Assembly: GCA_045805345.1 (NCBI GenBank)
Contig: JBJMLK010000141.1
Span: 1 to 58,684 of the forward strand
Direction of reading: 5' to 3'
Length of the DNA stretch: 58,684 nt
Source of the DNA: Thermoleophilaceae bacterium
GTDB taxonomy: Bacteria > Actinomycetota > Thermoleophilia > Solirubrobacterales > Thermoleophilaceae
The position numbers were made by a program, and so were the translations under genes. Of the stretch, positions 1 to 58,684 are shown piece by piece. The notes under the pieces were generated by a model. The model saw only the letters and a program-made list of their open reading frames with translations, was not told where the DNA came from and did no database searches. Positions within the stretch are counted from its first letter, which is position 1, and every line of letters starts with the position of its first letter.

Positions 1-39
1 ACGAGGCCTGCGCGATCGACTGAGCGAGGCCCCAGTTCA

Positions 40-54
40 CATACCGTCGGTATG
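40..54. promoter_or_regulatory. 15-bp perfect palindrome CATACCG-T-CGGTATG overlapping the TetR start codon (candidate autoregulatory operator)
   Basis: Read directly from the sequence at 40..54. The ATG of the TetR ORF (52) lies inside the right half-site. A TANNNT-like hexamer TACCGT sits at 42..47. Confidence 0.35.
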
Positions 55-693
55 CCTCACACCGGCGCGGCCTATCATCGACCCGTGCCAGAGACCACCC
101 AGGTGAAGAGCCTGAAGGCCGAGCACGCCGAGGCCACGCGGTCGGCCCTCATCGGATCGGCGCGCACGCTCTTCGCCGAGCGCGCCTACGCCGCGGTGAG
201 CATCGAGGAGATCGTCCGCTCGGCCCGTGTCACGCGCGGCGCGCTGTACCACCACTTCGAGGACAAGGCCGACCTGTTCCGCGCGGTTTTCGAGAGCGTT
301 CAGCAGGACCTGGCGCGGCGGCTGCTGGAGGCGGCGTCGTCGCAGCCCGACGAGTCGAAGCACCTCGAGATCGGCTGCCACGCCTTCCTCGACGCCTGCG
401 CCGAGCCGGACGTCCAGCGCATCGTGCTCCTCGACGGGCCGGCCGTGATGGGCTGGGAGGCCTGGCACGAGAGCGACGTGAACTTCGGGCTCGGACTGCT
501 GCGCCGCTCGATCCAGGCGGGGATCGCGGGCGGCGCCGTGGAGCGCCAGCCCGTCGGCCCACTGTCGCACCTCCTGCTCGGCGCGCTGAACGGATGCGGT
601 CTGGAGATCGCCCGCTCGAGCGACCCCGCGCGGGCCAAGCGCGAGATGCGCAAGGCGGTGGACCGGCTGCTGGCCGGCTTGCGCCCGCGCTGA
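52..693 (+). CDS. TetR/AcrR family transcriptional regulator
   Basis: The N-terminal HTH block RSALIGSARTLFAERAYAAVSIEEIVRSARVTRGALYHHFEDKADLF is typical of TetR family proteins. Confidence 0.9.
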   Translation: MPHTGAAYHRPVPETTQVKSLKAEHAEATRSALIGSARTLFAERAYAAVSIEEIVRSARVTRGALYHHFEDKADLFRAVFESVQQDLARRLLEAASSQPDESKHLEIGCHAFLDACAEPDVQRIVLLDGPAVMGWEAWHESDVNFGLGLLRRSIQAGIAGGAVERQPVGPLSHLLLGALNGCGLEIARSSDPARAKREMRKAVDRLLAGLRPR

Positions 694-1352
694 TGGCGGC
701 GCCGAGCGACGCCCCCACGGTCGACTCGCTCGCGGTGGCCGACGACGCGGACGCGTGGCGCGCGGTCGGCTTCGACGTGGACGACGACGGCACATGCCGC
801 GTCGGGACGGTCACGGTGCGCATCGCGCCGCCCGACGGCCGCCCCGGCATCCGCGGCTGGTCGGTGCGCGGGCTGGCGACGGCCGAGGTCGACGGCCTGC
901 CGACCGAGCTGTCCGGCGCGCCCGCCGCCGAGCCCGCTCCGCGACACCCGAACGGCGTGGCCACGATCGACCACCTCGTGGCCTTCACGCCCGATCGCGC
1001 ACGCACCGCGGCGGCGCTCGAACGAGCCGGGCTGCGCCTGCGGCGCATGCGCGACGAGCCGACGCCCGCCGGCGGCGGCTTCCAGGCGTTCTTCCGGCTC
1101 GGCGAGGTGATCCTCGAGGTGATCGAGATCGCCCCCGACGCCCCGCGCGCCCCCGAGCCCGACGCCCCCGCGCGGTTCTGGGGTCTCGCGTTCGGCGTGG
1201 ACTCGCTCGAGCGCGCCACCGAGCTGCTCGGCGAAGGCCTGAGCGAGCCGCGCGACGCCGTCCAGCCCGGCCGGCGGATCGCCACGCTGCGGCGGTCGGC
1301 CGGCGTGGGCATCCCGATGGCGTTCATGACCCCGGGCCCGGGCGCGACGTGA
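693..1352 (+). CDS. VOC/glyoxalase-like domain protein
   Basis: An in-frame ATG at 693 overlaps the TetR stop (TGATG). Contains the blocks HPNGVATIDHLVAFTPD and FFRLGEVILEVIE. The first 33 codons of ORF 594..1352 overlap TetR and were discounted. Confidence 0.7.
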   Translation: MAAPSDAPTVDSLAVADDADAWRAVGFDVDDDGTCRVGTVTVRIAPPDGRPGIRGWSVRGLATAEVDGLPTELSGAPAAEPAPRHPNGVATIDHLVAFTPDRARTAAALERAGLRLRRMRDEPTPAGGGFQAFFRLGEVILEVIEIAPDAPRAPEPDAPARFWGLAFGVDSLERATELLGEGLSEPRDAVQPGRRIATLRRSAGVGIPMAFMTPGPGAT

Positions 1353-2047
1353 GCCCCCGGCCGCGGCTGGTGCTCTGGGACGTGGACGGCACGCTCGTTG
1401 ACGCTGCGCGGCTCGGCCGCGACGCGTTCTTCGAGGCGTTCGAGGCCGTCACCGGCCACCCGCCGACCGGCATGGTCCCGTTCGCCGGCCGCACCGACCT
1501 GGAGATCGCCCACGACATGCTCGCCGCCTCGGGCGTCGACTCCGGCGAGGACCTGCTGGACCGGTTCGAGGAGGCGCTCGTCGAGGCGATGGCCGCTCGG
1601 ATGGAGCAGCTCGAGGCGCGCGGCCGCGCGCTGCCGGGCGCCGAGGCGGTGCTCGCTCGGCTTCAGCACGAGGAGGGGGTGGTGCAGTCGCTCCTGACGG
1701 GCAACGTGGAGCGCAACGCGCTGCTCAAGCTCGCGGCGTTCGGGCTCGCGCCGTACGTGGACTTCGCCGCGGGGGCGTACGGCTCCGACCACCGCGTGCG
1801 CGGCGAGCTCGTGGCGATCGCTCGCGAGCGCGCCTCGCGCCGGCACGGGATCGAGCTCGCGGCCGACGACGTGGTGCTGGTGGGCGACACGCCGCTCGAC
1901 GTGGCCGCCGCGCGCGAGGGCGGTGCACGCGCAGTCGGCGTGGCGACCGGTCCCTACGACGAGCCCGCGCTGGCCGCGGCGGGCGCCGACGCGGTGCTGG
2001 CCGACCTGCGCGACACTGAGGCCGTGGTGCGCGAGGTGCTGGCGTGA
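1349..2047 (+). CDS. HAD-superfamily hydrolase (phosphoglycolate phosphatase-like)
   Basis: A GTG at 1349 overlaps the upstream stop (GTGA). HAD motif I is LWDVDGTLVD and motif IV is VLVGDTPLDV. Start position was obtained by counting residues back from the ORF end. Confidence 0.85.
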   Translation: MSPRPRLVLWDVDGTLVDAARLGRDAFFEAFEAVTGHPPTGMVPFAGRTDLEIAHDMLAASGVDSGEDLLDRFEEALVEAMAARMEQLEARGRALPGAEAVLARLQHEEGVVQSLLTGNVERNALLKLAAFGLAPYVDFAAGAYGSDHRVRGELVAIARERASRRHGIELAADDVVLVGDTPLDVAAAREGGARAVGVATGPYDEPALAAAGADAVLADLRDTEAVVREVLA

Positions 2048-2454
2048 ACAGGGAGCGCAAGCGGCGGGCGAGCACGTGGCTGACGACCCGCGTGGTGAAC
2101 CCGATGGTGCGCCGGCTGCTGGAGCACGGGCTGGCGCCGAGGAGCGTGGCGCTGCTCGAGACGACGGGCCGCAGGAGCGGCCAGCCGCGCCGCACGCCCG
2201 TCGGCAACGGCCTGCGTGGCAAGGAGTTCTGGATCGTGACCGAGCACGGGCGCCGCGCCGCCTACGTGAGGAACATCGAGGCGGACCCGCGCGTGCGCGT
2301 GAAGGTCGGCCGGCGCTGGCACGCCGGGAGTGCCCATGTGCTCGAGGACGACGACCCGTACGAGCGGATGCGCAAGCTGGGCCGGCCCGCCAACGACACG
2401 CTCGTGCGACTGGTCGGCACCGAGCACCTGGTCATCCGGGTCGACCTGGACTAG
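2044..2454 (+). CDS. DUF385 / deazaflavin (F420H2)-dependent nitroreductase family protein
   Basis: 136 aa with the blocks LLETTGRRSGQPRRTPV and WIVTEHGRRAAYVRNIEADPRVRV, characteristic of the actinobacterial DUF385 split beta-barrel family. The start overlaps the HAD stop. Confidence 0.8.
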   Translation: MNRERKRRASTWLTTRVVNPMVRRLLEHGLAPRSVALLETTGRRSGQPRRTPVGNGLRGKEFWIVTEHGRRAAYVRNIEADPRVRVKVGRRWHAGSAHVLEDDDPYERMRKLGRPANDTLVRLVGTEHLVIRVDLD

Positions 2455-3314
2455 ATCGCCGTCTGCGGCGGCGCCTCGCCCACGCGCCAGCCGCGGTGCA
2501 TCATCGCCGTCGTGAACGGGAGCGCCGGCGGGCCGTCGGCCGCCAGGGCGATCACGCCGCCGCTCCCGCCGTGGGCGCCCACGCGCTCGCGCAGCACCCG
2601 CTCGGCGGCCTCGGCGAGCGGCACGCCGTCGCTGGCCAGTCGCGCGATCTCGTACGCGGCCACCGCGCGGATGACGGCCTCGCCGTCGCCGGTGGCCGAC
2701 ACGGCGCAGCGCTCGTCCGCGTAGGTCCCGGCGCCGAGCAGCGGCGAGTCGCCCACGCGCCCGGGAAGCTGGCCGCGCACACCGCCGGTCGACGTCGCCG
2801 CAGCGAGCGTCCCATCCGCGCCGCGCGCCACCGCTCCCACGGTCCCGCCGCCCGCGGTCTCCGGGGCCGCCGCGCGCGCCAGCCGGTCGCGCTCGCGCGT
2901 GACCACGAACCAGTCGGGCTTCATCGTCTCGAGGTCCCACTCCACCGCCAGCGCCTCGGCCCCGCGGCCGGCGATCAGAACGTGCGGCGTGCGCTCCATC
3001 ACGCCGCGCGCCAGCCGCACCGCGTTGCGCACGCGGGTGACGCACGCCACGGCCCCCGCGCCGGCCGCGCTCGCGATCGCGGCGTCCATCTCCACGCGCC
3101 CGTCGGCCGTGAGCACTGAGCCTCGCCCGGCGTTGAAGAGCGGCGCGTCCTCGAGCAGCTCGACGGCGGCCTGGACCGCGTCGAGCGGGCCGCCGGCGCC
3201 GAGCGCCCGCCAGCCCGCGTCGAGTGCGGCGCCCAGCGCGTCGCGATACGGAGCCTCGTCCCGCGGCGCTCGCGGCCCGGCGCCGCCGTGCACCGCTAGC
3301 GCGGGCTCGGCCAC
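2451..3314 (-). CDS. Isoaspartyl peptidase / L-asparaginase (Ntn hydrolase, plant-type asparaginase family)
   Basis: Motifs LAVHGGAG, LFNAGRGS, an autoprocessing-site-like GGGTVGAVA, and GDSPLLGAGTYA. Confidence 0.9.
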   Translation of the reverse strand: MAEPALAVHGGAGPRAPRDEAPYRDALGAALDAGWRALGAGGPLDAVQAAVELLEDAPLFNAGRGSVLTADGRVEMDAAIASAAGAGAVACVTRVRNAVRLARGVMERTPHVLIAGRGAEALAVEWDLETMKPDWFVVTRERDRLARAAAPETAGGGTVGAVARGADGTLAAATSTGGVRGQLPGRVGDSPLLGAGTYADERCAVSATGDGEAVIRAVAAYEIARLASDGVPLAEAAERVLRERVGAHGGSGGVIALAADGPPALPFTTAMMHRGWRVGEAPPQTAI

Positions 3315-3321
3315 CGCCCGG

Positions 3322-4254
3322 CTACGACTCGGTCTCGCCGTTGGACGAGCCGGCGGACGCGACGGCGGCCAGCATCTCGTCGGCGAGCCGCGCGCCGTCG
3401 CCCGGGTCCTGCGGCGTGGCGGTGATCCGCACCACCATCTCGTCGCCGACCATCTCCTGCACCTCCACGTCGGGGCGGCGGCGCGTGGGCACGTCGATCT
3501 TGTCCTCGAGCAGCTCCTGCACGGCGCTCGGCCGCACGTCGAGTGGGAAGCGCGCGCGCAGGTTCACCGCGTTCGGCTCGCGGATCGGGATGATCGCCAC
3601 CTGGAGCACGATGCTGTTCGGCACGAGGATCGTGTCGGCGCCCGACACGAGCGACGTGTAGAGCAGCCCGAGCGAGCTGACGATCCCCTCGATGTCGCCG
3701 ACCGGCCCGCCCTGCAGCCGGATCCGGTCGCCGACGCGGAACGGCCGGGCGCTGATCAGGACGGTGCCGGCGATCAGGTTGCCGAGCGTCTGCTGCGCCG
3801 CCAGACCGAAGACCACCGCGGTCACCGCGCCGCCGATCGCCAGCGTGCGCGCCTCGATCCCGGCGATCCGCAGCGCCACCAGCAGCGCGAGCGTGATCGC
3901 CGACAGCCGGATCAGGAAGCCGACGGTGCCCGCCGTGCCCGGGTCGAGGCGGCGGAACAGGGACGGCCCGAGCGCGCGCCCCGCCGAGCGGGCGAACACC
4001 CAGCCCAGCACCACGAGCACCACCACGGTGATGACCTTCACGAGGTCGCCGGCCGCGCCGGGGAAGAGGTCCTTGCGATGGTTGTAGGCGATCACCGCGC
4101 CCACGATGAGCGGCAGGTAGACGATCGCCTGGAGGCGCGCGCGGCTCGCCTCGCGGCGCTCAATCTCGCGCTCCAGCCCGGCTTCGCGCCAGGCGTGCGT
4201 GCGCGTCTCGAACAGCTCGCTCGGATTGAGGTCCCGTCGCCCTCGCAGTCGCAT
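3322..4254 (-). CDS. Mechanosensitive ion channel (MscS family)
   Basis: An internal ATG at 4254 (MRLRGRR...) precedes transmembrane helices and the MscS signature QQTLGNLIAGTVLISARPFRVGDRI. The upstream part of ORF 3322..4785 is off-frame-looking and overlaps the CBS gene. Confidence 0.85.
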   Translation of the reverse strand: MRLRGRRDLNPSELFETRTHAWREAGLEREIERREASRARLQAIVYLPLIVGAVIAYNHRKDLFPGAAGDLVKVITVVVLVVLGWVFARSAGRALGPSLFRRLDPGTAGTVGFLIRLSAITLALLVALRIAGIEARTLAIGGAVTAVVFGLAAQQTLGNLIAGTVLISARPFRVGDRIRLQGGPVGDIEGIVSSLGLLYTSLVSGADTILVPNSIVLQVAIIPIREPNAVNLRARFPLDVRPSAVQELLEDKIDVPTRRRPDVEVQEMVGDEMVVRITATPQDPGDGARLADEMLAAVASAGSSNGETES

Positions 4255-4335
4255 GGCGAACACACATATCAGCACCCCGCTCCGGGTAACCGTGACAGAG
4301 GCAACGCAAGGGTCACGCAAGGGAGGCACAACCGC

Positions 4336-4755
4336 ATGGCAGACACGATTCGCGACCTCATGTCCGAGAGCCCCGCGAAGGTCGAGCCGTCCGACAGCGT
4401 CGAGGACGCGGCGAAGAAGATGCGCGAGAACGACGTCGGCGCGCTGCTCGTCGTGGAGGACGAGGAGCTGAAGGGCATCGTCACCGACCGCGACATCGTC
4501 ATCAAGGCCGTGGCCGAGGGCGACAAGCCGGGCAAGGCGAAGGTCGAGGACGTCTGCACCGCGGACACGACCTCGATCGAGCCCGACGCCAGCGTCGACG
4601 ACGCGATCAAGAAGATGCGCGAGGCCGACGTCCGGCGGCTGCCGGTGGTCGAGGACGGCAAGCCGGTCGGGATCGTCTCGCTGGGCGACCTCGCCATCGA
4701 GCGCGACGAGAACTCCGCGCTCGCTGACATCAGCGCGGCGTCGCCGAACAACTAG
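4336..4755 (+). CDS. CBS-pair domain protein (stand-alone, about 139 aa)
   Basis: Two CBS repeats: VGALLVVEDEELKGIVTDRDIV and VRRLPVVEDGKPVGIVSLGDL. A Shine-Dalgarno AAGGGAGG lies about 9 nt upstream of the ATG. Confidence 0.9.
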   Translation: MADTIRDLMSESPAKVEPSDSVEDAAKKMRENDVGALLVVEDEELKGIVTDRDIVIKAVAEGDKPGKAKVEDVCTADTTSIEPDASVDDAIKKMREADVRRLPVVEDGKPVGIVSLGDLAIERDENSALADISAASPNN

Positions 4756-4790
4756 GCCGTGCCCTAGAGGTCGTCTAGCCTCCACTCGCG

Positions 4791-6404
4791 ATGTGGAGGC
4801 GGATCGTGATAGGCGCGCTGGCGCTCGTCCTCCTGGGGGCGGCGCCGGCGTCCGCGCGTGAGCTGTCGTTCCTGCGGGTGGGCAGGCCGATGCCGGGCAC
4901 CGAGGTGCCGCGGATCGTCGACTCCTACGGCCGCACGGTCCTGCTCAAGGGCGTGAACGTGGACGGCATCGTCGACTACTGGGATGCCGACGAGAAGAAC
5001 CCGCCGCCGCCCCAGAAGCTGAGGCCGCCGTACCCGAGCGACCCGGCGCGCTACGCCGGCGGCCGCTGCCCGGCGGACAACACGCGGGTGGAGGGCGTCG
5101 TGGCGTGCGAGTTCGACTTCGCTCAGATGCGCGGGCTCGGCTACGACGTGGTGCGCCTCAACCTCTCTTGGAGCCTGCTCGAGCCGCAGCCGGGCAAGAT
5201 CGACCGCCGCTACGTCGATCGCATCGCACAGGTGGTGCGCTGGGCGAAGAAGCGCGGTCTGTACGTGGTGCTCGACATGCACCAGGACGCGTGGAGCAAG
5301 TACGTCTACACGCGCGGCGAGCCGTGCACCGGCGACCTCCAGCCGATCCGCGGCTTCGACGGCGCGCCGCTCTGGGCGAGCAGGTACACGTCACCGGCCT
5401 GCGCGGCGCACGGCGTGCGCGAGCTCGACCCGGCCGTGGCCGAGCAGTTCCAGAAGTTCTGGGCCAACGCCGGCGGGCTGCAGGACCACTACACGAACGT
5501 GCTCGTGGCGCTCGCCAAGCGCTTCAGCAGCGAGCCGGCGGTGGCCGGCTACGAGCTTATGAACGAGCCGCAGCCCGGCGTCAACGCGGCGCCGGGCGAG
5601 TCGGACGCCACCGAGCTGTTCCCGTACTGGGGCCGCGCGGTGGACAGCGTGGTGGCGCGCGTGAAGGGCTTCCGGCAGCTGTTCTTCGTCGAGCCGAACG
5701 TCGAGCGCAACGTGACCGACACGCGCGAGGCGCCGCCGGCGCCGTGGTCCGCCTACAGCTCGTACAAGCACGTCGTCTACGCGCCGCACGTGTACACGGG
5801 CGTGTTCACGGCCGACCAGGAGGTGGCGTCGCAGCGCTTCCAGCCGATGGTGCAGGGCTACCAGGCGGTGCAGGACGACGCGCGCGCGCTCGGGCTTCCG
5901 CTGTGGATAGGCGAGTTCGGCAACAACCCGAGCGACGACGACACGCTGCTGGCCGAGCACTACGCGCTCCAGGACTACTACCTACTCGGCGGCGCGCTGT
6001 GGCTCTGGAAGGAGAACGCGAACGACACCAACCCCAACTTCTTCTGGGGGGTGTATGGGCCGCCGTTCGGCCGCGGCGTCCCGCAGGCCAAGCGCGTGCT
6101 GCTCACCGCGCGCGCCACCCCGATCGCGACGGCCGGCAACCTCCAGACCGTGAGCTACGCCCCGCGCAAGCGGCGCTTCGACATCCAGGCGCTCACCGGC
6201 GCGCGCGTTCGCTGCGGCGACCGCAAGCACGCCACGCTGGTGTTCGTGCCGCGCCACGTGAAGGTCAAGGTCCAGCACGCGCGGATGCAGAGCTTCAAGC
6301 GGGCCGGCGGCCACGACGTGTACGTGTACCCGGACGGTGGGCACGGGGGTCACTACCGCATCGCGTCGAATCACGGTAGAAAGCGCACATGCCCAAAGAA
6401 ATAG
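4791..6404 (+). CDS. Secreted glycoside hydrolase family 5 (endoglycoceramidase-like)
   Basis: Signal peptide MWRRIVIGALALVLLGAAPASA. GH5 blocks VVRLNLSWSLLEPQPG, YVVLDMHQDAWS, acid/base YELMNEPQPG and nucleophile LWIGEFG. Confidence 0.85.
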   Translation: MWRRIVIGALALVLLGAAPASARELSFLRVGRPMPGTEVPRIVDSYGRTVLLKGVNVDGIVDYWDADEKNPPPPQKLRPPYPSDPARYAGGRCPADNTRVEGVVACEFDFAQMRGLGYDVVRLNLSWSLLEPQPGKIDRRYVDRIAQVVRWAKKRGLYVVLDMHQDAWSKYVYTRGEPCTGDLQPIRGFDGAPLWASRYTSPACAAHGVRELDPAVAEQFQKFWANAGGLQDHYTNVLVALAKRFSSEPAVAGYELMNEPQPGVNAAPGESDATELFPYWGRAVDSVVARVKGFRQLFFVEPNVERNVTDTREAPPAPWSAYSSYKHVVYAPHVYTGVFTADQEVASQRFQPMVQGYQAVQDDARALGLPLWIGEFGNNPSDDDTLLAEHYALQDYYLLGGALWLWKENANDTNPNFFWGVYGPPFGRGVPQAKRVLLTARATPIATAGNLQTVSYAPRKRRFDIQALTGARVRCGDRKHATLVFVPRHVKVKVQHARMQSFKRAGGHDVYVYPDGGHGGHYRIASNHGRKRTCPKK

Positions 6405-6970
6405 TCCCCGGCGTCCTGCACTGGACCGCCGAGCACCCCAACATCAAGACGGAGGTGAGCTCGTACTTCGTCACGAGCTCGGCCACGCTGATCGACCCGC
6501 TGAACCCGGGCGGCGAGGACCTCGAGCCCGAGCGCATCGTGATGACCACGCGCCACCACCTGCGCTCGTGTGCCGACTACGACTGCCCGATCCTCTGCCA
6601 CAGCTCCGGCCTCCACGAGTTCGCGGACGGGCCCGACGTGCAGGGGTTCGAGTGGGGCGACGAGCTGGCGCCCGGCGTGACGGCGGTCGAGGTCGACGCG
6701 ATCTCGCCCGACGAGACCGGCCTGCTGATCGACGCGGGCGACGGATGCCTCGTGATCGGTGATGCGCTGATGCACTACGAGGAGCCGATCCATTTCGTGC
6801 CCGACCAGTACCTGGTGGACGAGGGCGACGACCCCGAGCCCGTGAAGGTTGCGATCAAGGAGGCGTTCGGGAAGCTGCTCGACCTCCCGTTCGACAACCT
6901 GCTGTTCGCGCACGGGACGCCCCTGGTGGGCGGCGGCAAGGAGGCCCTGCGACGTTTCGTCGAGGGCTAG
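6389..6970 (+). CDS. Hypothetical protein, weak MBL-fold-like
   Basis: 193-aa ORF with good coding character. The start overlaps the GH5 stop by 16 nt. The canonical HxHxDH motif is not evident (RHHLRS instead), so the family call is tentative. Confidence 0.4.
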   Translation: MPKEIVPGVLHWTAEHPNIKTEVSSYFVTSSATLIDPLNPGGEDLEPERIVMTTRHHLRSCADYDCPILCHSSGLHEFADGPDVQGFEWGDELAPGVTAVEVDAISPDETGLLIDAGDGCLVIGDALMHYEEPIHFVPDQYLVDEGDDPEPVKVAIKEAFGKLLDLPFDNLLFAHGTPLVGGGKEALRRFVEG

Positions 6971-7002
6971 CCGTACTCGCCGCGCTCGCGGCGCTGCCGC
7001 CC

Positions 7003-8138
7003 GTGCCGGCGCACTGGCCGGGGCACGTGGGCCTCGGGCTCACCGACTCGCCCGGCGGCGCGAAGGCGCTGCACAGGAGCATCCCGCAGCTCGACTTCCG
7101 CTACCAGTACCTGGCCGGCGGCGTGAACACCGGCGAGGGCTGGCGGACGTGGAACGAGAACGGCACGTTCGTGGACCGCTACATCGGCGAGACAGAGAAG
7201 AACCTGATGACGCCGGTCTTCAGCTACTACATGATCCGCCAGTCGCTGCCGGGTCGCGATGACGGCGACGAGCCCCATGCGGTGCTCTCGAACCTGCGCA
7301 ACGCGGCGACGATGAAGGCCTGGCTCGGCGACCTGCGAGCCTTCCTCGTGCACGCCGGGCGGTTTCCGAAGCGCACTGTGGTGCTCCAGGTGGAGCCGGA
7401 CATGTGGGGCTACGGCGAGCACGCCGCAGGGCACGACGACGCCGCCACCGTGCCGGTGGCGCGCGTGGGCAATCTGGCCGCGCTCGCTCGCCGGGTGGTG
7501 GCGATGCGCGGCAAGCTCGCGCCAACGTGCTGCTGGCCTACCACGCCAGCGAATGGGGCACGGGGGTGGACCTCTCCCTGAACGACCCGTCGCCCGCGGC
7601 GTCGGCCGCGCTGGGTAGGAAGGCAGGGCGGTTCTACCGCTCGCTGGGGGCGCGGTTCGACGTCACGTTCACCGACTGGTCCGACCGCGATGCCGCCTTC
7701 AAGCGCGCGATCTACGGCGCGGGGCCGGAGGCGTGGTGGACGGGCGCCGACCGCACCCGCGTGGTGCGCTTCACGCGCGCGTACTCGCTGAAGGCGCGCC
7801 AGCGCGTGGTGGTCTGGCAGCTGCCGCTGGGCAACACGATCATGCGAGCGATGAACAACAGCTGGGGGCACTACCAGGACAACCACGTGCAGTGGCTGCT
7901 GGGCCGCGACGGCCGCAAGCACCTGCGCGCGCTGCGCGATGCGGGCGCGATCGGCTTCCTGTTCGGCGGCGGCGCCGACGGCACCACGTGCGCCTGCGAC
8001 GCCAGCGGCGACGGCGTAACCAACCCGGCGCCGATCAACGGCAACTCGCGGAGGTCCTACAGCGCCGACGACGACGGCGGGTACTGGCGGCACCAGGCGC
8101 GAGCGTATTACCGCGCGGGCGGTGTGGGCCTCCGCTAG
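7003..8138 (+). pseudogene. Frameshifted glycosyl-hydrolase-like conserved hypothetical gene
   Basis: ORF 7003..7581 (frame 1) and ORF 7404..8138 (frame 3) read as one protein if a single nucleotide is added near 7519..7525 (...VVAMRGKLAP / NVLLAYHASEWGTGVD...). Frame 1 reaches a stop at 7579..7581. There is no canonical start upstream of a signal-peptide-like in-frame stretch. Confidence 0.55.
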
Positions 8139-8177
8139 CGCGGGCGCTCTCCGCGAGCGTGGCCGGCGCCGCCACCG

Positions 8178-8350
8178 CAAACAGCGGCTTTTAGGGGTGG
8201 GACCCGGCGCGGGTCGGTGGTCCCGGGGCCGGGTGGCACGTATTCCGTCAGCATGGCTGACGCTTTGCGTGCCACCCCTGCCGAGCACTGGGGTGGGTCG
8301 CCGAAGAGCCGACCGCGCGCCGCCGTAAATTGCGGGCTTCGGTGGAGCGG
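8178..8350 (+). repeat. Intergenic box-plus-nested-hairpin element, copy A (composite, with a degenerate second unit)
   Basis: Box CAAACAGCGGCTTTTAGGGGTGGG at 8178..8201. Small hairpin GACCCG-GCG-CGGGTC at 8201..8215. Nested hairpin at 8231..8277 (GGGTGGCACG TATTC CGTCAGC ATG GCTGACG CTTTG CGTGCCACCC). A degenerate second unit follows: GGGGTGGGTCG..CGACC at 8290..8314 and a box-like AAATTGCGGGCTTCGGTGGAG at 8327..8347. Confidence 0.6.
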
Positions 8351-8404
8351 AGCGCCGGGGTGGCCCGGGGCGCCGGGGCGTGGGCGCCAGCCGGGGTGCG
8401 GGGC

Positions 8405-9382
8405 TCAGGCGTCGATCGGCGACATGTCGGCGTAGCGGTCGCCGGCCGCCACGCCCGGGGGCGCGATCTCGTCGAGCCGGCGCAGGTCCTCGTCGGACAG
8501 CTGCACGTCGGCCGCCGCCGCGTTCTCCTCGAGGTACTTCACGCGCTTGGTGCCCGGGATCGGGACCACGTCGTCGCCCTGGTGCATCACCCAGGCGATC
8601 GCGAGCTGGCCCGCGGTGCAGCCCTTCTCGGCCGCCATCGCCTCGAGCCGGTCGACGATCTCGAGGTTGCGCTCCAGGTTCTCGCCCTGGAAGCGCGGGC
8701 CGCGCAGGCGCCGGAAGTCGTTCTCCTCGAACTGGTCCGCGGAGCGGTAGCGGCCCGACAGGAAGCCGCGGCCCAGCGGGCTGTACGGCACGAACCCGAT
8801 GCCCAGCTCGCGCACCGTCGGCAGGATCTCTTCCTCCACGTCGCGGGTCCACAGCGAGTACTCGGTCTGGAGCGCGCTGATCGGGTGCACAGCGTTCGCC
8901 CGGCGGATCGTGTCCGGCGCCGCCTCGGACAGGCCCAGGTGGAGCACCTTGCCCTGCTCGACCAGCTCGCCCATGGCCCCGACGGTCTCCTCGATCGGCA
9001 CCTTCTTGTCCACGCGGTGCTGGTAGTAGAGGTCGATGTGGTCGACGCCGAGGCGCTGGAGCGAGCCCTCGCACGCCGAGCGCACGTAGTCGGGATGACC
9101 GTTGATCCCCTTGAAGCTGCCGTCCTCGCCGCGCTCGTTGCCGAACTTCGTGGCGATCACGAACTCGTCGCGCCGGCCGTCGGTCGCGCGCGCCACCAGT
9201 CGCTCGTTGGTGAACGGCCCGTACATGTCCGCCGTGTCGAGGAAGTCGATGCCCAGCTCGCGGGCCCGGTGGATCGTCGCGATCGCCTCGTCCTCGTCGG
9301 CCGCGCCGTAGAACTCGGACATGCCCATGCAGCCGAGCCCCATGGCGGACACGTCGAGGTCGCGCAGCTTGCGGCGGTTCAT
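8405..9382 (-). CDS. Aldo/keto reductase family oxidoreductase
   Basis: Classic AKR blocks: [47 protein letters not shown] and [15 protein letters not shown]. Confidence 0.95.
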
Positions 9383-9406
9383 CGCCGGCGACGATAGCCG
9401 ACCCGG

Positions 9407-10447
9407 TCAGTCGCCATCGTGCCGGTACGCGACGATCGCGAGCCGGTTGCCGCCGGGCGCCCAGGCGAGGTACCTGAGCTCCACGAACGGTGGCGCGCTG
9501 AACCGTGCCGCCACGCGGCGGTCGCTGCCGTCGGGACGGCTCGTGACTACGCGGCTCGGGCCGCCGGACTCGCGCGACGACGCCATCCAGCGGCCGTCCG
9601 GCGACCACGCGAACGCATAGATGCCGACCTTCGCGCCGAGGCGCCGGACCTTGCCGTGCGTCGACACGACCACCGGATGGCCGTGCAGGTTGCGGTACTG
9701 GACCACCCATACCCCTCGGTGGCCCGGCGCCCAGCCGAAGCGGTAGACGTTGAGGCGGTCGCCGAGCAGCCGCTCCATCGATCCGTCCGTGCGGGCTATC
9801 CAGAGCGGCGGCCCGTACGGGAACCACCGGGCCGGGCGTCGCGTGAACACCACCCAGCGCCCGTCGGGCGAGACCCCGCCGAACTCCTCGACGTTCGCCG
9901 CTATCCGCCGGCGGGCGCCGCCGGCGCTCGGGATCGCGTACAGGTCGCGCGGCTTCAGTGCGGCGTCCGGCTCGGGCTCGCGACCGTGCAGGTAATAGAT
10001 CGTCCGCCCGTCGGGAGACCACTCCACGCGGCCGCCCGCGCGGTGCGCGATGTCGCGCCCGTGGCCGCCGTCCGGCGAGGCCACCGTGAGGTGCCCGTTG
10101 CGTCCCCCGAAGTAGCGCGCGAGCGCGAGACGCCGCCCGTCCGGCGACCAGGCGACGTTCGAGCTGCCGAGCGGCCCGCCGTCGAGGCGCTCGATCACGC
10201 GCCCGCCGCTCGCGGCGATGATCTCGATGTCGCCGTCGTTGAAGATCGCGAGGCTGTGCCCGCCCGGTGCCCAGGTGGGGCTGCCGTGCGAGTGGTGCCC
10301 GTGCGTCAGCCGGTGCACCTTGCCATGGCGGTCGGCCACGAAGATCTGCGGGTAGTACCCGACGCGCTGCGGCTCCGGCTCGCGCGCGAACGCATACGCC
10401 GCGCCCAGGAAGGCGACGGCCGCGATCGTGACGGCGCCCGCTCTCAT
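9407..10447 (-). CDS. Secreted PD40/TolB-like beta-propeller repeat protein
   Basis: An internal ATG at 10447 gives the signal peptide MRAGAVTIAAVAFLGAAYA. Repeated WSPDGR(R/T/W) PD40 motifs occur four times. The start overlaps the upstream stop (ATGA). Confidence 0.8.
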   Translation of the reverse strand: MRAGAVTIAAVAFLGAAYAFAREPEPQRVGYYPQIFVADRHGKVHRLTHGHHSHGSPTWAPGGHSLAIFNDGDIEIIAASGGRVIERLDGGPLGSSNVAWSPDGRRLALARYFGGRNGHLTVASPDGGHGRDIAHRAGGRVEWSPDGRTIYYLHGREPEPDAALKPRDLYAIPSAGGARRRIAANVEEFGGVSPDGRWVVFTRRPARWFPYGPPLWIARTDGSMERLLGDRLNVYRFGWAPGHRGVWVVQYRNLHGHPVVVSTHGKVRRLGAKVGIYAFAWSPDGRWMASSRESGGPSRVVTSRPDGSDRRVAARFSAPPFVELRYLAWAPGGNRLAIVAYRHDGD

Positions 10448-11097
10448 CGGAGCTCGCGCCGCTCGTCCATCACCACCCTGCCGCCGACCTCCACGAAGCC
10501 GTCGTCGCCGGGCCGTACGTGCAGTACCGAGCCCCGCCCCTGGCGGATCGTGAGCGGTCGCCCGAGCAGCGCGCCGAGCCGCACCGCGGCGGCGCCGGTG
10601 GCCTCGTCCTCCTCGATCCCCCACGACAAAGGGAACACGCGCGAGCGCACGAGGGCGCGCTCCTCGTCCTCGAAGGCCCACGCGGCCGGGTCATGGACGC
10701 CGGCAGGCGGCGCGGTGAGCGCTTCCACCTCGGCAGCGGAGCCGAGTTGCACAAGCCCGAACTCCGGCGCCCACTCGGGCCGCGCCGCGACCCAGGTCAG
10801 GTCTCCCGAGCGCCGCACGCGCACCTCGCCAGCCGGCACGCGCAGCACGTCCACGCCGAGCAGCCAAGCCGTCCCGACGGTCGGATGCCCCGCGAACGGG
10901 ATCTCGGCGGCGGGCGTGAAGATGCGGATCTCGCCGCGCTCGGCGTCGTCCACGAAAACGGTCTCGCTGTAGCCGAGCTCGGCGGCCAGCCGCTGGCGCT
11001 CGCCCGGCGGAACCGCCGGTCCGTCGCGAACCACCCCGAGCGGATTGCCGAACCGTCCCTCGTCGTCGGCGAAGACGCGTAGGACGTGCAGGTCCAC
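10444..11097 (-). CDS. PhzF-family (phenazine biosynthesis-like) isomerase/epimerase
   Basis: Blocks VFADDEGRFGNPLGVV, ELGYSETVFV, IRIFTPAAEIPFAGHPTVG and EDEATGAAA. Confidence 0.85.
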   Translation of the reverse strand: MDLHVLRVFADDEGRFGNPLGVVRDGPAVPPGERQRLAAELGYSETVFVDDAERGEIRIFTPAAEIPFAGHPTVGTAWLLGVDVLRVPAGEVRVRRSGDLTWVAARPEWAPEFGLVQLGSAAEVEALTAPPAGVHDPAAWAFEDEERALVRSRVFPLSWGIEEDEATGAAAVRLGALLGRPLTIRQGRGSVLHVRPGDDGFVEVGGRVVMDERRELR

Positions 11098-11125
11098 CGC
11101 GCCAGCATAGGCTCGCAGCGGGGGT

Positions 11126-11131
11126 TACGAT
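11126..11131 (+). promoter_or_regulatory. -10-like hexamer TACGAT 6 nt upstream of the SDR start codon (leaderless-type arrangement)
   Basis: A TANNNT hexamer at 11126..11131 is followed by 6 nt and then GTG at 11138. No Shine-Dalgarno sequence lies between them. Confidence 0.3.
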
Positions 11132-11137
11132 CCAGCC

Positions 11138-11974
11138 GTGGGGGAGCCTTCGAAGGCCGTGCTGATCACCGGCTGCTCGTCGGGAATCGGTCGCGCGATC
11201 GCGGAGCGGCTCGTGGCCGGCGGGCACCGCGTCTATGCCAGCGCGCGCCGCCCGGAGTCGATCGCCGACCTGGCGGAGAAGGGCTGCCAGACGCTCGAGC
11301 TCGACGTGACCGACGAGGACTCGATGCGGTCCGCCGTCGCGCGAGTCGAGGAGGCCGAGGGCGCGGTGGGCGTGCTCGTGAACAACGCCGGCTACGGGCA
11401 GAGCGGCGCGATCGAGGCCACGCCGGTCGACGCGGTGCGCAGGAACTTCGAGACCAACCTGTTCGGCTACATCCGCATGGCGCAGCTCGTGCTGCCCGGC
11501 ATGCGGCGCCAGCGGTTCGGCCGGATCGTGAACATGAGCTCGGTGGCCGGCCGGGTGACGATGCCCGGCAGCGGTCCGTACTCGGCCACGAAGTTCGCGA
11601 TCGAGGCGATGAGCGACGCGCTGCGCTTCGAGGTGCGAGGTTTCGGGGTCGACGTGGCGATCGTCGAGCCCGGCCCGATCCGCAGCGAGTTCACCTCCAC
11701 CGCCAACGCCGGGATGCCGGACGGCGACGGCGCGTACGCCGAGTACCACGCCGCGGTGGCGAAGGCCGACGCCGAGGCCGACCAGAGCAAGCTGCTTGCC
11801 GGGGACCCCGCGGACGTGGCGAAGGTCGTGGAGCGCGCGATCACAGCGCGCCGGCCGCGCCCCCGCTACCGCGTCACGGTCCCCGCGCGGCTGCTGCCGA
11901 CCATGCGGCGCGTGCTCTCGGATCGCGCGTTCGACGCGTTCCTGCGCACCCAGGCGCCGCCGCCCAGCCGATGA
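11138..11974 (+). CDS. Short-chain dehydrogenase/reductase (SDR)
   Basis: Motifs TGCSSGIGRA (TGxxxGxG), NNAG, and YSATKFA (YxxxK). Confidence 0.9.
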   Translation: MGEPSKAVLITGCSSGIGRAIAERLVAGGHRVYASARRPESIADLAEKGCQTLELDVTDEDSMRSAVARVEEAEGAVGVLVNNAGYGQSGAIEATPVDAVRRNFETNLFGYIRMAQLVLPGMRRQRFGRIVNMSSVAGRVTMPGSGPYSATKFAIEAMSDALRFEVRGFGVDVAIVEPGPIRSEFTSTANAGMPDGDGAYAEYHAAVAKADAEADQSKLLAGDPADVAKVVERAITARRPRPRYRVTVPARLLPTMRRVLSDRAFDAFLRTQAPPPSR

Positions 11975-14649
11975 TGCGACTCCGGCTCACAACCCTCGTG
12001 GTCGCGCTGCTCCTGGTCACCGGGACGGCGCACGCGGACCCCGTCAAGCCGTACGGCACCAACGACGCGGGGGGCTTCCGCAACGTGCTCCCGCCCGGCA
12101 CGCGCGGGCTCGACAACGTCTTCCAGCTCGCCGCGTTCCAGGCCACCGGCCAGCGGCCGCCGCACTGGACCGACCAGCTGCCGCTCTACCGCGACCTCGT
12201 CTACGCCGACCCCACGCTCACTCACGCGCAGATCGCCCACTACTACAAGGACGCCACCTTCGGAGTGAAGAAGGGCGACGTCGCGTCGGTCGAGACCCCG
12301 CGGCCCGGCGTGAAGATCGTGCGCGACAAGCGCTTCGGGGTGCCCCACGTGTACGGCGACACGCGCTCCGACGTGCTGTTCGGCGCGGGCTACGCCGGTG
12401 CCGAGGACCGCCTGTTCCTCATGGACGTGCTGCGCCACACCGGCCGCTCGGAGCTGTCGTCGTTCGCGGGCGGCTCCGACTCGAACCGCGCGATGGACCG
12501 CCTCCAGTGGGAGATCGCGCCGTACAGCGAGGCGGACCTCCAGCGCCAGATCACGAACGCGCCCAAGCTCTACGGCGCGATCGGCAACAAGTTCGTGAAG
12601 GACGGCCAGGACTACGTGGCCGGGATCAACAAGTACATCGACGAGGCGCTGGTCAACCCGAACAAGATGCCGGGCGAGTACGCGCCGCTCGGCCAGACGC
12701 TGCAGCCGTGGAAGCTCACCGACGTGATCGCCACCGCGTCGCTCATCGGCGGGATCTTCGGCAAGGGCGGCGGCCGCGAGGTGGACAACGCGCGGGTGAT
12801 GCAGTCGTTCGTCGATCGCTTCGGCACGCGCGCCGGGCGCCGCTCGTGGCTCGACTTCCGGGAGAAGGACGACCCGGAGTCGCCGGTCACCGTCGGCGGC
12901 CGGTTCCCGTACGAGACGGCGAGCCCGTTCGCGCGGCGCGGCCTGGCGGTCCCGGACCGCGGCTCGGTGAAGCGCACTCCGCCGGGGCCGCCGCTCGCGC
13001 GTAGCGGCGCGGCCAAGTCGGCGCCCACCGGCGCGTTCGACCTGCGCCGCGCGATCGAGCGCCACCACGAGATGTCGAACTCGCTGCTCGTCTCGGCGCG
13101 CGAGTCGAGGACCGGCCACCCAGTGGCCGTGATGGGGCCGCAGGTGGGCTACTACGTGCCGCAGATCCTCATGGAGGAGGAGCTGCACGGACCGGGCTTC
13201 GACGCCGCCGGCGCGGCCTTCCCGGGCGTGAACACCTACGTGGAGCTCGGTCACGGCCGCGACTACGCGTGGAGCGCGACCACCGCCGACTCCGACGTGG
13301 TCGACACCTTCGCGGAGGTCCTGTGCAAGGACGCCTTCCACTACCGCTGGCGCGGACGCTGCCTGCCGATGACCAAGCTCACGCGCACGAACACCTGGCA
13401 CCCGAACGCGCTCGACCAGACGCCGCCGGGAGCGGAGACGCTCACCGCCTACCGCACGGTGCACGGGATCGTCTACGCGCGCGGCACCGTGCACGGCAAG
13501 CGCGTGGCGTTCGCCAGCTCGCGCTCGACCTACATGCACGAGGCCGACTCGGCGCTCGGCTTCGCGATGCTCAACGACCCGAAGGCCACGCGCGGGCCGC
13601 GCTCGTTCCAGCGCGCGGCGTCGAACATCAACTTCGCGTTCAACTGGTTCTACGCGGACTCGCGCCACATCGCCTACTACCTCTCGGGCTGGTACTCGCA
13701 GCGCGCGCGGGGCACGTCGCCGGACTTCCCGGTGATGGGCACCGGCAAGTACGACTGGCGCGGCTTCGACCCGAGCCTGCGCGTGGCGCGCTGGCTGCCC
13801 TACGGCCGCCACCCCAATGGCATCGACCGGCGCTACTTCGTGAACTGGAACAACCGCCAGGCGAAGCGCTGGAACGCGGCCGACGACAACTACAAGTACG
13901 AGTCCGAGTACCGCCAGGAGCTGCTCGCCGACAAGGTGCGGCACGCCATTCGCGGCTCGCGCAAGATCAGGCTCCAGGAGCTGGTGCAGGCGATGGAGGA
14001 GTCCGCCACCCAGGACCTGCGCGGCGTGAAGGACGTGCCGATCCTCCTGCGCGCGGTCGGCCACCCCAAGTCGAAGGCGCTGCGCAAGGGTCTGGCGCTG
14101 CTGCGGCGCTGGCACCGCCACGGCGCCCACCGGCGCGACCTGAACCGCGACGGCCACTACGACGACGACGCGGCGGTCACGCTGATGGACGCCTGGTGGC
14201 GGAGGATCGTGGCGGCGGAGTTCCGGCCGGCGCTGGGCCGCCACACCTTCAACAGGCTGGCGGGCTTCATGCCGCCCGGCGACCCGATCGGCGGCCAGGC
14301 GGCCTCGCCCGACTACGAGACGGGCTGGTACGGGTACGTGAGCAAGGACCTGCGCGACCTGTTCGGGCCACGGCCGCGCGGCGCGTGGTCGCGCGTGTAC
14401 TGCGGCAAGGGCTCGCGGGGACGCTGCCGCGCGGCGCTGCGCGGATCGCTGCGGCGGGCCCTGCGGGTGAAGCGCGCCGCCCTCTACGGCCACGATTCGG
14501 AGTGCGCTGATCGAGGTCGCGTGGAGGCGAGCTGCTTCGACGAGACCCGCTCGACCGTGGCGGCGGGCGTCGACATCCCGCACTTCCCGTGGATCAACCG
14601 CCCGACGTTCCAGCAGACCGTGGAGCTGCGCCGGCACCTGCCGCGGTAG
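11971..14649 (+). CDS. Secreted penicillin acylase family protein (Ntn hydrolase, peptidase S45)
   Basis: An ATG at 11971 overlaps the SDR stop. Signal peptide MMRLRLTTLVVALLLVTGTAHA. Blocks FGVPHVYGDTRSDVLFGAGYAGAEDRLFLMD and an SNS nucleophile-like site (HHEMSNSLLV). Confidence 0.9.
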   Translation: MMRLRLTTLVVALLLVTGTAHADPVKPYGTNDAGGFRNVLPPGTRGLDNVFQLAAFQATGQRPPHWTDQLPLYRDLVYADPTLTHAQIAHYYKDATFGVKKGDVASVETPRPGVKIVRDKRFGVPHVYGDTRSDVLFGAGYAGAEDRLFLMDVLRHTGRSELSSFAGGSDSNRAMDRLQWEIAPYSEADLQRQITNAPKLYGAIGNKFVKDGQDYVAGINKYIDEALVNPNKMPGEYAPLGQTLQPWKLTDVIATASLIGGIFGKGGGREVDNARVMQSFVDRFGTRAGRRSWLDFREKDDPESPVTVGGRFPYETASPFARRGLAVPDRGSVKRTPPGPPLARSGAAKSAPTGAFDLRRAIERHHEMSNSLLVSARESRTGHPVAVMGPQVGYYVPQILMEEELHGPGFDAAGAAFPGVNTYVELGHGRDYAWSATTADSDVVDTFAEVLCKDAFHYRWRGRCLPMTKLTRTNTWHPNALDQTPPGAETLTAYRTVHGIVYARGTVHGKRVAFASSRSTYMHEADSALGFAMLNDPKATRGPRSFQRAASNINFAFNWFYADSRHIAYYLSGWYSQRARGTSPDFPVMGTGKYDWRGFDPSLRVARWLPYGRHPNGIDRRYFVNWNNRQAKRWNAADDNYKYESEYRQELLADKVRHAIRGSRKIRLQELVQAMEESATQDLRGVKDVPILLRAVGHPKSKALRKGLALLRRWHRHGAHRRDLNRDGHYDDDAAVTLMDAWWRRIVAAEFRPALGRHTFNRLAGFMPPGDPIGGQAASPDYETGWYGYVSKDLRDLFGPRPRGAWSRVYCGKGSRGRCRAALRGSLRRALRVKRAALYGHDSECADRGRVEASCFDETRSTVAAGVDIPHFPWINRPTFQQTVELRRHLPR

Positions 14650-14683
14650 CGGCGCGCGCGCCGCGGGCGCCCACTGCGGGCGC

Positions 14684-16660
14684 CTACCGCACGCGGAACT
14701 TCAGGAAGTTGCGCCGCGGGCCATGCGATCGGCGCGTGAACAGCTCCACGTTGCGCGTGCCGTCGATGGCGCGCACGTGCGCGGTGTAGGTGCCGTGCGG
14801 CAGCGCGTGGCGGATGCGCAGCTTCCATCGCGCGAGGCCGTCGGCGCGGATCCAGTCCGGCTGCCCACACGGACCCGCGTGACGCAGGCTGCCGTTCGAG
14901 CGCATGTACCGGCAGCGGCGGTGGCCGAGGTGACGTGCGATCGCGAGGTCCACGCGCGCGAGGCCGCCGCAGCCCCTGTCGCTCGCGCGGCCGCGCAGGC
15001 GCACGCCGCTGGACGACGCCGACGCGGCGTCGCGGCGCGCGAAGCGCGAGCTCGGCGCGTGGAGGTCGACGCACGCCGCGCCCGACCCGCCGAGCGCGGG
15101 CAGACGGGTGATCGAGTAGGTCATCTCGTAGGCGTCCCCGGCCGGCTTCAGCACGTGCCTGCCGACGGCCGCCCGCGCGGAGGCGAACTCGTCCTGGTGG
15201 TCGCCCGGGGCGTCGTTGCCGTCGGACAGCTCGGGCGTGACGGCGCACGGATCCATGTGCGGCAGGTCGCACTCCCGCGCGTCGACGAACACGCGCAGCG
15301 GCTTGCCGGACGGCACGAACAGGTCGAAGTGGCGGTCGATTCCGTCGAACCTCTGGCCGTCGTGGACCGCCCCCAGCCCCGCGACCCACTGCGGTGGGTA
15401 CCCGCCGAGCGGCGTGCCGATCCCACGCCCACCGACGAACCGCCAGTGCCCGTTAACGTCGACGTACATGTTGTACTCGCCGGGCGGCACGCCGCTCTGC
15501 TGCGGTCGGTCGGGGTTCGGGTCGAGCGAATCGTTGACCTTGATCGACCTCAGCGTGAACCGCAGGCGGTCGGGTGGAGCGGAGCGGTCGCCGTCCCAGC
15601 CGACGAGCCAGGTGTTGCCGTAGTCCTCGAGCGTGCCGCGCGCGACGCGGTCGAACCAGACGCGGACGTGCAGCCCGTCCGCCTTGGGCGTCGCCCGCTC
15701 GTGGACGTGGTGCTCCACGATGCGGCTGAACGCGCGGTAGCGCAGGCGCGCGTGGCGCGACGGCCGCGGCGGAGCCGGTACCACGAAGGAGAACGTCTTG
15801 CCGGACAGCGACTGGTACTCCTTCGACGTGTCGTGCACGCAGGCGGTGAAGGCCGGCCCGTGGGCCGGCTGGCCGCCCGGGGGCCGGTCGTCGTGCGCGC
15901 AGCGTTCCTCGGCGTGCGCGCCCGTTCCGCGCGTGGAGATGTACGCGTCGGTTTGCTGCTCGCGCGCGCGGGCCGAGTGCGATCGCGCTCGCTTCACAAT
16001 CAGCGCCTCGAGCGGGTGGAGCTCCGTCTGCTCGCCGCGGATCCTCTTCGCCTCCGGCGTGCCGATCAGCTCGCTCTCGGTCTCACCGGGCGTGAGGTAG
16101 TCGCCGTTGTGGGTGAGCGGCGCGGTGGGGTCGTTCGGCCCGGGGGCGGAGAAGTCGAAGCCCTCGCCCCAGTGCCCGCAGTCCCAGATCCACTGACCCC
16201 AGACCTCCACGCGGTCGCCCTCGTCCGGCCAGGCGTAGGTCGGCACCACGGCGGACTCCCACTCCAGGTGGAGCTGGCCGTATTCCTCGGGCACGGTCCG
16301 GTCCCAGTTGCCGCTGCCCTTGCCGCCGTTGGCCGCCGGGCTGCCCCCGGCGAGCCCGCGGTACGGCGGGTCGGGCACGACGTTGAAGTCGAAGTCGTAG
16401 CTCAGGTGGTTCTCGGGGAGGTCCTCGCCGGCGGTGTGCGGGTCGCGCACCCGGCCCGACAGGTGGCGCGCGTCGTCCTCGCCCTTCACCTGCGCGCTGT
16501 TCACCCAGACCCACTCCGGTGAGGTGTAGGTGAGGAGGCCCGGCACGTTGCGCTGGCAGCCGTCCTCGAGCGGCTTGCGGAACGCGTCGCTGACCGGGGC
16601 CGCGCCGGCCGTGGTCGCGAGGGTCAGGCAGATCGCGGTCGCTGCGAGCGCGGTGCGCAT
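14684..16660 (-). CDS. Large secreted protein of unknown function with a Cys-containing Ig-like C-terminal module
   Basis: Signal peptide MRTALAATAICLTLATTAGAAP. I recognised no family. The C-terminal ~90 aa are homologous to the C-terminus of the BNR protein at 19983..21968. Confidence 0.7.
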   Translation of the reverse strand: MRTALAATAICLTLATTAGAAPVSDAFRKPLEDGCQRNVPGLLTYTSPEWVWVNSAQVKGEDDARHLSGRVRDPHTAGEDLPENHLSYDFDFNVVPDPPYRGLAGGSPAANGGKGSGNWDRTVPEEYGQLHLEWESAVVPTYAWPDEGDRVEVWGQWIWDCGHWGEGFDFSAPGPNDPTAPLTHNGDYLTPGETESELIGTPEAKRIRGEQTELHPLEALIVKRARSHSARAREQQTDAYISTRGTGAHAEERCAHDDRPPGGQPAHGPAFTACVHDTSKEYQSLSGKTFSFVVPAPPRPSRHARLRYRAFSRIVEHHVHERATPKADGLHVRVWFDRVARGTLEDYGNTWLVGWDGDRSAPPDRLRFTLRSIKVNDSLDPNPDRPQQSGVPPGEYNMYVDVNGHWRFVGGRGIGTPLGGYPPQWVAGLGAVHDGQRFDGIDRHFDLFVPSGKPLRVFVDARECDLPHMDPCAVTPELSDGNDAPGDHQDEFASARAAVGRHVLKPAGDAYEMTYSITRLPALGGSGAACVDLHAPSSRFARRDAASASSSGVRLRGRASDRGCGGLARVDLAIARHLGHRRCRYMRSNGSLRHAGPCGQPDWIRADGLARWKLRIRHALPHGTYTAHVRAIDGTRNVELFTRRSHGPRRNFLKFRVR

Positions 16661-16692
16661 GCCCGCGGGAGCCTAATCTTCGGTCTCTCGAG

Positions 16693-17439
16693 ATGGCGCG
16701 ATTCGTGACAGTCGAGACCCGCGGCGAGGTGGCGCTGGTGCGCGTCGACCGTCCGCCGGCCAACGCGCTCGACCTCGAGCTGCTCGCGGAGGGCAGCGCG
16801 GCGGTGGCCGAGCTGCGCGAGGCCGAGCCCGGGGCCGTGGTGCTCACCGGACGGGAGGGCTTCTTCTCGGCCGGGGTCGACCTGAAGGCGGTACCGACGC
16901 TCGACCGCGAGGGGCAGCGCGCGATGGTGGACGGGATCAACCGCCTGTTCCTCGGCTGGTACTCGTTCCCGCGCCCGGTGGTGTGCGCGGTGAACGGACA
17001 CGCGATCGCCGGCGGGCTGATCCTCGCGCTGTGCGGCGACCACCGGATCGGCACCGGCGCCGGCAAGCTGGGCCTGACCGAGCTGCGCGTCGGCATCCCG
17101 TACCCGGCGGCCGCGATGGCGATCGTGCGCGCGGAGCTGCCGCCGCCGGCGGTGCGGGCGCTGACGCTGCGGGCCGAGCTGATCGAGGACGGCTCGCAGG
17201 CGGTCGAGCTGGGGCTGCTCGACGAGCTGTGCGCGCCCGACGCACTGGTCGAGCGCTCGCTGGAGGTGGCCGGCGAGCTGGCCGGGCTCCCGCGCGGCGC
17301 CTACGCGCGCGTGAAGGACCAGCTGCGCGGCCCGACGGTCACCGAGCTCGAGCGCGTGGTGGCCGACGACCCGATGCGGGGCGAGTGGCTCGGCGAGGAG
17401 AGCGCGGCGGCGTCGGCCGCCGTGCTCGGTCGCGACTGA
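16693..17439 (+). CDS. Enoyl-CoA hydratase/isomerase (crotonase) family protein
   Basis: Blocks VRVDRPPANAL, FFSAGVDL and VVCAVNGHAIAGGLILALCGDHRI. Confidence 0.9.
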   Translation: MARFVTVETRGEVALVRVDRPPANALDLELLAEGSAAVAELREAEPGAVVLTGREGFFSAGVDLKAVPTLDREGQRAMVDGINRLFLGWYSFPRPVVCAVNGHAIAGGLILALCGDHRIGTGAGKLGLTELRVGIPYPAAAMAIVRAELPPPAVRALTLRAELIEDGSQAVELGLLDELCAPDALVERSLEVAGELAGLPRGAYARVKDQLRGPTVTELERVVADDPMRGEWLGEESAAASAAVLGRD

Positions 17440-17449
17440 CGCGAGACGC

Positions 17450-17962
17450 TCACACGAGCACGCCGCCCAGCGGCCGCAGCTCCTGCTCATACGAGATCGA
17501 GTGGCGCTGCAGCTCACCGCTGGCGGTCGTCTCGTAGGCGCCCATGCGCGAGAGCGGTGGCGAGTAGGCGTGGATGGTCACCGCCGGCGCGGAGCCGGAG
17601 TGCAGGACGCGGTGGATGTCGGAGGACGCGAAGTCGAACGCCTGGCCCGCCCGGAGCACACGCGTGACCGGGCCGGCGAGGGAGAGCCGGTCCTCGCGCA
17701 CCTCGCCCGCCGCCACGGCCACCCCGCCCGAGGACACGTCGTGGTCGTGGAACCCCGTGTCGTGGTCGCGCATCCAGCAGATCAGCCAGACCGCCAGGTG
17801 GTCGTCACGGAGCAGCTCCTCGTACACGCGCGCGCCGGCGTCGTGCCGGACCAGGTGCCGCCAGAGCTCCGGCCGCCCGGCGATCCCGAGCGCGAGCTCG
17901 CGCAGCTCCGGGCGCGTGAGGTCGCGTCCGTGGGGGAGCGTGAGGGACGGTGCGGCATGCAT
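17450..17962 (-). CDS. Cysteine dioxygenase type I-like cupin
   Basis: 170 aa with the cupin metal-site block TGFHDHDVSSGGVAV and a downstream IHRV. Confidence 0.7.
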   Translation of the reverse strand: MHAAPSLTLPHGRDLTRPELRELALGIAGRPELWRHLVRHDAGARVYEELLRDDHLAVWLICWMRDHDTGFHDHDVSSGGVAVAAGEVREDRLSLAGPVTRVLRAGQAFDFASSDIHRVLHSGSAPAVTIHAYSPPLSRMGAYETTASGELQRHSISYEQELRPLGGVLV

Positions 17963-17971
17963 TCCCCACTG

Positions 17972-18001
17972 ATCTTATCGAGATTATGGGCCGGAACTCA
18001 A
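17972..18001 (-). promoter_or_regulatory. Sigma-70-like promoter TTGAGT-N18-TAAGAT, 9 nt upstream of the cupin ATG (near-leaderless)
   Basis: On the minus strand: TTGAGT (18001..17996), an 18-nt spacer, TAAGAT (17977..17972), then 9 nt to the ATG at 17962. This is a local AT-rich island and no Shine-Dalgarno sequence is present. Confidence 0.4.
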
Positions 18002-18006
18002 CTTGC

Positions 18007-18021
18007 GGCGGGAGGCCCGCC
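18007..18021 (-). terminator. GC hairpin GGCGGG-AGG-CCCGCC just downstream of the desaturase stop
   Basis: A perfect 6-bp stem lies 3 nt past the stop at 18024. There is no T-tract, so termination activity is uncertain. Confidence 0.3.
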
Positions 18022-18023
18022 CG

Positions 18024-18971
18024 TCAGCTGGACGATCGAGCCCTGGCCCCGGCGCCGCCGGCGCCCACCGCGGCGCGCGCGAAGGCCGCCCCGCCGCGCT
18101 CCTTCTGGCGCTGGCGCTCGGGCGAGATCTCCACGACGTTCCACACGAGCCCCAGCCGCCGCATCGCCCGGATCAGCCAGCCCCCCGGGTCGACCTCCCA
18201 CCAGCGCAGGCCGTGGTGCGCCGAGCGCGGGAAGGCGTGGTGGTTGTTGTGCCAGGCCTCCCCGAACGAGAGCGGCGCGAGCCAGAAGACGTTGGTCGAG
18301 CGATCCTCGGTCTCGAACCGCCGCTGCCCGAAGAAGTGGCAGATCGAGTTGATCGAGAACGTGACGTGGTGGCCGAGGAAAACGCGCACCAGCCCACCCC
18401 ACAGGAGCGCCGTGAGCGCCCCCGCCAGCGTGCCGGAGATCGCGAACCCGATCGCGGCCGGGATCGCGAGGCTCACGAGGACCAGCGCCGGGAACGCCCT
18501 GTCGATCAGGACCATGCCGCGGTCCTCCACCAGCTCGGGCGCGTAGCGGCGCCCGTCGGCCTGATGGCCGCGCGTGAAGAGCCAGCCCACGTGCGCATGC
18601 CAGAGGCCCTTGACGCTCGCCCAGAACCCGTCGCCGTAGCCGTACGGGCTGTGCGGGTCGCCGTGGTCGTCGGCGTGCGCGTGGTGCATCCGGTGGTCGG
18701 CCACCCAGTCGATCACCGACCCCTGCACCGAGAAGGTCCCGGCCACCGCGAACGCGTAGCGCACCACGCGCGAGGTGTGGAAGGCGCCGTGGGTGAGCAG
18801 CCGGTGCCAGCCCACGGTCACGCCCGCCATCGAGATCGCGTAGCCGACGGCGAGGATCGCGATCTCGGTCACGCCGACCGCGCTGCCCCAGAGCAGGACG
18901 ATCGCGACGAGGAAGGCCGCGATGGGGACGAAGACGCCGAGGAGGTTGCCGATGCGCTGCGTCAGCGGCAC
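18024..18971 (-). CDS. Membrane acyl-CoA (fatty acid) desaturase
   Basis: Three His boxes (HRLLTH, HRMHH, HNNHH) plus N-terminal transmembrane helices. GTG start. Confidence 0.9.
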   Translation of the reverse strand: MPLTQRIGNLLGVFVPIAAFLVAIVLLWGSAVGVTEIAILAVGYAISMAGVTVGWHRLLTHGAFHTSRVVRYAFAVAGTFSVQGSVIDWVADHRMHHAHADDHGDPHSPYGYGDGFWASVKGLWHAHVGWLFTRGHQADGRRYAPELVEDRGMVLIDRAFPALVLVSLAIPAAIGFAISGTLAGALTALLWGGLVRVFLGHHVTFSINSICHFFGQRRFETEDRSTNVFWLAPLSFGEAWHNNHHAFPRSAHHGLRWWEVDPGGWLIRAMRRLGLVWNVVEISPERQRQKERGGAAFARAAVGAGGAGARARSSS

Positions 18972-19051
18972 GGCCGCGAGTATGGCAGCGCGGGCGGCGA
19001 AGGGGAACGGGCACCGTTCAGTGCCGTTCGCGTCGTGCCGATAGGACCTCC

Positions 19052-19948
19052 ATGGCCATCTTCAACCGCCGTCGCGCTGGCGGCAGGCGCCGGGACGACG
19101 ACGGAGTCGAGTCACTCGAGTTCGAGCTCGAGAGCGTGGAGTTCGTGCAGGCAAGCGACGAGCTCGGGCTGCTGCGCGTGACCGGCCGCTGGATCGCCCC
19201 GTTCGACGTCGCGCTCGGCGACATCGTGCTCAACGCCGCGCGCGGCACCGAGACGCTCGAGCTGCAGCGCCTGCCCGACCTGGGCGGCGTCGCGCCGCTC
19301 GCCTCGCCCGCCGGCGAGGAGTGGCGGGGCGCGTTCACCGTCCCTGTCGACGTCGCGCTCGACCCGCGGCTCGAGCTGGTCCTCGTGACCGGCGAGGACG
19401 CGGCCATCGCGCTGCCCCGACCCGGCGAGACGCTGCCCGCGGATCCGGAGCCCGATCCCGAGCCCGAGTCTCCGATCGTGGCCGACCTGGTGGCGCAGCT
19501 CGACCAGGTCGCGCAGCTCGAGGACGAGCTCGCGGAGACCGCTCTCGAGCTGGAGCCCCTCGAGCTGGAGCCCCTCGCGCCCTCACCCGAGCTCGCCCGG
19601 GAGCTGGAGCACGTTCGCTCTGAGCTGGAGCTGCGCGGCGAGGAGCTCGAGCAGGTGCGCGCCGAGCTGGCCGCGGAGACGAGCCGCCGCGAGGCGCTCG
19701 AGCAGGAGCTGCGCGACCGCGACTCCGTTGAGGACGACCTGCGCAACGCGATGGCGATGCAGGAGGCGCAGCTCGCGTCGGCCGTGGCCGAGGCGTCGCA
19801 GCGCGTCCGTCAGGAGCAGCGGCGGCGCGATGTCGCGCCGGTGTCCGGCGAGCCCTCGGGCGGCGTCGCCACGCACCCGGCCGACGAGGAGTTCCTCACG
19901 CGCCTCGAGCGCGCGCGCCGCGCGGCCGAGATCGCTGCCTCGACCTGA
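19052..19948 (+). CDS. Acidic coiled-coil hypothetical protein
   Basis: 298 aa and Glu/Leu/Ala/Arg-rich. It contains heptad-like stretches (ELARELEHVRSELELRGEELEQVRAELAAE) and a short tandem ELEPLELEPL. I recognised no family. Confidence 0.6.
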   Translation: MAIFNRRRAGGRRRDDDGVESLEFELESVEFVQASDELGLLRVTGRWIAPFDVALGDIVLNAARGTETLELQRLPDLGGVAPLASPAGEEWRGAFTVPVDVALDPRLELVLVTGEDAAIALPRPGETLPADPEPDPEPESPIVADLVAQLDQVAQLEDELAETALELEPLELEPLAPSPELARELEHVRSELELRGEELEQVRAELAAETSRREALEQELRDRDSVEDDLRNAMAMQEAQLASAVAEASQRVRQEQRRRDVAPVSGEPSGGVATHPADEEFLTRLERARRAAEIAAST

Positions 19949-19954
19949 CGACCG

Positions 19955-19972
19955 GCGCCCCGCGCGGGGCGC
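19955..19972. terminator. GC hairpin GCGCCCC-GCGC-GGGGCGC between convergent genes
   Basis: A 7-bp perfect stem in the 34-nt gap between the stops at 19948 (+) and 19983 (-). Confidence 0.4.
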
Positions 19973-19982
19973 GAGCGCTCGC

Positions 19983-21968
19983 CTACTTGTAGGTCAGGTG
20001 GAACCGCTTGGGCTGCTCGCGGTTCCCGGACGTGTCGATCCCGTGCGCGCGAACCAGGTACTCGCCCTTCGGCAGCGTCGGCGGGAAGGTGTAGGTGATG
20101 TGCCAGCGGGTCTTGCCGTAGTGCGCGTGGACGGTGACCGGCCTGTCGCAGCTGCGGTACTTGGTGAGCCTGCCGCGCCGTAGGAAGCGGCAGTTCTTGC
20201 CGGTCCCGTTACCGCGGATCTTGGCGATGTCGATGTCCACGTGCTTGATGTGGCCGTTGCCGGGGATCAGGTTCGCGCTCTTGCAGCCCTTGTCGTGGGC
20301 GCGCCCGCGGACCTTCAGCCTGCGGTCCTTCAGCGTGACCGCGTTCTTGGCCAGGAAGTGCGAGACCGGCGCCTTGCGGTCCGGGCAGCCGCCGGCGAAC
20401 AGAGGCTTGCGCTGGCCCTTGCCGCACAGCGACGGTCCGCCGGTCTGCTTCGAGACCCAGGTGCCGGGGTCGTTGCCCTTGATGCGCTTGGGGTTGTCGG
20501 AGGTGTCGTCGGGGTTGTCGTAGGTGTCCACCGCCGGCCAGACCGAGACGGCGCGGCAGCCGTGGGTGGCCGCGAGCCCCCACACGTCCGGAGAGCGGCC
20601 GCAGGCCAGGCCGTTGATGATCCCCGAGACCGGGTTGCCCTCGGTGCAGGCGCCCATCAGCTGGCTCGCCGTGCCGGTGTCGGTCGGAACGCTGTCGATG
20701 CGCTTCTCCTTGACCTTCGGCTTCTTCGACAGGCCGTTCGTGGTCATCGACGCGTACATGTGCCAGACCGGCTTCTTGTTCCCGCGCGCCTGCCCGCGCC
20801 AGTACTCGGTGATCAGCCGGCCGGGATCGCCGGCCTGCATGTGCACGAGCACGTTGCCGGGCGCCGACTTGCTGGCGGGCACCAGCGTCTTGTCCGCCGA
20901 CCACTTGAGGTTGCCGTTCGCCGCCGGCTTGGCCCACTTGTACTTCACGCCGCCGCCCGCGTAGTTGGGGTACTTGCGACCGAGGGGGCCCTCGGGGTAG
21001 GCGACGTAGACGTTGCCGGCGCGGTCGAGTCCGCCCGAGGCGACCTGCATCGACACGATCTGACCTGTCTTGGCGTCGTCCACGGCCAGCGAGTTGGTCC
21101 ACGTCTGCCCGCCGTCGGTGGACTGCGCGACCCAGACGCGCGTGGCCGCGACGATGTTGAACTCGAACGGCTGGCCGGTCGCGATCGTTCCGCAGCCACC
21201 GACGTCGCCACCGGGGGTGGGCGACGCGCGCGTGGTGAACTCGGCGTACACGGTGCCGTTGTGCTGGTTGACCCAGATCGCGCTGGGACCGCCGGAGTCG
21301 GCGCACTGGAGGTCGGTGTAGGCATCGGAGCCGGGCAGCGTGGTCGGCACCGGCGCGCCGAAGCTCTCGCCGCCGTCCGTGGACTTCGCGACGAACATGT
21401 TGTGCTGCCCCTGGCCGGAGGCGAGGTTGTGGAAGAGCAGGTAGACGACCGGCTTCTTCGAGCCCTTCAGCGGCGGGCCGTAGGCGAACCACTGGCGGTC
21501 CTGGTCGGCGGCCTGCGTGCTGCCGGTGGTGCGCGTCCACGTCTTGCCGCGATTGTCCGACCACGAGGTGGGGAAGTTGATGCCGGCGTCGTCGAGCTCG
21601 CTCGCCAGCAGCCGGCCCGTCGGCATCGCGACGATGTCGACGTCGGGCGTGGCTTCGGTCTGCCCCGCCGGGAGGCCCTTCGTCGCCTTGAAGTGGAGAC
21701 CGTCCTTGGAGCCGAGCACGACCGCGGCGCCGTCCTTGTTGTGGCGGTTGGTGACGACCCAGCTCCAGCCGTCCGGCCCGACGGCGTTGCGCGGCTCGGC
21801 CCACGGGAGGTTGCCGGCGCCGGGGATCCCCTGCACCTTCGTGCTCTTGAACTTGAGCTTGGACGCGGCGGCCGCGCCCCCCGCCACCAGGCACAGAGCC
21901 GCCAAGACGGCGAGTACCCCTGCTGCAACCCGCTTTACCACCAAGCGGAAGACTATCCAGACGCGCAT
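19983..21968 (-). CDS. Secreted BNR/Asp-box repeat (sialidase-like) protein with C-terminal Ig-like module
   Basis: An internal ATG at 21968 gives MRVWIVFRLVVKRVAAGVLAVLAALCLVAGGAAAA. Asp-boxes SDNRGKTW, STDGGESF and STDGGQTW. The upstream part of ORF 19983..24707 is off-frame relative to the S8 gene. Confidence 0.8.
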   Translation of the reverse strand: MRVWIVFRLVVKRVAAGVLAVLAALCLVAGGAAAASKLKFKSTKVQGIPGAGNLPWAEPRNAVGPDGWSWVVTNRHNKDGAAVVLGSKDGLHFKATKGLPAGQTEATPDVDIVAMPTGRLLASELDDAGINFPTSWSDNRGKTWTRTTGSTQAADQDRQWFAYGPPLKGSKKPVVYLLFHNLASGQGQHNMFVAKSTDGGESFGAPVPTTLPGSDAYTDLQCADSGGPSAIWVNQHNGTVYAEFTTRASPTPGGDVGGCGTIATGQPFEFNIVAATRVWVAQSTDGGQTWTNSLAVDDAKTGQIVSMQVASGGLDRAGNVYVAYPEGPLGRKYPNYAGGGVKYKWAKPAANGNLKWSADKTLVPASKSAPGNVLVHMQAGDPGRLITEYWRGQARGNKKPVWHMYASMTTNGLSKKPKVKEKRIDSVPTDTGTASQLMGACTEGNPVSGIINGLACGRSPDVWGLAATHGCRAVSVWPAVDTYDNPDDTSDNPKRIKGNDPGTWVSKQTGGPSLCGKGQRKPLFAGGCPDRKAPVSHFLAKNAVTLKDRRLKVRGRAHDKGCKSANLIPGNGHIKHVDIDIAKIRGNGTGKNCRFLRRGRLTKYRSCDRPVTVHAHYGKTRWHITYTFPPTLPKGEYLVRAHGIDTSGNREQPKRFHLTYK

Positions 21969-21985
21969 GCGGGGAACCGGGCCGG

Positions 21986-24868
21986 TCAGCGAACGAACCT
22001 GCCGGTGTTGCGCGGATCGTGGCGGAACGACGGCCACGCGCCCCGTCCGCCCGCGCGCGCGGGCGTGTTCCAGACGTAGAGGAAGCCGTCGCGCGTGACC
22101 GCCACGACCTCGGCGCGGCCGTCGCCGTCCACGTCGCCCACGGCGGGGGAGGCGAGCAGCCAGCCGCCGGTGTCCTTGGGCCAGCCGCGCGGCTCGCTGC
22201 CGTCCTCGCGGAAGGCGTGGAGCACGTTGCCGGACGAGCCTGCGAGCACCTCCGCCCGGGAGTCGCCGGCCACGTTCGCCACCGCCGGCGCACTGGGGAT
22301 CTGCCAGCCCTCCATCACGCGCGGGAAGGCGGGCAGCCAGTCGCCGCTCGCCGCGTCCCAGCCGCCGAGCAGGTGGTCGAACGGGATCTTCGTCGCGGGC
22401 GAGAGCTGCGCGGGCGCGAGGCGCGAATCGACCACACCGCCGAACCAGCGCAGCGGCCCGCCGGGCGAGGTGCGCGCGAACGCCGAGTTGGCACCGAGCG
22501 CCAGGACGCCCGGGGTCCCGGAGTCCGACCCGGGCCCCGTGCCCTCGTAGGCGAAGTGGCTCGCGCCGCCGGCGCCGCCGAGCCGCGATCCGTCGCCGTC
22601 GTACAGCTCGGGCTCGCCCGTGAAGGCCGACACCGCCACCTCGTCGTCGCCGTCGCCGTCCACGTCGGCCAGGGACGGCGAGTCCGGCACGCCCTGCCCG
22701 GCCAGCGGGATGCCGTTCACCACGATCCCAGGGATCGCCACGGGCCAGCCCGGCAGGCGCCTGCCGTTCGCCGCGAACGCGTAAGCGCGGCCGCTCTGGT
22801 TCGGCGTCGAGCCGTAGGTCTCCGCCGTGCCCTCGACCACGTCCGGGCGGTGGTCGCCGTTCAGGTCGCCGATCGCGGGCGACGAGAGGATCTTCTCGGG
22901 GTCGCCGCCGGACGCTCCGTCGCGCGCGAGCACCGGCCAGCCCGGCAGGGGACGACCGTGGCCGTCGAGCGCGTAGACGCGCTGGTCGGCCGCGCCGAAC
23001 ACGATGTCGAGGTGGCCGTCGCGGTTGAGGTCGGCGAGCGCGGGGGTGGAGTAGATCGCGGCGTCGAGGCGCCCGTCGGCCGCCGGCCTGTGGAGGCGGA
23101 TGTGGAACGGGAACCCCTTGAGCAGGCGACCGCGCGCCGTCCACGCGTAGACGCGCCCGTCGAGGCTCGCCGCCACCACCTCGGGCCGCTTCCCGCCGCG
23201 GATGTTGCCGACGGCCGCGCTGGCCAGGAACCCGGCGCGAACCGTGCCGATGCGGCGCGCCGCGGCGGCCGAGCCGGGCGCCGGGCGAGCGCGCCGCGGC
23301 CAACCGTGCAGCTCGCGGCCACCGCGGCCCGAGTACGCGTGCACCCGCCCGTCGGCAGTTCCGAGCACGATCTCGGCGGCGCCGTCGCCGTTCAGGTCCG
23401 CCAGGGTGGGGGAGGCCTCGCCGGAGGTCCCGAGCGCCTTCGGGAAGCCGCGCTTGAGCGAGCCGTCGCGGATCGCGTGGAACACAGTGCGGTCCTCGCC
23501 GGCGTTGCCGTGGGCGTCGGTCGCCCGCAGCCGCAGCGTCCAGTCGCCCGGCGCGAGCCGGCGCGCATCGAGGCTCGCGATCATCCGCGCCGCGCCGGCG
23601 CGTCCGGTCCCGGTCGCCAGCCGCCTCCACCTGCGCGGGTCGTCGCCGCGGCCGAGCCAGAGCCTCCAGGTGGTGGCCGAGCGGCCGTGCACCAGCGCGC
23701 GCACGGCGAAGCGCCTGCGCTCCGGCCGGTACCAGCCGGGGCTCGTGATGTTCGCGACCGGCGGGATGCGGCCCGGCGCCACGCGTCTGACTGCCGCGGC
23801 GGCGTCCACGCGCCCCCACCCGGAGAACTGGTCCCACCCGGGCCTGAATCCCTGGTCGGAGTCGGTGAGGTCGTCGGCCGTCATCCGCAGGATCTGCATC
23901 GTCTCGTCGGCCGACAGGTGGATGCCGAGCGCGCGCGCCCGCGCGAGGACGAGTCCGGCGGTGGCGGCCACGTGCGGCGTCGCCGCCGAGGTGCCGTCCC
24001 AGTTCAGCCGGTAGCCGCCGCCCCACTCGGTGGTCGGCACCTGCGTGGGCGCGACCAGGTCGATGTGCGGGCCGTAGTCGGAGTACGACGCGCGGACGGT
24101 GAAGCGCGACGCGGTCACCGCCAGGCGCGGGTCCTTGGACGCGAGGTTCGCCGTGTCCGGGTTGATCCCGCCGACCGCGAGCACGTCGTCCATGACCTGT
24201 GGGTAGTGGTGGTGGAAGTGGAACTCGTTGCCGATGGCGACGGCCATCACCACGCCCCGGCGGTGCGCGTAGCGGACCGACCGCCGCAGGGCCGAGCCGA
24301 ACGAGTCGGTGCCGAGGCTCATGCTGATCGCGCGCGCGCCGTGGTCGGCCGCGTAGACGATGCCCTCGCCCACGCGCACGCCCTGGTGGAGGATGTTGTC
24401 CGACGTGCGGATCGGCAGGAGCCGCGCCCGCGGCGCGATCCCGGCCACGCCGATCCCGTTGTCGGCGCGAGCGCCGAGCACGCCGGCGACGTTCGTGCCG
24501 TGCGGGTTGTGGGTGTCGGAGGTGGGATTCGAGTCGAGCGAGTACACGTCCCGGCCGGGGGCGAAGCGGCCGGCCAGGTCGGGATGCCCGAGCTGGACCC
24601 CCACGTCGAGATCGGCGATCGTGATCCCGGCGCCGGTGGTCAGCCGCCACGCTCCCGGCACCGAGATGCCGCGGTCGAAGCCGCCCCCGGGGCCCGCCAG
24701 GTCCCACTGCTCGGCAGTGGAGTTCGGCAGCGGGCTCGAGTCGAACAGGGGGTCGTTCGGCTCAGTCTGGGGAAAGCCCGCGCCCGCTGCGGGCGCGGTC
24801 GCGAGCGCGAACACGACAGCTATCGCCGCGAGTGATCGCCAACCGTCTCGGAAATGCTTTCCACTCAA
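21986..24868 (-). CDS. Secreted S8 (subtilisin-family) serine peptidase fused to an FG-GAP/VCBS repeat propeller
   Basis: Catalytic triad contexts ADLDVGV (Asp), HGTNVAG (His) and GTSAATPHVA (Ser). The C-terminal half contains repeated ADLNGDG, ADLNRDG, GDLNGDH, ADVDGDGDDE and GDVDGDG motifs. TTG start with a signal peptide. Confidence 0.9.
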   Translation of the reverse strand: MSGKHFRDGWRSLAAIAVVFALATAPAAGAGFPQTEPNDPLFDSSPLPNSTAEQWDLAGPGGGFDRGISVPGAWRLTTGAGITIADLDVGVQLGHPDLAGRFAPGRDVYSLDSNPTSDTHNPHGTNVAGVLGARADNGIGVAGIAPRARLLPIRTSDNILHQGVRVGEGIVYAADHGARAISMSLGTDSFGSALRRSVRYAHRRGVVMAVAIGNEFHFHHHYPQVMDDVLAVGGINPDTANLASKDPRLAVTASRFTVRASYSDYGPHIDLVAPTQVPTTEWGGGYRLNWDGTSAATPHVAATAGLVLARARALGIHLSADETMQILRMTADDLTDSDQGFRPGWDQFSGWGRVDAAAAVRRVAPGRIPPVANITSPGWYRPERRRFAVRALVHGRSATTWRLWLGRGDDPRRWRRLATGTGRAGAARMIASLDARRLAPGDWTLRLRATDAHGNAGEDRTVFHAIRDGSLKRGFPKALGTSGEASPTLADLNGDGAAEIVLGTADGRVHAYSGRGGRELHGWPRRARPAPGSAAAARRIGTVRAGFLASAAVGNIRGGKRPEVVAASLDGRVYAWTARGRLLKGFPFHIRLHRPAADGRLDAAIYSTPALADLNRDGHLDIVFGAADQRVYALDGHGRPLPGWPVLARDGASGGDPEKILSSPAIGDLNGDHRPDVVEGTAETYGSTPNQSGRAYAFAANGRRLPGWPVAIPGIVVNGIPLAGQGVPDSPSLADVDGDGDDEVAVSAFTGEPELYDGDGSRLGGAGGASHFAYEGTGPGSDSGTPGVLALGANSAFARTSPGGPLRWFGGVVDSRLAPAQLSPATKIPFDHLLGGWDAASGDWLPAFPRVMEGWQIPSAPAVANVAGDSRAEVLAGSSGNVLHAFREDGSEPRGWPKDTGGWLLASPAVGDVDGDGRAEVVAVTRDGFLYVWNTPARAGGRGAWPSFRHDPRNTGRFVR

Positions 24869-24937
24869 TATGCTTTTCGCAGGACTCGTCGCCGCGTGGG
24901 CACCGCGGCCGACCGTCCATAGACGCCAGGAGACTAG

Positions 24938-26134
24938 GTGACCCCAGCCAACGCAAGTGCCGCTCGACGCTTCGCCCCGGCAGGCTCCACACCTGAGGCC
25001 GAGCCCTGCCCGGACGACGGCGGCCGGCTCGTGGACGAGATAGTCGCGGCGATTCGCGAAGAGCTTCCGTCGTTCTTGGAGCTGGAGCTGGCCGAGGTCC
25101 GCCGGATGACGGCGTCCGACATCAGGCGCGGCCAGGCGGCGATGGCCGAGCGCCGCCTGCCGACGCCGGAGGAGCTCGAGGCCTCGGAGGCGGTGACGGC
25201 GACGCTCGCGCGCGCCGGCATCCCGCTGGCCGCGATCAACGAGTCGCGCCGGATCGCCGTCCGCAGGATCTTCGACGCCTGGCGCGAGCGAGCGCGAGAG
25301 GGCGGCACCGAGCCCGCGGACCAGGTCGAGTACCTCTACACGCTCTGGGACTGGACCGACGCGATCACGGCGCGCGCGGCCACCGCGTACCGGCTGGTCG
25401 AGGCGGAGGTCGCCGGGCGCGACGAGGACCAGCGGGCGTGGTACCTGCGCGGCCTGCTGGACGGGTCGCTCTCGCCACTCGAGGCCCAGAGCCGAGCGGC
25501 GGCGTACGGGCTCCTACCCGGCGGGCGCTACATCGCGCTGCGCGCCCGGCCGGGCGCGGACGTCGACGTCCGCCAGCTGCAGCGTGCGATCGAGACGTCC
25601 GGCGCGACCGACGACGGCGGCGTGCTGGCCGCGCCGGTGGACGGCCACCTGTGGGGCCTCGTGTCGAGGCCGCCGTCGATTGCCGACGGGCAGGGCGTGG
25701 TGGGACTGGGCACCCCGGGCGAGCTGAGCGCCGCCGCGGCCTCGTTCGTGCTCGCCGGCCGAGCGCTCGAGACCGCCACGGCGTTCGGGCGCACCGGCGT
25801 GGTCAGCATCGACGACCTCTCGCTGCGCCCGGTGATCCTCTCGGAGGACCACCTGGGCGAGCAGCTGATCCGCCGCTACCTCGGGCCGCTCCGCGAGCTG
25901 GGCGAGTTCGGAGCCACGCTCGAGCTGACGATCCAGGAGTACCTGGCGAGCGGCATGCGCATCGACGACTGCGCCAAGGCCCTGATCATCCACCCGAACA
26001 CGCTGCGCCACCGCATCGACCGCTTCCAGCAGCTCACCGGCGCCGACCTCCGCCGCACCGAGGACGTGATCGAGGTGTGGTGGGCGCTCGAGCGGCGCCG
26101 GGTCTCCGCCGGCCGCGCGGTCGCGCGACCGTAA
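24938..26134 (+). CDS. PucR/CdaR-family transcriptional regulator
   Basis: C-terminal HTH block TIQEYLASGMRIDDCAKALIIHPNTLRHRIDRFQQLTG. GTG start preceded by AGGAGA. Divergent from the S8 peptidase gene. Confidence 0.85.
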   Translation: MTPANASAARRFAPAGSTPEAEPCPDDGGRLVDEIVAAIREELPSFLELELAEVRRMTASDIRRGQAAMAERRLPTPEELEASEAVTATLARAGIPLAAINESRRIAVRRIFDAWRERAREGGTEPADQVEYLYTLWDWTDAITARAATAYRLVEAEVAGRDEDQRAWYLRGLLDGSLSPLEAQSRAAAYGLLPGGRYIALRARPGADVDVRQLQRAIETSGATDDGGVLAAPVDGHLWGLVSRPPSIADGQGVVGLGTPGELSAAAASFVLAGRALETATAFGRTGVVSIDDLSLRPVILSEDHLGEQLIRRYLGPLRELGEFGATLELTIQEYLASGMRIDDCAKALIIHPNTLRHRIDRFQQLTGADLRRTEDVIEVWWALERRRVSAGRAVARP

Positions 26135-26242
26135 AACAGCGGCAATAGAGGGGTGCCCGGCGTTGACTCGTCACTTATCCGGCCTATAGCGCGGTTAAGT
26201 GACGAGCGAACGTCCGAGCCCACCCTCAAAAGCCGCAGTTTG
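26134..26242. repeat. Intergenic box-plus-hairpin element, copy B (inverted-box arrangement between convergent genes)
   Basis: Minus-strand box CAAACTGCGGCTTTTGAGGGTGGG (26242..26219). A degenerate plus-strand box AAACAGCGGCAATAGAGGGGTGC begins at 26134. An inner 11-bp perfect hairpin CTCGTCACTTA..TAAGTGACGAG (26167..26206) encloses CTATAG. Confidence 0.55.
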
Positions 26243-26248
26243 CGAGGC

Positions 26249-26956
26249 CTAAGCGAGCAGCCCCAGCCGCTGCGCCCGCAGGATGGCCTCGGCCCGGTTG
26301 CGGGCCTTCATCTTGCGGTACAGCGCGCTGGTGTGGTCCTTCACCGTGTGCGGCGAGAGGAACAGCCGCTCGGCGATCTCCCGGTTGGTGGAGCCGCCGG
26401 CGATCATCTCGAGCACCTCGCGCTCGCGCTCGGTGAGCAGGTTGGGCGGCTGCTCGGACTCCGGCGCGAACACCGTCATCCCGAGCCCGACCATGCGTGC
26501 CGCGCCCGCGATGTCGCGCGCGCCCCAGCCCTTGGGGACGAAGCCGGCCGCACCGACGGCCTTCGCCGAATGCGCTGACACGCGGTCGACGCCCGACATC
26601 AGGAGCACGCGCGTGACGGGGGAGACGTCGCGCACCTGCTCGCACAGATCGGCGCCCGACTCGCCGCCCAGCTGCAGGTCGACCACCGCCACGTGCGGCT
26701 GGTAGCGGCGAGCGAGCTCGAGCGCCTGTGCGGAGTTGTGCGCGGCCACGAAGCGCTCGACCCACGGCTCCGCGGCGAGCAGCATCTTGAAGCCCCAGTG
26801 GATCAGGTCCTGGCCGTCGACCAGCAGGACGCGCAGCCGCCGTTGCTCGTCGGCCGGGGGAAGCGGCTTGCCGCCGCTGATGGCCACGAGCGAGCCGCCA
26901 TTCGCCCCATTCCCGGCGTCACCGACCAACGATGCTTGCCCCCTCATTTCGAACAT
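26249..26956 (-). CDS. NarL/LuxR-family response regulator (no kinase gene adjacent)
   Basis: Receiver blocks RVLLVDGQD, VAVVDLQLGG, VLLMSG and GFVPKG. LuxR HTH LTEREREVLEMIAGGSTNREIAERLFLSPHTVKDHTSALYRKM. The start is ambiguous: ATG at 26956 or 26947, possibly further downstream. Confidence 0.9.
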   Translation of the reverse strand: MFEMRGQASLVGDAGNGANGGSLVAISGGKPLPPADEQRRLRVLLVDGQDLIHWGFKMLLAAEPWVERFVAAHNSAQALELARRYQPHVAVVDLQLGGESGADLCEQVRDVSPVTRVLLMSGVDRVSAHSAKAVGAAGFVPKGWGARDIAGAARMVGLGMTVFAPESEQPPNLLTEREREVLEMIAGGSTNREIAERLFLSPHTVKDHTSALYRKMKARNRAEAILRAQRLGLLA

Positions 26957-27101
26957 CCCCCGCTTACAGGAAGCGTTTCATACAAAAAAGATCTTGACTA
27001 CAGCAGAACTTCCAAACTTGCAGCACTTTCGTCGGAGCGGCATACAACAGACCGCGTCAAAAGGTCGACGAGTGCCCCATCTGGTAATCCGACCCCACTG
27101 C

Positions 27102-27107
27102 TAGGGT
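27102..27107 (+). promoter_or_regulatory. -10-like hexamer TAGGGT 8 nt upstream of the Rrf2 ATG (leaderless-type arrangement)
   Basis: A TANNNT hexamer at 27102..27107 with the ATG at 27116 and no Shine-Dalgarno sequence. It lies at the end of a comparatively AT-rich 159-nt divergent intergenic region. Confidence 0.3.
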
Positions 27108-27115
27108 TTACCGCG

Positions 27116-27574
27116 ATGACCTTCTCGGCCAAGACTGAGTACGGCGTGCGGCTGATGATCGAGCTCGGCCGCCACGAGGGTGACGAGCCCACGTCGCTCA
27201 AGGCGATCTCCGAGGCGGAGGGCCTGCCGCTCTCCTATCTCGAGCACGTGGTGGCGGACCTCAGGCGGGCGCGGCTCGTGACCTCCACGCGCGGCGCCCA
27301 TGGCGGCTACCACCTCGCGCGGCCCGCGCGGGAGATCGCCATGGACGAGGTGGTGCTGGCGCTCGAGGGCTCGGTATCGCCGATGGACTGCTTCGAGAGC
27401 CTCCCGCCCGAGCGGGTCGCCTGCTCGCATCAGGGCGACTCCGGCCAGACGTGCTCCACCCGCCTGCTCTGGCTGCGGGTGCAGGTCGGGATGCTCAAGG
27501 CCCTGCAGGGCACGACCCTCGGCGAGCTCGTGGAGTTCGCCGGCCGTACGCGCGAGCCCGCGGCGACGGCATGA
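27116..27574 (+). CDS. Rrf2-family transcriptional regulator (candidate Fe-S sensing regulator of the suf operon)
   Basis: Block TEYGVRLMIELGRH...LKAISEAEGLPLSYLEHVVADLRRARLVTSTRGAHGGYHLARP. Three Cys at positions 92, 103 and 113. Confidence 0.9.
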   Translation: MTFSAKTEYGVRLMIELGRHEGDEPTSLKAISEAEGLPLSYLEHVVADLRRARLVTSTRGAHGGYHLARPAREIAMDEVVLALEGSVSPMDCFESLPPERVACSHQGDSGQTCSTRLLWLRVQVGMLKALQGTTLGELVEFAGRTREPAATA

Positions 27575-27599
27575 CACGACTTCTTCACGACGGAGGCAA

Positions 27600-28366
<767 letters not shown>

Positions 28367-28367
<1 letters not shown>

Positions 28368-29623
28368 TGATGCAGGGCCTCGCCGACAGCGCGCTCGCAA
28401 CCCCGCTCGACGCCGCGGCCGTCGCGCGCGAGTTCCCGATCCTGCGCCGCGAGTTCGCCGGCAAGCCGCTCACCTACCTCGACAGCGCCAACACCGCGCA
28501 GAAGCCGCGCGCGGTGCTAGACGCGATCCACTCGGCGCTCGCCGAGCACAACGCCAACATCCACCGGGCGGTCTACCCGCTGGCGCACGAGTCGACCGAG
28601 GCGTTCGAGGGCGCCCGGCGGCGCATCGCCGCGCACCTCGGCGCCGCGTACGAGGAGGTCGTGTTCACGAAGAACGCCACCGAGGCGATCAACCTCGTGG
28701 CGTACTCGTGGGGCCGTACGAACGTGGGCCCGGGCGACGTGGTGCTGCTCACGGAGATGGAGCACCACTCGAACATCGTGCCGTGGCAGCTGCTAGCGCA
28801 GGAGCGCGGCGCCGAGCTGCGCTACGTGCCGGTCACGCCCGACGGCAAGCTCGACATGTCGGCGCTCGACCGCGCGCTCGCGCGCTCGCCCAAGCTGCTC
28901 TGCCTCGTGCACGTGTCGAACGTGCTCGGCACGATCAACCCCGTCGAGGAGATCGTGGCCCGCGCGCACCGCATGGGCACGCGCGTGCTCGTCGACGGCG
29001 CCCAGGCGGCGCCGCACCTCCAGCTCGACCTCCCCGCCATCGGCGCCGACTTCTACGTCTTCACCGGCCACAAGTGCTACGGGCCGACCGGCATCGGCGT
29101 GCTGCGCGCGAAGCGCGAGCTGCTCGAGGCGATGCCCCCGTTCCTGGCCGGCGGGGACATGATCAGCCGCGTGGACTGGCAGGAGTCCACCTGGGCCGAG
29201 GTGCCGCTCAAGTTCGAGGCGGGCACGTCGCCGTTCGTCGAGGCGCAGGGCCTGGCCACGGCGCTCGACTGGCTCGACGGGCTCGGCATGGAGGCGGTCG
29301 GCGCCCACGAGGCCGAGGTCACGGAGTACGCGCTCGGGCGGCTCGCGGAGCTGCCGGGGCTGACGATCCACGGCCCGGCCGTCGACGAGCCGCGCGGAAC
29401 CGCGATCTCGTTCGCCGTCGACGGCGTCCACCCGCACGACGTGGCGGAGATCCTCGGCCGGGAGGGCGTCTGCGTCCGAGCCGGACACCATTGCGCCCAG
29501 CCGCTCATGCGCAAGCTCGGCGTGCCGGCCACCTCGCGGGCGAGCATCGGCGTGCACAACACCACCGCCGACGTGGACCGCCTGATCGAGGGCCTCGACG
29601 AGGTCCGGAGGGTGTTCGCGTGA
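28367..29623 (+). CDS. sufS: Cysteine desulfurase SufS (class II aminotransferase V)
   Basis: Blocks HSNIVPWQ, FTGHKCYGPTGIG (PLP Lys) and RAGHHCAQP (active-site Cys). The start is GTG 28367 or ATG 28370. Confidence 0.95.
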
Positions 29624-30018
29624 TGGACGCGCTGTATCGCGAGCAGATCCTCGACCATTACAAGCACCCGCACAACTTCGGGGAGCTGGACGACGCCGAC
29701 CTCGAGTTCGAGGACAACAACCCGCTGTGCGGGGACGAGCTGCGCGTTCAGCTGAGGACCGGCGGCGACGGCCGGATCGAGGACGTCCGCTTCTCCGGCC
29801 AGGGCTGCGCGATCAGCCAGGCGTCGGCGTCGATGGTCTCCGACGAGATCAAGGGCATGACGCCGCAGGAGCTGCTCAAGCTCGACCGCGAGTTCGTGCT
29901 GGAGCTGCTCGGCATCGACATCTCGGCCACGCGGATGAAGTGCGCTCTGCTCTCGCTGAAGGTCCTCAAGAGCGCGAGCCTCGGCGCCTCGGCGCGGTGG
30001 GAGGACGGCGACCGATGA
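29623..30018 (+). CDS. sufU: SUF-type Fe-S scaffold / sulfur acceptor SufU (NifU N-terminal family)
   Basis: Blocks ILDHYKHPHNFG, NPLCGD, GQGCAIS and RMKCALL. The ATG overlaps the sufS stop (TGATG). Confidence 0.9.
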   Translation: MDALYREQILDHYKHPHNFGELDDADLEFEDNNPLCGDELRVQLRTGGDGRIEDVRFSGQGCAISQASASMVSDEIKGMTPQELLKLDREFVLELLGIDISATRMKCALLSLKVLKSASLGASARWEDGDR

Positions 30019-30353
30019 CCGCTACGCTCAGCTCGATGGCCGAGATCATCGACGTCTGCCCCGTATCCGAGCTCCCGCCCGGCGCCATGCGCATGGTCGA
30101 GTGGGAGGACCTCGAGATCGGGATCTTCAACTGCAAGGGCGAGATCCTCGCGATCGAGGACCGCTGCTCGCACGACAACGGCACGCTCGTCGAGGGCGAG
30201 CTCGACCAGGACGACTGCACCGTCGAGTGCCCGCGTCACGGCTCGCGCTTCGACCTGCACACGGGCAAGCCGTTGACCCTGCCGGCCTACGTTCCGGTCG
30301 AGACGTTCCCGGTCACGATCGAGGACGACACCATCAAGCTGGAGGTCGAGTAA
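30015..30353 (+). CDS. Rieske [2Fe-2S] ferredoxin-like protein embedded in the suf operon
   Basis: CSHDNG (CxH) and CPRHGS (CxxH) Rieske ligand motifs. ATGA overlap with sufU. Confidence 0.9.
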   Translation: MTATLSSMAEIIDVCPVSELPPGAMRMVEWEDLEIGIFNCKGEILAIEDRCSHDNGTLVEGELDQDDCTVECPRHGSRFDLHTGKPLTLPAYVPVETFPVTIEDDTIKLEVE

Positions 30354-31766
30354 ATGGCCACTCCCGATCTGACCACGATCAACTCCGACTACAAGGAGCG
30401 CTTCGGCTTCCACGACGCCGAGAACTACCTGTACAAGGCGCCGAAGGGGCTGAACCGCGAGATCGTCGAGAAGATCTCCGAGTTCAAGTCGGAGCCGCAG
30501 TGGATGCGCGACTTCCGGCTCAAGGCGCTCGACCACTTCCTCGCGCGTCCGATGCCCACCTGGGGCAGCCCCAAGCTCGCCGAGGTCGACTTCGACAACA
30601 TCCACTATTTCGTGCGCGCGTCCGAGCGCGCCGAGCGCTCGTGGGACGAGGTCCCGGACGACGTGAAGAAGACGTTCGACCGGCTCGGCATCCCCGAGGC
30701 GGAGCGCAAGTTCCTGTCCGGCGTGGGGGCGCAGTACGAGTCGGAGGTCGTGTACCACCAGGTGCGCGAGGACCTCGAGAAGCAGGGCGTGCAGTTCCTC
30801 GACATGGACTCCGCCCTGCGCGAGCACGAGGACCTCGTGCGCGAGTACTTCGCCACGATCATCCCGGCCAACGACAACAAGCTGGCCGCGCTCAACTCTG
30901 CCGTCTGGTCGGGCGGGTCGTTCGTCTACGTGCCGCCGGGGGTGCACGTGGAGATGCCTCTGCAGGCCTACATCCGGATCAACACCGAGAACATGGGCCA
31001 GTTCGAACGCACGTTGATCATCGCCGACGAGGGCTCGTACGTGCACTACGTGGAGGGCTGCACGGCGCCCACGTACTCGTCGGACTCGCTGCACTCCGCG
31101 GTGGTCGAGCTGATCGCCAAGCCAGGCGCGCGGATCCGCTACACGACCGTGCAGAACTGGTCGCAGAACGTCTTCAACCTGGTCACCAAGCGTGCGGTCG
31201 CCGAGGCCGGCGCGACCGTCGAGTGGGTCGACTGCAACCTCGGCTCGAAGCTCACGATGAAGTACCCGTCCGTCTACCTCATGGGCGAGGAGGCGCACGG
31301 CGAGATCCTCTCGATCGCCTTCGCGGGCAAGGGCCAGCACCAGGACGCCGGCGGCAAGATCATCCACGCGGCGCCGCGCACCACGTCGAACATCTTCGCC
31401 AAGTCGATCTCCAAGGACGGCGGGCGGTCGAGCTACCGCGGGCTGCTCGAGGTCGCAAAGGGCGCCACCGAGGCGCGCTCGAAGGTCGTGTGCGACGCCC
31501 TGCTGCTCGACGAGGACTCGCGCTCCGACACCTACCCGACGATCCGGATCGGCGAGGACGACGTGGACGTGGGCCACGAGGCCACGGTCTCGAAGATCGG
31601 CGAGGAGCAGCTCTTCTACCTCCAGTCGCACGGCATCCCGGAGGAGGAGGCGTCGAAGCTGATCGTGAACGGCTTCATCGAGCCGATCACGAAGGAGCTG
31701 CCGATGGAGTACGCCGTCGAGATGAACCGGCTGATCGAGCTCCAGATGGAGGGCTCGATTGGCTAG
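30354..31766 (+). CDS. sufB: Fe-S cluster assembly scaffold SufB
   Basis: 470 aa. Blocks [48 protein letters not shown] and FYLQSHGI. No intein-sized insertion is present. Confidence 0.95.
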
Positions 31767-32907
31767 CGCGGCAGCCGCCGCTGCGCCTCCCCTCCCCGAG
31801 TTCAAAGGCAGGCCCGGCTGGGAGTTCACCGACCTGACGGGCCTCGACCTCGACGCCTACGAGCCGGCGCCGCCGGCCGCGGGCGGCGAGCCCGTCCTGG
31901 CCGTGCCGCGCGAGAGCGCCGCGGGCCTGGGCGACGCGATCGTCTGCACGCTCGCCGAGGCCGTCGAGCGGCACGCCGAGCTGGTCGAGCCGCATCTCGG
32001 CACCGTCGTCGCCGCCGACGACCCGTTCGTGGCGCGCAACGCCTGGCAGGAGGGACTGTTCGTGTACGTGCCGCGCGGCGTCCGGCTCGATGAGCCGATC
32101 GCGCGCGACGCCGTGACCGGCGAGGCCGGCACCGCGCTGAGCCACCGCACGCTGATCGTGCTCGAGGAGGGCGCCGAGGCGGAGGTCTGGGAGCAGTACC
32201 TCAGCTCCGAGGAGGGCGAGACGCTGTTCAACGTGGTGACCGAGATCGTGGTCGGTCCGAACGCCACGCTCCGCTACGTGGCCGCCCAGGGCCTGTCCGA
32301 GAAGAGCTGGGTCTTCGGCACCCAGCGCGCGGTGGTCGACCGCGACGGCGCCCTCGACTGGGTCGCGCTCGGCTTCGGGTCGGCGCGCGGGAAGGTGCGG
32401 ATGGAGACGCAGCTGGCCGGCGCTGGCGCCGGCGCCAAGGTGACCGGCGCGTACGCGGGGCGCGGGCGCCAGCACCTGGACTTCGACACCACCCAGGAGC
32501 ACGCCGCCCCCAACACCACCTCCGACCTCGCCTTCCGCGGCGTGCTCGGCGGCCGCTCGACGGCCGTCTGGCGCGGGATGATCAAGGTCGACCCGGGCGC
32601 GCAGCAGACCGACGCCTTCCAGGAGAGCCGCAACCTGCTGCTGTCCAAGCGCGCGCACGCCGACGCGATCCCGGGCCTCGAGATCGAGGCGAACGACGTG
32701 CGCTGCACGCACGCCGCGGCGATCGCGCAGATCGACCGCGAGCAGCTCTTCTACCTGATGTCGCGCGGCCTGCGGCGCGAGCAGGCCACTCGGCTCGTGA
32801 TCGACGGCTTCCTGCAGGCGCTCGTGGAGCGCTTCGCCGCGGGCCCGCTGCGCGAGTCGGTGGCCGGGGCGCTCGAGCGGCGGCTCGAGGCCGTGCTCGG
32901 CTCCTAG
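31759..32907 (+). CDS. sufD: Fe-S cluster assembly protein SufD
   Basis: SufB/D-family C-terminal blocks ([40 protein letters not shown]). TTG start overlapping the sufB end. Confidence 0.9.
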
Positions 32908-32998
32908 CGTGCCGCGGCGGAAGCCCTTCCGGGTCGTGGCGCCCTGAGCCGCTCGGCTGAGTAATCTCCGCGCCGTCATCTCGGGCAGGGGGGCCTTC

Positions 32999-33643
32999 AT
33001 GCGGGGACGGTGCTTGTTGGGAGTCGCGGCGTGCGCCGCGGGAATCGCGCTGGGGGCGACCGCCGCTCAGGCGGCGGACGTGCGCGGCGTGGAGGTCCGG
33101 CCGGGTACGCCGGGGCTGGAGCTCACGGCCGCGGCGGGCGAGCGTAACGACGTCAGGGTCGTGCAGAACCTGCACCCGTCGACGTCCTCGCCGGGCTCCC
33201 TCGACACGATCACCGTCGCCGACAGGGGGGCGACCCTCACGACCGGCGGCGACCACCCGTGCCGGCTGCTGTCGGCGCACAAGGCGCGCTGCGTGTCGTT
33301 CGCGGCCTCGTGGGCGACGGTCGAGTTGTCGCTCGGCGACGGCCCCGACCGCGTTCGGATGCCGTCGCTCTCCGGCTATCCCGCGACGACCATCTACTCG
33401 AACGGCGGCGACGGGAATCGCTTCTACGTGCGCGGCACGAACACCTGGGTCTGGGGCGCCGGCACCGGCGACCTCGTGCGCTTCCGGCCGCCCGGCGGCG
33501 GCGGCGTGATCGCCGGCGGCTCGCCGCGGCTGTGGCTCGTGGACGGCGCCGCGGAGTCCGTCGAGTGCAGGACGGCGGGCGACCCGCGGATCTTCGCCGA
33601 CCCGCTCGACACCGTCTCCTACTGCGGCAGCGCCTCCCCCTAG
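32999..33643 (+). CDS. Small secreted hypothetical protein (paralog A of 42745..43461)
   Basis: Signal peptide MRGRCLLGVAACAAGIALGATAAQA. Blocks shared with the paralog: LLSAHKARC, DGPDR, GNRF, VRF(R/K)PPGGGGVI(A/T)GGSP, LVDGA and DPLD. Confidence 0.7.
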   Translation: MRGRCLLGVAACAAGIALGATAAQAADVRGVEVRPGTPGLELTAAAGERNDVRVVQNLHPSTSSPGSLDTITVADRGATLTTGGDHPCRLLSAHKARCVSFAASWATVELSLGDGPDRVRMPSLSGYPATTIYSNGGDGNRFYVRGTNTWVWGAGTGDLVRFRPPGGGGVIAGGSPRLWLVDGAAESVECRTAGDPRIFADPLDTVSYCGSASP

Positions 33644-34578
33644 GGGGCGACGCCCTCCACGAACCGCCTCAGGCCGAGGTTGAACGGCACGGCCTTGCGC
33701 CCGGGCACGTGACCCGCGCCCGGGATCACCTGGAGCTCGCCGCGCAGGTCCTCGGCGAGCGCCGCCGCCCAGTGCGGCATGGCCACCTGCTCCAGCTCGC
33801 CGACCATCACCAGGGACGGCAGCCGGAGCTCGCGCACCAGAGGCCGCAGCTCCGTGTACGACTGCGCGAGCCGCTCGGCCGAGGACTCGTAGTCCGCCAT
33901 GTCCGACGCGTCGAGGGTCGCGAGCACCACCTCCGGCGTGGTCTCGAGCGACATCCCGAGGCCGAACTCGACCGACCGCGCGCTGTGCGGCTCGTTCGCG
34001 CAGATGCGCGTCCACATGTCCGCGAAGTCGCGGTAGTGGTCGCGGATGAAGTAGCGGTTCTGCCCGCGGCAGTCGTCGTAACTCTCGAGCTCCTCGTTGT
34101 ACGGGATCGTCGACCACTCGGGAAACGGCGCGCTCTTCGCGTACACCGTGGGGCCGATGAACACGGCCGCCTGCACGCGCTCGGGCGAGTGCGCGCACAC
34201 CATCGCGTTCCACGCGGTGCCGGCCGACAGCGACACGCTCACGACCCGGTCGGTGCCCGTCGCGTCGAGCACGGCCAGCGCGTCGAACGCGAACTCGTGC
34301 GCCATGTAGGCGGCGGCCTCGAGCGGCCGGTCCGAGCGGCCGTTCCCGCGGCCGTCGAACACGACCACGCGGAAGTGACGCGCCAGGTACGCGATCTGCG
34401 CGCGCCAGATGCGCGAATGGACGATCGACCAGGTCGGCAGGAGCAGGACCGTGGTCGTGCCGTGGCCGTAGACCTCGTAGAAGGTGCGCACGCCGTCGCG
34501 CTCCACGAAGCCGGAGTCGCGCGGCAGGATCGCCCGCGAGCCCTGGTACTCGGTGGTGCCGGCCTCGAGGGCGATCAC
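33640..34578 (-). CDS. Alpha/beta hydrolase fold protein (tandem paralog 1)
   Basis: Blocks WRAQIAYLARHFRVVVFDGRGNGRSDRP and a nucleophile-elbow-like VSLSAG. GTG start overlapping the upstream stop (GTGA). Confidence 0.85.
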   Translation of the reverse strand: MIALEAGTTEYQGSRAILPRDSGFVERDGVRTFYEVYGHGTTTVLLLPTWSIVHSRIWRAQIAYLARHFRVVVFDGRGNGRSDRPLEAAAYMAHEFAFDALAVLDATGTDRVVSVSLSAGTAWNAMVCAHSPERVQAAVFIGPTVYAKSAPFPEWSTIPYNEELESYDDCRGQNRYFIRDHYRDFADMWTRICANEPHSARSVEFGLGMSLETTPEVVLATLDASDMADYESSAERLAQSYTELRPLVRELRLPSLVMVGELEQVAMPHWAAALAEDLRGELQVIPGAGHVPGRKAVPFNLGLRRFVEGVAP

Positions 34579-35522
34579 GCGACCCGCTCCCTTCCGTGCG
34601 CCGCGCCGGCGCGCACCGACTCGAGGAACTCGCGCAGCACGACGTTCATCGCCACCGGTTGGCGCGAGCCCACGAGCGGCCCGCGGCCCTCGAACACGTG
34701 CAGCCGCCCGCCGGTGGCCTCAGCCAGCGGGCCGCTCGTGTGCTTGGGGTACATCGCCTGGCCGCCGTTCTGGGTGACGAGCACCGGGCAGCGCACCCGC
34801 CGCGCCTCCTCGAGGGCCTCGTCGCGGTCGTACATGTCGAACCCGACGGTGGCGCGGATCAACGTCTCGGCGTCGGTCTGCAGCGCCTGCGAGACGATCT
34901 CCTCGATCTGCCGCACCGAGTGCGGGTTGGGGCTCACCCAGCGCGCGAACCACTCGGCGAACCCGCGGTAGTCCTCGCGCCAGTAGTGCGGGTTCATCTT
35001 GCTCGTGCCGTCGTAGCGCTCCCTGCCGCCGGCCGAGAACCAGTCCACGAACGCACGCTCGGCCCACAGCTGCGGCGTGATGAACACGCTCGCGCGCACG
35101 CGCTCCGGGTGGTTGGCGGCGAGGTCGAGCGCGAGCGCGGCCCGAGGGCTGCCGGACACGATCATCGCGCCCTCGGTTCCGGTCGCGTCGAGCACCGCGA
35201 GCGTGTCGGCCACGTGCGCCGCGCGCGAGTACGCCGCGGCGTGGGACGGGCGGTCCGAGCGGCCGTTGCCGCGCGGGTCGAAGACCACCACCCGGAAGTG
35301 GCGGGCCAGGTACGGCACCTGCGCTCGCCACGTCCGCGAGTCGTTGAGCGCCCACGGCGGCAGGAAGCAGACCACGTCGCCGGACTCGCCGAACGCCTCC
35401 CAGTACACGCGCACGCCGGCCTCGTCCTCCACGTAGCCCGAGTCGTCGGGCCGGCGGGCGCGGGACGACGGCAGCTTGGCCAGCACGTCGTCCGGGATCC
35501 GGTCGGGCACGGCGACGGTCAC
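34575..35522 (-). CDS. Alpha/beta hydrolase fold protein (tandem paralog 2)
   Basis: Block WRAQVPYLARHFRVVVFDPRGNGRSDRP. The GTG start at 35522 was located by residue counting (315 aa) and overlaps the glycosyltransferase stop. Confidence 0.85.
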   Translation of the reverse strand: MTVAVPDRIPDDVLAKLPSSRARRPDDSGYVEDEAGVRVYWEAFGESGDVVCFLPPWALNDSRTWRAQVPYLARHFRVVVFDPRGNGRSDRPSHAAAYSRAAHVADTLAVLDATGTEGAMIVSGSPRAALALDLAANHPERVRASVFITPQLWAERAFVDWFSAGGRERYDGTSKMNPHYWREDYRGFAEWFARWVSPNPHSVRQIEEIVSQALQTDAETLIRATVGFDMYDRDEALEEARRVRCPVLVTQNGGQAMYPKHTSGPLAEATGGRLHVFEGRGPLVGSRQPVAMNVVLREFLESVRAGAAHGRERVA

Positions 35523-36724
35523 AGCATCTCCGCCAGTCGCTCTGCGGCGCGCCGGGCGCCGTCGGTCTCCACGTCCCTGTAGGCGACCTCGCGCCCGATC
35601 TCCGCCGCGATCGCGTCCGCGATCAGCTCCGGCGGCGAGTCGTCGTACTCCATCCGCCGCCCGGCGCCGTAGCGGTCGAGGCGCTGAGGCACGTGGATGC
35701 GCTGCTCGAAGTGGTGCTTGAGGGGGAAGTAGAGGAACGGGCGCTTGTTGGCGGTCAGCTCCATCGCGGTGGTCAGGCCGCCCTGCACGACGGCGAGGTC
35801 GCACGCGGCCAGGTGTCGGTAGAGGTTGTGCACGTAGGCGCGCACCTCGAGCCCGTCGCTCTGGGGCAGCGAAGCGGGGTCGATCCGCGGCCCCGCCACC
35901 ACGATCATGCGCAGCTCGGGCACGCGCTCCTTCGCCAGCGGATGGGCGTCGATCACGCGCCTCAGGAGGCTCTCGCCCACGCCCGAGCCGCCGACGCTCA
36001 CCAGGCAGACCTTCTCCTCGGGGGCGTAGCCCAGCTCGGCGCGCAGAGCCTCGCGGTCGGCCAAGTCCGACGGGTCGAAGCCCGACACGTAGCCCGGGAA
36101 CTCGAAGTGCTCGCGCGTCCAGTCGGCGATCATCGGCAGCCGCTCGCCCAGCGGGGCTGGCACGATGTCCTCCTCGTTGCCCACGAACAGCGAGCGGTCG
36201 CGCAGCCTCGGGAGCTCGGCGATGTGGTCGATCATCTGCTCGTTGTAGTCGTGCGCGAGGAAGCGCTCGTAGTCGTCGGCGTCGTCCACCGGCAGGAGGC
36301 CGACGAAGTCCGTGAGCCACGCGTAGTTGGCGTTCTTCAGCTCCGGGTTCTCGTGCAGGTAGTAGTCGATCTCCCAGCCCTCGTCGGCGATCCAGAGGTC
36401 GTAGCGCTCGTCGGCCACCACGTCGTGGAAGAGCATGAAGTTCGCGATCAGGATCTCGTCCATCCGCCGCCACGCGTGGAAGCAGTGGAGGTCGTGCTCG
36501 GAGGACTCCGACTCGAAGTGACCGGACTCGCTGGCCAGGTGCTTGCTGGCCGGGTGGATGCGCTCGCCCTCGGCCTCGAGCACGCGCGTGACGGGGTCCT
36601 GGGCCAGCCAGTCGATCTCGACGCCGGGCGATAGCGCGCGGAGCTCGCGCGCTATCGCCACGTCGCGTTGAGCGTGTCCGAGCCCGATCGGGGACGAGAT
36701 GAACAGTGCACGCTTGCGGCTCAT
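35519..36724 (-). CDS. GT-B fold glycosyltransferase (GT1/GT28-like)
   Basis: N-terminal ALFISSPIGLGHAQRDVAIAREL and C-terminal LAACDLAVVQGGLTTAMELTANKRPFLYFP blocks are typical of MGT/MurG-like GT-B enzymes. Confidence 0.8.
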   Translation of the reverse strand: MSRKRALFISSPIGLGHAQRDVAIARELRALSPGVEIDWLAQDPVTRVLEAEGERIHPASKHLASESGHFESESSEHDLHCFHAWRRMDEILIANFMLFHDVVADERYDLWIADEGWEIDYYLHENPELKNANYAWLTDFVGLLPVDDADDYERFLAHDYNEQMIDHIAELPRLRDRSLFVGNEEDIVPAPLGERLPMIADWTREHFEFPGYVSGFDPSDLADREALRAELGYAPEEKVCLVSVGGSGVGESLLRRVIDAHPLAKERVPELRMIVVAGPRIDPASLPQSDGLEVRAYVHNLYRHLAACDLAVVQGGLTTAMELTANKRPFLYFPLKHHFEQRIHVPQRLDRYGAGRRMEYDDSPPELIADAIAAEIGREVAYRDVETDGARRAAERLAEML

Positions 36725-36751
36725 CCGACACCTCCGTTTCGGGCTCGCACG

Positions 36752-37825
36752 TTACGCCCTCAGCTCGTAGAGGACCGAGAACGGGTCCTCGATCGGGAGC
36801 TTCCGGAACTTCGAGAAGCCGGCCGCGTACGCCAGCTCGCGCGCCTTCTCCTCGCCCATGCAGGCGCCGATGCCGGCGCCGTCGTGCGCCAGCGAGGTGG
36901 TCATGCAGTACAGCGTGCTCACGTTGTAGAGGAACTTGCCGAGCGGGTGGCGGTTCTCCTCCACGTCGCCCGACGCGTTCATCTCGAGCATCAGGTAGCT
37001 GCCGCCCTCGCGCAGCGACCTGCGGATCGACGTCATCAGCCCGACCGGGTCGACCGAGTCGTGGACCACGTCGAACGTCGACACGAAGTCGAAGCGGTCC
37101 TCGGGCAGGTCGCCGCCGTCCACGACCTCGAACGTCGTGCGGTCGGCCACGCCCTCGGCGGCCGCGTTCGCGCGCGCCCGCTCGACCGATCCCGCGTGCA
37201 CGTCGTAGCCGGACACGCGCGCCTGCGGGAACGCCTTGGCGAGCGTGATCGCCGCCAGGCCGCCGCCGCAGCCCACGTCGAGCGCCGTGCCGCCGGCCTC
37301 GAGCTTGGCCTGCGCGTCGGTCATCGCCGGCACCCACTCCTGCACGAGGTGGTGCTTGTACCAGGGCGCGGTGCCGCGCTCGATCCCCTCGTACATGTCC
37401 GGCAGGTACTCGTCCTGCGTCACGCCGCCGCCGCTCCTGAACGCCTCCGCCACCTTCGGCGCGACGGTCACGGTCGGGACGATCATCTGGAGGAACCCGC
37501 CGGTGAAGAACGGGAAGTCCTCGTCCGCCAGCGGCAGCGCGTGCTCGACCGGCAGCCGGTAGGTGCCCGTGGCCGGGTCGTGCTCGACGTACTCGGCGGT
37601 CGACAGCGAGCCGAGCCACTCGCGCAGGTAGCGCTCGTTCAACCCGGTCCGGTCCGCCAGCTCGCCGGGCGTGACGGGTTCGCCGTCGGCGAGTGCCTTG
37701 AAGATGCCGAGCCGGTCGCCGATGTACAGCAGCCCGCCGCGCATCGCCGTGCCGACGTCGAGCACCACCCGCTCGACGAACGCCTCGACCTTGGCCTGGT
37801 CCAGCTCAGGGGTTGTGGCAGTCAT
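36752..37825 (-). CDS. Class I SAM-dependent methyltransferase
   Basis: An internal ATG at 37825 (MTATTPELDQ...) has a GGAGG 7 nt upstream. SAM motif I is ALDVGCGGGLAA. Confidence 0.9.
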   Translation of the reverse strand: MTATTPELDQAKVEAFVERVVLDVGTAMRGGLLYIGDRLGIFKALADGEPVTPGELADRTGLNERYLREWLGSLSTAEYVEHDPATGTYRLPVEHALPLADEDFPFFTGGFLQMIVPTVTVAPKVAEAFRSGGGVTQDEYLPDMYEGIERGTAPWYKHHLVQEWVPAMTDAQAKLEAGGTALDVGCGGGLAAITLAKAFPQARVSGYDVHAGSVERARANAAAEGVADRTTFEVVDGGDLPEDRFDFVSTFDVVHDSVDPVGLMTSIRRSLREGGSYLMLEMNASGDVEENRHPLGKFLYNVSTLYCMTTSLAHDGAGIGACMGEEKARELAYAAGFSKFRKLPIEDPFSVLYELRA

Positions 37826-37889
37826 TCCACGGCCTCCTCTGTTGGTTGCCCCACTCCGCCACCGTCCCAGGGCGCCGTTGCGCCAGCGC

Positions 37890-37918
37890 GAATCGACCGC
37901 GAAACGCCCGTGAAACCC
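37890..37918 (+). promoter_or_regulatory. Three direct heptamers GAATCGA / GAAACGC / GAAACCC with exact 11-bp phasing (candidate SARP binding site)
   Basis: The heptamers start at 37890, 37901 and 37912. They lie in the 139-nt divergent region between the methyltransferase operon and the SARP-family regulator gene. Confidence 0.45.
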
Positions 37919-37951
37919 TGCAACAGGGGGCCAGGCCACCTGATGCACGCG

Positions 37952-37957
37952 TAGTCT
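37952..37957 (+). promoter_or_regulatory. -10-like hexamer TAGTCT 7 nt upstream of the regulator ATG (leaderless-type arrangement)
   Basis: TANNNT at 37952..37957 with the ATG at 37965 and no Shine-Dalgarno sequence. Confidence 0.35.
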
Positions 37958-37964
37958 TCGGCCC

Positions 37965-40900
37965 ATGCTCCGGGTGCGGGTGCTGGGAGAGCTGGCGCTC
38001 GATCTGGACGGGCGCGTGCTCGAGCCGCCGGCGAGCCGCCGGGCGCGCTCCCTCCTCGGCCTTCTGGCGGTGGACCGCAGGGCGCACCAGCGCTCGCAGC
38101 TCGCCGCCCGCTTCTGGCCCGACGTGCTCGACGAGAGCGCGCGCACGAGCCTGCGCAGCGCGCTGTCGTCGCTGCGCCGGTCGCTCGGGCCGGACGCCGA
38201 CCGCTACCTGCTCGCCGGGCGCGACAGCGTCGCGCTGGCCGGGCCGGACGACGTGGCCACCGACCTCGCCGAGTTCGAGACGCTGCTGGCGGACGGCCGC
38301 GCGGAGGAGGCGCTCGAGCTCTGTCGCGGCGACCTGCTGGACGGCCTCGACGACGACTGGGTCTTCGCGGCGCGCGACGACCACCGCGACCGCGTGGCCG
38401 ATGCGCTCGCCACGCTGGCGGCCGGCGCCGAGGAGAGCGGCGACATGGACGCCGCGGTCACCTTCAGCCGCCGCCGCGTGGTGCTCGACCCGCTCGCCGA
38501 GGAGGCCCAGCGCGAGCTGATCCGCCGGTTGGCCGCCGCCGGCGACCGCCCGGCCGCGATCACCGCCTACCGGCGCCTGCAGGACCGCCTGCGGAGCGAG
38601 CTCGGCATCGCGCCTTCGGCGCGCACGCGCGAGCTGGCGGAGTCGCTGCGCGAGGAGGCGGGCGAGCCGGTGGCGGCGCACGCACCGGTCGCCCCCGCCG
38701 AGGCGCAGGCGCCGGCTGCGCCCGCGCCGCCCGCGACGGCCTCGCCGCGGCCGTCGGGCACGGTCACGCTCCTCTTCACCGACCAGGTCAGCTCGACCGA
38801 GACGCTCCAGCGTCTCGGCGACGACGAGGCCGAGCGGCTGCGCCGTACGCACTTCGGGCTGCTGCGCGAGGTGGCCGGCGCGCACGGCGGCCAGGAGGTG
38901 AAGAACCTGGGCGACGGGCTGATGGTGGCGTTCACGAGCGCGGTCGACGCGGTGGCGGCCGCGATCGGGATCCAGCAGGCCGTGCACCGCCACGCGGAGC
39001 GGGCCGGCGACGACCGCCTGGGCGTGCGGGTGGGGCTGAACGTGGGCGAGCCGATCGTCGACGAGGACGACTACTTCGGCACGCCGGTGGTCGTGGCCAA
39101 GCGCCTCTGCGACGCCGCGGCGAGCGGTCAGATCCTGGCGTCGGACGTTGTGCGCGCGCTGGTCGGCACGCGCGGCGGGTTCGAGTTCAGGTCCGTCGGA
39201 GCGATGCCCCTGAAGGGGATCGCCGACTCCGTGCCGGCGTGCGAGGTCGGCTGGGCGCCGACCACCGAGCAGCGGATTCCGCTTCCGCCGGCGGTCGAGA
39301 CGGCCGATGCCGGCGAGCTGGTGGGCCGCAGTGGCGCGCTGGCCGAGCTCGAGCGGCACTGGCTCGACGCCCGCGCCGGCAGCCCGCGCGTGGTGGCCCT
39401 GGCCGGCGACCCCGGCATCGGCAAGACGCGGCTGGCCGCCGAGCTCTGCCGGCGCGCGCACGCGGACGGCGCCGCTGTGCTCGCGGGGCGCTGCTACGAG
39501 GAGACGCTCGTGCCGTACCAGCCGTTCGTGGAGGCGCTGCGGCACTACGTGGCGGGCGCTCCGCCAGCGGAGCTGACGGTCCAGCTCGCGCCGCGGCGGC
39601 GCGAGCTGGCCGCGCTCGTGCCGGACCTCGCCGACGGCCGCGAGCCGGCGCCGCGCGCGTCCGCGGACGCGGAGCAGGAGCGCTTTCGCCTGCTCGAGGC
39701 CGCCGCGTCGCTGATCCTCGAGGCGGCGGCCGCGCGGCCGCTGATCCTGCTGCTCGACGACCTGCACTGGGCGGACGACGCGACGCTCCTGCTGCTGCGG
39801 CATCTGGCGCGCTCGTTCCAGTCCCGCGAGGGGGCGGAGCTGATGGTCGTGGTCACGTTCCGCGACACGGAGCTGGCGGCACGCGGGGAGCTGGTGGCGG
39901 CGCTCGCCGAGCTCAGGCGCGCGCGGGTGCTGCACGAGCTGCAGCTCGGCGGTCTCGCCGGCGACGCGGTGGCCGAGCTGATCGCAGCGCAGTCGGGCGC
40001 CGCCGCGGAGGAGTCGTTCGCGCGCCGCGTGGCCGAGCGCACCGACGGCAACCCGTTCTTTATCGAGGAGCTGCTGCGGCACGTGCCCGACGCGCGCGCG
40101 GCCGAGCTCGACGAGCTGGGGCTCCCGGAGAGCGTCAAGGACCTGCTGCTCCGGCGGCTCGAGCGGCTGGGCGAGGACTCCCGCGGGGCGCTCGCGATCG
40201 CCGCGGTGGCCGGCGCCGAGTTCGACCTCGCGGTGGTGGCGCGCGTGCTCGGCGAGCCGGACGACTCTCTGCTCGACCCGTTCGACGCCGCGCTCGCGGC
40301 CCACGTGCTCGCCGAGGACCCGGCCACCGTCGGCCGCTACCGCTTCGCGCACCCGCTGATCCGCGAGACGATCTACGGCGACCTGTCGGCCACGCGCCGC
40401 GCGCTCGTGCACCGCCGGATAGGCGAGGCGCTCGAGGAGCTGCACCCGGACGCCCTCGCCGAGCACGCCGGGGCGCTGGCCCGCCACTTCCACGCGGGCG
40501 GCGACGCCGCCAAGGCGTACGACTACCACCGCCAGGCGGCCGCCGCCGCCGCGCGCGTCTATGCGCTCGAGACCGCGCTCGCGCACCTCGACGGCGCGAT
40601 CGCCGCGGCGGGACTCCTGAACGTGCGGCCCGAGGACGACGCGGGCCTGCGCCGCCTCTTCGCCGAGCGCGGCTGGACGCGCCGCTTCGTGAGCGGCAAC
40701 GCGGTCGCCGACAGCGTGCACGACTACGAGGTCGCACTGGCGGCGGCGCGCGCGGCCGGCGACCGCGAGCTCGAGATGGAGGTGCTGAACGCGCTCGGCA
40801 CGCTCTCGCACATCGCCGACAGCGAGCGCGCGATCCGCCATCACGGCGAGTCGCTCGCGCTGGCCGAGGAGCTGGGGGACGAGGCCGGCCAGGTCGCAGC

Positions 40901-42017
40901 GCTGAACAGGCTGTCGCTCGTGCACGCGAACCAGCTCGACCTCGTGCGAGCTCAGGAGCTCGGCGAGCGCGCGCTGGAGCTGGCCAGGGGGAGCGGCGAC
41001 GAGGTGGCCGTCGCGCGCGCCCTCGACGGGCTCAAGTTCGTGGCGCTGATGCTCGGCGACACCGAGCGGCTCGAGGACGTCACCTCCCAGCTTGCCACCG
41101 TCCAGCGCCGCCGCGAGGACATCTGGTTCCTGCTGTGGACGCTGTCCGAGTCGGCGTTCACGCCGATCGTGCAGGCCGACTTCGCCGAGGCCGACCGGCG
41201 GGTGGGCGAGGCGCTGGCCCTGGCGCGGCGCATGGGCGACACGATGGCCGAGACGCTGATCCTGGCGATCGCCTGCTCGCTCGAGCGCTCGCGCGGGCGT
41301 TACTCGGAGGCACTTCGCGTGGGCGAGCGGGCGGTGGCGCTGACCCACGACGCCACCGCCGACGTGTGGCTCGGGTGGACGGGTGCCGCGCACGCGCGAT
41401 GCCTGGCGGACCTGGGGCTGTGGGAGGAGGCCTGCTCGCTGCTCGAGGACGGGCTGTCGGCCGCCGACCGGATCAACGCGCGCGGTCAGGCGTTCGGGTG
41501 CGTGGGCGACCTGGCGTGGGCGCGGCTCCAGACCGGCGACGTCGCGGGAGCGCGGGCTGCCGCCGAGCGCTGGGACGACGCCGCGGCGCAGGTCCACGCG
41601 CCGAGCGGACAGGCCTGCCTCTACTTCCGCACGAGCTACACGGGACGCGCGCGCGTGGCGCTCGCGCTCGGCGACCGCGAGCGGGCGGAGTCGATCCTGC
41701 GCGCTCTGCTCGTGCCGGTCGAGCGCTCCGGCGTACGCGACGCCGCCGCCGATGCCCATGCCGCCCTGGCGGCCTGCGCGCTCGACCGCGGCGACTCGGC
41801 GGAGGCCCAGCGCCTGCTCGCCCGCGGACTCGAGCTGCTCGGCCCGGACGGGTTCCCGGCCGAGCGGCTGCGACTCGTGCTCGCGCTGGCGGCGCTGGAG
41901 CCGGGCGGCGAGCACGAGACGGCCGCCGACGCCCTCGTCGAGGCGATCGCGACGTCGACGGAGAGCCCCGAGCTGGCCGCCGCCTTCCGGGCGCGGGCGC
42001 GCCTCAGCCCTGGCTAG
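37965..42017 (+). CDS. Multidomain regulator: SARP (wHTH + BTAD) - class III nucleotidyl cyclase - STAND/AAA ATPase - TPR
   Basis: The N-terminus (VLGELALDLDG...RSALSSLRRSL, DLAEFETLLADG, YRRLQDRLRSELGIAPS) is SARP/BTAD. The blocks LLFTDQVSST, VKNLGDGLMVAF, VRVGLNVGEP and GTPVVVAKRL are a class III cyclase. GDPGIGKT is Walker A and LILLLDDLHWAD is Walker B. A long TPR-like helical C-terminus follows. Confidence 0.9.
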   Translation: MLRVRVLGELALDLDGRVLEPPASRRARSLLGLLAVDRRAHQRSQLAARFWPDVLDESARTSLRSALSSLRRSLGPDADRYLLAGRDSVALAGPDDVATDLAEFETLLADGRAEEALELCRGDLLDGLDDDWVFAARDDHRDRVADALATLAAGAEESGDMDAAVTFSRRRVVLDPLAEEAQRELIRRLAAAGDRPAAITAYRRLQDRLRSELGIAPSARTRELAESLREEAGEPVAAHAPVAPAEAQAPAAPAPPATASPRPSGTVTLLFTDQVSSTETLQRLGDDEAERLRRTHFGLLREVAGAHGGQEVKNLGDGLMVAFTSAVDAVAAAIGIQQAVHRHAERAGDDRLGVRVGLNVGEPIVDEDDYFGTPVVVAKRLCDAAASGQILASDVVRALVGTRGGFEFRSVGAMPLKGIADSVPACEVGWAPTTEQRIPLPPAVETADAGELVGRSGALAELERHWLDARAGSPRVVALAGDPGIGKTRLAAELCRRAHADGAAVLAGRCYEETLVPYQPFVEALRHYVAGAPPAELTVQLAPRRRELAALVPDLADGREPAPRASADAEQERFRLLEAAASLILEAAAARPLILLLDDLHWADDATLLLLRHLARSFQSREGAELMVVVTFRDTELAARGELVAALAELRRARVLHELQLGGLAGDAVAELIAAQSGAAAEESFARRVAERTDGNPFFIEELLRHVPDARAAELDELGLPESVKDLLLRRLERLGEDSRGALAIAAVAGAEFDLAVVARVLGEPDDSLLDPFDAALAAHVLAEDPATVGRYRFAHPLIRETIYGDLSATRRALVHRRIGEALEELHPDALAEHAGALARHFHAGGDAAKAYDYHRQAAAAAARVYALETALAHLDGAIAAAGLLNVRPEDDAGLRRLFAERGWTRRFVSGNAVADSVHDYEVALAAARAAGDRELEMEVLNALGTLSHIADSERAIRHHGESLALAEELGDEAGQVAALNRLSLVHANQLDLVRAQELGERALELARGSGDEVAVARALDGLKFVALMLGDTERLEDVTSQLATVQRRREDIWFLLWTLSESAFTPIVQADFAEADRRVGEALALARRMGDTMAETLILAIACSLERSRGRYSEALRVGERAVALTHDATADVWLGWTGAAHARCLADLGLWEEACSLLEDGLSAADRINARGQAFGCVGDLAWARLQTGDVAGARAAAERWDDAAAQVHAPSGQACLYFRTSYTGRARVALALGDRERAESILRALLVPVERSGVRDAAADAHAALAACALDRGDSAEAQRLLARGLELLGPDGFPAERLRLVLALAALEPGGEHETAADALVEAIATSTESPELAAAFRARARLSPG

Positions 42018-42720
42018 GCTCGCGCCACACGACCTCGTGGCGGAGCAGGACCGGGTCGTCGAGCGGGCGCTGGAAGGCGCGCTCGAGCGCGCCGAGCTGG
42101 CTGCGGTAGGTGCGCACGACTCGCAGCTTGCGCTCGAACTCCGCCTCGGTGAGCGGGTGCGGCTCCGGCGCGAGCCCGTCGAGCTGCGGCGCGCACGCGG
42201 GCCACGCCTCGCCGCCGTCGACGCTCGCGTGTGGGAGGTCCGCGTAGAGGACCGTCTCGTAGCCGTCCTCGCGCAGCGCGCGGCCCACCTCTCGAACGGC
42301 CGCGTGGTCGGGGTGCGGCTCGGTGGTGGACGCGGGAAAGCGGCGCTCCCCCCCTCCGCCCGCGAACGCCGCCGGCACGTACACGAGCGCCGGCCGCGGC
42401 ACGACCTCGCGCACGGTCGCGAGCAGCGCGGCGGCGTCCGCGCCGTCCTCGCGGTACTGGGCGTCGAGGAAGTCGAGGTTCACCGCCTGGCGCCCGACGG
42501 CGGCGAGCGCGGCGCGATCCTCCTCGATGCGCGCCCTCACGGCGCGGGCGGAATCGCCGCTGCCGCTCGCGCGGTCCCACCAGCCGGTGACAGTGCCCGG
42601 CGGCGGGACCCCGGCGAACACGTTCACCACCCGCACGTCGCCCGGCCCCTCGAGCACGCGCCAGCACGACAGCACGGCGTCGTCGAGGTGCGGTGACAGG
42701 ATCACGATCGCCGGGTTCAT
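42004..42720 (-). CDS. PIG-L/LmbE-family N-acetylglucosaminyl deacetylase
   Basis: Motifs ILSPHLDDAVLS (PHxDD) and EPHPDH. The preferred start is ATG 42720 (GGGAAGG upstream), with an alternative ATG at 42729. It overlaps the regulator 3' end by 14 nt in convergent orientation. Confidence 0.85.
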   Translation of the reverse strand: MNPAIVILSPHLDDAVLSCWRVLEGPGDVRVVNVFAGVPPPGTVTGWWDRASGSGDSARAVRARIEEDRAALAAVGRQAVNLDFLDAQYREDGADAAALLATVREVVPRPALVYVPAAFAGGGGERRFPASTTEPHPDHAAVREVGRALREDGYETVLYADLPHASVDGGEAWPACAPQLDGLAPEPHPLTEAEFERKLRVVRTYRSQLGALERAFQRPLDDPVLLRHEVVWREPSQG

Positions 42721-42744
42721 CGATTCCATCCTTCCCCGATCGCG

Positions 42745-43461
42745 TTGAAGGAGCGTGAAAGCCGCGCGAAAGTGGTTCACTTCCACTGCGCGACAACCCA
42801 GGCAGGGGGCACCACGGGGAGAAAGCGGTTCGCGGCAGCGATGGCGGTATGCGTCGCCGGAGCGCTGTTCGCAGCGACGGCCGCGCAGGGGGCGATCGTC
42901 GAGGTCGGGGAGATCAGGCCTGGCGTTCCGGCGCTCTTCTTCACCGCCAACGCCGGCGAGCCCAACGACGTGGCCATTCGCCCCAAGGGCCGTATTTCGA
43001 CCTCGACCGACGACCTCGGGCTCTCTTACCACGTGATCACGGTGGTCGACGAGGGCTCGACGCTCACCACGGGCGGGTCCTACCCGTGCGTGCTGCTGTC
43101 GGCCCACAAGGCGCGCTGCACGTCGTTCGCCAACGGCTTCTCCTGGATCCAGTTCGATTTGCGCGACGGACCCGACCGCCTGAGCATGCCCGCCCGCGTC
43201 GGCTACCCAACGACCTTGATCTACAGCGACGGCGGGGGCAACCGCTTCACGGTGCGGGGCCCGTCGACCGAGGTGTATGGCGCCTTCACGGGCGACGTCG
43301 TCCGCTTCAAGCCGCCCGGCGGCGGTGGCGTGATCACGGGCGGCTCGCCGACGCTCAAGCTCGTCGACGGCGCGCCGGAGTACGTCGATTGCCGCCCGCC
43401 CGGCACCCCGCGGGTGTTCAGCGACCCGCTCGACTCCTTCAGCTCCTACTGCTCGGTCTAG
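42745..43461 (+). CDS. Small secreted hypothetical protein (paralog B of 32999..33643)
   Basis: It shares several identical blocks with paralog A. The signal-like segment is RKRFAAAMAVCVAGALFAATAAQGA. The start is uncertain: TTG 42745, GTG 42772 or ATG 42841. Confidence 0.7.
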   Translation: MKERESRAKVVHFHCATTQAGGTTGRKRFAAAMAVCVAGALFAATAAQGAIVEVGEIRPGVPALFFTANAGEPNDVAIRPKGRISTSTDDLGLSYHVITVVDEGSTLTTGGSYPCVLLSAHKARCTSFANGFSWIQFDLRDGPDRLSMPARVGYPTTLIYSDGGGNRFTVRGPSTEVYGAFTGDVVRFKPPGGGGVITGGSPTLKLVDGAPEYVDCRPPGTPRVFSDPLDSFSSYCSV

Positions 43462-43482
43462 TTCCTCGCCCATACTCACGGG

Positions 43483-44616
43483 ATGAACCCGTGGGTGGAG
43501 GCGGAGGGCGCACGCATAGCGCGGCGCGCTGAGCGCGAGCTGGAGGCGCTCGTGGGCATCTCCTCGCCCTCGGGCGACGACGCCGCCGCCGACGAGGCGC
43601 TGGCGATCTGCGCCGCGCTGCTGCCCGCCGATGCGGGCGTCGAGCGGATCCCGTGCTCCACCGACGGGTACGCCGACGACCTGCTCGCCACCCTCCGCGG
43701 CGGCGGCAGCGGGCGCGTGCTGCTGCTCGGCCACGTGGACACGGTCGTCGGCCACGACACCCACCGGGCGCTCGAGCGCAACGGCGACCGGCTGGTGGGG
43801 TCGGGCGCAGTCGACATGAAGGGCGGCGTGGTCCTCTCGCTGGGCGTGCTCGAGTCCCTGGCGGGGCGCCCCGAGGCGTTCGAGGAGGTCGCGCTGCTGC
43901 TTGTGACCGACGAGGAGTGGCGGGTCGGCGCCCTGCGCCACGCCGAGCGCTTCGCCGGCTACGACGCCTGCCTCTGCTTCGAGGCCGGGCAGGGCGGGCC
44001 GAACGGGGAGGAGGGCGTGGTCGTGAAGCGCAAGGCCGCCGCGACGCTCCGTGTGACCGCCACGGGGCGGGCCGCGCACAGCGGCTCCGCGCCCGACCGC
44101 GGCCGCAACGCCCTGCTGGCCCTGGCTGCCGCCGCTCAGCGCGTGGCCGACCTCCACGATCCGGGCGGCCCCGAGCGGCTCACCGTGGTCCCGACGATCA
44201 TCAACAGCGGCGAGGCGTTCAACGTCGTGCCGTCGGGCGGCGAGCTCTACTGCGACATGCGCGCCGAGCGCGCCGAGGCGTTCCACGCCGTGCACGACGT
44301 CGTGCCGGCCGAGGTGGGCGGCGCGACGCTGCAGCCCGAGATCGTCCGGCTGTGGCCGGGCATGGACGCCCGCGACGCGACCGCGGGCCTGCTGGCGCGC
44401 GCTACGGCCGAGCTGGGGCGGCCGGTGTTCGGCGTCGAGCGCGGCGGCGCGAGCGACGCGAGCCACCTGGCGGGCGTGGTGCCGCTCACCGTCGATGGGC
44501 TCGGCCCGCGCGGCGGCGGCGCGCACAACCCTGACGAGTACGTGCACGCGGAGACGCTCCACTCGCGCGCGGAGGTGGCGCTGGCGCTGGTGGCGGCGTT
44601 GCTCGACGTGAGCTGA
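43483..44616 (+). CDS. M20-family metallopeptidase (carboxypeptidase G2 / glutamate carboxypeptidase-like)
   Basis: Blocks LLLGHVDTV, GSGAVDMKGG, LLVTDEEW and GRAAHSG. Confidence 0.9.
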   Translation: MNPWVEAEGARIARRAERELEALVGISSPSGDDAAADEALAICAALLPADAGVERIPCSTDGYADDLLATLRGGGSGRVLLLGHVDTVVGHDTHRALERNGDRLVGSGAVDMKGGVVLSLGVLESLAGRPEAFEEVALLLVTDEEWRVGALRHAERFAGYDACLCFEAGQGGPNGEEGVVVKRKAAATLRVTATGRAAHSGSAPDRGRNALLALAAAAQRVADLHDPGGPERLTVVPTIINSGEAFNVVPSGGELYCDMRAERAEAFHAVHDVVPAEVGGATLQPEIVRLWPGMDARDATAGLLARATAELGRPVFGVERGGASDASHLAGVVPLTVDGLGPRGGGAHNPDEYVHAETLHSRAEVALALVAALLDVS

Positions 44617-44627
44617 GCACAGGGGCG

Positions 44628-44704
44628 CAAACAGCGGCTTTCGAGAGTGGGTCGGCAAGGGGTGGGTCGAATTCCGTCAGCCGCGCTGACGCTTCTCGAC
44701 CCAC
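44628..44704 (+). repeat. Intergenic box-plus-nested-hairpin element, copy C
   Basis: Box CAAACAGCGGCTTTCGAGAGTGGG at 44628..44651. Nested hairpin at 44662..44704 (GTGGGTCGA ATTC CGTCAGC CGC GCTGACG CTTC TCGACCCAC). Confidence 0.6.
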
Positions 44705-44721
44705 GTGCCGATAACGCTCGC

Positions 44722-45285
44722 ATGGGTCGCCGCCCCATACGAGCCTGCCTGCTCGGTTGCCTCTGTTCGGTGGCGCTGCTGCTTGCGGCGGCGCAGACCG
44801 CCAGCGCCGGCGACATCGACCCCTACGCCTACGACTACGCGCACGGCTGCCGCAAGCACCCCCAGCCGGGCATGCTCGCCATGCAGCGGTGGCTCGAGCA
44901 CCACGCGAAGGGCGAGTCCTGGGGGATCATGCGCTGCGAGAAGCTCACGAGCGACACCTACAGTCTCCACTCGGAGGGCCGCGCGCTCGACTGGCACCTC
45001 GACGCGCACGACAGGTCGGACCGGAAGGAGGCGCGCCGCCTCATCCACCTGTTCCTGAAGCGCGACCGCCATGGCAACAACCACGCGCTGGCGCGCCGCA
45101 TGGGCATCCAGGAGCTGATCTGGAACTGCCGCTCCTGGTGGGCGGGCGACGGCGGGATGCAGCCGTACTCGGTGTGCGAGCACGGGCACGTGGACGACAC
45201 GACCGGCCACCGCAACCACATCCACATCGGCCTCAACTGGCGCGGCGCGAAGATGAAGACGACCTTCTGGCGCACGCGGCGCTAG
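44722..45285 (+). CDS. Secreted LAS-superfamily (M15/extensin-like) zinc peptidase, probable cell-wall hydrolase
   Basis: An internal ATG at 44722 gives the signal peptide MGRRPIRACLLGCLCSVALLLAAAQTASA. HSEGRALDWH (HxxxxxxD) and HRNHIHIG (HxH) resemble LAS metallopeptidase ligand motifs. Confidence 0.65.
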   Translation: MGRRPIRACLLGCLCSVALLLAAAQTASAGDIDPYAYDYAHGCRKHPQPGMLAMQRWLEHHAKGESWGIMRCEKLTSDTYSLHSEGRALDWHLDAHDRSDRKEARRLIHLFLKRDRHGNNHALARRMGIQELIWNCRSWWAGDGGMQPYSVCEHGHVDDTTGHRNHIHIGLNWRGAKMKTTFWRTRR

Positions 45286-45415
45286 CCGCCGCTGCGCGCG
45301 CGGCGGCGGTGGCGGCTCCGCCGCCGGGTACGCTGCCGCGATCCGCAACCCCACGCTCCACGCCCGCGGCGCCTTCCCGCCGATCGCCGACTTCGCCTTC
45401 CTCTCGGACGGCGAG

Positions 45416-47236
45416 GTGGCAGCGCTGGTCGCGCCGAGCGGCAACGTCGAGTGGCTGTGCCTGCCGCAGTTCGACTCGCCGAGCGTGCTCGCGGCCATCC
45501 TCGACCGCGACGCGGGCCGCTTCCGGCTCGGGCCGTCGGACGTCCAGGTGCCGGCCGCGCGCCGCTACCTACCGGGGAGCATGGTGCTCGAGACCACCTG
45601 GAAGACCCGCACCGGCTGGCTCGTGGTCCGCGACGCCCTCGCCGTGGGGCCCTGGCACCACGTGGGCGAGCGAGCACACCGCCAGAGCCGGCCGCCGTCC
45701 GACTGGGAGGCCGACCACGTGCTCGTGCGCACCGCCCGCTGCGCGCAGGGGATCGTGGAGCTCGCGCTGGAGTGCGAGCCGGCCTTCGACTACGCCCGCC
45801 AGCGCGCGAGCTGGGACTACGCGGCAGGCGACTACCACCACGCGATCGCGACGGGTGACGACCCCGAGCCGGCGCTCCAGCTCGACAGCGACCTGAATAT
45901 CGGCTTCGAGGGACCGCGCGCCACGGCGCGGACCACCCTGCGCCAGGGCGACACGGTGTTCGTCTCCCTCTCGTGGTCGGAGCACGGCGGGCCGAAGACC
46001 TTTCACGACGCCTTCGAGCGGATGGACCAGACCAACGCCTACTGGCGCGAGTGGCTGGCGCACGGCGACTTCCCCGACCACCCCTGGCGTGCGCAGCTCG
46101 AGCGCTCCGCGCTCACCCTGCGGGGCCTGGCGTACGCGCCGAGCGGCGCCATTGTCGCGGCGCCCACCACCTCGCTGCCGCGCGTGACCGGGCACGAGCG
46201 CAACTACGACTACCGCTTCAACTTCGTGCGCGACGCGGCCTTCGCGCTCTGGAACGGCTACAGCCTGGGCTTCGAGTGGGAGGCCGACGACCACTTCTAC
46301 TTCCTCGCTGAGCTGGCCCGGGACGGCGACGCGTACCTTCAGAACATCTACGGGGTCAGCGGCGAGACCGACCTCGAGGAGACGACCCTCGAGCACCTGT
46401 CGGGCTACGACAACTCGCGGCCGGTCCGCGTCGGCAACGCCGCGGCCCACTACCAGCAGCACGACATCTGGGGTGCCCTGCTCGACGCGGCCTACCTGCA
46501 CGCCAAGTCGCGCGACAAGCTGCCGGAGCGGATCTGGCCCATGGTGAAGGCACAGGCCGAGCGGGCGGCCGACTGCTGGCGCGAGCCCGACCGCGGGATC
46601 TGGGCCGCGCGCGGCGAGCCGCGTCACTACGTGTCGTCGAAGTTCATGTGCTGGGTCGCCGTCGACCGCGGGGCGCGCCTGGCCGAGCTGCGCGACGAGC
46701 CCGACCTCGCCGAGAAGTGGGACAAGGTCGCCGCCGAGATCAAAGAGGACGTCTGCACGAACGGGGTCACCGAGCGCGGCGTGTTCCGCCAGCACTACGA
46801 GACCGATGCGTTGGACGCGTCGCTGCTCCTGATGCCGCTCGTCCGCTTCCTGCCGCCGGACGACGAGCGCGTGCGCAAGACCGTCGAGGCGATCGCCGAG
46901 GAGCTGGTCGAGGATGGGCTCGTGCTGCGGATGCGCCCCGACGAGGAGGACTTCGCGGTGGAGGGCGAGACGTTCACCGTGTGCTCGTTCTGGCTCGTCT
47001 CGGCGCTTGCCGAGATCGGCGAGGTCGAGCGCGCGCGCGAGATGTGCGAGCGGCTGCTCGCCCTGGCCAGCCCGCTCGGCCTCTACGCCGAGCACCTCGA
47101 CCCGGACTCGGGTCGCCACCTCGGCAACTTCCCGCACGCCTTCACGCACCTGGCGCTCGTCAACGCGGCGCTGCACGTGATCGCAGCCGAGGGCGAGGCC
47201 GTGGCCGACCCGCGGACCGACCGCGCGACGGCCTAG
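45416..47236 (+). CDS. Glycoside hydrolase family 15 (glucoamylase/trehalase-like); true 5' end unresolved
   Basis: Blocks ALVAPSGNVEWLCLPQFDSPSVLAAILD, PTTSLPR and a (alpha/alpha)6 C-terminal domain. The conserved N-terminal residues FPPIADFAFLSDGE lie in frame upstream of the first canonical start (GTG 45416). Confidence 0.85.
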   Translation: MAALVAPSGNVEWLCLPQFDSPSVLAAILDRDAGRFRLGPSDVQVPAARRYLPGSMVLETTWKTRTGWLVVRDALAVGPWHHVGERAHRQSRPPSDWEADHVLVRTARCAQGIVELALECEPAFDYARQRASWDYAAGDYHHAIATGDDPEPALQLDSDLNIGFEGPRATARTTLRQGDTVFVSLSWSEHGGPKTFHDAFERMDQTNAYWREWLAHGDFPDHPWRAQLERSALTLRGLAYAPSGAIVAAPTTSLPRVTGHERNYDYRFNFVRDAAFALWNGYSLGFEWEADDHFYFLAELARDGDAYLQNIYGVSGETDLEETTLEHLSGYDNSRPVRVGNAAAHYQQHDIWGALLDAAYLHAKSRDKLPERIWPMVKAQAERAADCWREPDRGIWAARGEPRHYVSSKFMCWVAVDRGARLAELRDEPDLAEKWDKVAAEIKEDVCTNGVTERGVFRQHYETDALDASLLLMPLVRFLPPDDERVRKTVEAIAEELVEDGLVLRMRPDEEDFAVEGETFTVCSFWLVSALAEIGEVERAREMCERLLALASPLGLYAEHLDPDSGRHLGNFPHAFTHLALVNAALHVIAAEGEAVADPRTDRATA

Positions 47237-47847
47237 GCGGGCGCCGGCGCGTAGTAAGGGTTCTCGCCCGAGGTGTGATCGGTCACGTCGACCACGCGCG
47301 CCACCTCGGGGACCGCCGCGACGATCGCCGACTCGATCCCCTGGTCGAGCGTCACGCCCGCCATCCCGCAGCCCTGGCAGCCGCCGCCGAGCCGCACGTA
47401 CGCCGTGTCGCCCTCGACGCCCACCAGCTGCGCCATGCCGCCGTGCATGGCGATCGCCGGGTTGATGTGCCGGTCGAGCACCTGCGCCACGCGCTCCGCC
47501 ACGTCGCCCTCCAGGCCCTCGGCGGGCGGCGGCTCGACCACAGGGCTCGGCTTGTTCGGGTTGCTCACCACGAGCCCGCCGCGCATCAGGTCGTCCGACC
47601 AGTCGATGGTCGCGCCGCGCACGGCCTCCACGTCGCTCGCCGGCACCACCACGGGCAGGTCGCCCGCGCGCTCGACCACGTCGTCCGCCACCGCGGCCGC
47701 CAGCGGCTTGAGCGAGAGGTCGTAGGTGAACTCGCCGCGATGCACGCCGGTCACCTCGACCCACATCGCCTGTGAGCCGGGCTCCTCGACGCGCGCGCGG
47801 AACTCGCGCACCTTCTCGATCGCACTCGGTGTCAGCTCGATCAACAT
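47233..47847 (-). CDS. NfuA-like Fe-S carrier (degenerate A-type domain + Nfu CxxC domain)
   Basis: Start at MLIELTPSAIEKV. The N-terminal HesB/IscA-like fold lacks cluster cysteines. The C-terminal Nfu block is INPAIAMHGGMAQLVGVEGDTAYVRLGGGCQGCGMA. Confidence 0.85.
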   Translation of the reverse strand: MLIELTPSAIEKVREFRARVEEPGSQAMWVEVTGVHRGEFTYDLSLKPLAAAVADDVVERAGDLPVVVPASDVEAVRGATIDWSDDLMRGGLVVSNPNKPSPVVEPPPAEGLEGDVAERVAQVLDRHINPAIAMHGGMAQLVGVEGDTAYVRLGGGCQGCGMAGVTLDQGIESAIVAAVPEVARVVDVTDHTSGENPYYAPAPA

Positions 47848-47866
47848 CGCCACCAAGGGTAGGGAG

Positions 47867-48466
47867 TCAGGGAGCGCGCCAGACGAACACGTCGCCATCG
47901 GCCTCCCCGTGGAGGCCGAGTGCCTCGATCGCCTTCGTCACGCCGGGGTACTCCGGGTTCTCGTAGTCGTGGAAGGCGACGATCGCCCCGCCGGCCAGGG
48001 CGGGCCGCCACGCCTCGAAGGTCGCGATCGTCAGGTCGCGGTCGTGCGAGCCGTCGACGAACAGCATGTCCGGTCGCCACGGGCGCTCGCCGGGACCCTG
48101 CTCGCCGCCGGCCTGGACGACCTCGAGGCGTGCCGTGACGCCCGCGCCCGCGAGTGCGAGGTAGCGGTCGCGCTGCGGCCACACGCGCGGGTCGAAGCTG
48201 AGGACGTGCCGCTCGCGGTCGGCCAGCAGGAGCGCGGCGGTCGTCCACGCGGTGCCGGTGCCCACCTCCACCACGCGCTTGCGGCCGCGCGCGAGGCGCA
48301 GGATCCGCGCGAGCGACTCGGGCCCGGTCGCCGAGCGCAGCGACCACTCGTCGCCCTCGCGCGCCGCCAGTCGGCGCGCGCGCGAGTAGAAGCGCGCCAC
48401 GCGCGGCGGCAGCCTGAGGAGGACCGCGTTCCGCCGGACTCGCGCCGTGACTAGTCTGCTGCGCAT
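47867..48466 (-). CDS. Class I SAM-dependent methyltransferase (Methyltransf_24-like)
   Basis: Motifs VVEVGTGTAWTT (motif I) and MLFVDGSHD. The start is uncertain (ATG 48466, GTG 48400 or 48529). Any of these overlaps or abuts the divergent rnd start. Confidence 0.65.
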   Translation of the reverse strand: MRSRLVTARVRRNAVLLRLPPRVARFYSRARRLAAREGDEWSLRSATGPESLARILRLARGRKRVVEVGTGTAWTTAALLLADRERHVLSFDPRVWPQRDRYLALAGAGVTARLEVVQAGGEQGPGERPWRPDMLFVDGSHDRDLTIATFEAWRPALAGGAIVAFHDYENPEYPGVTKAIEALGLHGEADGDVFVWRAP

Positions 48467-49649
48467 CGCGGGAGACGCTAGAGAAATCGCCGAGCGCGCC
48501 CGCGTCGACGGACGCATCGCGCTCGACACCGAGTTCGTCTCAGAGGGCCGCTACCGGCCGCTCCTGTGCCTCGTCCAGGTGGCCGTGCAGGCGCGCGGCA
48601 GCGGGGGCAAGGCGGACGTCGTGGTGCTGGACCCGATCGAGGGCTTCGACCACGGGCCGCTAGCCGACGTCGTGGCCGATCCCGAGATCGACGTGGTCCT
48701 CCACGCCGGCGCGCAGGACGTGGCGATCCTGCGCCGCGCCTGGGGGATCGCGCCGTCGCGGCTGTTCGACACGCAGATCGCCGCCGGGTTCGCGGGCTTC
48801 AGCGCGCAGGCCGGCTACGGCAACCTGCTGTCGCGTGTGACCGGGGTGCGGCTCAACAAGTCGGCTGGCTTCACGCGCTGGGATCGCCGCCCGCTCACGC
48901 CCGAGCAGGTGGACTACGCGCGCAGCGACGTGGAGGACCTTCTCACGCTGGCCGACACCCTCGAGGAGCGGCTGAGCGCGGCCGGCCGGCTCGGCTGGGC
49001 GCGCGAGGAGTGCCGCCGGCTCGAGGCGATCTCGGACGAGCGCGACCCCGACGAGGCCTGGCGGCGGCTGCCGCGTGTCGCTCAGCTGCGGCCGCGCGGG
49101 CGCGCGGTGGCGAGCGCGCTGGCCGCGTGGCGCGAGCGCACTGCCGCCGAGGAGGATCGCCCGCTCGGCTCGATCCTCAGCGACGTGGCCCTGATCGAGG
49201 TGGCCCGCCGCCAGCCGAAGTCGATCGCGGACCTCCAGGCGATCCGTGGCGTGCGCCCGGACCTCGGCCGGCGCCGCGGCGCGGCTGTGCTCGAGGTGAT
49301 CGAGCGCGGCCGCGAGCAGCCGCCGCCCGAGCTCGAGGAGTGGACGCGCTCCGACCCGGAGCCGCAGGACGCCCCGCGGATCGCGCTCTGCGAGGCGCTC
49401 GTGCGCCACCGCGTGCTGGAGGCCGGGCTGGCGTACGAGCTCGTCGCCTCGCGCGCGGATCTGACCGCCATCGCCGTCGCGGCGCGCGAGGGCGCCGACG
49501 AGCCGGACGTGCGCACGCTGGGGGGGTGGCGGCGCGACCTCGTGGGGGCGGAGCTGCTGGAGCTGCTCGCGGGGCGGGTGTCGCTGCGGGTGGCTCCCGA
49601 CGGTGGGGTCGCGGTCGCCGAGGCGTCCCGCGCCGCCGGGCCCGGCTGA
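48447..49649 (+). CDS. rnd: Ribonuclease D (DEDD 3'-5' exonuclease + HRDC)
   Basis: Exo motifs IALDTEF, VLHAGAQDVAIL and YARSDVEDL, followed by an HRDC-like region. Confidence 0.9.
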   Translation: MTSLLRIAGDAREIAERARVDGRIALDTEFVSEGRYRPLLCLVQVAVQARGSGGKADVVVLDPIEGFDHGPLADVVADPEIDVVLHAGAQDVAILRRAWGIAPSRLFDTQIAAGFAGFSAQAGYGNLLSRVTGVRLNKSAGFTRWDRRPLTPEQVDYARSDVEDLLTLADTLEERLSAAGRLGWAREECRRLEAISDERDPDEAWRRLPRVAQLRPRGRAVASALAAWRERTAAEEDRPLGSILSDVALIEVARRQPKSIADLQAIRGVRPDLGRRRGAAVLEVIERGREQPPPELEEWTRSDPEPQDAPRIALCEALVRHRVLEAGLAYELVASRADLTAIAVAAREGADEPDVRTLGGWRRDLVGAELLELLAGRVSLRVAPDGGVAVAEASRAAGPG

Positions 49650-49701
49650 CCGGCGCCGGCTCGCTGGCTATGTACGGGTGCTCGGGCGGTGTCTCCAAGA
49701 C

Positions 49702-49745
49702 GAGGGTCCATTTCCAACGGCTATAGCCACTAGAAAAGGACCCTC
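49702..49745. other. AT-rich hairpin GAGGGTCC-N28-GGACCCTC enclosing the perfect palindrome GGCTATAGCC
   Basis: Read from the sequence in the 111-nt gap between convergent rnd and the M16 peptidase gene. The inner palindrome is at 49719..49728. A second small hairpin CCGCC-GTG-GGCGG lies at 49748..49760. Confidence 0.4.
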
Positions 49746-49760
49746 ATCCGCCGTGGGCGG

Positions 49761-51008
49761 CTACTCGAAGTCGTCCGCCGTGTGCGGGCCCACGCACGCG
49801 ACCGTCGGCGGGCCCTGGATGCGGGCGGCCACCTCGCGGACGTCGTCCTCGGTCACGGCGTCGAGCGCCGCGATCGCGTCGTCGGGCGAGCGCAGCTCGC
49901 CGAAGGTGACCTTCTCGCGGGCGGCGCGGCTGGCCACGGCGCCGGTGCTCTCGAGCATCAGCACGGCCGAGCCGGCGGCGTACGCGCGGGCGCGCTCCAC
50001 CTCGCCGTCGTGCGGTCCGTTGGCGGCCAGGTCGGCGACGATCTCGCGGATCCGCGCGTAGGCCTCGGGGCACTTCGACGAGTCGAGGCCGGAGGAGACG
50101 TCGAGCCGGGGCGCGTCGGCGTGCGCGGTGCCATACGAGCGGATCGCGTAGCAGAGGCCGCGCTGCTCGCGGATCTCGTCGAACAGGCGCGAGCCCATCG
50201 AGCCGCCGAGGAGGGTCGAGGTCACGCTGAGCGCCGCGCGCTGGCGGACGTCGGCCGGGTCGATATCCGGACGCCAGTGGAGCCGCAGGTGCGACTGCTC
50301 GGTGTCGCGCTCCTCGACCATCACGCGGCGCTCGAACCCCGGCGCCGGCTCCACCCCGTTGCCCCCGCCGGCCGCCGGGAAGCGCTCGAACGCCTCCGCC
50401 AGGCCGCCGACGTCGACCTTCGACAGGTCCCCGGCCAGGAACGCGCCGCCGCGCTCCGGCGCCCACTGGCGCTCGCGGAAGGCGAGTATTCCCTCGCGCG
50501 GGAAGCTGCGCAGGTGCTCCGCCGGACCGAGCACGCTGCGGCCGAGCGGGTGGTCGCCGTAGCTCGCGCGGTCGATCAGGTGGTCGGCCACGGTCGACGG
50601 CACGTCGTTGGCGCGCGCGATCTCCTGGACCACGACGCCGCGCTCGCGGTCGAGCTCCTCGGCGTCCACGCGCGCACGGGCCACGAAGTCGGTGAGCAGG
50701 TCGACGGCGTCCATCGCCGCCTCGGCGCGGCAGGTGATGTGGAACGCCACGAGGTCGTGCGAGGTGTAGGCGTTGAGCTGGGCGCCGAGCCGCTCGGCGG
50801 TCTCGTTCACGTCGCGGTAGGTGGGGTACTTCTCGCCGCCCTTGAAGACCAGGTGCTCCAGGAAGTGCGCCATGCCGTTCTCGTCGGCGTGCTCGGTGCG
50901 GGCCCCGGCGTCGAACGCCACGAGTGCCGTGACCGCTCGCGTGCCCGGCATGCCGAAACGAACGAGCGGCAGACGGTTTTCGAGCGTAGTGCTGTCGAGC
51001 TCCACCAT
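49761..51008 (-). CDS. M16 (pitrilysin/insulinase) family zinc peptidase
   Basis: Inverted zinc motif GMAHFLEHLVFKG (HxxEH). The start is ATG 51008 (MVELDSTTLENRL) or ATG 51032. Confidence 0.85.
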   Translation of the reverse strand: MVELDSTTLENRLPLVRFGMPGTRAVTALVAFDAGARTEHADENGMAHFLEHLVFKGGEKYPTYRDVNETAERLGAQLNAYTSHDLVAFHITCRAEAAMDAVDLLTDFVARARVDAEELDRERGVVVQEIARANDVPSTVADHLIDRASYGDHPLGRSVLGPAEHLRSFPREGILAFRERQWAPERGGAFLAGDLSKVDVGGLAEAFERFPAAGGGNGVEPAPGFERRVMVEERDTEQSHLRLHWRPDIDPADVRQRAALSVTSTLLGGSMGSRLFDEIREQRGLCYAIRSYGTAHADAPRLDVSSGLDSSKCPEAYARIREIVADLAANGPHDGEVERARAYAAGSAVLMLESTGAVASRAAREKVTFGELRSPDDAIAALDAVTEDDVREVAARIQGPPTVACVGPHTADDFE

Positions 51009-52251
51009 GCTAGCCAGCGTAGCGGGCGCCATCGCGGCGCTTGCGGCGGCTGCCGGGCTGGCGGCGGCGACGCCCCAGCGCGCCGCCGCCGCGCAGGGGA
51101 TGGAGGTGACGCTCGCCGACGATGCGGTGTTCCTCTACCGCGGCTACTACGACCGGGGACACGCGTTCAGGCAGGCGCTGCCGCTGGCCACCACCCGCCT
51201 CCACGTGATGCTCCCGTGGACCTACGCGCTGCGCCACAAGCAGTCGAAGAAGCGCCACAGGCCCGAGCACCTCGTCTACTACCTGCACCGCTGGGACAAC
51301 CTCATCGACGCCGCGGCCAAGCGCGGGATCCGCGTCGAGCTCGTGCTCGCCGGCAAGGCGCCCGCGTTCGCCACCTCGAACCACAAGATCGGGCGCAAGC
51401 GGCCCGACGCGCACGAGTACGGCAGGTTCGTGCGCGCGATGGCCGCCCACTTCAAGGGGCGCGTGGACCGCTACTCGATCTGGAACGAGCCGAACTACGT
51501 GTCGTGGCTCAAGCCGATGGACGAGGCGCCCGGCATCTACCGGAAGCTCTACCTGGCGGGCTACAAGGCGGTCAAGCGCGCCGACCCGAGCGCCAAGGTG
51601 CTGATCGGCGAGACCTCACCACGCGACTCGAAGGGCAGGTCGCTGTCGCCGCTGTCGTTCCTGCGCCGCATGGCGTGCGTCGACCACAACTACGTGCGCG
51701 TGCGCCACTGCCCGGTACTGCACGCCGACGGCTACGCCCAGCACCCGTACGACTTCGAGGCGCCCCCGAGTGAGCACCACGCCGACGCCGACGACGTCAC
51801 GATCGGCACGCTCGACCACCTGACGGGTGCGCTCGAAAGGCTGCGCAACGCCGGTGCGCTGGTCGCGCCGAACGGCGATCACATGGGCGTCTACCTCAGC
51901 GAGTTCGGCTACTTCGTCACGGGACGGCGCAAGATCCCCGAGAAGCAGGCGGCGCAGTGGCTGCCGGAGGCGTTCGACATCGCCCTGCGCAATCCGTACG
52001 TGCGCGAGATGACCCAGTACGGGCTGGTCACGCCGCCCAAGCACTACCCGAGTGCGTACTTCAACCTCGGCATCGTCACGTTGAAGGGCCACCGGCGAAA
52101 GCCGTACAGAACGCTGGCCAAGTGGGCCGGGCACGCGGTGCGCGACGGCCGGGTTCCACCACCGCGCGGGCCGATCGAGCTGCCGAAGGCTCGGCCCAGC
52201 GGGGATTCGCCCGGCGCGGGCCACGGCGCCCACCCGTCGCCCGGACGCTGA
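51007..52251 (+). CDS. Putative secreted clan GH-A-like glycosyl hydrolase (family not recognised)
   Basis: Blocks YSIWNEPNYVSW (NEP acid/base-like) and VLIGETSPR (nucleophile-like). The start is ambiguous: ATG 50950 (RR-containing signal), ATG 51007, or ATG 51100 (no signal peptide). Confidence 0.55.
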   Translation: MLASVAGAIAALAAAAGLAAATPQRAAAAQGMEVTLADDAVFLYRGYYDRGHAFRQALPLATTRLHVMLPWTYALRHKQSKKRHRPEHLVYYLHRWDNLIDAAAKRGIRVELVLAGKAPAFATSNHKIGRKRPDAHEYGRFVRAMAAHFKGRVDRYSIWNEPNYVSWLKPMDEAPGIYRKLYLAGYKAVKRADPSAKVLIGETSPRDSKGRSLSPLSFLRRMACVDHNYVRVRHCPVLHADGYAQHPYDFEAPPSEHHADADDVTIGTLDHLTGALERLRNAGALVAPNGDHMGVYLSEFGYFVTGRRKIPEKQAAQWLPEAFDIALRNPYVREMTQYGLVTPPKHYPSAYFNLGIVTLKGHRRKPYRTLAKWAGHAVRDGRVPPPRGPIELPKARPSGDSPGAGHGAHPSPGR

Positions 52252-52282
52252 ACCCGTGCCAAGATGCCGGGGCGAGGAGGCC

Positions 52283-54070
52283 ATGGCCCGTCGAACGTCG
52301 ATCGTCATCGCACTGGTGCTCGCCACCGCCGGCGCGTCGCCCGGGGCTGCCGCCACGCCGATCCCCGAGGGACCCGACGGCGGTCCGCCGCCGCCCCTGA
52401 TCGGCAAGCCGGCGGTGCAGCGGCCCGTGTCCGCACCACGCGTGCCGCGCCACCCGTTCATGGCCCCGAACGACCGCAGCAACCTCCACAACGACGCGTT
52501 CCAGACCGACGCCAACCGCGGCCCCGGGCCGCTCGGCCGCGGGATGCGCCGCGCGTCGACCTTCTTCGCCAACGACTGCGCGTCGATCACCTTCGACAGC
52601 CGTGGGCGCCTGGTCACGATCTGCGTCGGCGTCGCCAGGCCGACGCTGTACATGCTCGACCCGAAGACGCTCGACACCCTGGCGTCGATGCCGCTGCCCA
52701 ACCGCGAGATGCCGAGCCCCGACTTCTTCCACGACTTCTCGGGCGGCGGCTACTTCTACCTCGACAATCGCGACCGCGCGGTGATGCTCACCAACGACCG
52801 CCACCTCTACGTGGTTCGCGAGACGCCCGGCCCCGGCTTCGCGATCGAGCGCAACTACGACCTGAACGGCGTGATCGGGCTGACCGACAAGCCGTTCTCA
52901 GCGCTGCCCGACTGGAGCGGCCGCTACTGGTTCGTGACCACCAAGGGCACGGTGGGGACCGTCGACCGCGCCAGCGGAAAGGTCGCGTCCATCAAGTTGC
53001 CGAACGGAGAGGGGATCCAGAACTCGTTCTCCGTCGACGCCGACGGCGGCGTCTACCTCGTCTCCAACCTCGCGCTCTACCGCCTCGACGCCGGTCCGGG
53101 CGGGCGGCCCAGGATCACCTGGCGCGCGGTCTACCCCAACAGCGGGATCCACAAGCCGGGCCAGGCCGACGCCAGCTCGGGCACGACGCCGACGATCATG
53201 CGCGGCGGCCTGGTGGCGATCACCGACAACGCCGATCCGACGCACATCGTCGTGTACAAGAAGGCGCGCAAGGTGGCGGGCAGCCGAGTGGTCTGCCGGC
53301 ACCCGATCTTCAGGAAGGGCGCGAGCGCCACCGACCAGTCGCTGAACGTGGCGGGGCGCGCGATCGTGGCCGAGAACAACTACGGCTACAGCGGGCCGGA
53401 CGCCACCGAGCAGGGGGCGTCGACCGCGCCGGGCCTCGAGCGCATCGACCTCGACCGCGATGGGACCGGCTGCCACCACGTGTGGACGAGCAAGGAGATC
53501 GCGCCGACCGTCGTGCCCAAGATCTCGCTCCCGAACGGCCTCGTCTACACCTACACCAAGCCGCCGCGCGACGACGGGTCCGACTACTGGTACCTCACCG
53601 CCCTCGACTTCCGCACCGGCCGGACCGTGTACAGCTTCCGCGCGGGCGAGGGGCTCGGCTACAACAACAACTACGCGCCGATCACGATCGGGCCCGACAA
53701 TGGCGCCGTCTACATAGGCGTTCTCGGCGGGATGGCGATGCTGCGCGACTCGGTGCCGCCGCCGCGGCACCCGCCGCGCGCCAGGCCGAAGGCCAAGCCG
53801 CGGCTGTTCCTCGGCGTGCGCTGGCGGCGGCCGTGCGCGTTCGGCCACATGAGCTCGCGGATCCGCGGCAAGGACTCGCCGAAGGTCCTGTCGGCCGCTT
53901 GGTACGTCGGCACGAGGCGCGTGGCGAGCGACTTCGACCCGCCCTACCGGCAGCGGATCAGGCTGGCGCGCGGCAGGCACGACCGGAGCTACACGATCCG
54001 TGCGCGCGTCCGGCTCGTCGACGGCCGCGCAAAGACGGTCCACCGTAAGGTGCTCGTGTGCGCGAAATGA
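52283..54070 (+). CDS. Secreted hypothetical protein (beta-propeller-like) with C-terminal Ig-like module
   Basis: The ATG at 52283 is preceded by GAGGAGG. Signal peptide MARRTSIVIALVLATAGASPGAAA. I recognised no family. Confidence 0.7.
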   Translation: MARRTSIVIALVLATAGASPGAAATPIPEGPDGGPPPPLIGKPAVQRPVSAPRVPRHPFMAPNDRSNLHNDAFQTDANRGPGPLGRGMRRASTFFANDCASITFDSRGRLVTICVGVARPTLYMLDPKTLDTLASMPLPNREMPSPDFFHDFSGGGYFYLDNRDRAVMLTNDRHLYVVRETPGPGFAIERNYDLNGVIGLTDKPFSALPDWSGRYWFVTTKGTVGTVDRASGKVASIKLPNGEGIQNSFSVDADGGVYLVSNLALYRLDAGPGGRPRITWRAVYPNSGIHKPGQADASSGTTPTIMRGGLVAITDNADPTHIVVYKKARKVAGSRVVCRHPIFRKGASATDQSLNVAGRAIVAENNYGYSGPDATEQGASTAPGLERIDLDRDGTGCHHVWTSKEIAPTVVPKISLPNGLVYTYTKPPRDDGSDYWYLTALDFRTGRTVYSFRAGEGLGYNNNYAPITIGPDNGAVYIGVLGGMAMLRDSVPPPRHPPRARPKAKPRLFLGVRWRRPCAFGHMSSRIRGKDSPKVLSAAWYVGTRRVASDFDPPYRQRIRLARGRHDRSYTIRARVRLVDGRAKTVHRKVLVCAK

Positions 54071-54510
54071 GTCACGAGGCGGTGTACGTGTACCGGCGCC
54101 GGCGCGCGGTGGCGATCGGCGGCGCCGTGCTTCTGATCCTGCTCATCGTGGTGATCTCCGCGAGCGGCGGCGGCGACAGCTCGCAGACCACGACGACGCC
54201 CGCGACCTCCGCTCCGGCGACGGACACCGGCGTTCCGCCGGCCATCGTCAAGCAGAAGGGGAAGAAGGGCGAGGGCGACGGCACCGGCGGCTCGGGTTCG
54301 GGCGCGGCCGGCGGCGGCTCGGCGCCGGTCACCGGCAGCCCAGGCGTCGGCGGCGGCGTGCCGTCGGCCGGCGGCGGGACCGGCGCGCCGTCCGGGAGTC
54401 CTGGCACGTCGAGCGGCAGCAGCGGCGCGCCGACCGGGCAGGACTCGAGCTCCGGCGGCGCCTCGGCGCCGAGCCCGCAGAGCCCGACGGGCGGCAGCGG
54501 GCCGCCCTAG
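54067..54510 (+). CDS. Membrane-anchored Gly/Ser/Pro/Thr-rich low-complexity protein
   Basis: The ATG at 54067 overlaps the upstream stop (ATGA). It has a basic stretch YRRRR, one transmembrane helix AVAIGGAVLLILLIVVISA, and then about 110 aa of G/S/P/T-rich sequence. Confidence 0.55.
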   Translation: MSHEAVYVYRRRRAVAIGGAVLLILLIVVISASGGGDSSQTTTTPATSAPATDTGVPPAIVKQKGKKGEGDGTGGSGSGAAGGGSAPVTGSPGVGGGVPSAGGGTGAPSGSPGTSSGSSGAPTGQDSSSGGASAPSPQSPTGGSGPP

Positions 54511-54514
54511 GCGC

Positions 54515-54874
54515 GTGCTGCAGCACGTGAGCCTGGAGGTCGGCCGCGACGTGGTCGAGCGGTGCGCCGCGTTCTGGGAGCTGCTCGGCTTCGCGCGCGT
54601 CGAGCCGCCGCCGGCGCTGCGCGACCGCGCCACCTGGCTCGAGCGCGACGGCACCCAGGTGCACCTGATGCTGGTCGACGACCCGGTCGTGCCGCCGCAG
54701 GGACACGCGGCAGTGGTGGCGCCGGACTACGACGCCACGCTCGCGGCGCTGCGGGGGGCCGGCTTCGACCCCGAGCCGCGGAGCGAGCACTGGGGCGTAC
54801 CGCGCTCTTTCGTGCGCGACCCGCTCGGGCACCGCGTGGAGGTGATGTCGGCGCCGCCGCCGCGGTCGCGATGA
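54515..54874 (+). CDS. VOC/glyoxalase family protein
   Basis: 119 aa. Blocks MLQHVSLEV, GTQVHLM, QGHAAVV and RDPLGHRVEV. Confidence 0.8.
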   Translation: MLQHVSLEVGRDVVERCAAFWELLGFARVEPPPALRDRATWLERDGTQVHLMLVDDPVVPPQGHAAVVAPDYDATLAALRGAGFDPEPRSEHWGVPRSFVRDPLGHRVEVMSAPPPRSR

Positions 54875-55695
54875 GGACCGCCGTGGTCGGGCACGTGGAG
54901 TGCGTCGAGTTCGCGAGCGTCGCGCGCGTGCCGGTCGCGGGGGAGATCGTCGCGGCGCGGAGGACCTGGACCGCGGCCGCGGGCGGCGGCGGCGTGGCCG
55001 CCGTGCAGCTCGCGCGGCTGGCCGGCGAGTGCACGCTCTACACGGCCCTCGGGGACGACGAGCTCGGCCGGCGCTCGCGCGACGAGCTCGAGTCGCTCGG
55101 TGTACGCGTGGTCGCGGCCAACCGCGCCGGCGAGTCCACGCGGCGCGCGTTCACGTTCGTGGACGACGACGGCGAGCGCACGATCACCGTGCTCGGCGAG
55201 CGACTGCAGCCGGAGCGCGACGACCCGCTCCCGTGGGACGAGCTCGGCGACGTCGACGCCGTGTACTTCACGGCCGGCGGCGCCGACACGCTCCGGGCCG
55301 CGCGCGCCGCTCGCACGGTGGTCGCCACCGCCCGAGTCATGGACGTGATCGTGGCGGCCGCGGTGCGGCTGGACGCCGTGGTCGGCAGCGGCGCCGACAC
55401 AGCGGAGCGCTACCGGGAGTACGAGCCGGCACCGGCGCTCGTGGTCGCGACCGCCGGCGCCGCGGGCGGGACGTGGACGGCGGCCGAGGGGCGCACCGGC
55501 AAGTGGGCCGCGGCATCGCCCCCCGGTCCGATCGCCGACGCGTACGGCTGCGGCGACAGCTTCGCCGCCGGCCTCACCTTCGCACTCGCGGACGGGCGCG
55601 AGACCGGTGACGCGCTCGAGCTCGCAGCGCGCTGCGGCGCGGTGTGCCTGACCGGCCACGGGCCATACGAGCGCCAGCTGACCCTCGCCCGGTGA
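54871..55695 (+). CDS. PfkB-family carbohydrate kinase (ribokinase-like)
   Basis: The ATG at 54871 overlaps the upstream stop (ATGA). Contains AGGGGVAAV and the C-terminal anion-hole block DAYGCGDSFAAGL. Confidence 0.85.
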   Translation: MRTAVVGHVECVEFASVARVPVAGEIVAARRTWTAAAGGGGVAAVQLARLAGECTLYTALGDDELGRRSRDELESLGVRVVAANRAGESTRRAFTFVDDDGERTITVLGERLQPERDDPLPWDELGDVDAVYFTAGGADTLRAARAARTVVATARVMDVIVAAAVRLDAVVGSGADTAERYREYEPAPALVVATAGAAGGTWTAAEGRTGKWAAASPPGPIADAYGCGDSFAAGLTFALADGRETGDALELAARCGAVCLTGHGPYERQLTLAR

Positions 55696-55772
55696 CCCGG
55701 GCACGCGCCGCGCGCGTATTCGATCGCGCACGAACGCGAGCGCTCGGCGCCCGCTTTCGAGTGCTTCACATA

Positions 55773-55812
55773 CGAATGCATTCGCGTGTTCCGGGGTAAG
55801 CGACACGGGTAC
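55773..55812 (+). promoter_or_regulatory. Candidate SigB/SigF-type stress promoter GTGTT-N16-GGGTAC abutted by the 12-bp palindrome CGAATGCATTCG
   Basis: Palindrome at 55773..55784. GTGTT at 55786..55790. GGGTAC at 55807..55812, about 50 nt upstream of the YciE-like GTG, which has its own GGAAGGGG Shine-Dalgarno sequence. Confidence 0.4.
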
Positions 55813-55861
55813 CCGAACTCGCAACTTACGCACGCGACCAAAACGGAAGGGGCAAGACCAA

Positions 55862-56884
55862 GTGGCTGATCTGCAGGCCAAGGACTTGAAGTTGATCCAG
55901 TACCTCAACGAGGCGTACGGCAAGGAGAAGCAGCTCGAGACGGCGCTCACCGCGCACATCCAGATGACGACGCGCGCGCCGTACAAGAAGCGCCTACAGC
56001 AGCACCTGACCGAGACCAAGCGGCACGCCCGCGAGGTCGAGCGGCGCATCAAGAAGCTCGGCGGCAAGGCCGACGAGGTGAGCGTCCCGGGTCCGGATGC
56101 CGTGACCGAGGCCGCGACGAGCGCGCTCGAGCTGGCCAGGCGAGGCGCGGCTGCGCTTCAGGGACCGATCCACGTCCTGCGCGGCACCGGCGAGCAGGAG
56201 AAGCTCCTCAAGAACGCCAAGACGGAGTTCCAGGACGAGGCCGAGGAGATCGCGACCTACCTCTCGATCGAGCACCTCGCGAACCTGGTCGGCGACAAGG
56301 AGACCGCCAAGCTCGCGAAGAGCATCCGCCGCGAGGAGGAGCGCATGCGCGACTTCCTCGGCCGGCTGATCCCGCAGCTCACGAAGGCGGTCGCGACCGA
56401 GGAGATCCCGGCCGCCGAGCGCAAGACCGGACGCCGCGGCAGCCGGCGCGCGTCGTCGCGCCGCAGCTCGTCCTCGAGCTCGCGCTCGTCGGGCTCGCGG
56501 TCGTCGAGCTCGCGGTCGTCCGGCTCGAGCTCCTCGCGCTCGCGGTCCGGGTCGAGCTCGAGCAGTCGATCGTCGGGCAGCCGCTCGGGCGGCTCGCGCT
56601 CGAGCAGCTCCCGGGCGTCAAGCAGCCGTTCGTCGGGCAGCCGTTCGGGTGGCACCCGGTCGTCGGGCACCCGGTCGTCGGGCACCCGGTCGTCGGGCAG
56701 CCGTTCGGGTGGCAGCCGTTCGTCGGGTACCCGTTCGTCGGGCAGCCGGTCGGGCGGCTCGCGCTCGAGCAGCTCGCGGTCGTCGGGCACCCGTTCCTCG
56801 GCCAGCCGTTCGGGGGGCACCCGCTCGTCGGGCAGCCGTTCGGGGGGCTCGCGCTCCGGCAGCTCGCGCTCCAAGTCCAGCTAG
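55862..56884 (+). CDS. Ferritin-like YciE/DUF892 family protein with a ~150-aa Ser/Arg/Gly repeat tail
   Basis: The N-terminal ~185 aa (LIQYLNEAYGKEKQLETALTAHI...EIATYLSIEHLA...) resemble YciE/DUF892 four-helix-bundle proteins. Residues ~188-340 are almost entirely S, R, G and T. Confidence 0.85.
   Translation: MADLQAKDLKLIQYLNEAYGKEKQLETALTAHIQMTTRAPYKKRLQQHLTETKRHAREVERRIKKLGGKADEVSVPGPDAVTEAATSALELARRGAAALQGPIHVLRGTGEQEKLLKNAKTEFQDEAEEIATYLSIEHLANLVGDKETAKLAKSIRREEERMRDFLGRLIPQLTKAVATEEIPAAERKTGRRGSRRASSRRSSSSSSRSSGSRSSSSRSSGSSSSRSRSGSSSSSRSSGSRSGGSRSSSSRASSSRSSGSRSGGTRSSGTRSSGTRSSGSRSGGSRSSGTRSSGSRSGGSRSSSSRSSGTRSSASRSGGTRSSGSRSGGSRSGSSRSKSS
56423..56881 (+). repeat. Coding tandem repeat region (15- and 30-nt units encoding SGTRS / SGSRSGGSRS)
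   Basis: An example is GGCACCCGGTCGTCG repeated three times in tandem near 56650..56694, flanked by related units. The region is in frame with the YciE-like domain. Confidence 0.8.
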
Positions 56885-56912
56885 CCCTCAGCTAGCCCTC
56901 GGCTTCGGCGCA

Positions 56913-56930
56913 GGCCCCGCACGCGGGGCC
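56913..56930 (+). terminator. GC hairpin GGCCCCGC-AC-GCGGGGCC downstream of the YciE-like gene
   Basis: An 8-bp inverted repeat lies 29 nt after the stop. There is no T-tract, and it abuts the GTG of the next ORF. Confidence 0.35.
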
Positions 56931-56932
56931 AC

Positions 56933-57805
56933 GTGGAGGGGCGGCGCGTGCGCTCGGGCACGCGCCGCTACCTTCGTCCTGTGGCACTCACCCGAGGCAG
57001 GGGACCGTTCGGGGACAGCCCGGGCGGCGACTTCAACTTCGATCCCCCGCACGAGCGGGCGGTCATCTACTTCGAGGACTTCGACCGCCGGATCCGCGCG
57101 ACGTTCGCGGGCGAGACCGTCGTCGACAGCCGGCACGCGAAGCTGCTGCACGAGCAGCGGCACCTGCCGATCCTGTACTTCCCGGAGGCCGAGGTGCGGA
57201 CCGACCTGCTCGAGCCGACCGAGCACCGAACGCGCTGCCCGTGGAAGGGCGAGGCGCGCCACTGGTCGCTCGTGGTGGGTGGCCGGGTGTCGGAGAACGC
57301 GGCCTGGAGCTACCCCGAGCCGATCGAGACCGCGCCGTGGCTGGCGGGGCACTTCGCGTTCTACTGGGACCGGGTGGACGGGTGGCTGGAGGAGGACGAG
57401 GAGCTGATCGGACACGTGCGCGATCCGTACCACCGGGTGGACGTGCTCGACAGCTCGCGCCAGGTGCGCGTCGAGCTGGACGGCGAGCTGCTGGCCGACA
57501 CGGGTCGGGCCCGGGTGCTGTACGAGGCGGGCCTGCCGCCACGCTGGTACATCCCGCGCGAGGACGTGCGCGCCGAGGTCCTGACCGAGAGCGACACCCG
57601 GTCGGTGTGCGCCTACAAGGGCGTCGCCTCGTACCACTCCGTGAGCACGCCCGCGGGCGTCGCGGACGACCTGGTCTGGTTCTACCCCGACCCGCGCGAG
57701 GATGCGCGGCGCGTGCGCGACTACCTCTGCTTCTTCAACGAGCGCGTCGACCTCTACGTGGACGGCGAGCTGCAGGAGCGGCCCGAGAGCCCCTGGAGTC
57801 GCTGA
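56933..57805 (+). CDS. Tandem DUF427 domain protein
   Basis: Two DUF427-like units carry the conserved motifs CPWKGEARHWSL and CAYKGVASYHSV, plus YFPEAEV / YIPREDV. The start is uncertain (GTG 56933 or 56981). Confidence 0.75.
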   Translation: MEGRRVRSGTRRYLRPVALTRGRGPFGDSPGGDFNFDPPHERAVIYFEDFDRRIRATFAGETVVDSRHAKLLHEQRHLPILYFPEAEVRTDLLEPTEHRTRCPWKGEARHWSLVVGGRVSENAAWSYPEPIETAPWLAGHFAFYWDRVDGWLEEDEELIGHVRDPYHRVDVLDSSRQVRVELDGELLADTGRARVLYEAGLPPRWYIPREDVRAEVLTESDTRSVCAYKGVASYHSVSTPAGVADDLVWFYPDPREDARRVRDYLCFFNERVDLYVDGELQERPESPWSR

Positions 57806-58684
57806 GCCGAACGGCCGCCGGCGCCGTCGACCGCCACGAGCAGACGGCCGCAGGCGCGCCGCCGCAGGCGGAACGCGCCCGACGGCGACAGCCGCACGCG
57901 ACGACCTCCGACGGTCACGCGCACCCGTGACGCCGCCTCGCCGGCCTGCCCCTGCCACCTCGAGTCGCGCGAGGTGACGGCGTCGAGGAAGGTATCCATC
58001 ACGTTCGGCGGCACCGGGTAGGGCGGGATCTCGAACGCGTACGGCGTGCGCCAGCCGTAGGTGAACCAGCGGCTGCGGCGACTCGCATCGCCCTTCGCCT
58101 GGAACCGCGACCGGACCTCGGCGGCGCGGTCGGGATCCGGTGGGTGTGCCGACCCGAGGTAGCCCGATCGCGTGCGCCGCACGCGCAGGAGCGGCCGTTC
58201 CGCGACGAGCAGCGTCGTGCCGAGCCGCCCGGCGCCGGCCGCCTGCGCGGCGGCCGCGAGGAACGCACCGGCCTGTGCATGGATGGCCCGGTCGCGAAGC
58301 GCCACGAGTCGCCGCGGCGCGCCGACCACCAGCGACAGCTCGCGCCGCAGTCGCACCGCCGCGCGGCCCCAGGACGCCCGCCCGTCGTACGCCTTCAGGA
58401 AGCGGCGGTTCAGGCGCACGAAGCTCGGCGCCTCGGCGAGGTCGAGCTTGGTCGACCAGCTCGTCTCGGCCCATGCGCGCAGGGTTGCCCGCACAAGCCG
58501 GCCGGCCGCCGCAAGCCCGTGCGCATCGGTGGCCAGCGTGCGCGGATGGGCGGCCAGCCCGCGCACGGCGCGCAGCCACGACGCGCGCCGCTCGTAGCCG
58601 CGCGGGTTGCGCATCCAGTCGCCGGCGGTCGCGAGCGGCAGCAGGTTGAGGTCCGCCTCGTTCATCGGGTTGAGGAAGAACCCG
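57754..58684 (-). CDS. C-terminal part of a GH84-like beta-N-acetylglucosaminidase (5' end beyond the window)
   Basis: The reading frame is open to the right edge. GFFLNPMNEADLNLLPLATAGDWMRNPRGY resembles the end of the GH84 catalytic barrel, and helical and Ig-like regions follow. It overlaps the DUF427 3' end by 52 nt in convergent orientation. Confidence 0.55.
   Translation of the reverse strand, partial: GFFLNPMNEADLNLLPLATAGDWMRNPRGYERRASWLRAVRGLAAHPRTLATDAHGLAAAGRLVRATLRAWAETSWSTKLDLAEAPSFVRLNRRFLKAYDGRASWGRAAVRLRRELSLVVGAPRRLVALRDRAIHAQAGAFLAAAAQAAGAGRLGTTLLVAERPLLRVRRTRSGYLGSAHPPDPDRAAEVRSRFQAKGDASRRSRWFTYGWRTPYAFEIPPYPVPPNVMDTFLDAVTSRDSRWQGQAGEAASRVRVTVGGRRVRLSPSGAFRLRRRACGRLLVAVDGAGGRSAQRLQGLSGRSCSSPST

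Follow-up and report, generated by a model that had tools for sequence, protein, structure and literature searches.

Palindromic intergenic DNA repeats with exchangeable hairpin modules in uncultured soil Thermoleophilaceae

The 58,684-nucleotide contig of a Thermoleophilaceae bacterium that was analyzed here (the window) contains three copies, designated A, B and C, of an intergenic element composed of a conserved box and nested hairpins. The element is probably a mobile or recombining palindromic DNA repeat, specific to a lineage of uncultured soil Thermoleophilaceae, with a probable side-role as a 3′ hairpin. It is a previously undescribed relative of the small interspersed intergenic palindromes of the MITE, REP-BIME and ERIC kind rather than a new RNA gene, and it has no coding capacity.

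Boxes, modules and the 115-bp unit

A preliminary description of this DNA had reported a 24-nt box at three intergenic sites, each followed by a two-tier hairpin. The three boxes are confirmed at 8178-8201(+), 44628-44651(+) and 26219-26242(-), with one or two mismatches to the consensus, and the chance expectation is 0, as a match was absent from 100 of 100 dinucleotide-preserving shuffles of the window. The dinucleotide CG precedes the 24-mer in every copy, and the conserved box is therefore 26 nt long (8176-8201, 44626-44651 and 26219-26244), with the consensus CG-YAAAC-AGCGGC-(TTT or AAT)-nnn-GGGG. The box comes in two end flavours, a T-type (GCGGC-TTTYRAGRG) and an A-type (GCGGC-AATnnnGGGG). 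A fourth box, inverted and previously overlooked, lies at 26130-26155(+), which makes four in the window and shows that copy B is a complete 115-nt palindrome. A profile search with nhmmer yielded 25 boxes at 18-26 bits; the weaker recognizable boxes, at about 5-12 bits, are solely divergent or degenerate ends of the same elements.

The gaps between a stop codon and the 24-mer, earlier given as 6 to 39 nt, measure 39, 11 and 6 nt for the copies at 8178, 44628 and 26242 (stop codons 8136-8138, 44614-44616 and 26249-26251, respectively). When box positions were recorded relative to stop codons throughout the family, as had been proposed, a long-ORF stop codon on the same strand was found -3 to 43 nt upstream of 17 of the 22 boxes scored, and most of the other five lie too near a contig end for such scoring. 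The stop codon falls inside the box at the PucR-like gene of the window and in the related contigs L087 and L061. A Shine-Dalgarno-like role of AAAGGGGTG was considered and dropped for want of support. A GTG in the box opens reading frames through element A and through element C, the latter in frame with the downstream gene; a small-ORF or MIRU-like reading of these frames was rejected, and they are taken as a by-product of the 73% G+C content.

The palindromic element has the box as its terminal inverted repeat. Its canonical unit spans exactly 115 bp in element B (26130-26244) and in three copies from metagenome contigs, L011 (2357-2471), L035 (7-121) and L087 (277-391). These copies have imperfect terminal inverted repeats of 26-28 nt, the two ends agreeing at 18-22 of 28 terminal positions, and full-length copies fold as single long imperfect hairpins. 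Element B fills the gap between the convergent genes of a PucR-like regulator and a LuxR-type response regulator. Its loop contains the motif CTATAGGCCGG, which is common to other copies of the B type; such copies have a longer central stem and a loop with a shared CTATAGGCSG-like motif.

In one subfamily, to which elements A and C belong, the center is occupied by a second building block, the module (Table 1). It is exactly 45 bp long (10+4+17+4+10) in all 11 copies, nine besides those of A and C, and the copies come from at least five genomes. The module consists of two 10-bp arms and, between them, a 17-nt core set off by 4 nt on either side; the core has CG at both ends and often a TATA-like center. 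A covariance model, which the preliminary description had recommended, was built for this module and scanned against the 58.7-kb window and 164 kb of related DNA; true copies scored 45-61 bits on their better-scoring strand and everything else at most 13 bits. Element A is flanked by a hypothetical gene and, in convergent orientation, by an aldo/keto reductase gene (stop codon at 8405), which its right repeat faces. The segment 8290-8347, earlier regarded as a degenerate second unit, is really a rearranged remnant together with the degenerate right repeat that pairs with the left box. Element C comprises a box, a spacer and a module (44626-44705) and has no right box; it follows the M20 peptidase gene and precedes a co-directional secreted-protein gene that starts at 44722. 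The 8-mer GTGGGTCG is duplicated within it, at 44647 and 44662.

Table 1 Parts of elements A, B and C and their positions in the window.
Feature	Position	Strand	Remarks
A, left terminal box, T-type CGCAAACAGCGGCTTTTAGGGGTGGG	8176..8201	+	nhmmer 25.5 bits; 37 nt past stop 8136-8138
A, spacer hairpin GGGACC...GGTCCC between box and module	8199..8224	+	fold
A, nested hairpin module, 45 nt	8232..8276	+	covariance model 60.9 bits; next unrelated match 13 bits
A, module arms	8232-8241, 8267-8276	+	internal loops ATTC, CTTT
A, inner hairpin CGTCAGC-ATG-GCTGACG	8246-8262	+	within the 45-nt module
A, rearranged remnant	8277..8318	+	arm-like GGGGTGGGTCG at 8290-8300; small hairpin 8296-8314
A, degenerate right terminal repeat GCCGCCGTAAATTGCG	8319..8334	+	pairs with left box
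B, terminal box, A-type CGTAAAACAGCGGCAATAGAGGGGTG	26130..26155	+	encloses TAA stop of PucR-like gene (26132-26134)
B, central palindrome	26161..26212	.	stem CTCGTCACTTA/TAAGTGACGAG at 26167-26177 and 26196-26206
B, terminal box, T-type	26219..26244	-	4 nt past stop of LuxR-type response regulator gene
C, terminal box, T-type	44626..44651	+	9 nt past stop of M20 peptidase gene (44614-44616)
C, module, 45 nt	44661..44705	+	arms GGTGGGTCGA, TCGACCCACG; covariance model 57.7 bits
C, inner hairpin CGTCAGC-CGC-GCTGACG	44675-44691	+	within the 45-nt module

Gain, loss and exchange at orthologous sites

Within the clade, the element has inserted where convergent or tandem genes overlap or are separated by a very short gap. 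The syntenic outgroup contigs L012, L013 and L098 (84-76% protein identity) carry no element at any of four sites; at the A, B and asparaginase sites their genes are separated by 15 nt or 11 nt or have overlapping stop codons, and no element lies downstream of the M20 gene. A copy between the asparaginase and F420H2-dependent reductase genes of a relative with ~90% identity (L095, 19445-19524) is absent from the window, where the convergent stop codons of the equivalent site overlap in the palindrome CTAG (2451-2454). The 4-nt overlap of a convergent pair in L013 (3254-3257) represents the empty state of a site that carries the element in relatives. The window holds three elements in 58.7 kb and the L011/L095 contig four in 37 kb, versus none in 63 kb of outgroup DNA.

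The element has also been gained and partly lost between close relatives. At the A site the window has one module and L096 (95% identity) has two, a second full module occupying the place of the remnant 8277-8318; one of the two modules has non-complementary chimeric arms. The same site has a different core and only one box in L097, and degenerate boxes in L095. At the C site four relatives carry a box and a module with inner stems CGTCAGC/GCTGACG, CGTCAAC/GTTGACG, CGTTCC/GGAACG and CGTTCG..GGAACG, and L090 has a box-like remnant alone. A CTGCCGA motif that follows modules was examined as a candidate part of the element; at the C site it is kept in the module-less L090 and is therefore flank. 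Contigs assembled from four soil runs differ around and within box A by the substitutions 8160 T>C and 8183 A>G and by single-nucleotide deletions at 8163 and 8211, which represent two coexisting strain variants, each at about half depth. Among these near-identical strains, the box A region showed point variants only and no deletion or inversion joints.

Modules have been exchanged between sites and inverted, with palindromy kept symmetrically on both strands. The cores of elements A and C, from different sites of the same genome, match at 21 of 25 positions, and those of the orthologous C copies of the window and L011 at only 13 of 25. Two cores from the same contig, those of the L011 C copy and of a further copy (L095b), match at 23 of 25 positions when one is reverse-complemented and at 14 of 25 in direct orientation. 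This pattern indicates that cores were swapped from site to site and inverted with respect to the box. In every copy the flanks read CG...CG, which also belongs to the palindrome, and the polarised insertion seen in L095 versus the window is untidy at its borders; a clean target-site duplication was not found.

Other rearranged or palindromic sequences were seen in the same loci. A box-less 50-nt nested palindrome, GACGAGGGTCC-ATTTCCAAC-GGCTATAGCC-ACTAGAAAA-GGACCCTCATC, occupies 49699-49748 of the window between convergent RNase D-like and M16 peptidase genes; this junction measures 6 nt in L012 and contains different palindromes in L011 (16140-16215, an unrelated nested palindrome). Convergent junctions of the clade seem to be generally colonised by fast-turning palindromes. 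In L032 two family elements lie about 300 nt apart (1086-1215 and ~1390-1522), and a flank of ~35 nt, GGCCGGGGGCGAGGCTTCACGGAGCCCGACT, is repeated after the right end of each, which suggests that an element end was included in a segmental duplication. The window also contains paralogous gene copies at ~33200-33630 and ~43030-43460, 74-80% identical and 9824-9827 nt apart. The pair brackets about 9.8 kb that is missing from the syntenic L011, L012 and L013 loci and that encodes an alpha/beta hydrolase, a GT28-like glycosyltransferase, an HTH-methyltransferase and a 1357-aa BTAD-cyclase-AAA-TPR regulator.

Under RNA and DNA parameters alike, the hairpins adopt the two-tier fold given in the preliminary description, and the differences between the arms of A and C (CA:TG to GT:AC and T.G to A:T) are real in the module alignment. 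What had been taken for compensatory changes are, however, alternative whole arm and core blocks of a mosaic DNA repeat, which were exchanged between sites and even flipped. Across the 11 modules 88.6% of the cells are paired, compared with 26-43% in slid controls; double changes occur in 8 of the 16 module pairs, and the covariation score was reached by 0 of 500 shuffles. These statistics are indicative only because the sample, of about 25 boxes and 11 modules, is small and includes several orthologous copies, and relatedness inflates them. The earlier proposal of a selected structure thus stands insofar as the element is repeated and non-random and its hairpin is kept despite sequence change.

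Of the two forms proposed for that structure, an RNA or a DNA cruciform, the results favor the cruciform or palindrome over a selected RNA. Pair changes in the modules comprise 19 double-sided and a single one-sided (wobble-type) change, and the DNA-fold z-scores of the two strands are -7.9/-6.8 for B, -3.5/-4.1 for A and -2.1/-3.3 for C. Folding that is symmetric between strands, together with the near absence of wobble changes, indicates palindromy at the DNA level and not selection on one transcript. The dispensability of the element at orthologous junctions, the tolerated chimeric arms and the flipping of cores likewise point to the DNA. The combined evidence argues that the constraint, or the generating mechanism, acts on DNA, either through a hairpin or cruciform substrate or through arm-to-arm copying. 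No U-tract (Rho-independent) terminator was called at the three window copies, whose tails read GTTTG or GTTTTA, and no sigma-70-like promoter was called there.

Distribution and comparison with known repeats

Copies exist beyond the window. A restrictive pattern run against 241 million metagenome records returned 76 matches, about 12 of which are true copies and ~64 chance matches. The true copies all lie on related soil contigs of 0.67-0.76 G+C, so that the search for further copies suggested in the preliminary description did find them. The DNA of the window itself (G+C 72.9%) is present in soil metagenome runs, and among named matches the best for the flanking proteins come from Thermoleophilaceae metagenome bins; an exact look-up of the window proteins returned no record. 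A search of RNA runs found none that contains the locus, and the one soil metatranscriptome with distant word matches does not cover it. A scan of the GTDB genomes, a collection that lacks the genome of the window, gave ten matches to the box pattern. The four that were read (L002, L003, L007 and L009) lie inside a reading frame with the motif SNRGFAEWG, which we take to be that of an IS21-family IstB protein, and all ten were rejected as chance matches. This IstB-like frame is a likely source of false positives in searches with the box pattern. Neither the box pattern nor the module pattern matched any viral contig, and a literature search on repeats in Thermoleophilia found nothing. Rfam gave no match at the gathering threshold and, at E<=10, only sub-threshold hits of at most 23 bits, far below gathering and mostly to generic miRNA-precursor-like hairpins. 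The earlier failure to assign the element to a known ncRNA is thereby upheld, as no described RNA family in Rfam matches it.

No transposase, RAYT or recombinase was present in the scanned window ORFs or among the Pfam domains listed for about 160 kb of related contigs. Similarly, a RAYT (PF01797-type) gene was found in none of the locus listings, which cover about 220 kb of the clade, and no parent insertion sequence or autonomous element with the same ends was detected in the scanned window ORFs, the related-locus listings or the 76 metagenome matches. Among the window ORFs, one on the minus strand (56257-56880) contains a 15-nt periodic array at 56446-56868 with about 25 pentapeptide repeats P-[DP]-[ED]-R-[LV]; the predicted protein is acidic and has no Pfam match.

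The family resembles the REP and BIME sequences of Enterobacteria and Pseudomonas in that its members are short extragenic palindromes at gene 3′ ends and between convergent genes. As in BIMEs, different units combine as a mosaic, in either orientation and clustered at one site. REPINs are described as having conserved inverted ends around a less conserved spacer, whose length is constant and whose hairpin is maintained by compensatory change (PMC3116915), and the family similarly has two conserved units inverted around a hairpin-forming spacer of kept length. REP units are imperfect palindromes, 20-40 nt long, that carry a 5′ GT(A/G)G head (PMC2817692). Unlike REP, the box of the family is not self-complementary, a TAGG-like head occurs in some copies only with no consistent GT(A/G)G, and the host is an actinobacterial lineage rather than a proteobacterium. 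The loop of element B (26178-26195) carries TAGGCCGGATAAG, a 13-nt identity to the Salmonella/E. coli REP head, and the Haemophilus REP GTAGGGTGGGTC..GACCCACC is similar to the module arms TAGGGGTGGGTCGA/TCGACCCACC (both PMC2817692, Table 1). BLAST searches against 5,426 E. coli genomes gave nothing meaningful and no extended similarity to REP, and a search of a plasmid collection with element B was equally empty; the REP-like 13-mer is therefore not evidence of homology. Both similarities are short sequence resemblances and are treated as leads only.

The non-coding units of 100-160 bp with terminal inverted repeats of ~25 bp are reminiscent of MITEs, such as the Correia elements of Neisseria, and of ERIC/IRU sequences. 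In common with Correia and ERIC, the family has two end flavours, length variants and insertion polymorphism between close relatives, sits in transcribed intergenic DNA and forms long hairpins. Unlike in MITEs, swapping and flipping affect its nested palindromic interior of fixed length independently of the ends. Both the family and integron attC sites are imperfect palindromes with conserved outer cores and a variable center that lie directly past stop codons and are regarded as folded DNA. The attC core consensus is R'' RYYYAAC / R' GTTRRRY; the ends of the family, CGCAAAC/GTTTGCG, do not match it. In further contrast to attC sites, the copies are about 18 kb apart and form no arrays, their neighbors are syntenic housekeeping genes, and the locus listings contain no integrase. 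Mycobacterial MIRUs are likewise actinobacterial intergenic repeats, of 40-100 bp, that occur in or after operons near or overlapping the flanking stop or start codons; unlike the family, they are tandem direct repeats with small coupled ORFs and have neither nested palindromes nor terminal inverted repeats. As it fits none of REP, MITE and attC in full, the repeat is assigned to no named family.

Origin, spread and biological meaning

As a mobile or recombining DNA repeat, the element would spread through an enzyme supplied in trans (a transposase, an HUH enzyme or a recombinase) or by copies recombining with one another. This spread would use the hairpin or cruciform form as its substrate, which would explain the preservation of pairing. 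Copies would persist only in the 3′ space just past stop codons, presumably because this genome of 73% G+C offers TA-containing targets and tolerated space mainly there; the window contains 589 TA dinucleotides versus 1078 expected. Once inserted, the element would supply both flanking transcripts with a very stable 3′ hairpin and sometimes with a stop codon as well. Its secondary role is probably that of a putative terminator, mRNA-end protector or insulator.

The element could instead be a cis-acting 3′-UTR RNA under selection, serving as a terminator (possibly bidirectional), an mRNA-stabilizing hairpin or a protein-binding RNA with the box as recognition sequence. Such a role would account for the location just past the stop codon of the upstream gene and in its sense orientation, for the filling of convergent intergenic gaps, for very stable hairpins whose pairing is maintained via double changes and for the AAAC...GTTT(T) ends, which form a weak A-tract/U-tract arrangement. 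It is nevertheless rather unlikely: none of the window copies was called as a U-tract terminator, wobble intermediates are almost absent and the two strands fold equally well, close relatives lack the element at the same junctions, L096 tolerates chimeric non-complementary arms, the core flips relative to both the box and the upstream gene, and Rfam offers no matching family. That similar GC-rich intergenic palindromes, or ordinary lineage-specific terminators, arose with no common origin is scarcely credible. The unrelated nested palindromes at other convergent junctions (window 49699-49748; L011 16140-16215) and the 73% G+C of the genome speak for such a chance likeness, which is refuted by the absence of the box from all 100 shuffles, by 25 boxes scoring 18-26 bits, by module scores of 45-61 bits against noise of at most 13 bits and by the identical lengths of 115 nt and 45 nt.

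A reading of the copies as site-specific recombination sites (integron attC-like, or of an integrase/Xer system), recognized in folded or duplex form by a recombinase that inverts or exchanges segments, would agree with imperfect palindromes of fixed length with conserved ends, a variable center and a TATA-like middle. The position at ORF 3′ ends with stop codons within the end box, the cores exchanged and inverted between sites and the rearranged A site would fit as well. We regard this as very unlikely, given that the CGCAAAC/GTTTGCG ends misfit the attC R''/R' consensus, that the flanking genes are conserved syntenic core genes and not cassettes, that an integrase or recombinase gene appears in no locus listing and that copies are spaced about 18 kb apart without arrays. 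A bolder proposal, and a doubtful one, is that the 45-bp module is an independent recombination unit, which a Thermoleophilia enzyme would copy, swap and flip between box-marked sites as a DNA hairpin or cruciform. The composite would then colonise abutting or overlapping convergent stop codons, bringing its own stops and a two-way transcription stop. If true, this would be a new mechanism for the creation of intergenic space and the engineering of 3′ ends. We know of no REP/RAYT or integron system in this phylum.

In the well-studied Proteobacteria, REP/BIME, REPIN, ERIC and Correia sequences shape transcription ends, mRNA stability and genome rearrangement. To our knowledge, very little is known of interspersed palindromic repeats in deep actinobacterial lineages represented by soil metagenome bins alone. 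The present family displays, at base-pair resolution, how compact convergent junctions, some with once overlapping stop codons, are opened by inserted palindromes, which afterwards evolve through module swapping and flipping. It is a ready strain-typing marker for the clade and a concrete substrate for finding the enzyme that moves it. If the hairpin acts as a bidirectional terminator that needs no U-tract, it would also bear on the question of transcription termination in high-GC Actinobacteria.

Follow-up and report, generated by a model that had tools for sequence, protein, structure and literature searches.

The window, by which we mean the whole 58,684-nt stretch of DNA that was analyzed, carries a gene for a large multidomain regulator together with a set of enzyme genes and two arrays of short direct repeats. 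The features are listed below from left to right, with residue numbers referring to the regulator.

33640..34578, minus strand: alpha/beta hydrolase Y (312 aa), whose start overlaps the stop of hydrolase X
34575..35510, minus strand: alpha/beta hydrolase X (~311 aa)
35519..36724, minus strand: GT-B glycosyltransferase (401 aa; Glyco_tran_28_C, with weak MGT and MurG-like matches)
36752..37825, minus strand: Rv2258c/TnmJ-like wHTH SAM-methyltransferase (357 aa), divergent from the regulator and first gene of the minus-strand operon
37864..37869, minus strand: GTCCCA (minus-strand TGGGAC), a conserved hexamer 6 nt left of P1 and candidate -10 of the leftward methyltransferase operon
37876..37915, plus strand: P1 array, four direct heptamers with an 11-nt period, CGTTGCG (37876), CGCGAAT (37887), CGCGAAA (37898) and CGTGAAA (37909)
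37916..37947, no strand assigned: 32-nt insert between P1 and the regulator's -10, beginning with the hairpin CCCTG-caa-CAGGG and missing from most orthologous loci
37952..37957, plus strand: -10 hexamer TAGTCT, 7 nt ahead of the ATG, of the regulator's leaderless promoter
37965..42017, plus strand: SARP-cyclase-STAND-TPR gene (ATG start; 1350 aa; no Shine-Dalgarno; predicted leaderless)
37965..38264, plus strand: OmpR-type winged-helix DNA-binding domain, residues 1-100 (EmbR alignment, AlphaFold model)
38298..38651, plus strand: BTAD, residues 112-229 (Pfam PF03704, 56.7 bits; cut-off 22.1)
38664..38747, plus strand: Pro/Ala-rich linker, residues 234-261 (predicted disordered, pLDDT <50)
38751..39218, plus strand: class III cyclase homology domain, residues 263-418 (Pfam PF00211, above cut-off)
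39315..39848, plus strand: AAA_16 STAND nucleotide-binding domain, residues 451-628 (Pfam, 103 bits)
39405-39428, plus strand: Walker A GDPGIGKT, residues 481-488
39741-39776, plus strand: Walker B LILLLDDLHWAD, residues 593-604
40011..40382, plus strand: STAND helical and winged-helix domains, residues ~683-806 (structure model)
40389..42005, plus strand: TPR-like helical-repeat sensor region, residues ~809-1347, ~30 helices (Pfam and structure model)
42004..42720, minus strand: PIG-L/LmbE-family deacetylase (238 aa; PF02585, 34.9 bits), convergent with the regulator gene, whose last 14 nt it shares
42743..42771, plus strand: P2 array, CGTTGAA (42743), CGTGAAA (42754) and CGCGAAA (42765), repeating every 11 nt; 22 nt separate the array from the start codon of PIG-L

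The open reading frame of the regulator and the order of its modules, as proposed in a first-pass annotation of this DNA, are borne out by Pfam, the EmbR alignment and AlphaFold, and the motifs quoted there (FTDQVSS, GDGLMV and the other cyclase and Walker A/B motifs) are all present in the translation. The start codon is backed by homolog alignments that run from residue 1 and by a conserved -10 lying 6-8 nt upstream. The N-terminus has two features of the SARP (Streptomyces antibiotic regulatory protein) family: an OmpR-type winged helix and, following it, a BTAD. The Pfam model Trans_reg_C is sub-threshold here (16.9 bits, cut-off 26.2); EmbR aligns with residues 5-228 (E=1.3e-6), and AlphaFold's prediction for residues 1-233 (pLDDT >90) can be overlaid on the SARP module of AfsR (8k60_J, TM 0.76) and also on EmbR. 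Within this module the recognition region, W51-R71, is invariant across the protein family.

Downstream of the cyclase domain the protein has the makeup of a STAND ATPase: a P-loop domain with Walker A and B motifs (GDPGIGKT and LLLDDLHWAD, both invariant in the family), then helical and winged-helix domains, and a C-terminal repeat sensor. Pfam assigns the ATPase to AAA_16 (103 bits; AAA_22 scores 27.5 bits), while NB-ARC, at 14.5 bits, stays under its cut-off of 23.5 and covers the P-loop only. The STAND model (pLDDT 89) has the STAND-TPR protein 6mfv as its top structure match (E=3e-13) and also matches Apaf-1 and CED-4. In the repeat region, which resembles the TPR structures of LGN and APC, TPR_MalT is matched at residues 984-1297 with 35.7 bits (under the cut-off of 45) and TPR_12 is matched as well; a Pfam scan of the 1350-aa protein returned no GerE/LuxR HTH. 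Apart from the cyclase, this is the layout of the PimR-type SARP-LALs: SARP, AAA_16/AAA_22 and a TPR-like C-terminus without a LuxR HTH. Two details of the first description need correcting. The TPR-like repeats, put at about 750 aa, span about 540 (~809-1347), with residues ~683-806 belonging instead to the STAND unit as its helical and winged-helix domains. The label “AfsR-like SARP” suits the combination of SARP, STAND and TPR modules but not the ATPase, which is AAA_16 (MalT/LAL type) rather than NB-ARC; the SARP-LALs are nearer.

Full-length homologs at 52-79% identity have the identical domain set, which is far above chance expectation, and a search of sequencing runs matched this sequence in DNA metagenome runs only. 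The same architecture is found in 118 of the best 120 homologs and at 212 loci among GTDB species genomes, nearly all of them Solirubrobacterales, and several more distant families also bear it. The arrangement, of which known relatives were at first said to carry only parts, proves to be common, while the literature yielded no characterized protein with a SARP-cyclase-STAND-TPR architecture. The design is common in one order of soil bacteria, the Solirubrobacterales, yet unstudied. It was also described as having the cyclase “inserted”; the position between BTAD and ATPase is correct, but the evolutionary direction that the word implies goes beyond the data. The surrounding genes recur as well: the PIG-L deacetylase gene is present in 76 of 80 loci, the glycosyltransferase in 74 of 80 (66-86% identity) and the methyltransferase in 52 of 80 (75-80% identity within the main clade), and CMD-family and FAD/BBE enzymes join the cassette in some relatives.

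The cyclase domain is detected by the Guanylate_cyc model above its cut-off, at 46 bits in the full protein and at 51 bits when the domain is scanned alone. Structural overlay agrees: the closest solved relative is Ma1120 (E=1e-23, 34% identity, TM 0.90, rmsd 2.1 A), and Foldseek also matches the model to Rv1900c and Cya2. The metal-binding aspartates are D273 (in FTDQVSS) and D317 (in KNLGDGLMV, which also holds K313), while D369, V376 and R380 sit in DYFGTPVVVAKR. The substrate-specifying pair is Lys/Asp (K313, D369), on account of which ATP is the predicted substrate, and R380 is the transition-state Arg. D273, K313, D317, D369 and R380 are invariant among 120 close homologs. In a wider set of 80 representatives, clustered at 50% identity, these five positions are 95-97% conserved against a domain mean of 67%. 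By canonical alignment the position of the transition-state Asn, four residues ahead of the Arg, is Val376, as had been noted before; Val or Ile is usual across the subfamily, with Val in 76% and Asn in 3 of the 80 representatives.

What this substitution means for activity is best judged against Ma1120, an active adenylyl cyclase with a natural Ala164 at the Asn position, in which the A164N change drastically cuts activity (PMC4215837). The first-pass annotation had suggested a weak cyclase or a nucleotide-sensing module, but Ma1120 works without the Asn and is harmed by its introduction, the Val here is subfamily-wide, and the five other positions are highly conserved, so that a “weak or sensing-only” reading is unsupported. 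The domain is probably a cAMP-making enzyme that dispenses with the canonical Asn, its activity being predicted from residues alone. Among the alternatives, the one that survives best is that it is no enzyme, and that by dimerizing or by sensing nucleotides it brings the SARP domains into position or gates them. The spot between the DNA-binding module and the ATPase would be useful for a dimerizer, but members of the same cyclase subfamily also occur stand-alone and in cyclase-STAND proteins that have no DNA-binding domain; the Asn is indeed missing throughout the subfamily, as it is from the active Ma1120; and although AlphaFold confidence in the domain is only moderate (pLDDT 68-85), a purely structural module would not be expected to keep its catalytic residues so far above the domain average in distant members. 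We consider a non-enzymatic domain unlikely, if still worth keeping in mind, and take the domain to be a probable adenylyl cyclase in what follows.

The arrays delimit a small conserved cluster consisting of the methyltransferase, glycosyltransferase, alpha/beta hydrolases and deacetylase. Their unit is a CGYGAAn heptamer in three to four direct copies at 11-nt spacing, conserved in about 70 species. P1 falls within the leaderless promoter region of the regulator, which the divergent operon shares. P1 scores 40.5 bits and P2 19.9 bits, the next best site within the 58-kb window reaching 12.7 bits, and a pattern search of the window gave one exact match (P1) and one with 2 mismatches, versus 0.06 expected. 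An array lies upstream of 68 of 71 orthologs (the window itself counted), with conserved heptamers and variable spacers, and 66 of these 68 loci have a TAnnnT -10 whose distance to the start codon is 6-8 nt (10 nt in one more). Of the ~70 loci with an array before the PIG-L gene, almost all place it exactly 21 nt from the start codon; in one subclade a third class of array stands ahead of genes for methyltransferase, CMD and FAD-oxidase enzymes. Across 2.8 Mb, strong sites (at least 16 bits) fall nearly all at promoters of these cluster genes, the exceptions being a minus-strand match in locus L001 and, in L072, a site upstream of a gene for an unrelated secreted protein. Array presence also co-varies with the recognition helix among paralogs: P0138, a distant paralog in a different neighborhood, has the same helix, and its gene is preceded by a 24.5-bit array, whereas P0207 and P0226, with different recognition helices, have no array upstream. 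We infer that P1 and P2 are putative binding sites of the SARP module. There is a SARP precedent for such sites, with direct repeats that overlap the -35, lie 8 nt from the -10 and hold protomers side by side (PMC11301090).

The arrays also raise the question of how the regulator would act on its promoters. At the regulator's own promoter the heptamers point toward the gene, but where they serve the methyltransferase operon, PIG-L or the subclade genes they point away from the gene in question, and given these opposite orientations one of the two classes cannot fit the canonical geometry of SARP activation. To the left of the array the gap is fixed (6 nt at about 58 of the 68 loci), whereas on the other side anything from 15 to 59 nt separates it from the regulator's -10, which suggests that the target under constraint is the divergent operon. 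Of the -10 candidates on the leftward side, both TGGGAC and TAGTGA match TAnnnT poorly. Both the orientation and the spacing would suit a mainly repressing or dual regulator, whose array blocks its own -10-proximal region and activates the divergent operon, or the reverse. Set against this are the 34 loci in which 5 nt separate the last heptamer from the regulator's -10 and a -35 element is missing, as in activator geometry, and the fact that characterized SARPs are overwhelmingly activators; we give repression or dual control little credence. In this window the 32-nt insert means that autoregulation may be altered.

Nor do we think it at all probable that the arrays belong to a different OmpR-family regulator (a PhoP-like one, for instance) and that the SARP-cyclase protein acts elsewhere: 11-bp direct repeats are in general use by this family, the opposite-strand units ATTCACG and TTTCGCG resemble PHO-box units and TTCAC is common to the reverse complement of CGTGAAT and what we take to be the Streptomyces PHO-box core, but the arrays are essentially confined to promoters around the regulator gene (in 80 loci and the 58-kb window), they follow the recognition helix into the unrelated neighborhood of P0138 and are missing from the paralogs with other helices, and the W51-R71 region is itself invariant.

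With the SARP module as the putative reader of the arrays, we lean toward seeing the product as a cluster-situated, one-component STAND switch with tandem N-terminal outputs, the SARP module and a class III adenylyl cyclase domain. In such a switch a ligand at the TPR region and ATP on the AAA_16 domain would drive oligomerization, as in MalT and AfsR. Oligomerization would seat the SARP modules next to one another along the 11-bp repeats, at the -35 position, and the regulator's own gene and the methyltransferase/glycosyltransferase/hydrolase/PIG-L cassette would thereby come under control. The same event would pair two cyclase domains and turn on cAMP synthesis in parallel, since a class III active site takes shape only at the interface between the two partners of a dimer. 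That ligand-driven oligomerization on the arrays simultaneously activates the tailoring-enzyme cassette and assembles active cyclase dimers is a more tentative proposal, one we would rather bet against than for. If true, it would hard-wire local cluster expression to a cell-wide cAMP signal, or let cAMP feed back on the same protein, and a SARP-type cluster regulator would be tied to second-messenger synthesis in a way not described before, conserved across an order of soil actinobacteria that is abundant yet barely cultured.

Comparison with known systems supports the earlier statement that characterized relatives hold only parts of this arrangement. Ma1120 of Mycobacterium avium (PDB 4wp3, 4wp8) shares the Lys/Asp pair and the lack of a transition-state Asn (Ala164 there, Val376 here), but it is a small cyclase protein without SARP, ATPase or TPR modules. 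The mycobacterial STAND adenylyl cyclases Rv0386, Rv1358 and Rv2488c have a class III cyclase immediately ahead of an AAA/STAND ATPase and TPR. Proteins of the Rv0386 type thus have the cyclase-ATPase-TPR order and a DNA-binding domain in the same protein, but theirs is a C-terminal LuxR-type HTH, whereas here it is an N-terminal SARP with no GerE/LuxR match; Rv0386 also has a Gln/Asn substrate pair and the canonical Asn in place of the Lys/Asp and Val seen here. AfsR of Streptomyces coelicolor combines SARP, STAND ATPase and TPR, with a similar SARP fold (TM 0.76), and its SARP module sits side by side on direct repeats overlapping the -35 and recruits RNA polymerase (PMC11301090). It differs in its NB-ARC-type ATPase (AAA_16 here), in having no cyclase, and in being a global regulator where the present one is cluster-situated. 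The nearest regulator class is the SARP-LALs (PimR, SanG, FilR, PteR, PolR), which have an N-terminal SARP followed by an AAA_16-type ATPase and a TPR-like C-terminus, again with no LuxR HTH. They too are cluster-situated and bind heptameric direct repeats (PimR binds three), as is predicted here from the arrays. PimR, SanG and FilR of Streptomyces have been explicitly described as lacking a cyclase signature, and a survey of 440 Streptomyces genomes distinguished four SARP classes, none with a cyclase. The differences lie in size and content (SARP-LALs are ~1100-1200 aa and have no cyclase, while here a complete cyclase domain stands between BTAD and ATPase) and in host and heptamer: theirs are Streptomyces hosts, and here the host order is Solirubrobacterales and the heptamer is CGYGAAn.

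The regulator is encoded by one open reading frame in a window of 70-77% G+C, and every motif that the first-pass annotation quoted from it occurs in the translation. The domain order given there also stands, as the Pfam search (which detects the cyclase domain) and the structural models both agree with it.

Modules of the regulator
37965-42017, + strand: regulator ORF, 1350 aa, ATG start
Residues 112-229: BTAD, Pfam 56.7 bits, above the curated cut-off
Residues 263-418: Guanylate_cyc, Pfam 46 bits (51 bits scanned alone), above the curated cut-off
Residues 451-628: AAA_16, Pfam 103 bits, above the curated cut-off
Residues ~683-806: helical/winged-helix segment (model of 441-1350)
Residues ~809-1347: about 30 repeat helices (model of 441-1350)
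Residues 984-1297: TPR_MalT, Pfam, under its cut-off

The OmpR-type winged helix is sub-threshold in Pfam (16.9 bits vs 26.2), and an alignment to Mycobacterium tuberculosis EmbR spans residues 5-228 (E=1.3e-6). In an AlphaFold model of residues 1-450, pLDDT exceeds 90 at residues 1-233 and is 68-85 for the cyclase domain, with a disordered linker (234-261) between them. This model superposes on the SARP module of AfsR in a transcription initiation complex (8k60_J, TM 0.76) and also on EmbR, and its cyclase domain superposes on Ma1120, an adenylyl cyclase of Mycobacterium avium (TM 0.90, rmsd 2.1 A). The model of residues 441-1350 (pLDDT 89) contains an alpha/beta nucleotide-binding domain; its top structural match, 6mfv (E=3e-13), is a STAND ATPase that has a TPR sensor, and matches to Apaf-1 and CED-4 appear as well. 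The repeat region, put at about 750 aa in the first-pass annotation, is closer to 540 aa, the sole factual correction to that description.

The same architecture is widespread in one bacterial order. Among the best 120 matches from a collection of 5.8 billion proteins, 118 span the full length (1320-1434 aa) at 52-79% identity and combine BTAD, Guanylate_cyc and AAA_16; those with a named source come from MAGs of Solirubrobacteraceae or Solirubrobacterales. When GTDB was scanned with one genome per species, 212 loci emerged, and the 80 that were fetched are nearly all from Solirubrobacterales MAGs (Solirubrobacteraceae, Conexibacteraceae, Paraconexibacteraceae). The fusion is thus common in databases, not rare, and it is uncharacterised in the searched literature. 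Residues 1-450 were also run in an exhaustive HMMER search of 1.84 billion representatives at 50% identity, which places the fusion among siblings: the best 150 matches fall into three architectures, SARP-cyclase-STAND (19 plus 6 fragments, identity down to ~40%), cyclase-STAND (37, ~1100 aa) and SARP-STAND (50, ~1100 aa). In the ATPase-TPR body, identity is about 40% to SARP-STAND and cyclase-STAND relatives alike, which favours neither order of fusion events. In distant members the fusion is borne out by precomputed Pfam annotation, one of these members coming from a Sporichthyaceae MAG. Paralogs occur side by side in two loci: a more distant lineage (L081, 3096-10353) has two adjacent, divergent SARP-cyclase-AAA_16 genes, and the Sporichthyaceae MAG (L082, 1-8366) has two about 4 kb apart, the second divergent from a methyltransferase gene.

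The regulator gene is accompanied by a conserved set of partner genes.

Partner genes
36752-37825, - strand: Rv2258c/TnmJ-like wHTH methyltransferase, divergent from the regulator; closest solved structure TnmJ (E=7e-67)
35519-36724, - strand: GT-B glycosyltransferase, same minus-strand operon as the methyltransferase
34575-35510 and 33640-34578, - strand: two alpha/beta hydrolases, same minus-strand operon
42004-42720, convergent with the regulator 3' end: PIG-L/LmbE deacetylase (PF02585, 34.9 bits)

Across the 80 loci, the glycosyltransferase lies near the regulator in 74 (66-86% identity), the hydrolases in 77, the PIG-L gene in 76 and the methyltransferase in 52; in the main clade the last is 75-80% identical and directly divergent, as in the window. 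Conservation is lost beyond this regulator-plus-partner unit. A PDB sequence search with the glycosyltransferase found no match, and an NCBIfam search assigned a specific function to none of the partner genes. The unit (regulator, methyltransferase, glycosyltransferase, hydrolases and deacetylase) is identified in Solirubrobacterales, which are common in soil although very little is known of their regulation and small-molecule metabolism. The regulator and PIG-L genes overlap tail to tail by 14 nt (42004-42017). Elsewhere the window holds Suf iron-sulfur assembly genes (SufS-like aminotransferase 28367-29623, SufB 30354-31766, SufD 31759-32907) and, with no link to the regulator finding, a GH5 cellulase-family protein (4791-6404), a 1187-aa penicillin-amidase family protein (11086-14649), a 960-aa S8 subtilase with FG-GAP repeats (21986-24868) and a GH15/trehalase-like protein (45416-47236).

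The 139-bp divergent intergenic region ahead of the regulator gene contains a repeat array, here called P1.

Array ahead of the regulator gene
37876-37915: P1, four direct heptamers (CGTTGCG, CGCGAAT, CGCGAAA, CGTGAAA) with an exact 11-nt period

In the window, CGYGAA-N5-CGYGAA-N5-CGYGAA is matched once exactly and once with 2 mismatches, vs 0.06 expected. Counting the window itself, 68 of 71 orthologs have a P1-type array upstream, with the consensus ctGTCCCAgGGCtc-CGTGGCG-ccac-CGCGAAG-cgcg-CGCGAAA-nnnn-CGTGAAT-ccgcg-TAGGCT-6 nt-ATG; the information in these arrays resides in the heptamers and not in the spacers. A TAnnnT hexamer lies 6-8 nt ahead of the start codon in 66 of the 68 loci (10 nt in one more), which implies leaderless transcripts and places the repeats at the -35 position, a geometry described for AfsR and other SARPs (PMC11301090). 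A scan of 37700-38100 for E. coli-type promoters and terminators returned nothing, a result that is uninformative for this organism, though it fits promoters that have no -35. Sequencing runs matching the sequence are DNA metagenomes only.

The two flanks of P1 behave differently. To the left of the array, about 58 of 68 loci have a conserved hexamer (GTCCCA type) at a fixed 6 nt; to its right, spacing to the regulator -10 is variable (17 nt in 34 loci, and also 27-30, 36-40, 48-49, 54 and 59 nt). That the left-hand spacing is fixed hints at tighter constraint on the divergent operon as a target. The window belongs to the 49-nt class, in which a 32-nt insert (37916-37947) parts P1 from TAGTCT (37952-37957). 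A short hairpin (CCCTG-caa-CAGGG) opens the insert. About 10 other species have inserts of unrelated sequence, 19-42 nt long, at the equivalent point; several of these species retain a partial GAATcc unit beside the -10, and in one locus (L053) CGTGAAT is present three times, the copies being 18-19 nt apart. Insertion or duplication seems to favour this point.

A weight matrix built from P1 sites identifies a second array. In the 58-kb window P1 scores 40.5 bits, a site at 42741-42773 before the PIG-L gene (P2) scores 19.9, and the next best site 12.7. P2 is kept in about 70 loci and in almost all of them lies 21 nt from the PIG-L start codon, with a variable right flank. P2 was also considered as a rightward promoter of the gene at 42841; this was rejected because the distance to the PIG-L start is fixed, whereas the right flank and the right-hand gene lack conservation. 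That gene (42841-43461, + strand) encodes a 206-aa protein with a signal peptide, which has no family match and was found in no related locus. A third set of arrays (P3) occurs in one subclade, ahead of methyltransferase, CMD/AhpD-like and FAD/BBE oxidase genes. Such extra arrays (L031, L042, L048, L049, L056, L057, L061, L078) lie about 2-4.5 kb upstream of the regulator and have a left flank (ATCTCA, 6 nt away) that agrees with that of P1; the genes behind them, a small unknown protein among them, have AGGAGG leaders. Over the 2.8 Mb scanned, nearly all sites of at least 16 bits are at promoters of cluster genes, the exceptions being one minus-strand site in L001 and a site in L072 before an unrelated secreted-protein gene. 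The predicted operators and target genes are unusually clear, and the added value is an operator and regulon prediction that is conserved in about 70 species and testable.

The heptamers face the regulator gene but are directed away from the remaining targets; one canonical activation geometry therefore cannot serve both, and the regulator may be a repressor or dual regulator at some promoters. Another OmpR-type regulator might instead bind the arrays, a reading weakened both by the confinement of the arrays to this cluster and by a correlation between recognition helix and array. The recognition region of the SARP module (W51-R71) is invariant across the family. One distant paralog, P0138, with 44% identity in residues 1-450, has a near-identical recognition helix and no partner genes nearby, and its gene carries a 24.5-bit array with TAAGCT 8 nt before the ATG (next best in its 16 kb, 8.9 bits). 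Two distant members with different recognition helices (P0207, P0226) have no array, with best scores of -0.2 and -2.5 bits; the weight matrix finds none in L082 and L083, where the helices differ, and this served as a specificity control. In this small sample, the pattern is that expected if the SARP module reads the heptamers.

The cyclase domain has an unusual but conserved active site. Ma1120 is its closest solved relative (E=1e-23), and alignment both to this protein and to the canonical motif gives D273 and D317 as the metal-binding pair, K313 and D369 as the ATP-specifying pair and R380 as the arginine. As the first-pass annotation had read, valine (V376) occupies the position of the transition-state Asn of most class III cyclases; an Asn two residues ahead is also absent. 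The motif D[YF]FG[TS][PA]VV[VI]A[KR]R recurs in cyclases that stand alone, in cyclase-STAND proteins and in SARP-cyclase-STAND proteins. Among 80 representatives (29-96% identity within the domain), 76% have Val and just 3 have Asn at the Asn position, and the other five catalytic positions are 95-97% conserved vs a domain mean of 67%. Ma1120 also lacks this Asn: it has a natural Ala164 there and is an active adenylyl cyclase, and the A164N "reversion" cuts its activity drastically (PMC4215837). Absence of the Asn is thus poor evidence that the enzyme is dead or weak, and the earlier suggestion of a weak cyclase is not upheld, valine being a subfamily trait. A non-catalytic role as dimeriser or sensor, which the absent Asn could suggest, is weakened by this residue conservation and by Ma1120. 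The kept catalytic set argues for catalysis, with ATP as predicted substrate. Whether a class III subfamily that does without the "essential" Asn is generally active is testable.

For the observed architecture, folds, conserved motifs, conserved arrays and array positions, the following mechanism is proposed. The regulator would be a STAND switch built from an AAA_16 nucleotide-binding domain and a TPR sensor, and would carry two effectors at its N-terminus. On the model of MalT and AfsR, ligand and ATP would drive oligomerisation, which would set SARP modules next to one another along the 11-bp repeats of P1, P2 and P3. The array-bound protein would control its own gene and the methyltransferase-glycosyltransferase-hydrolase-deacetylase cassette, by activation or repression. 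Oligomerisation would also pair the cyclase domains into competent dimers that presumably make cAMP. Whether one STAND switch drives transcription and cAMP synthesis together is testable.

Database pipelines annotate the architecture as "class 3 adenylate cyclase / SARP family activator / TPR". No description of a SARP or BTAD fused to a cyclase was found in the searched literature; a 2004 survey of actinobacterial cyclases, indexed with "BTAD", may hold an early mention. A domain-architecture survey of 440 Streptomyces genomes recognises four SARP classes, none with a cyclase. The regulator is SARP-LAL-like rather than "AfsR-like", as it had been labelled. The SARP-LAL class (PimR, SanG, FilR, PteR) is defined by an ATP-binding portion shared with "guanylate cyclases and LAL regulators" and by the lack of both a cyclase signature and a LuxR HTH, whereas the regulator described here has a cyclase domain. 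The family is thus a novel combination of known kinds, SARP-LAL regulators and STAND cyclases: SARP regulators have been studied in Streptomyces and STAND cyclases, apart from them, in mycobacteria, and here one polypeptide joins both.
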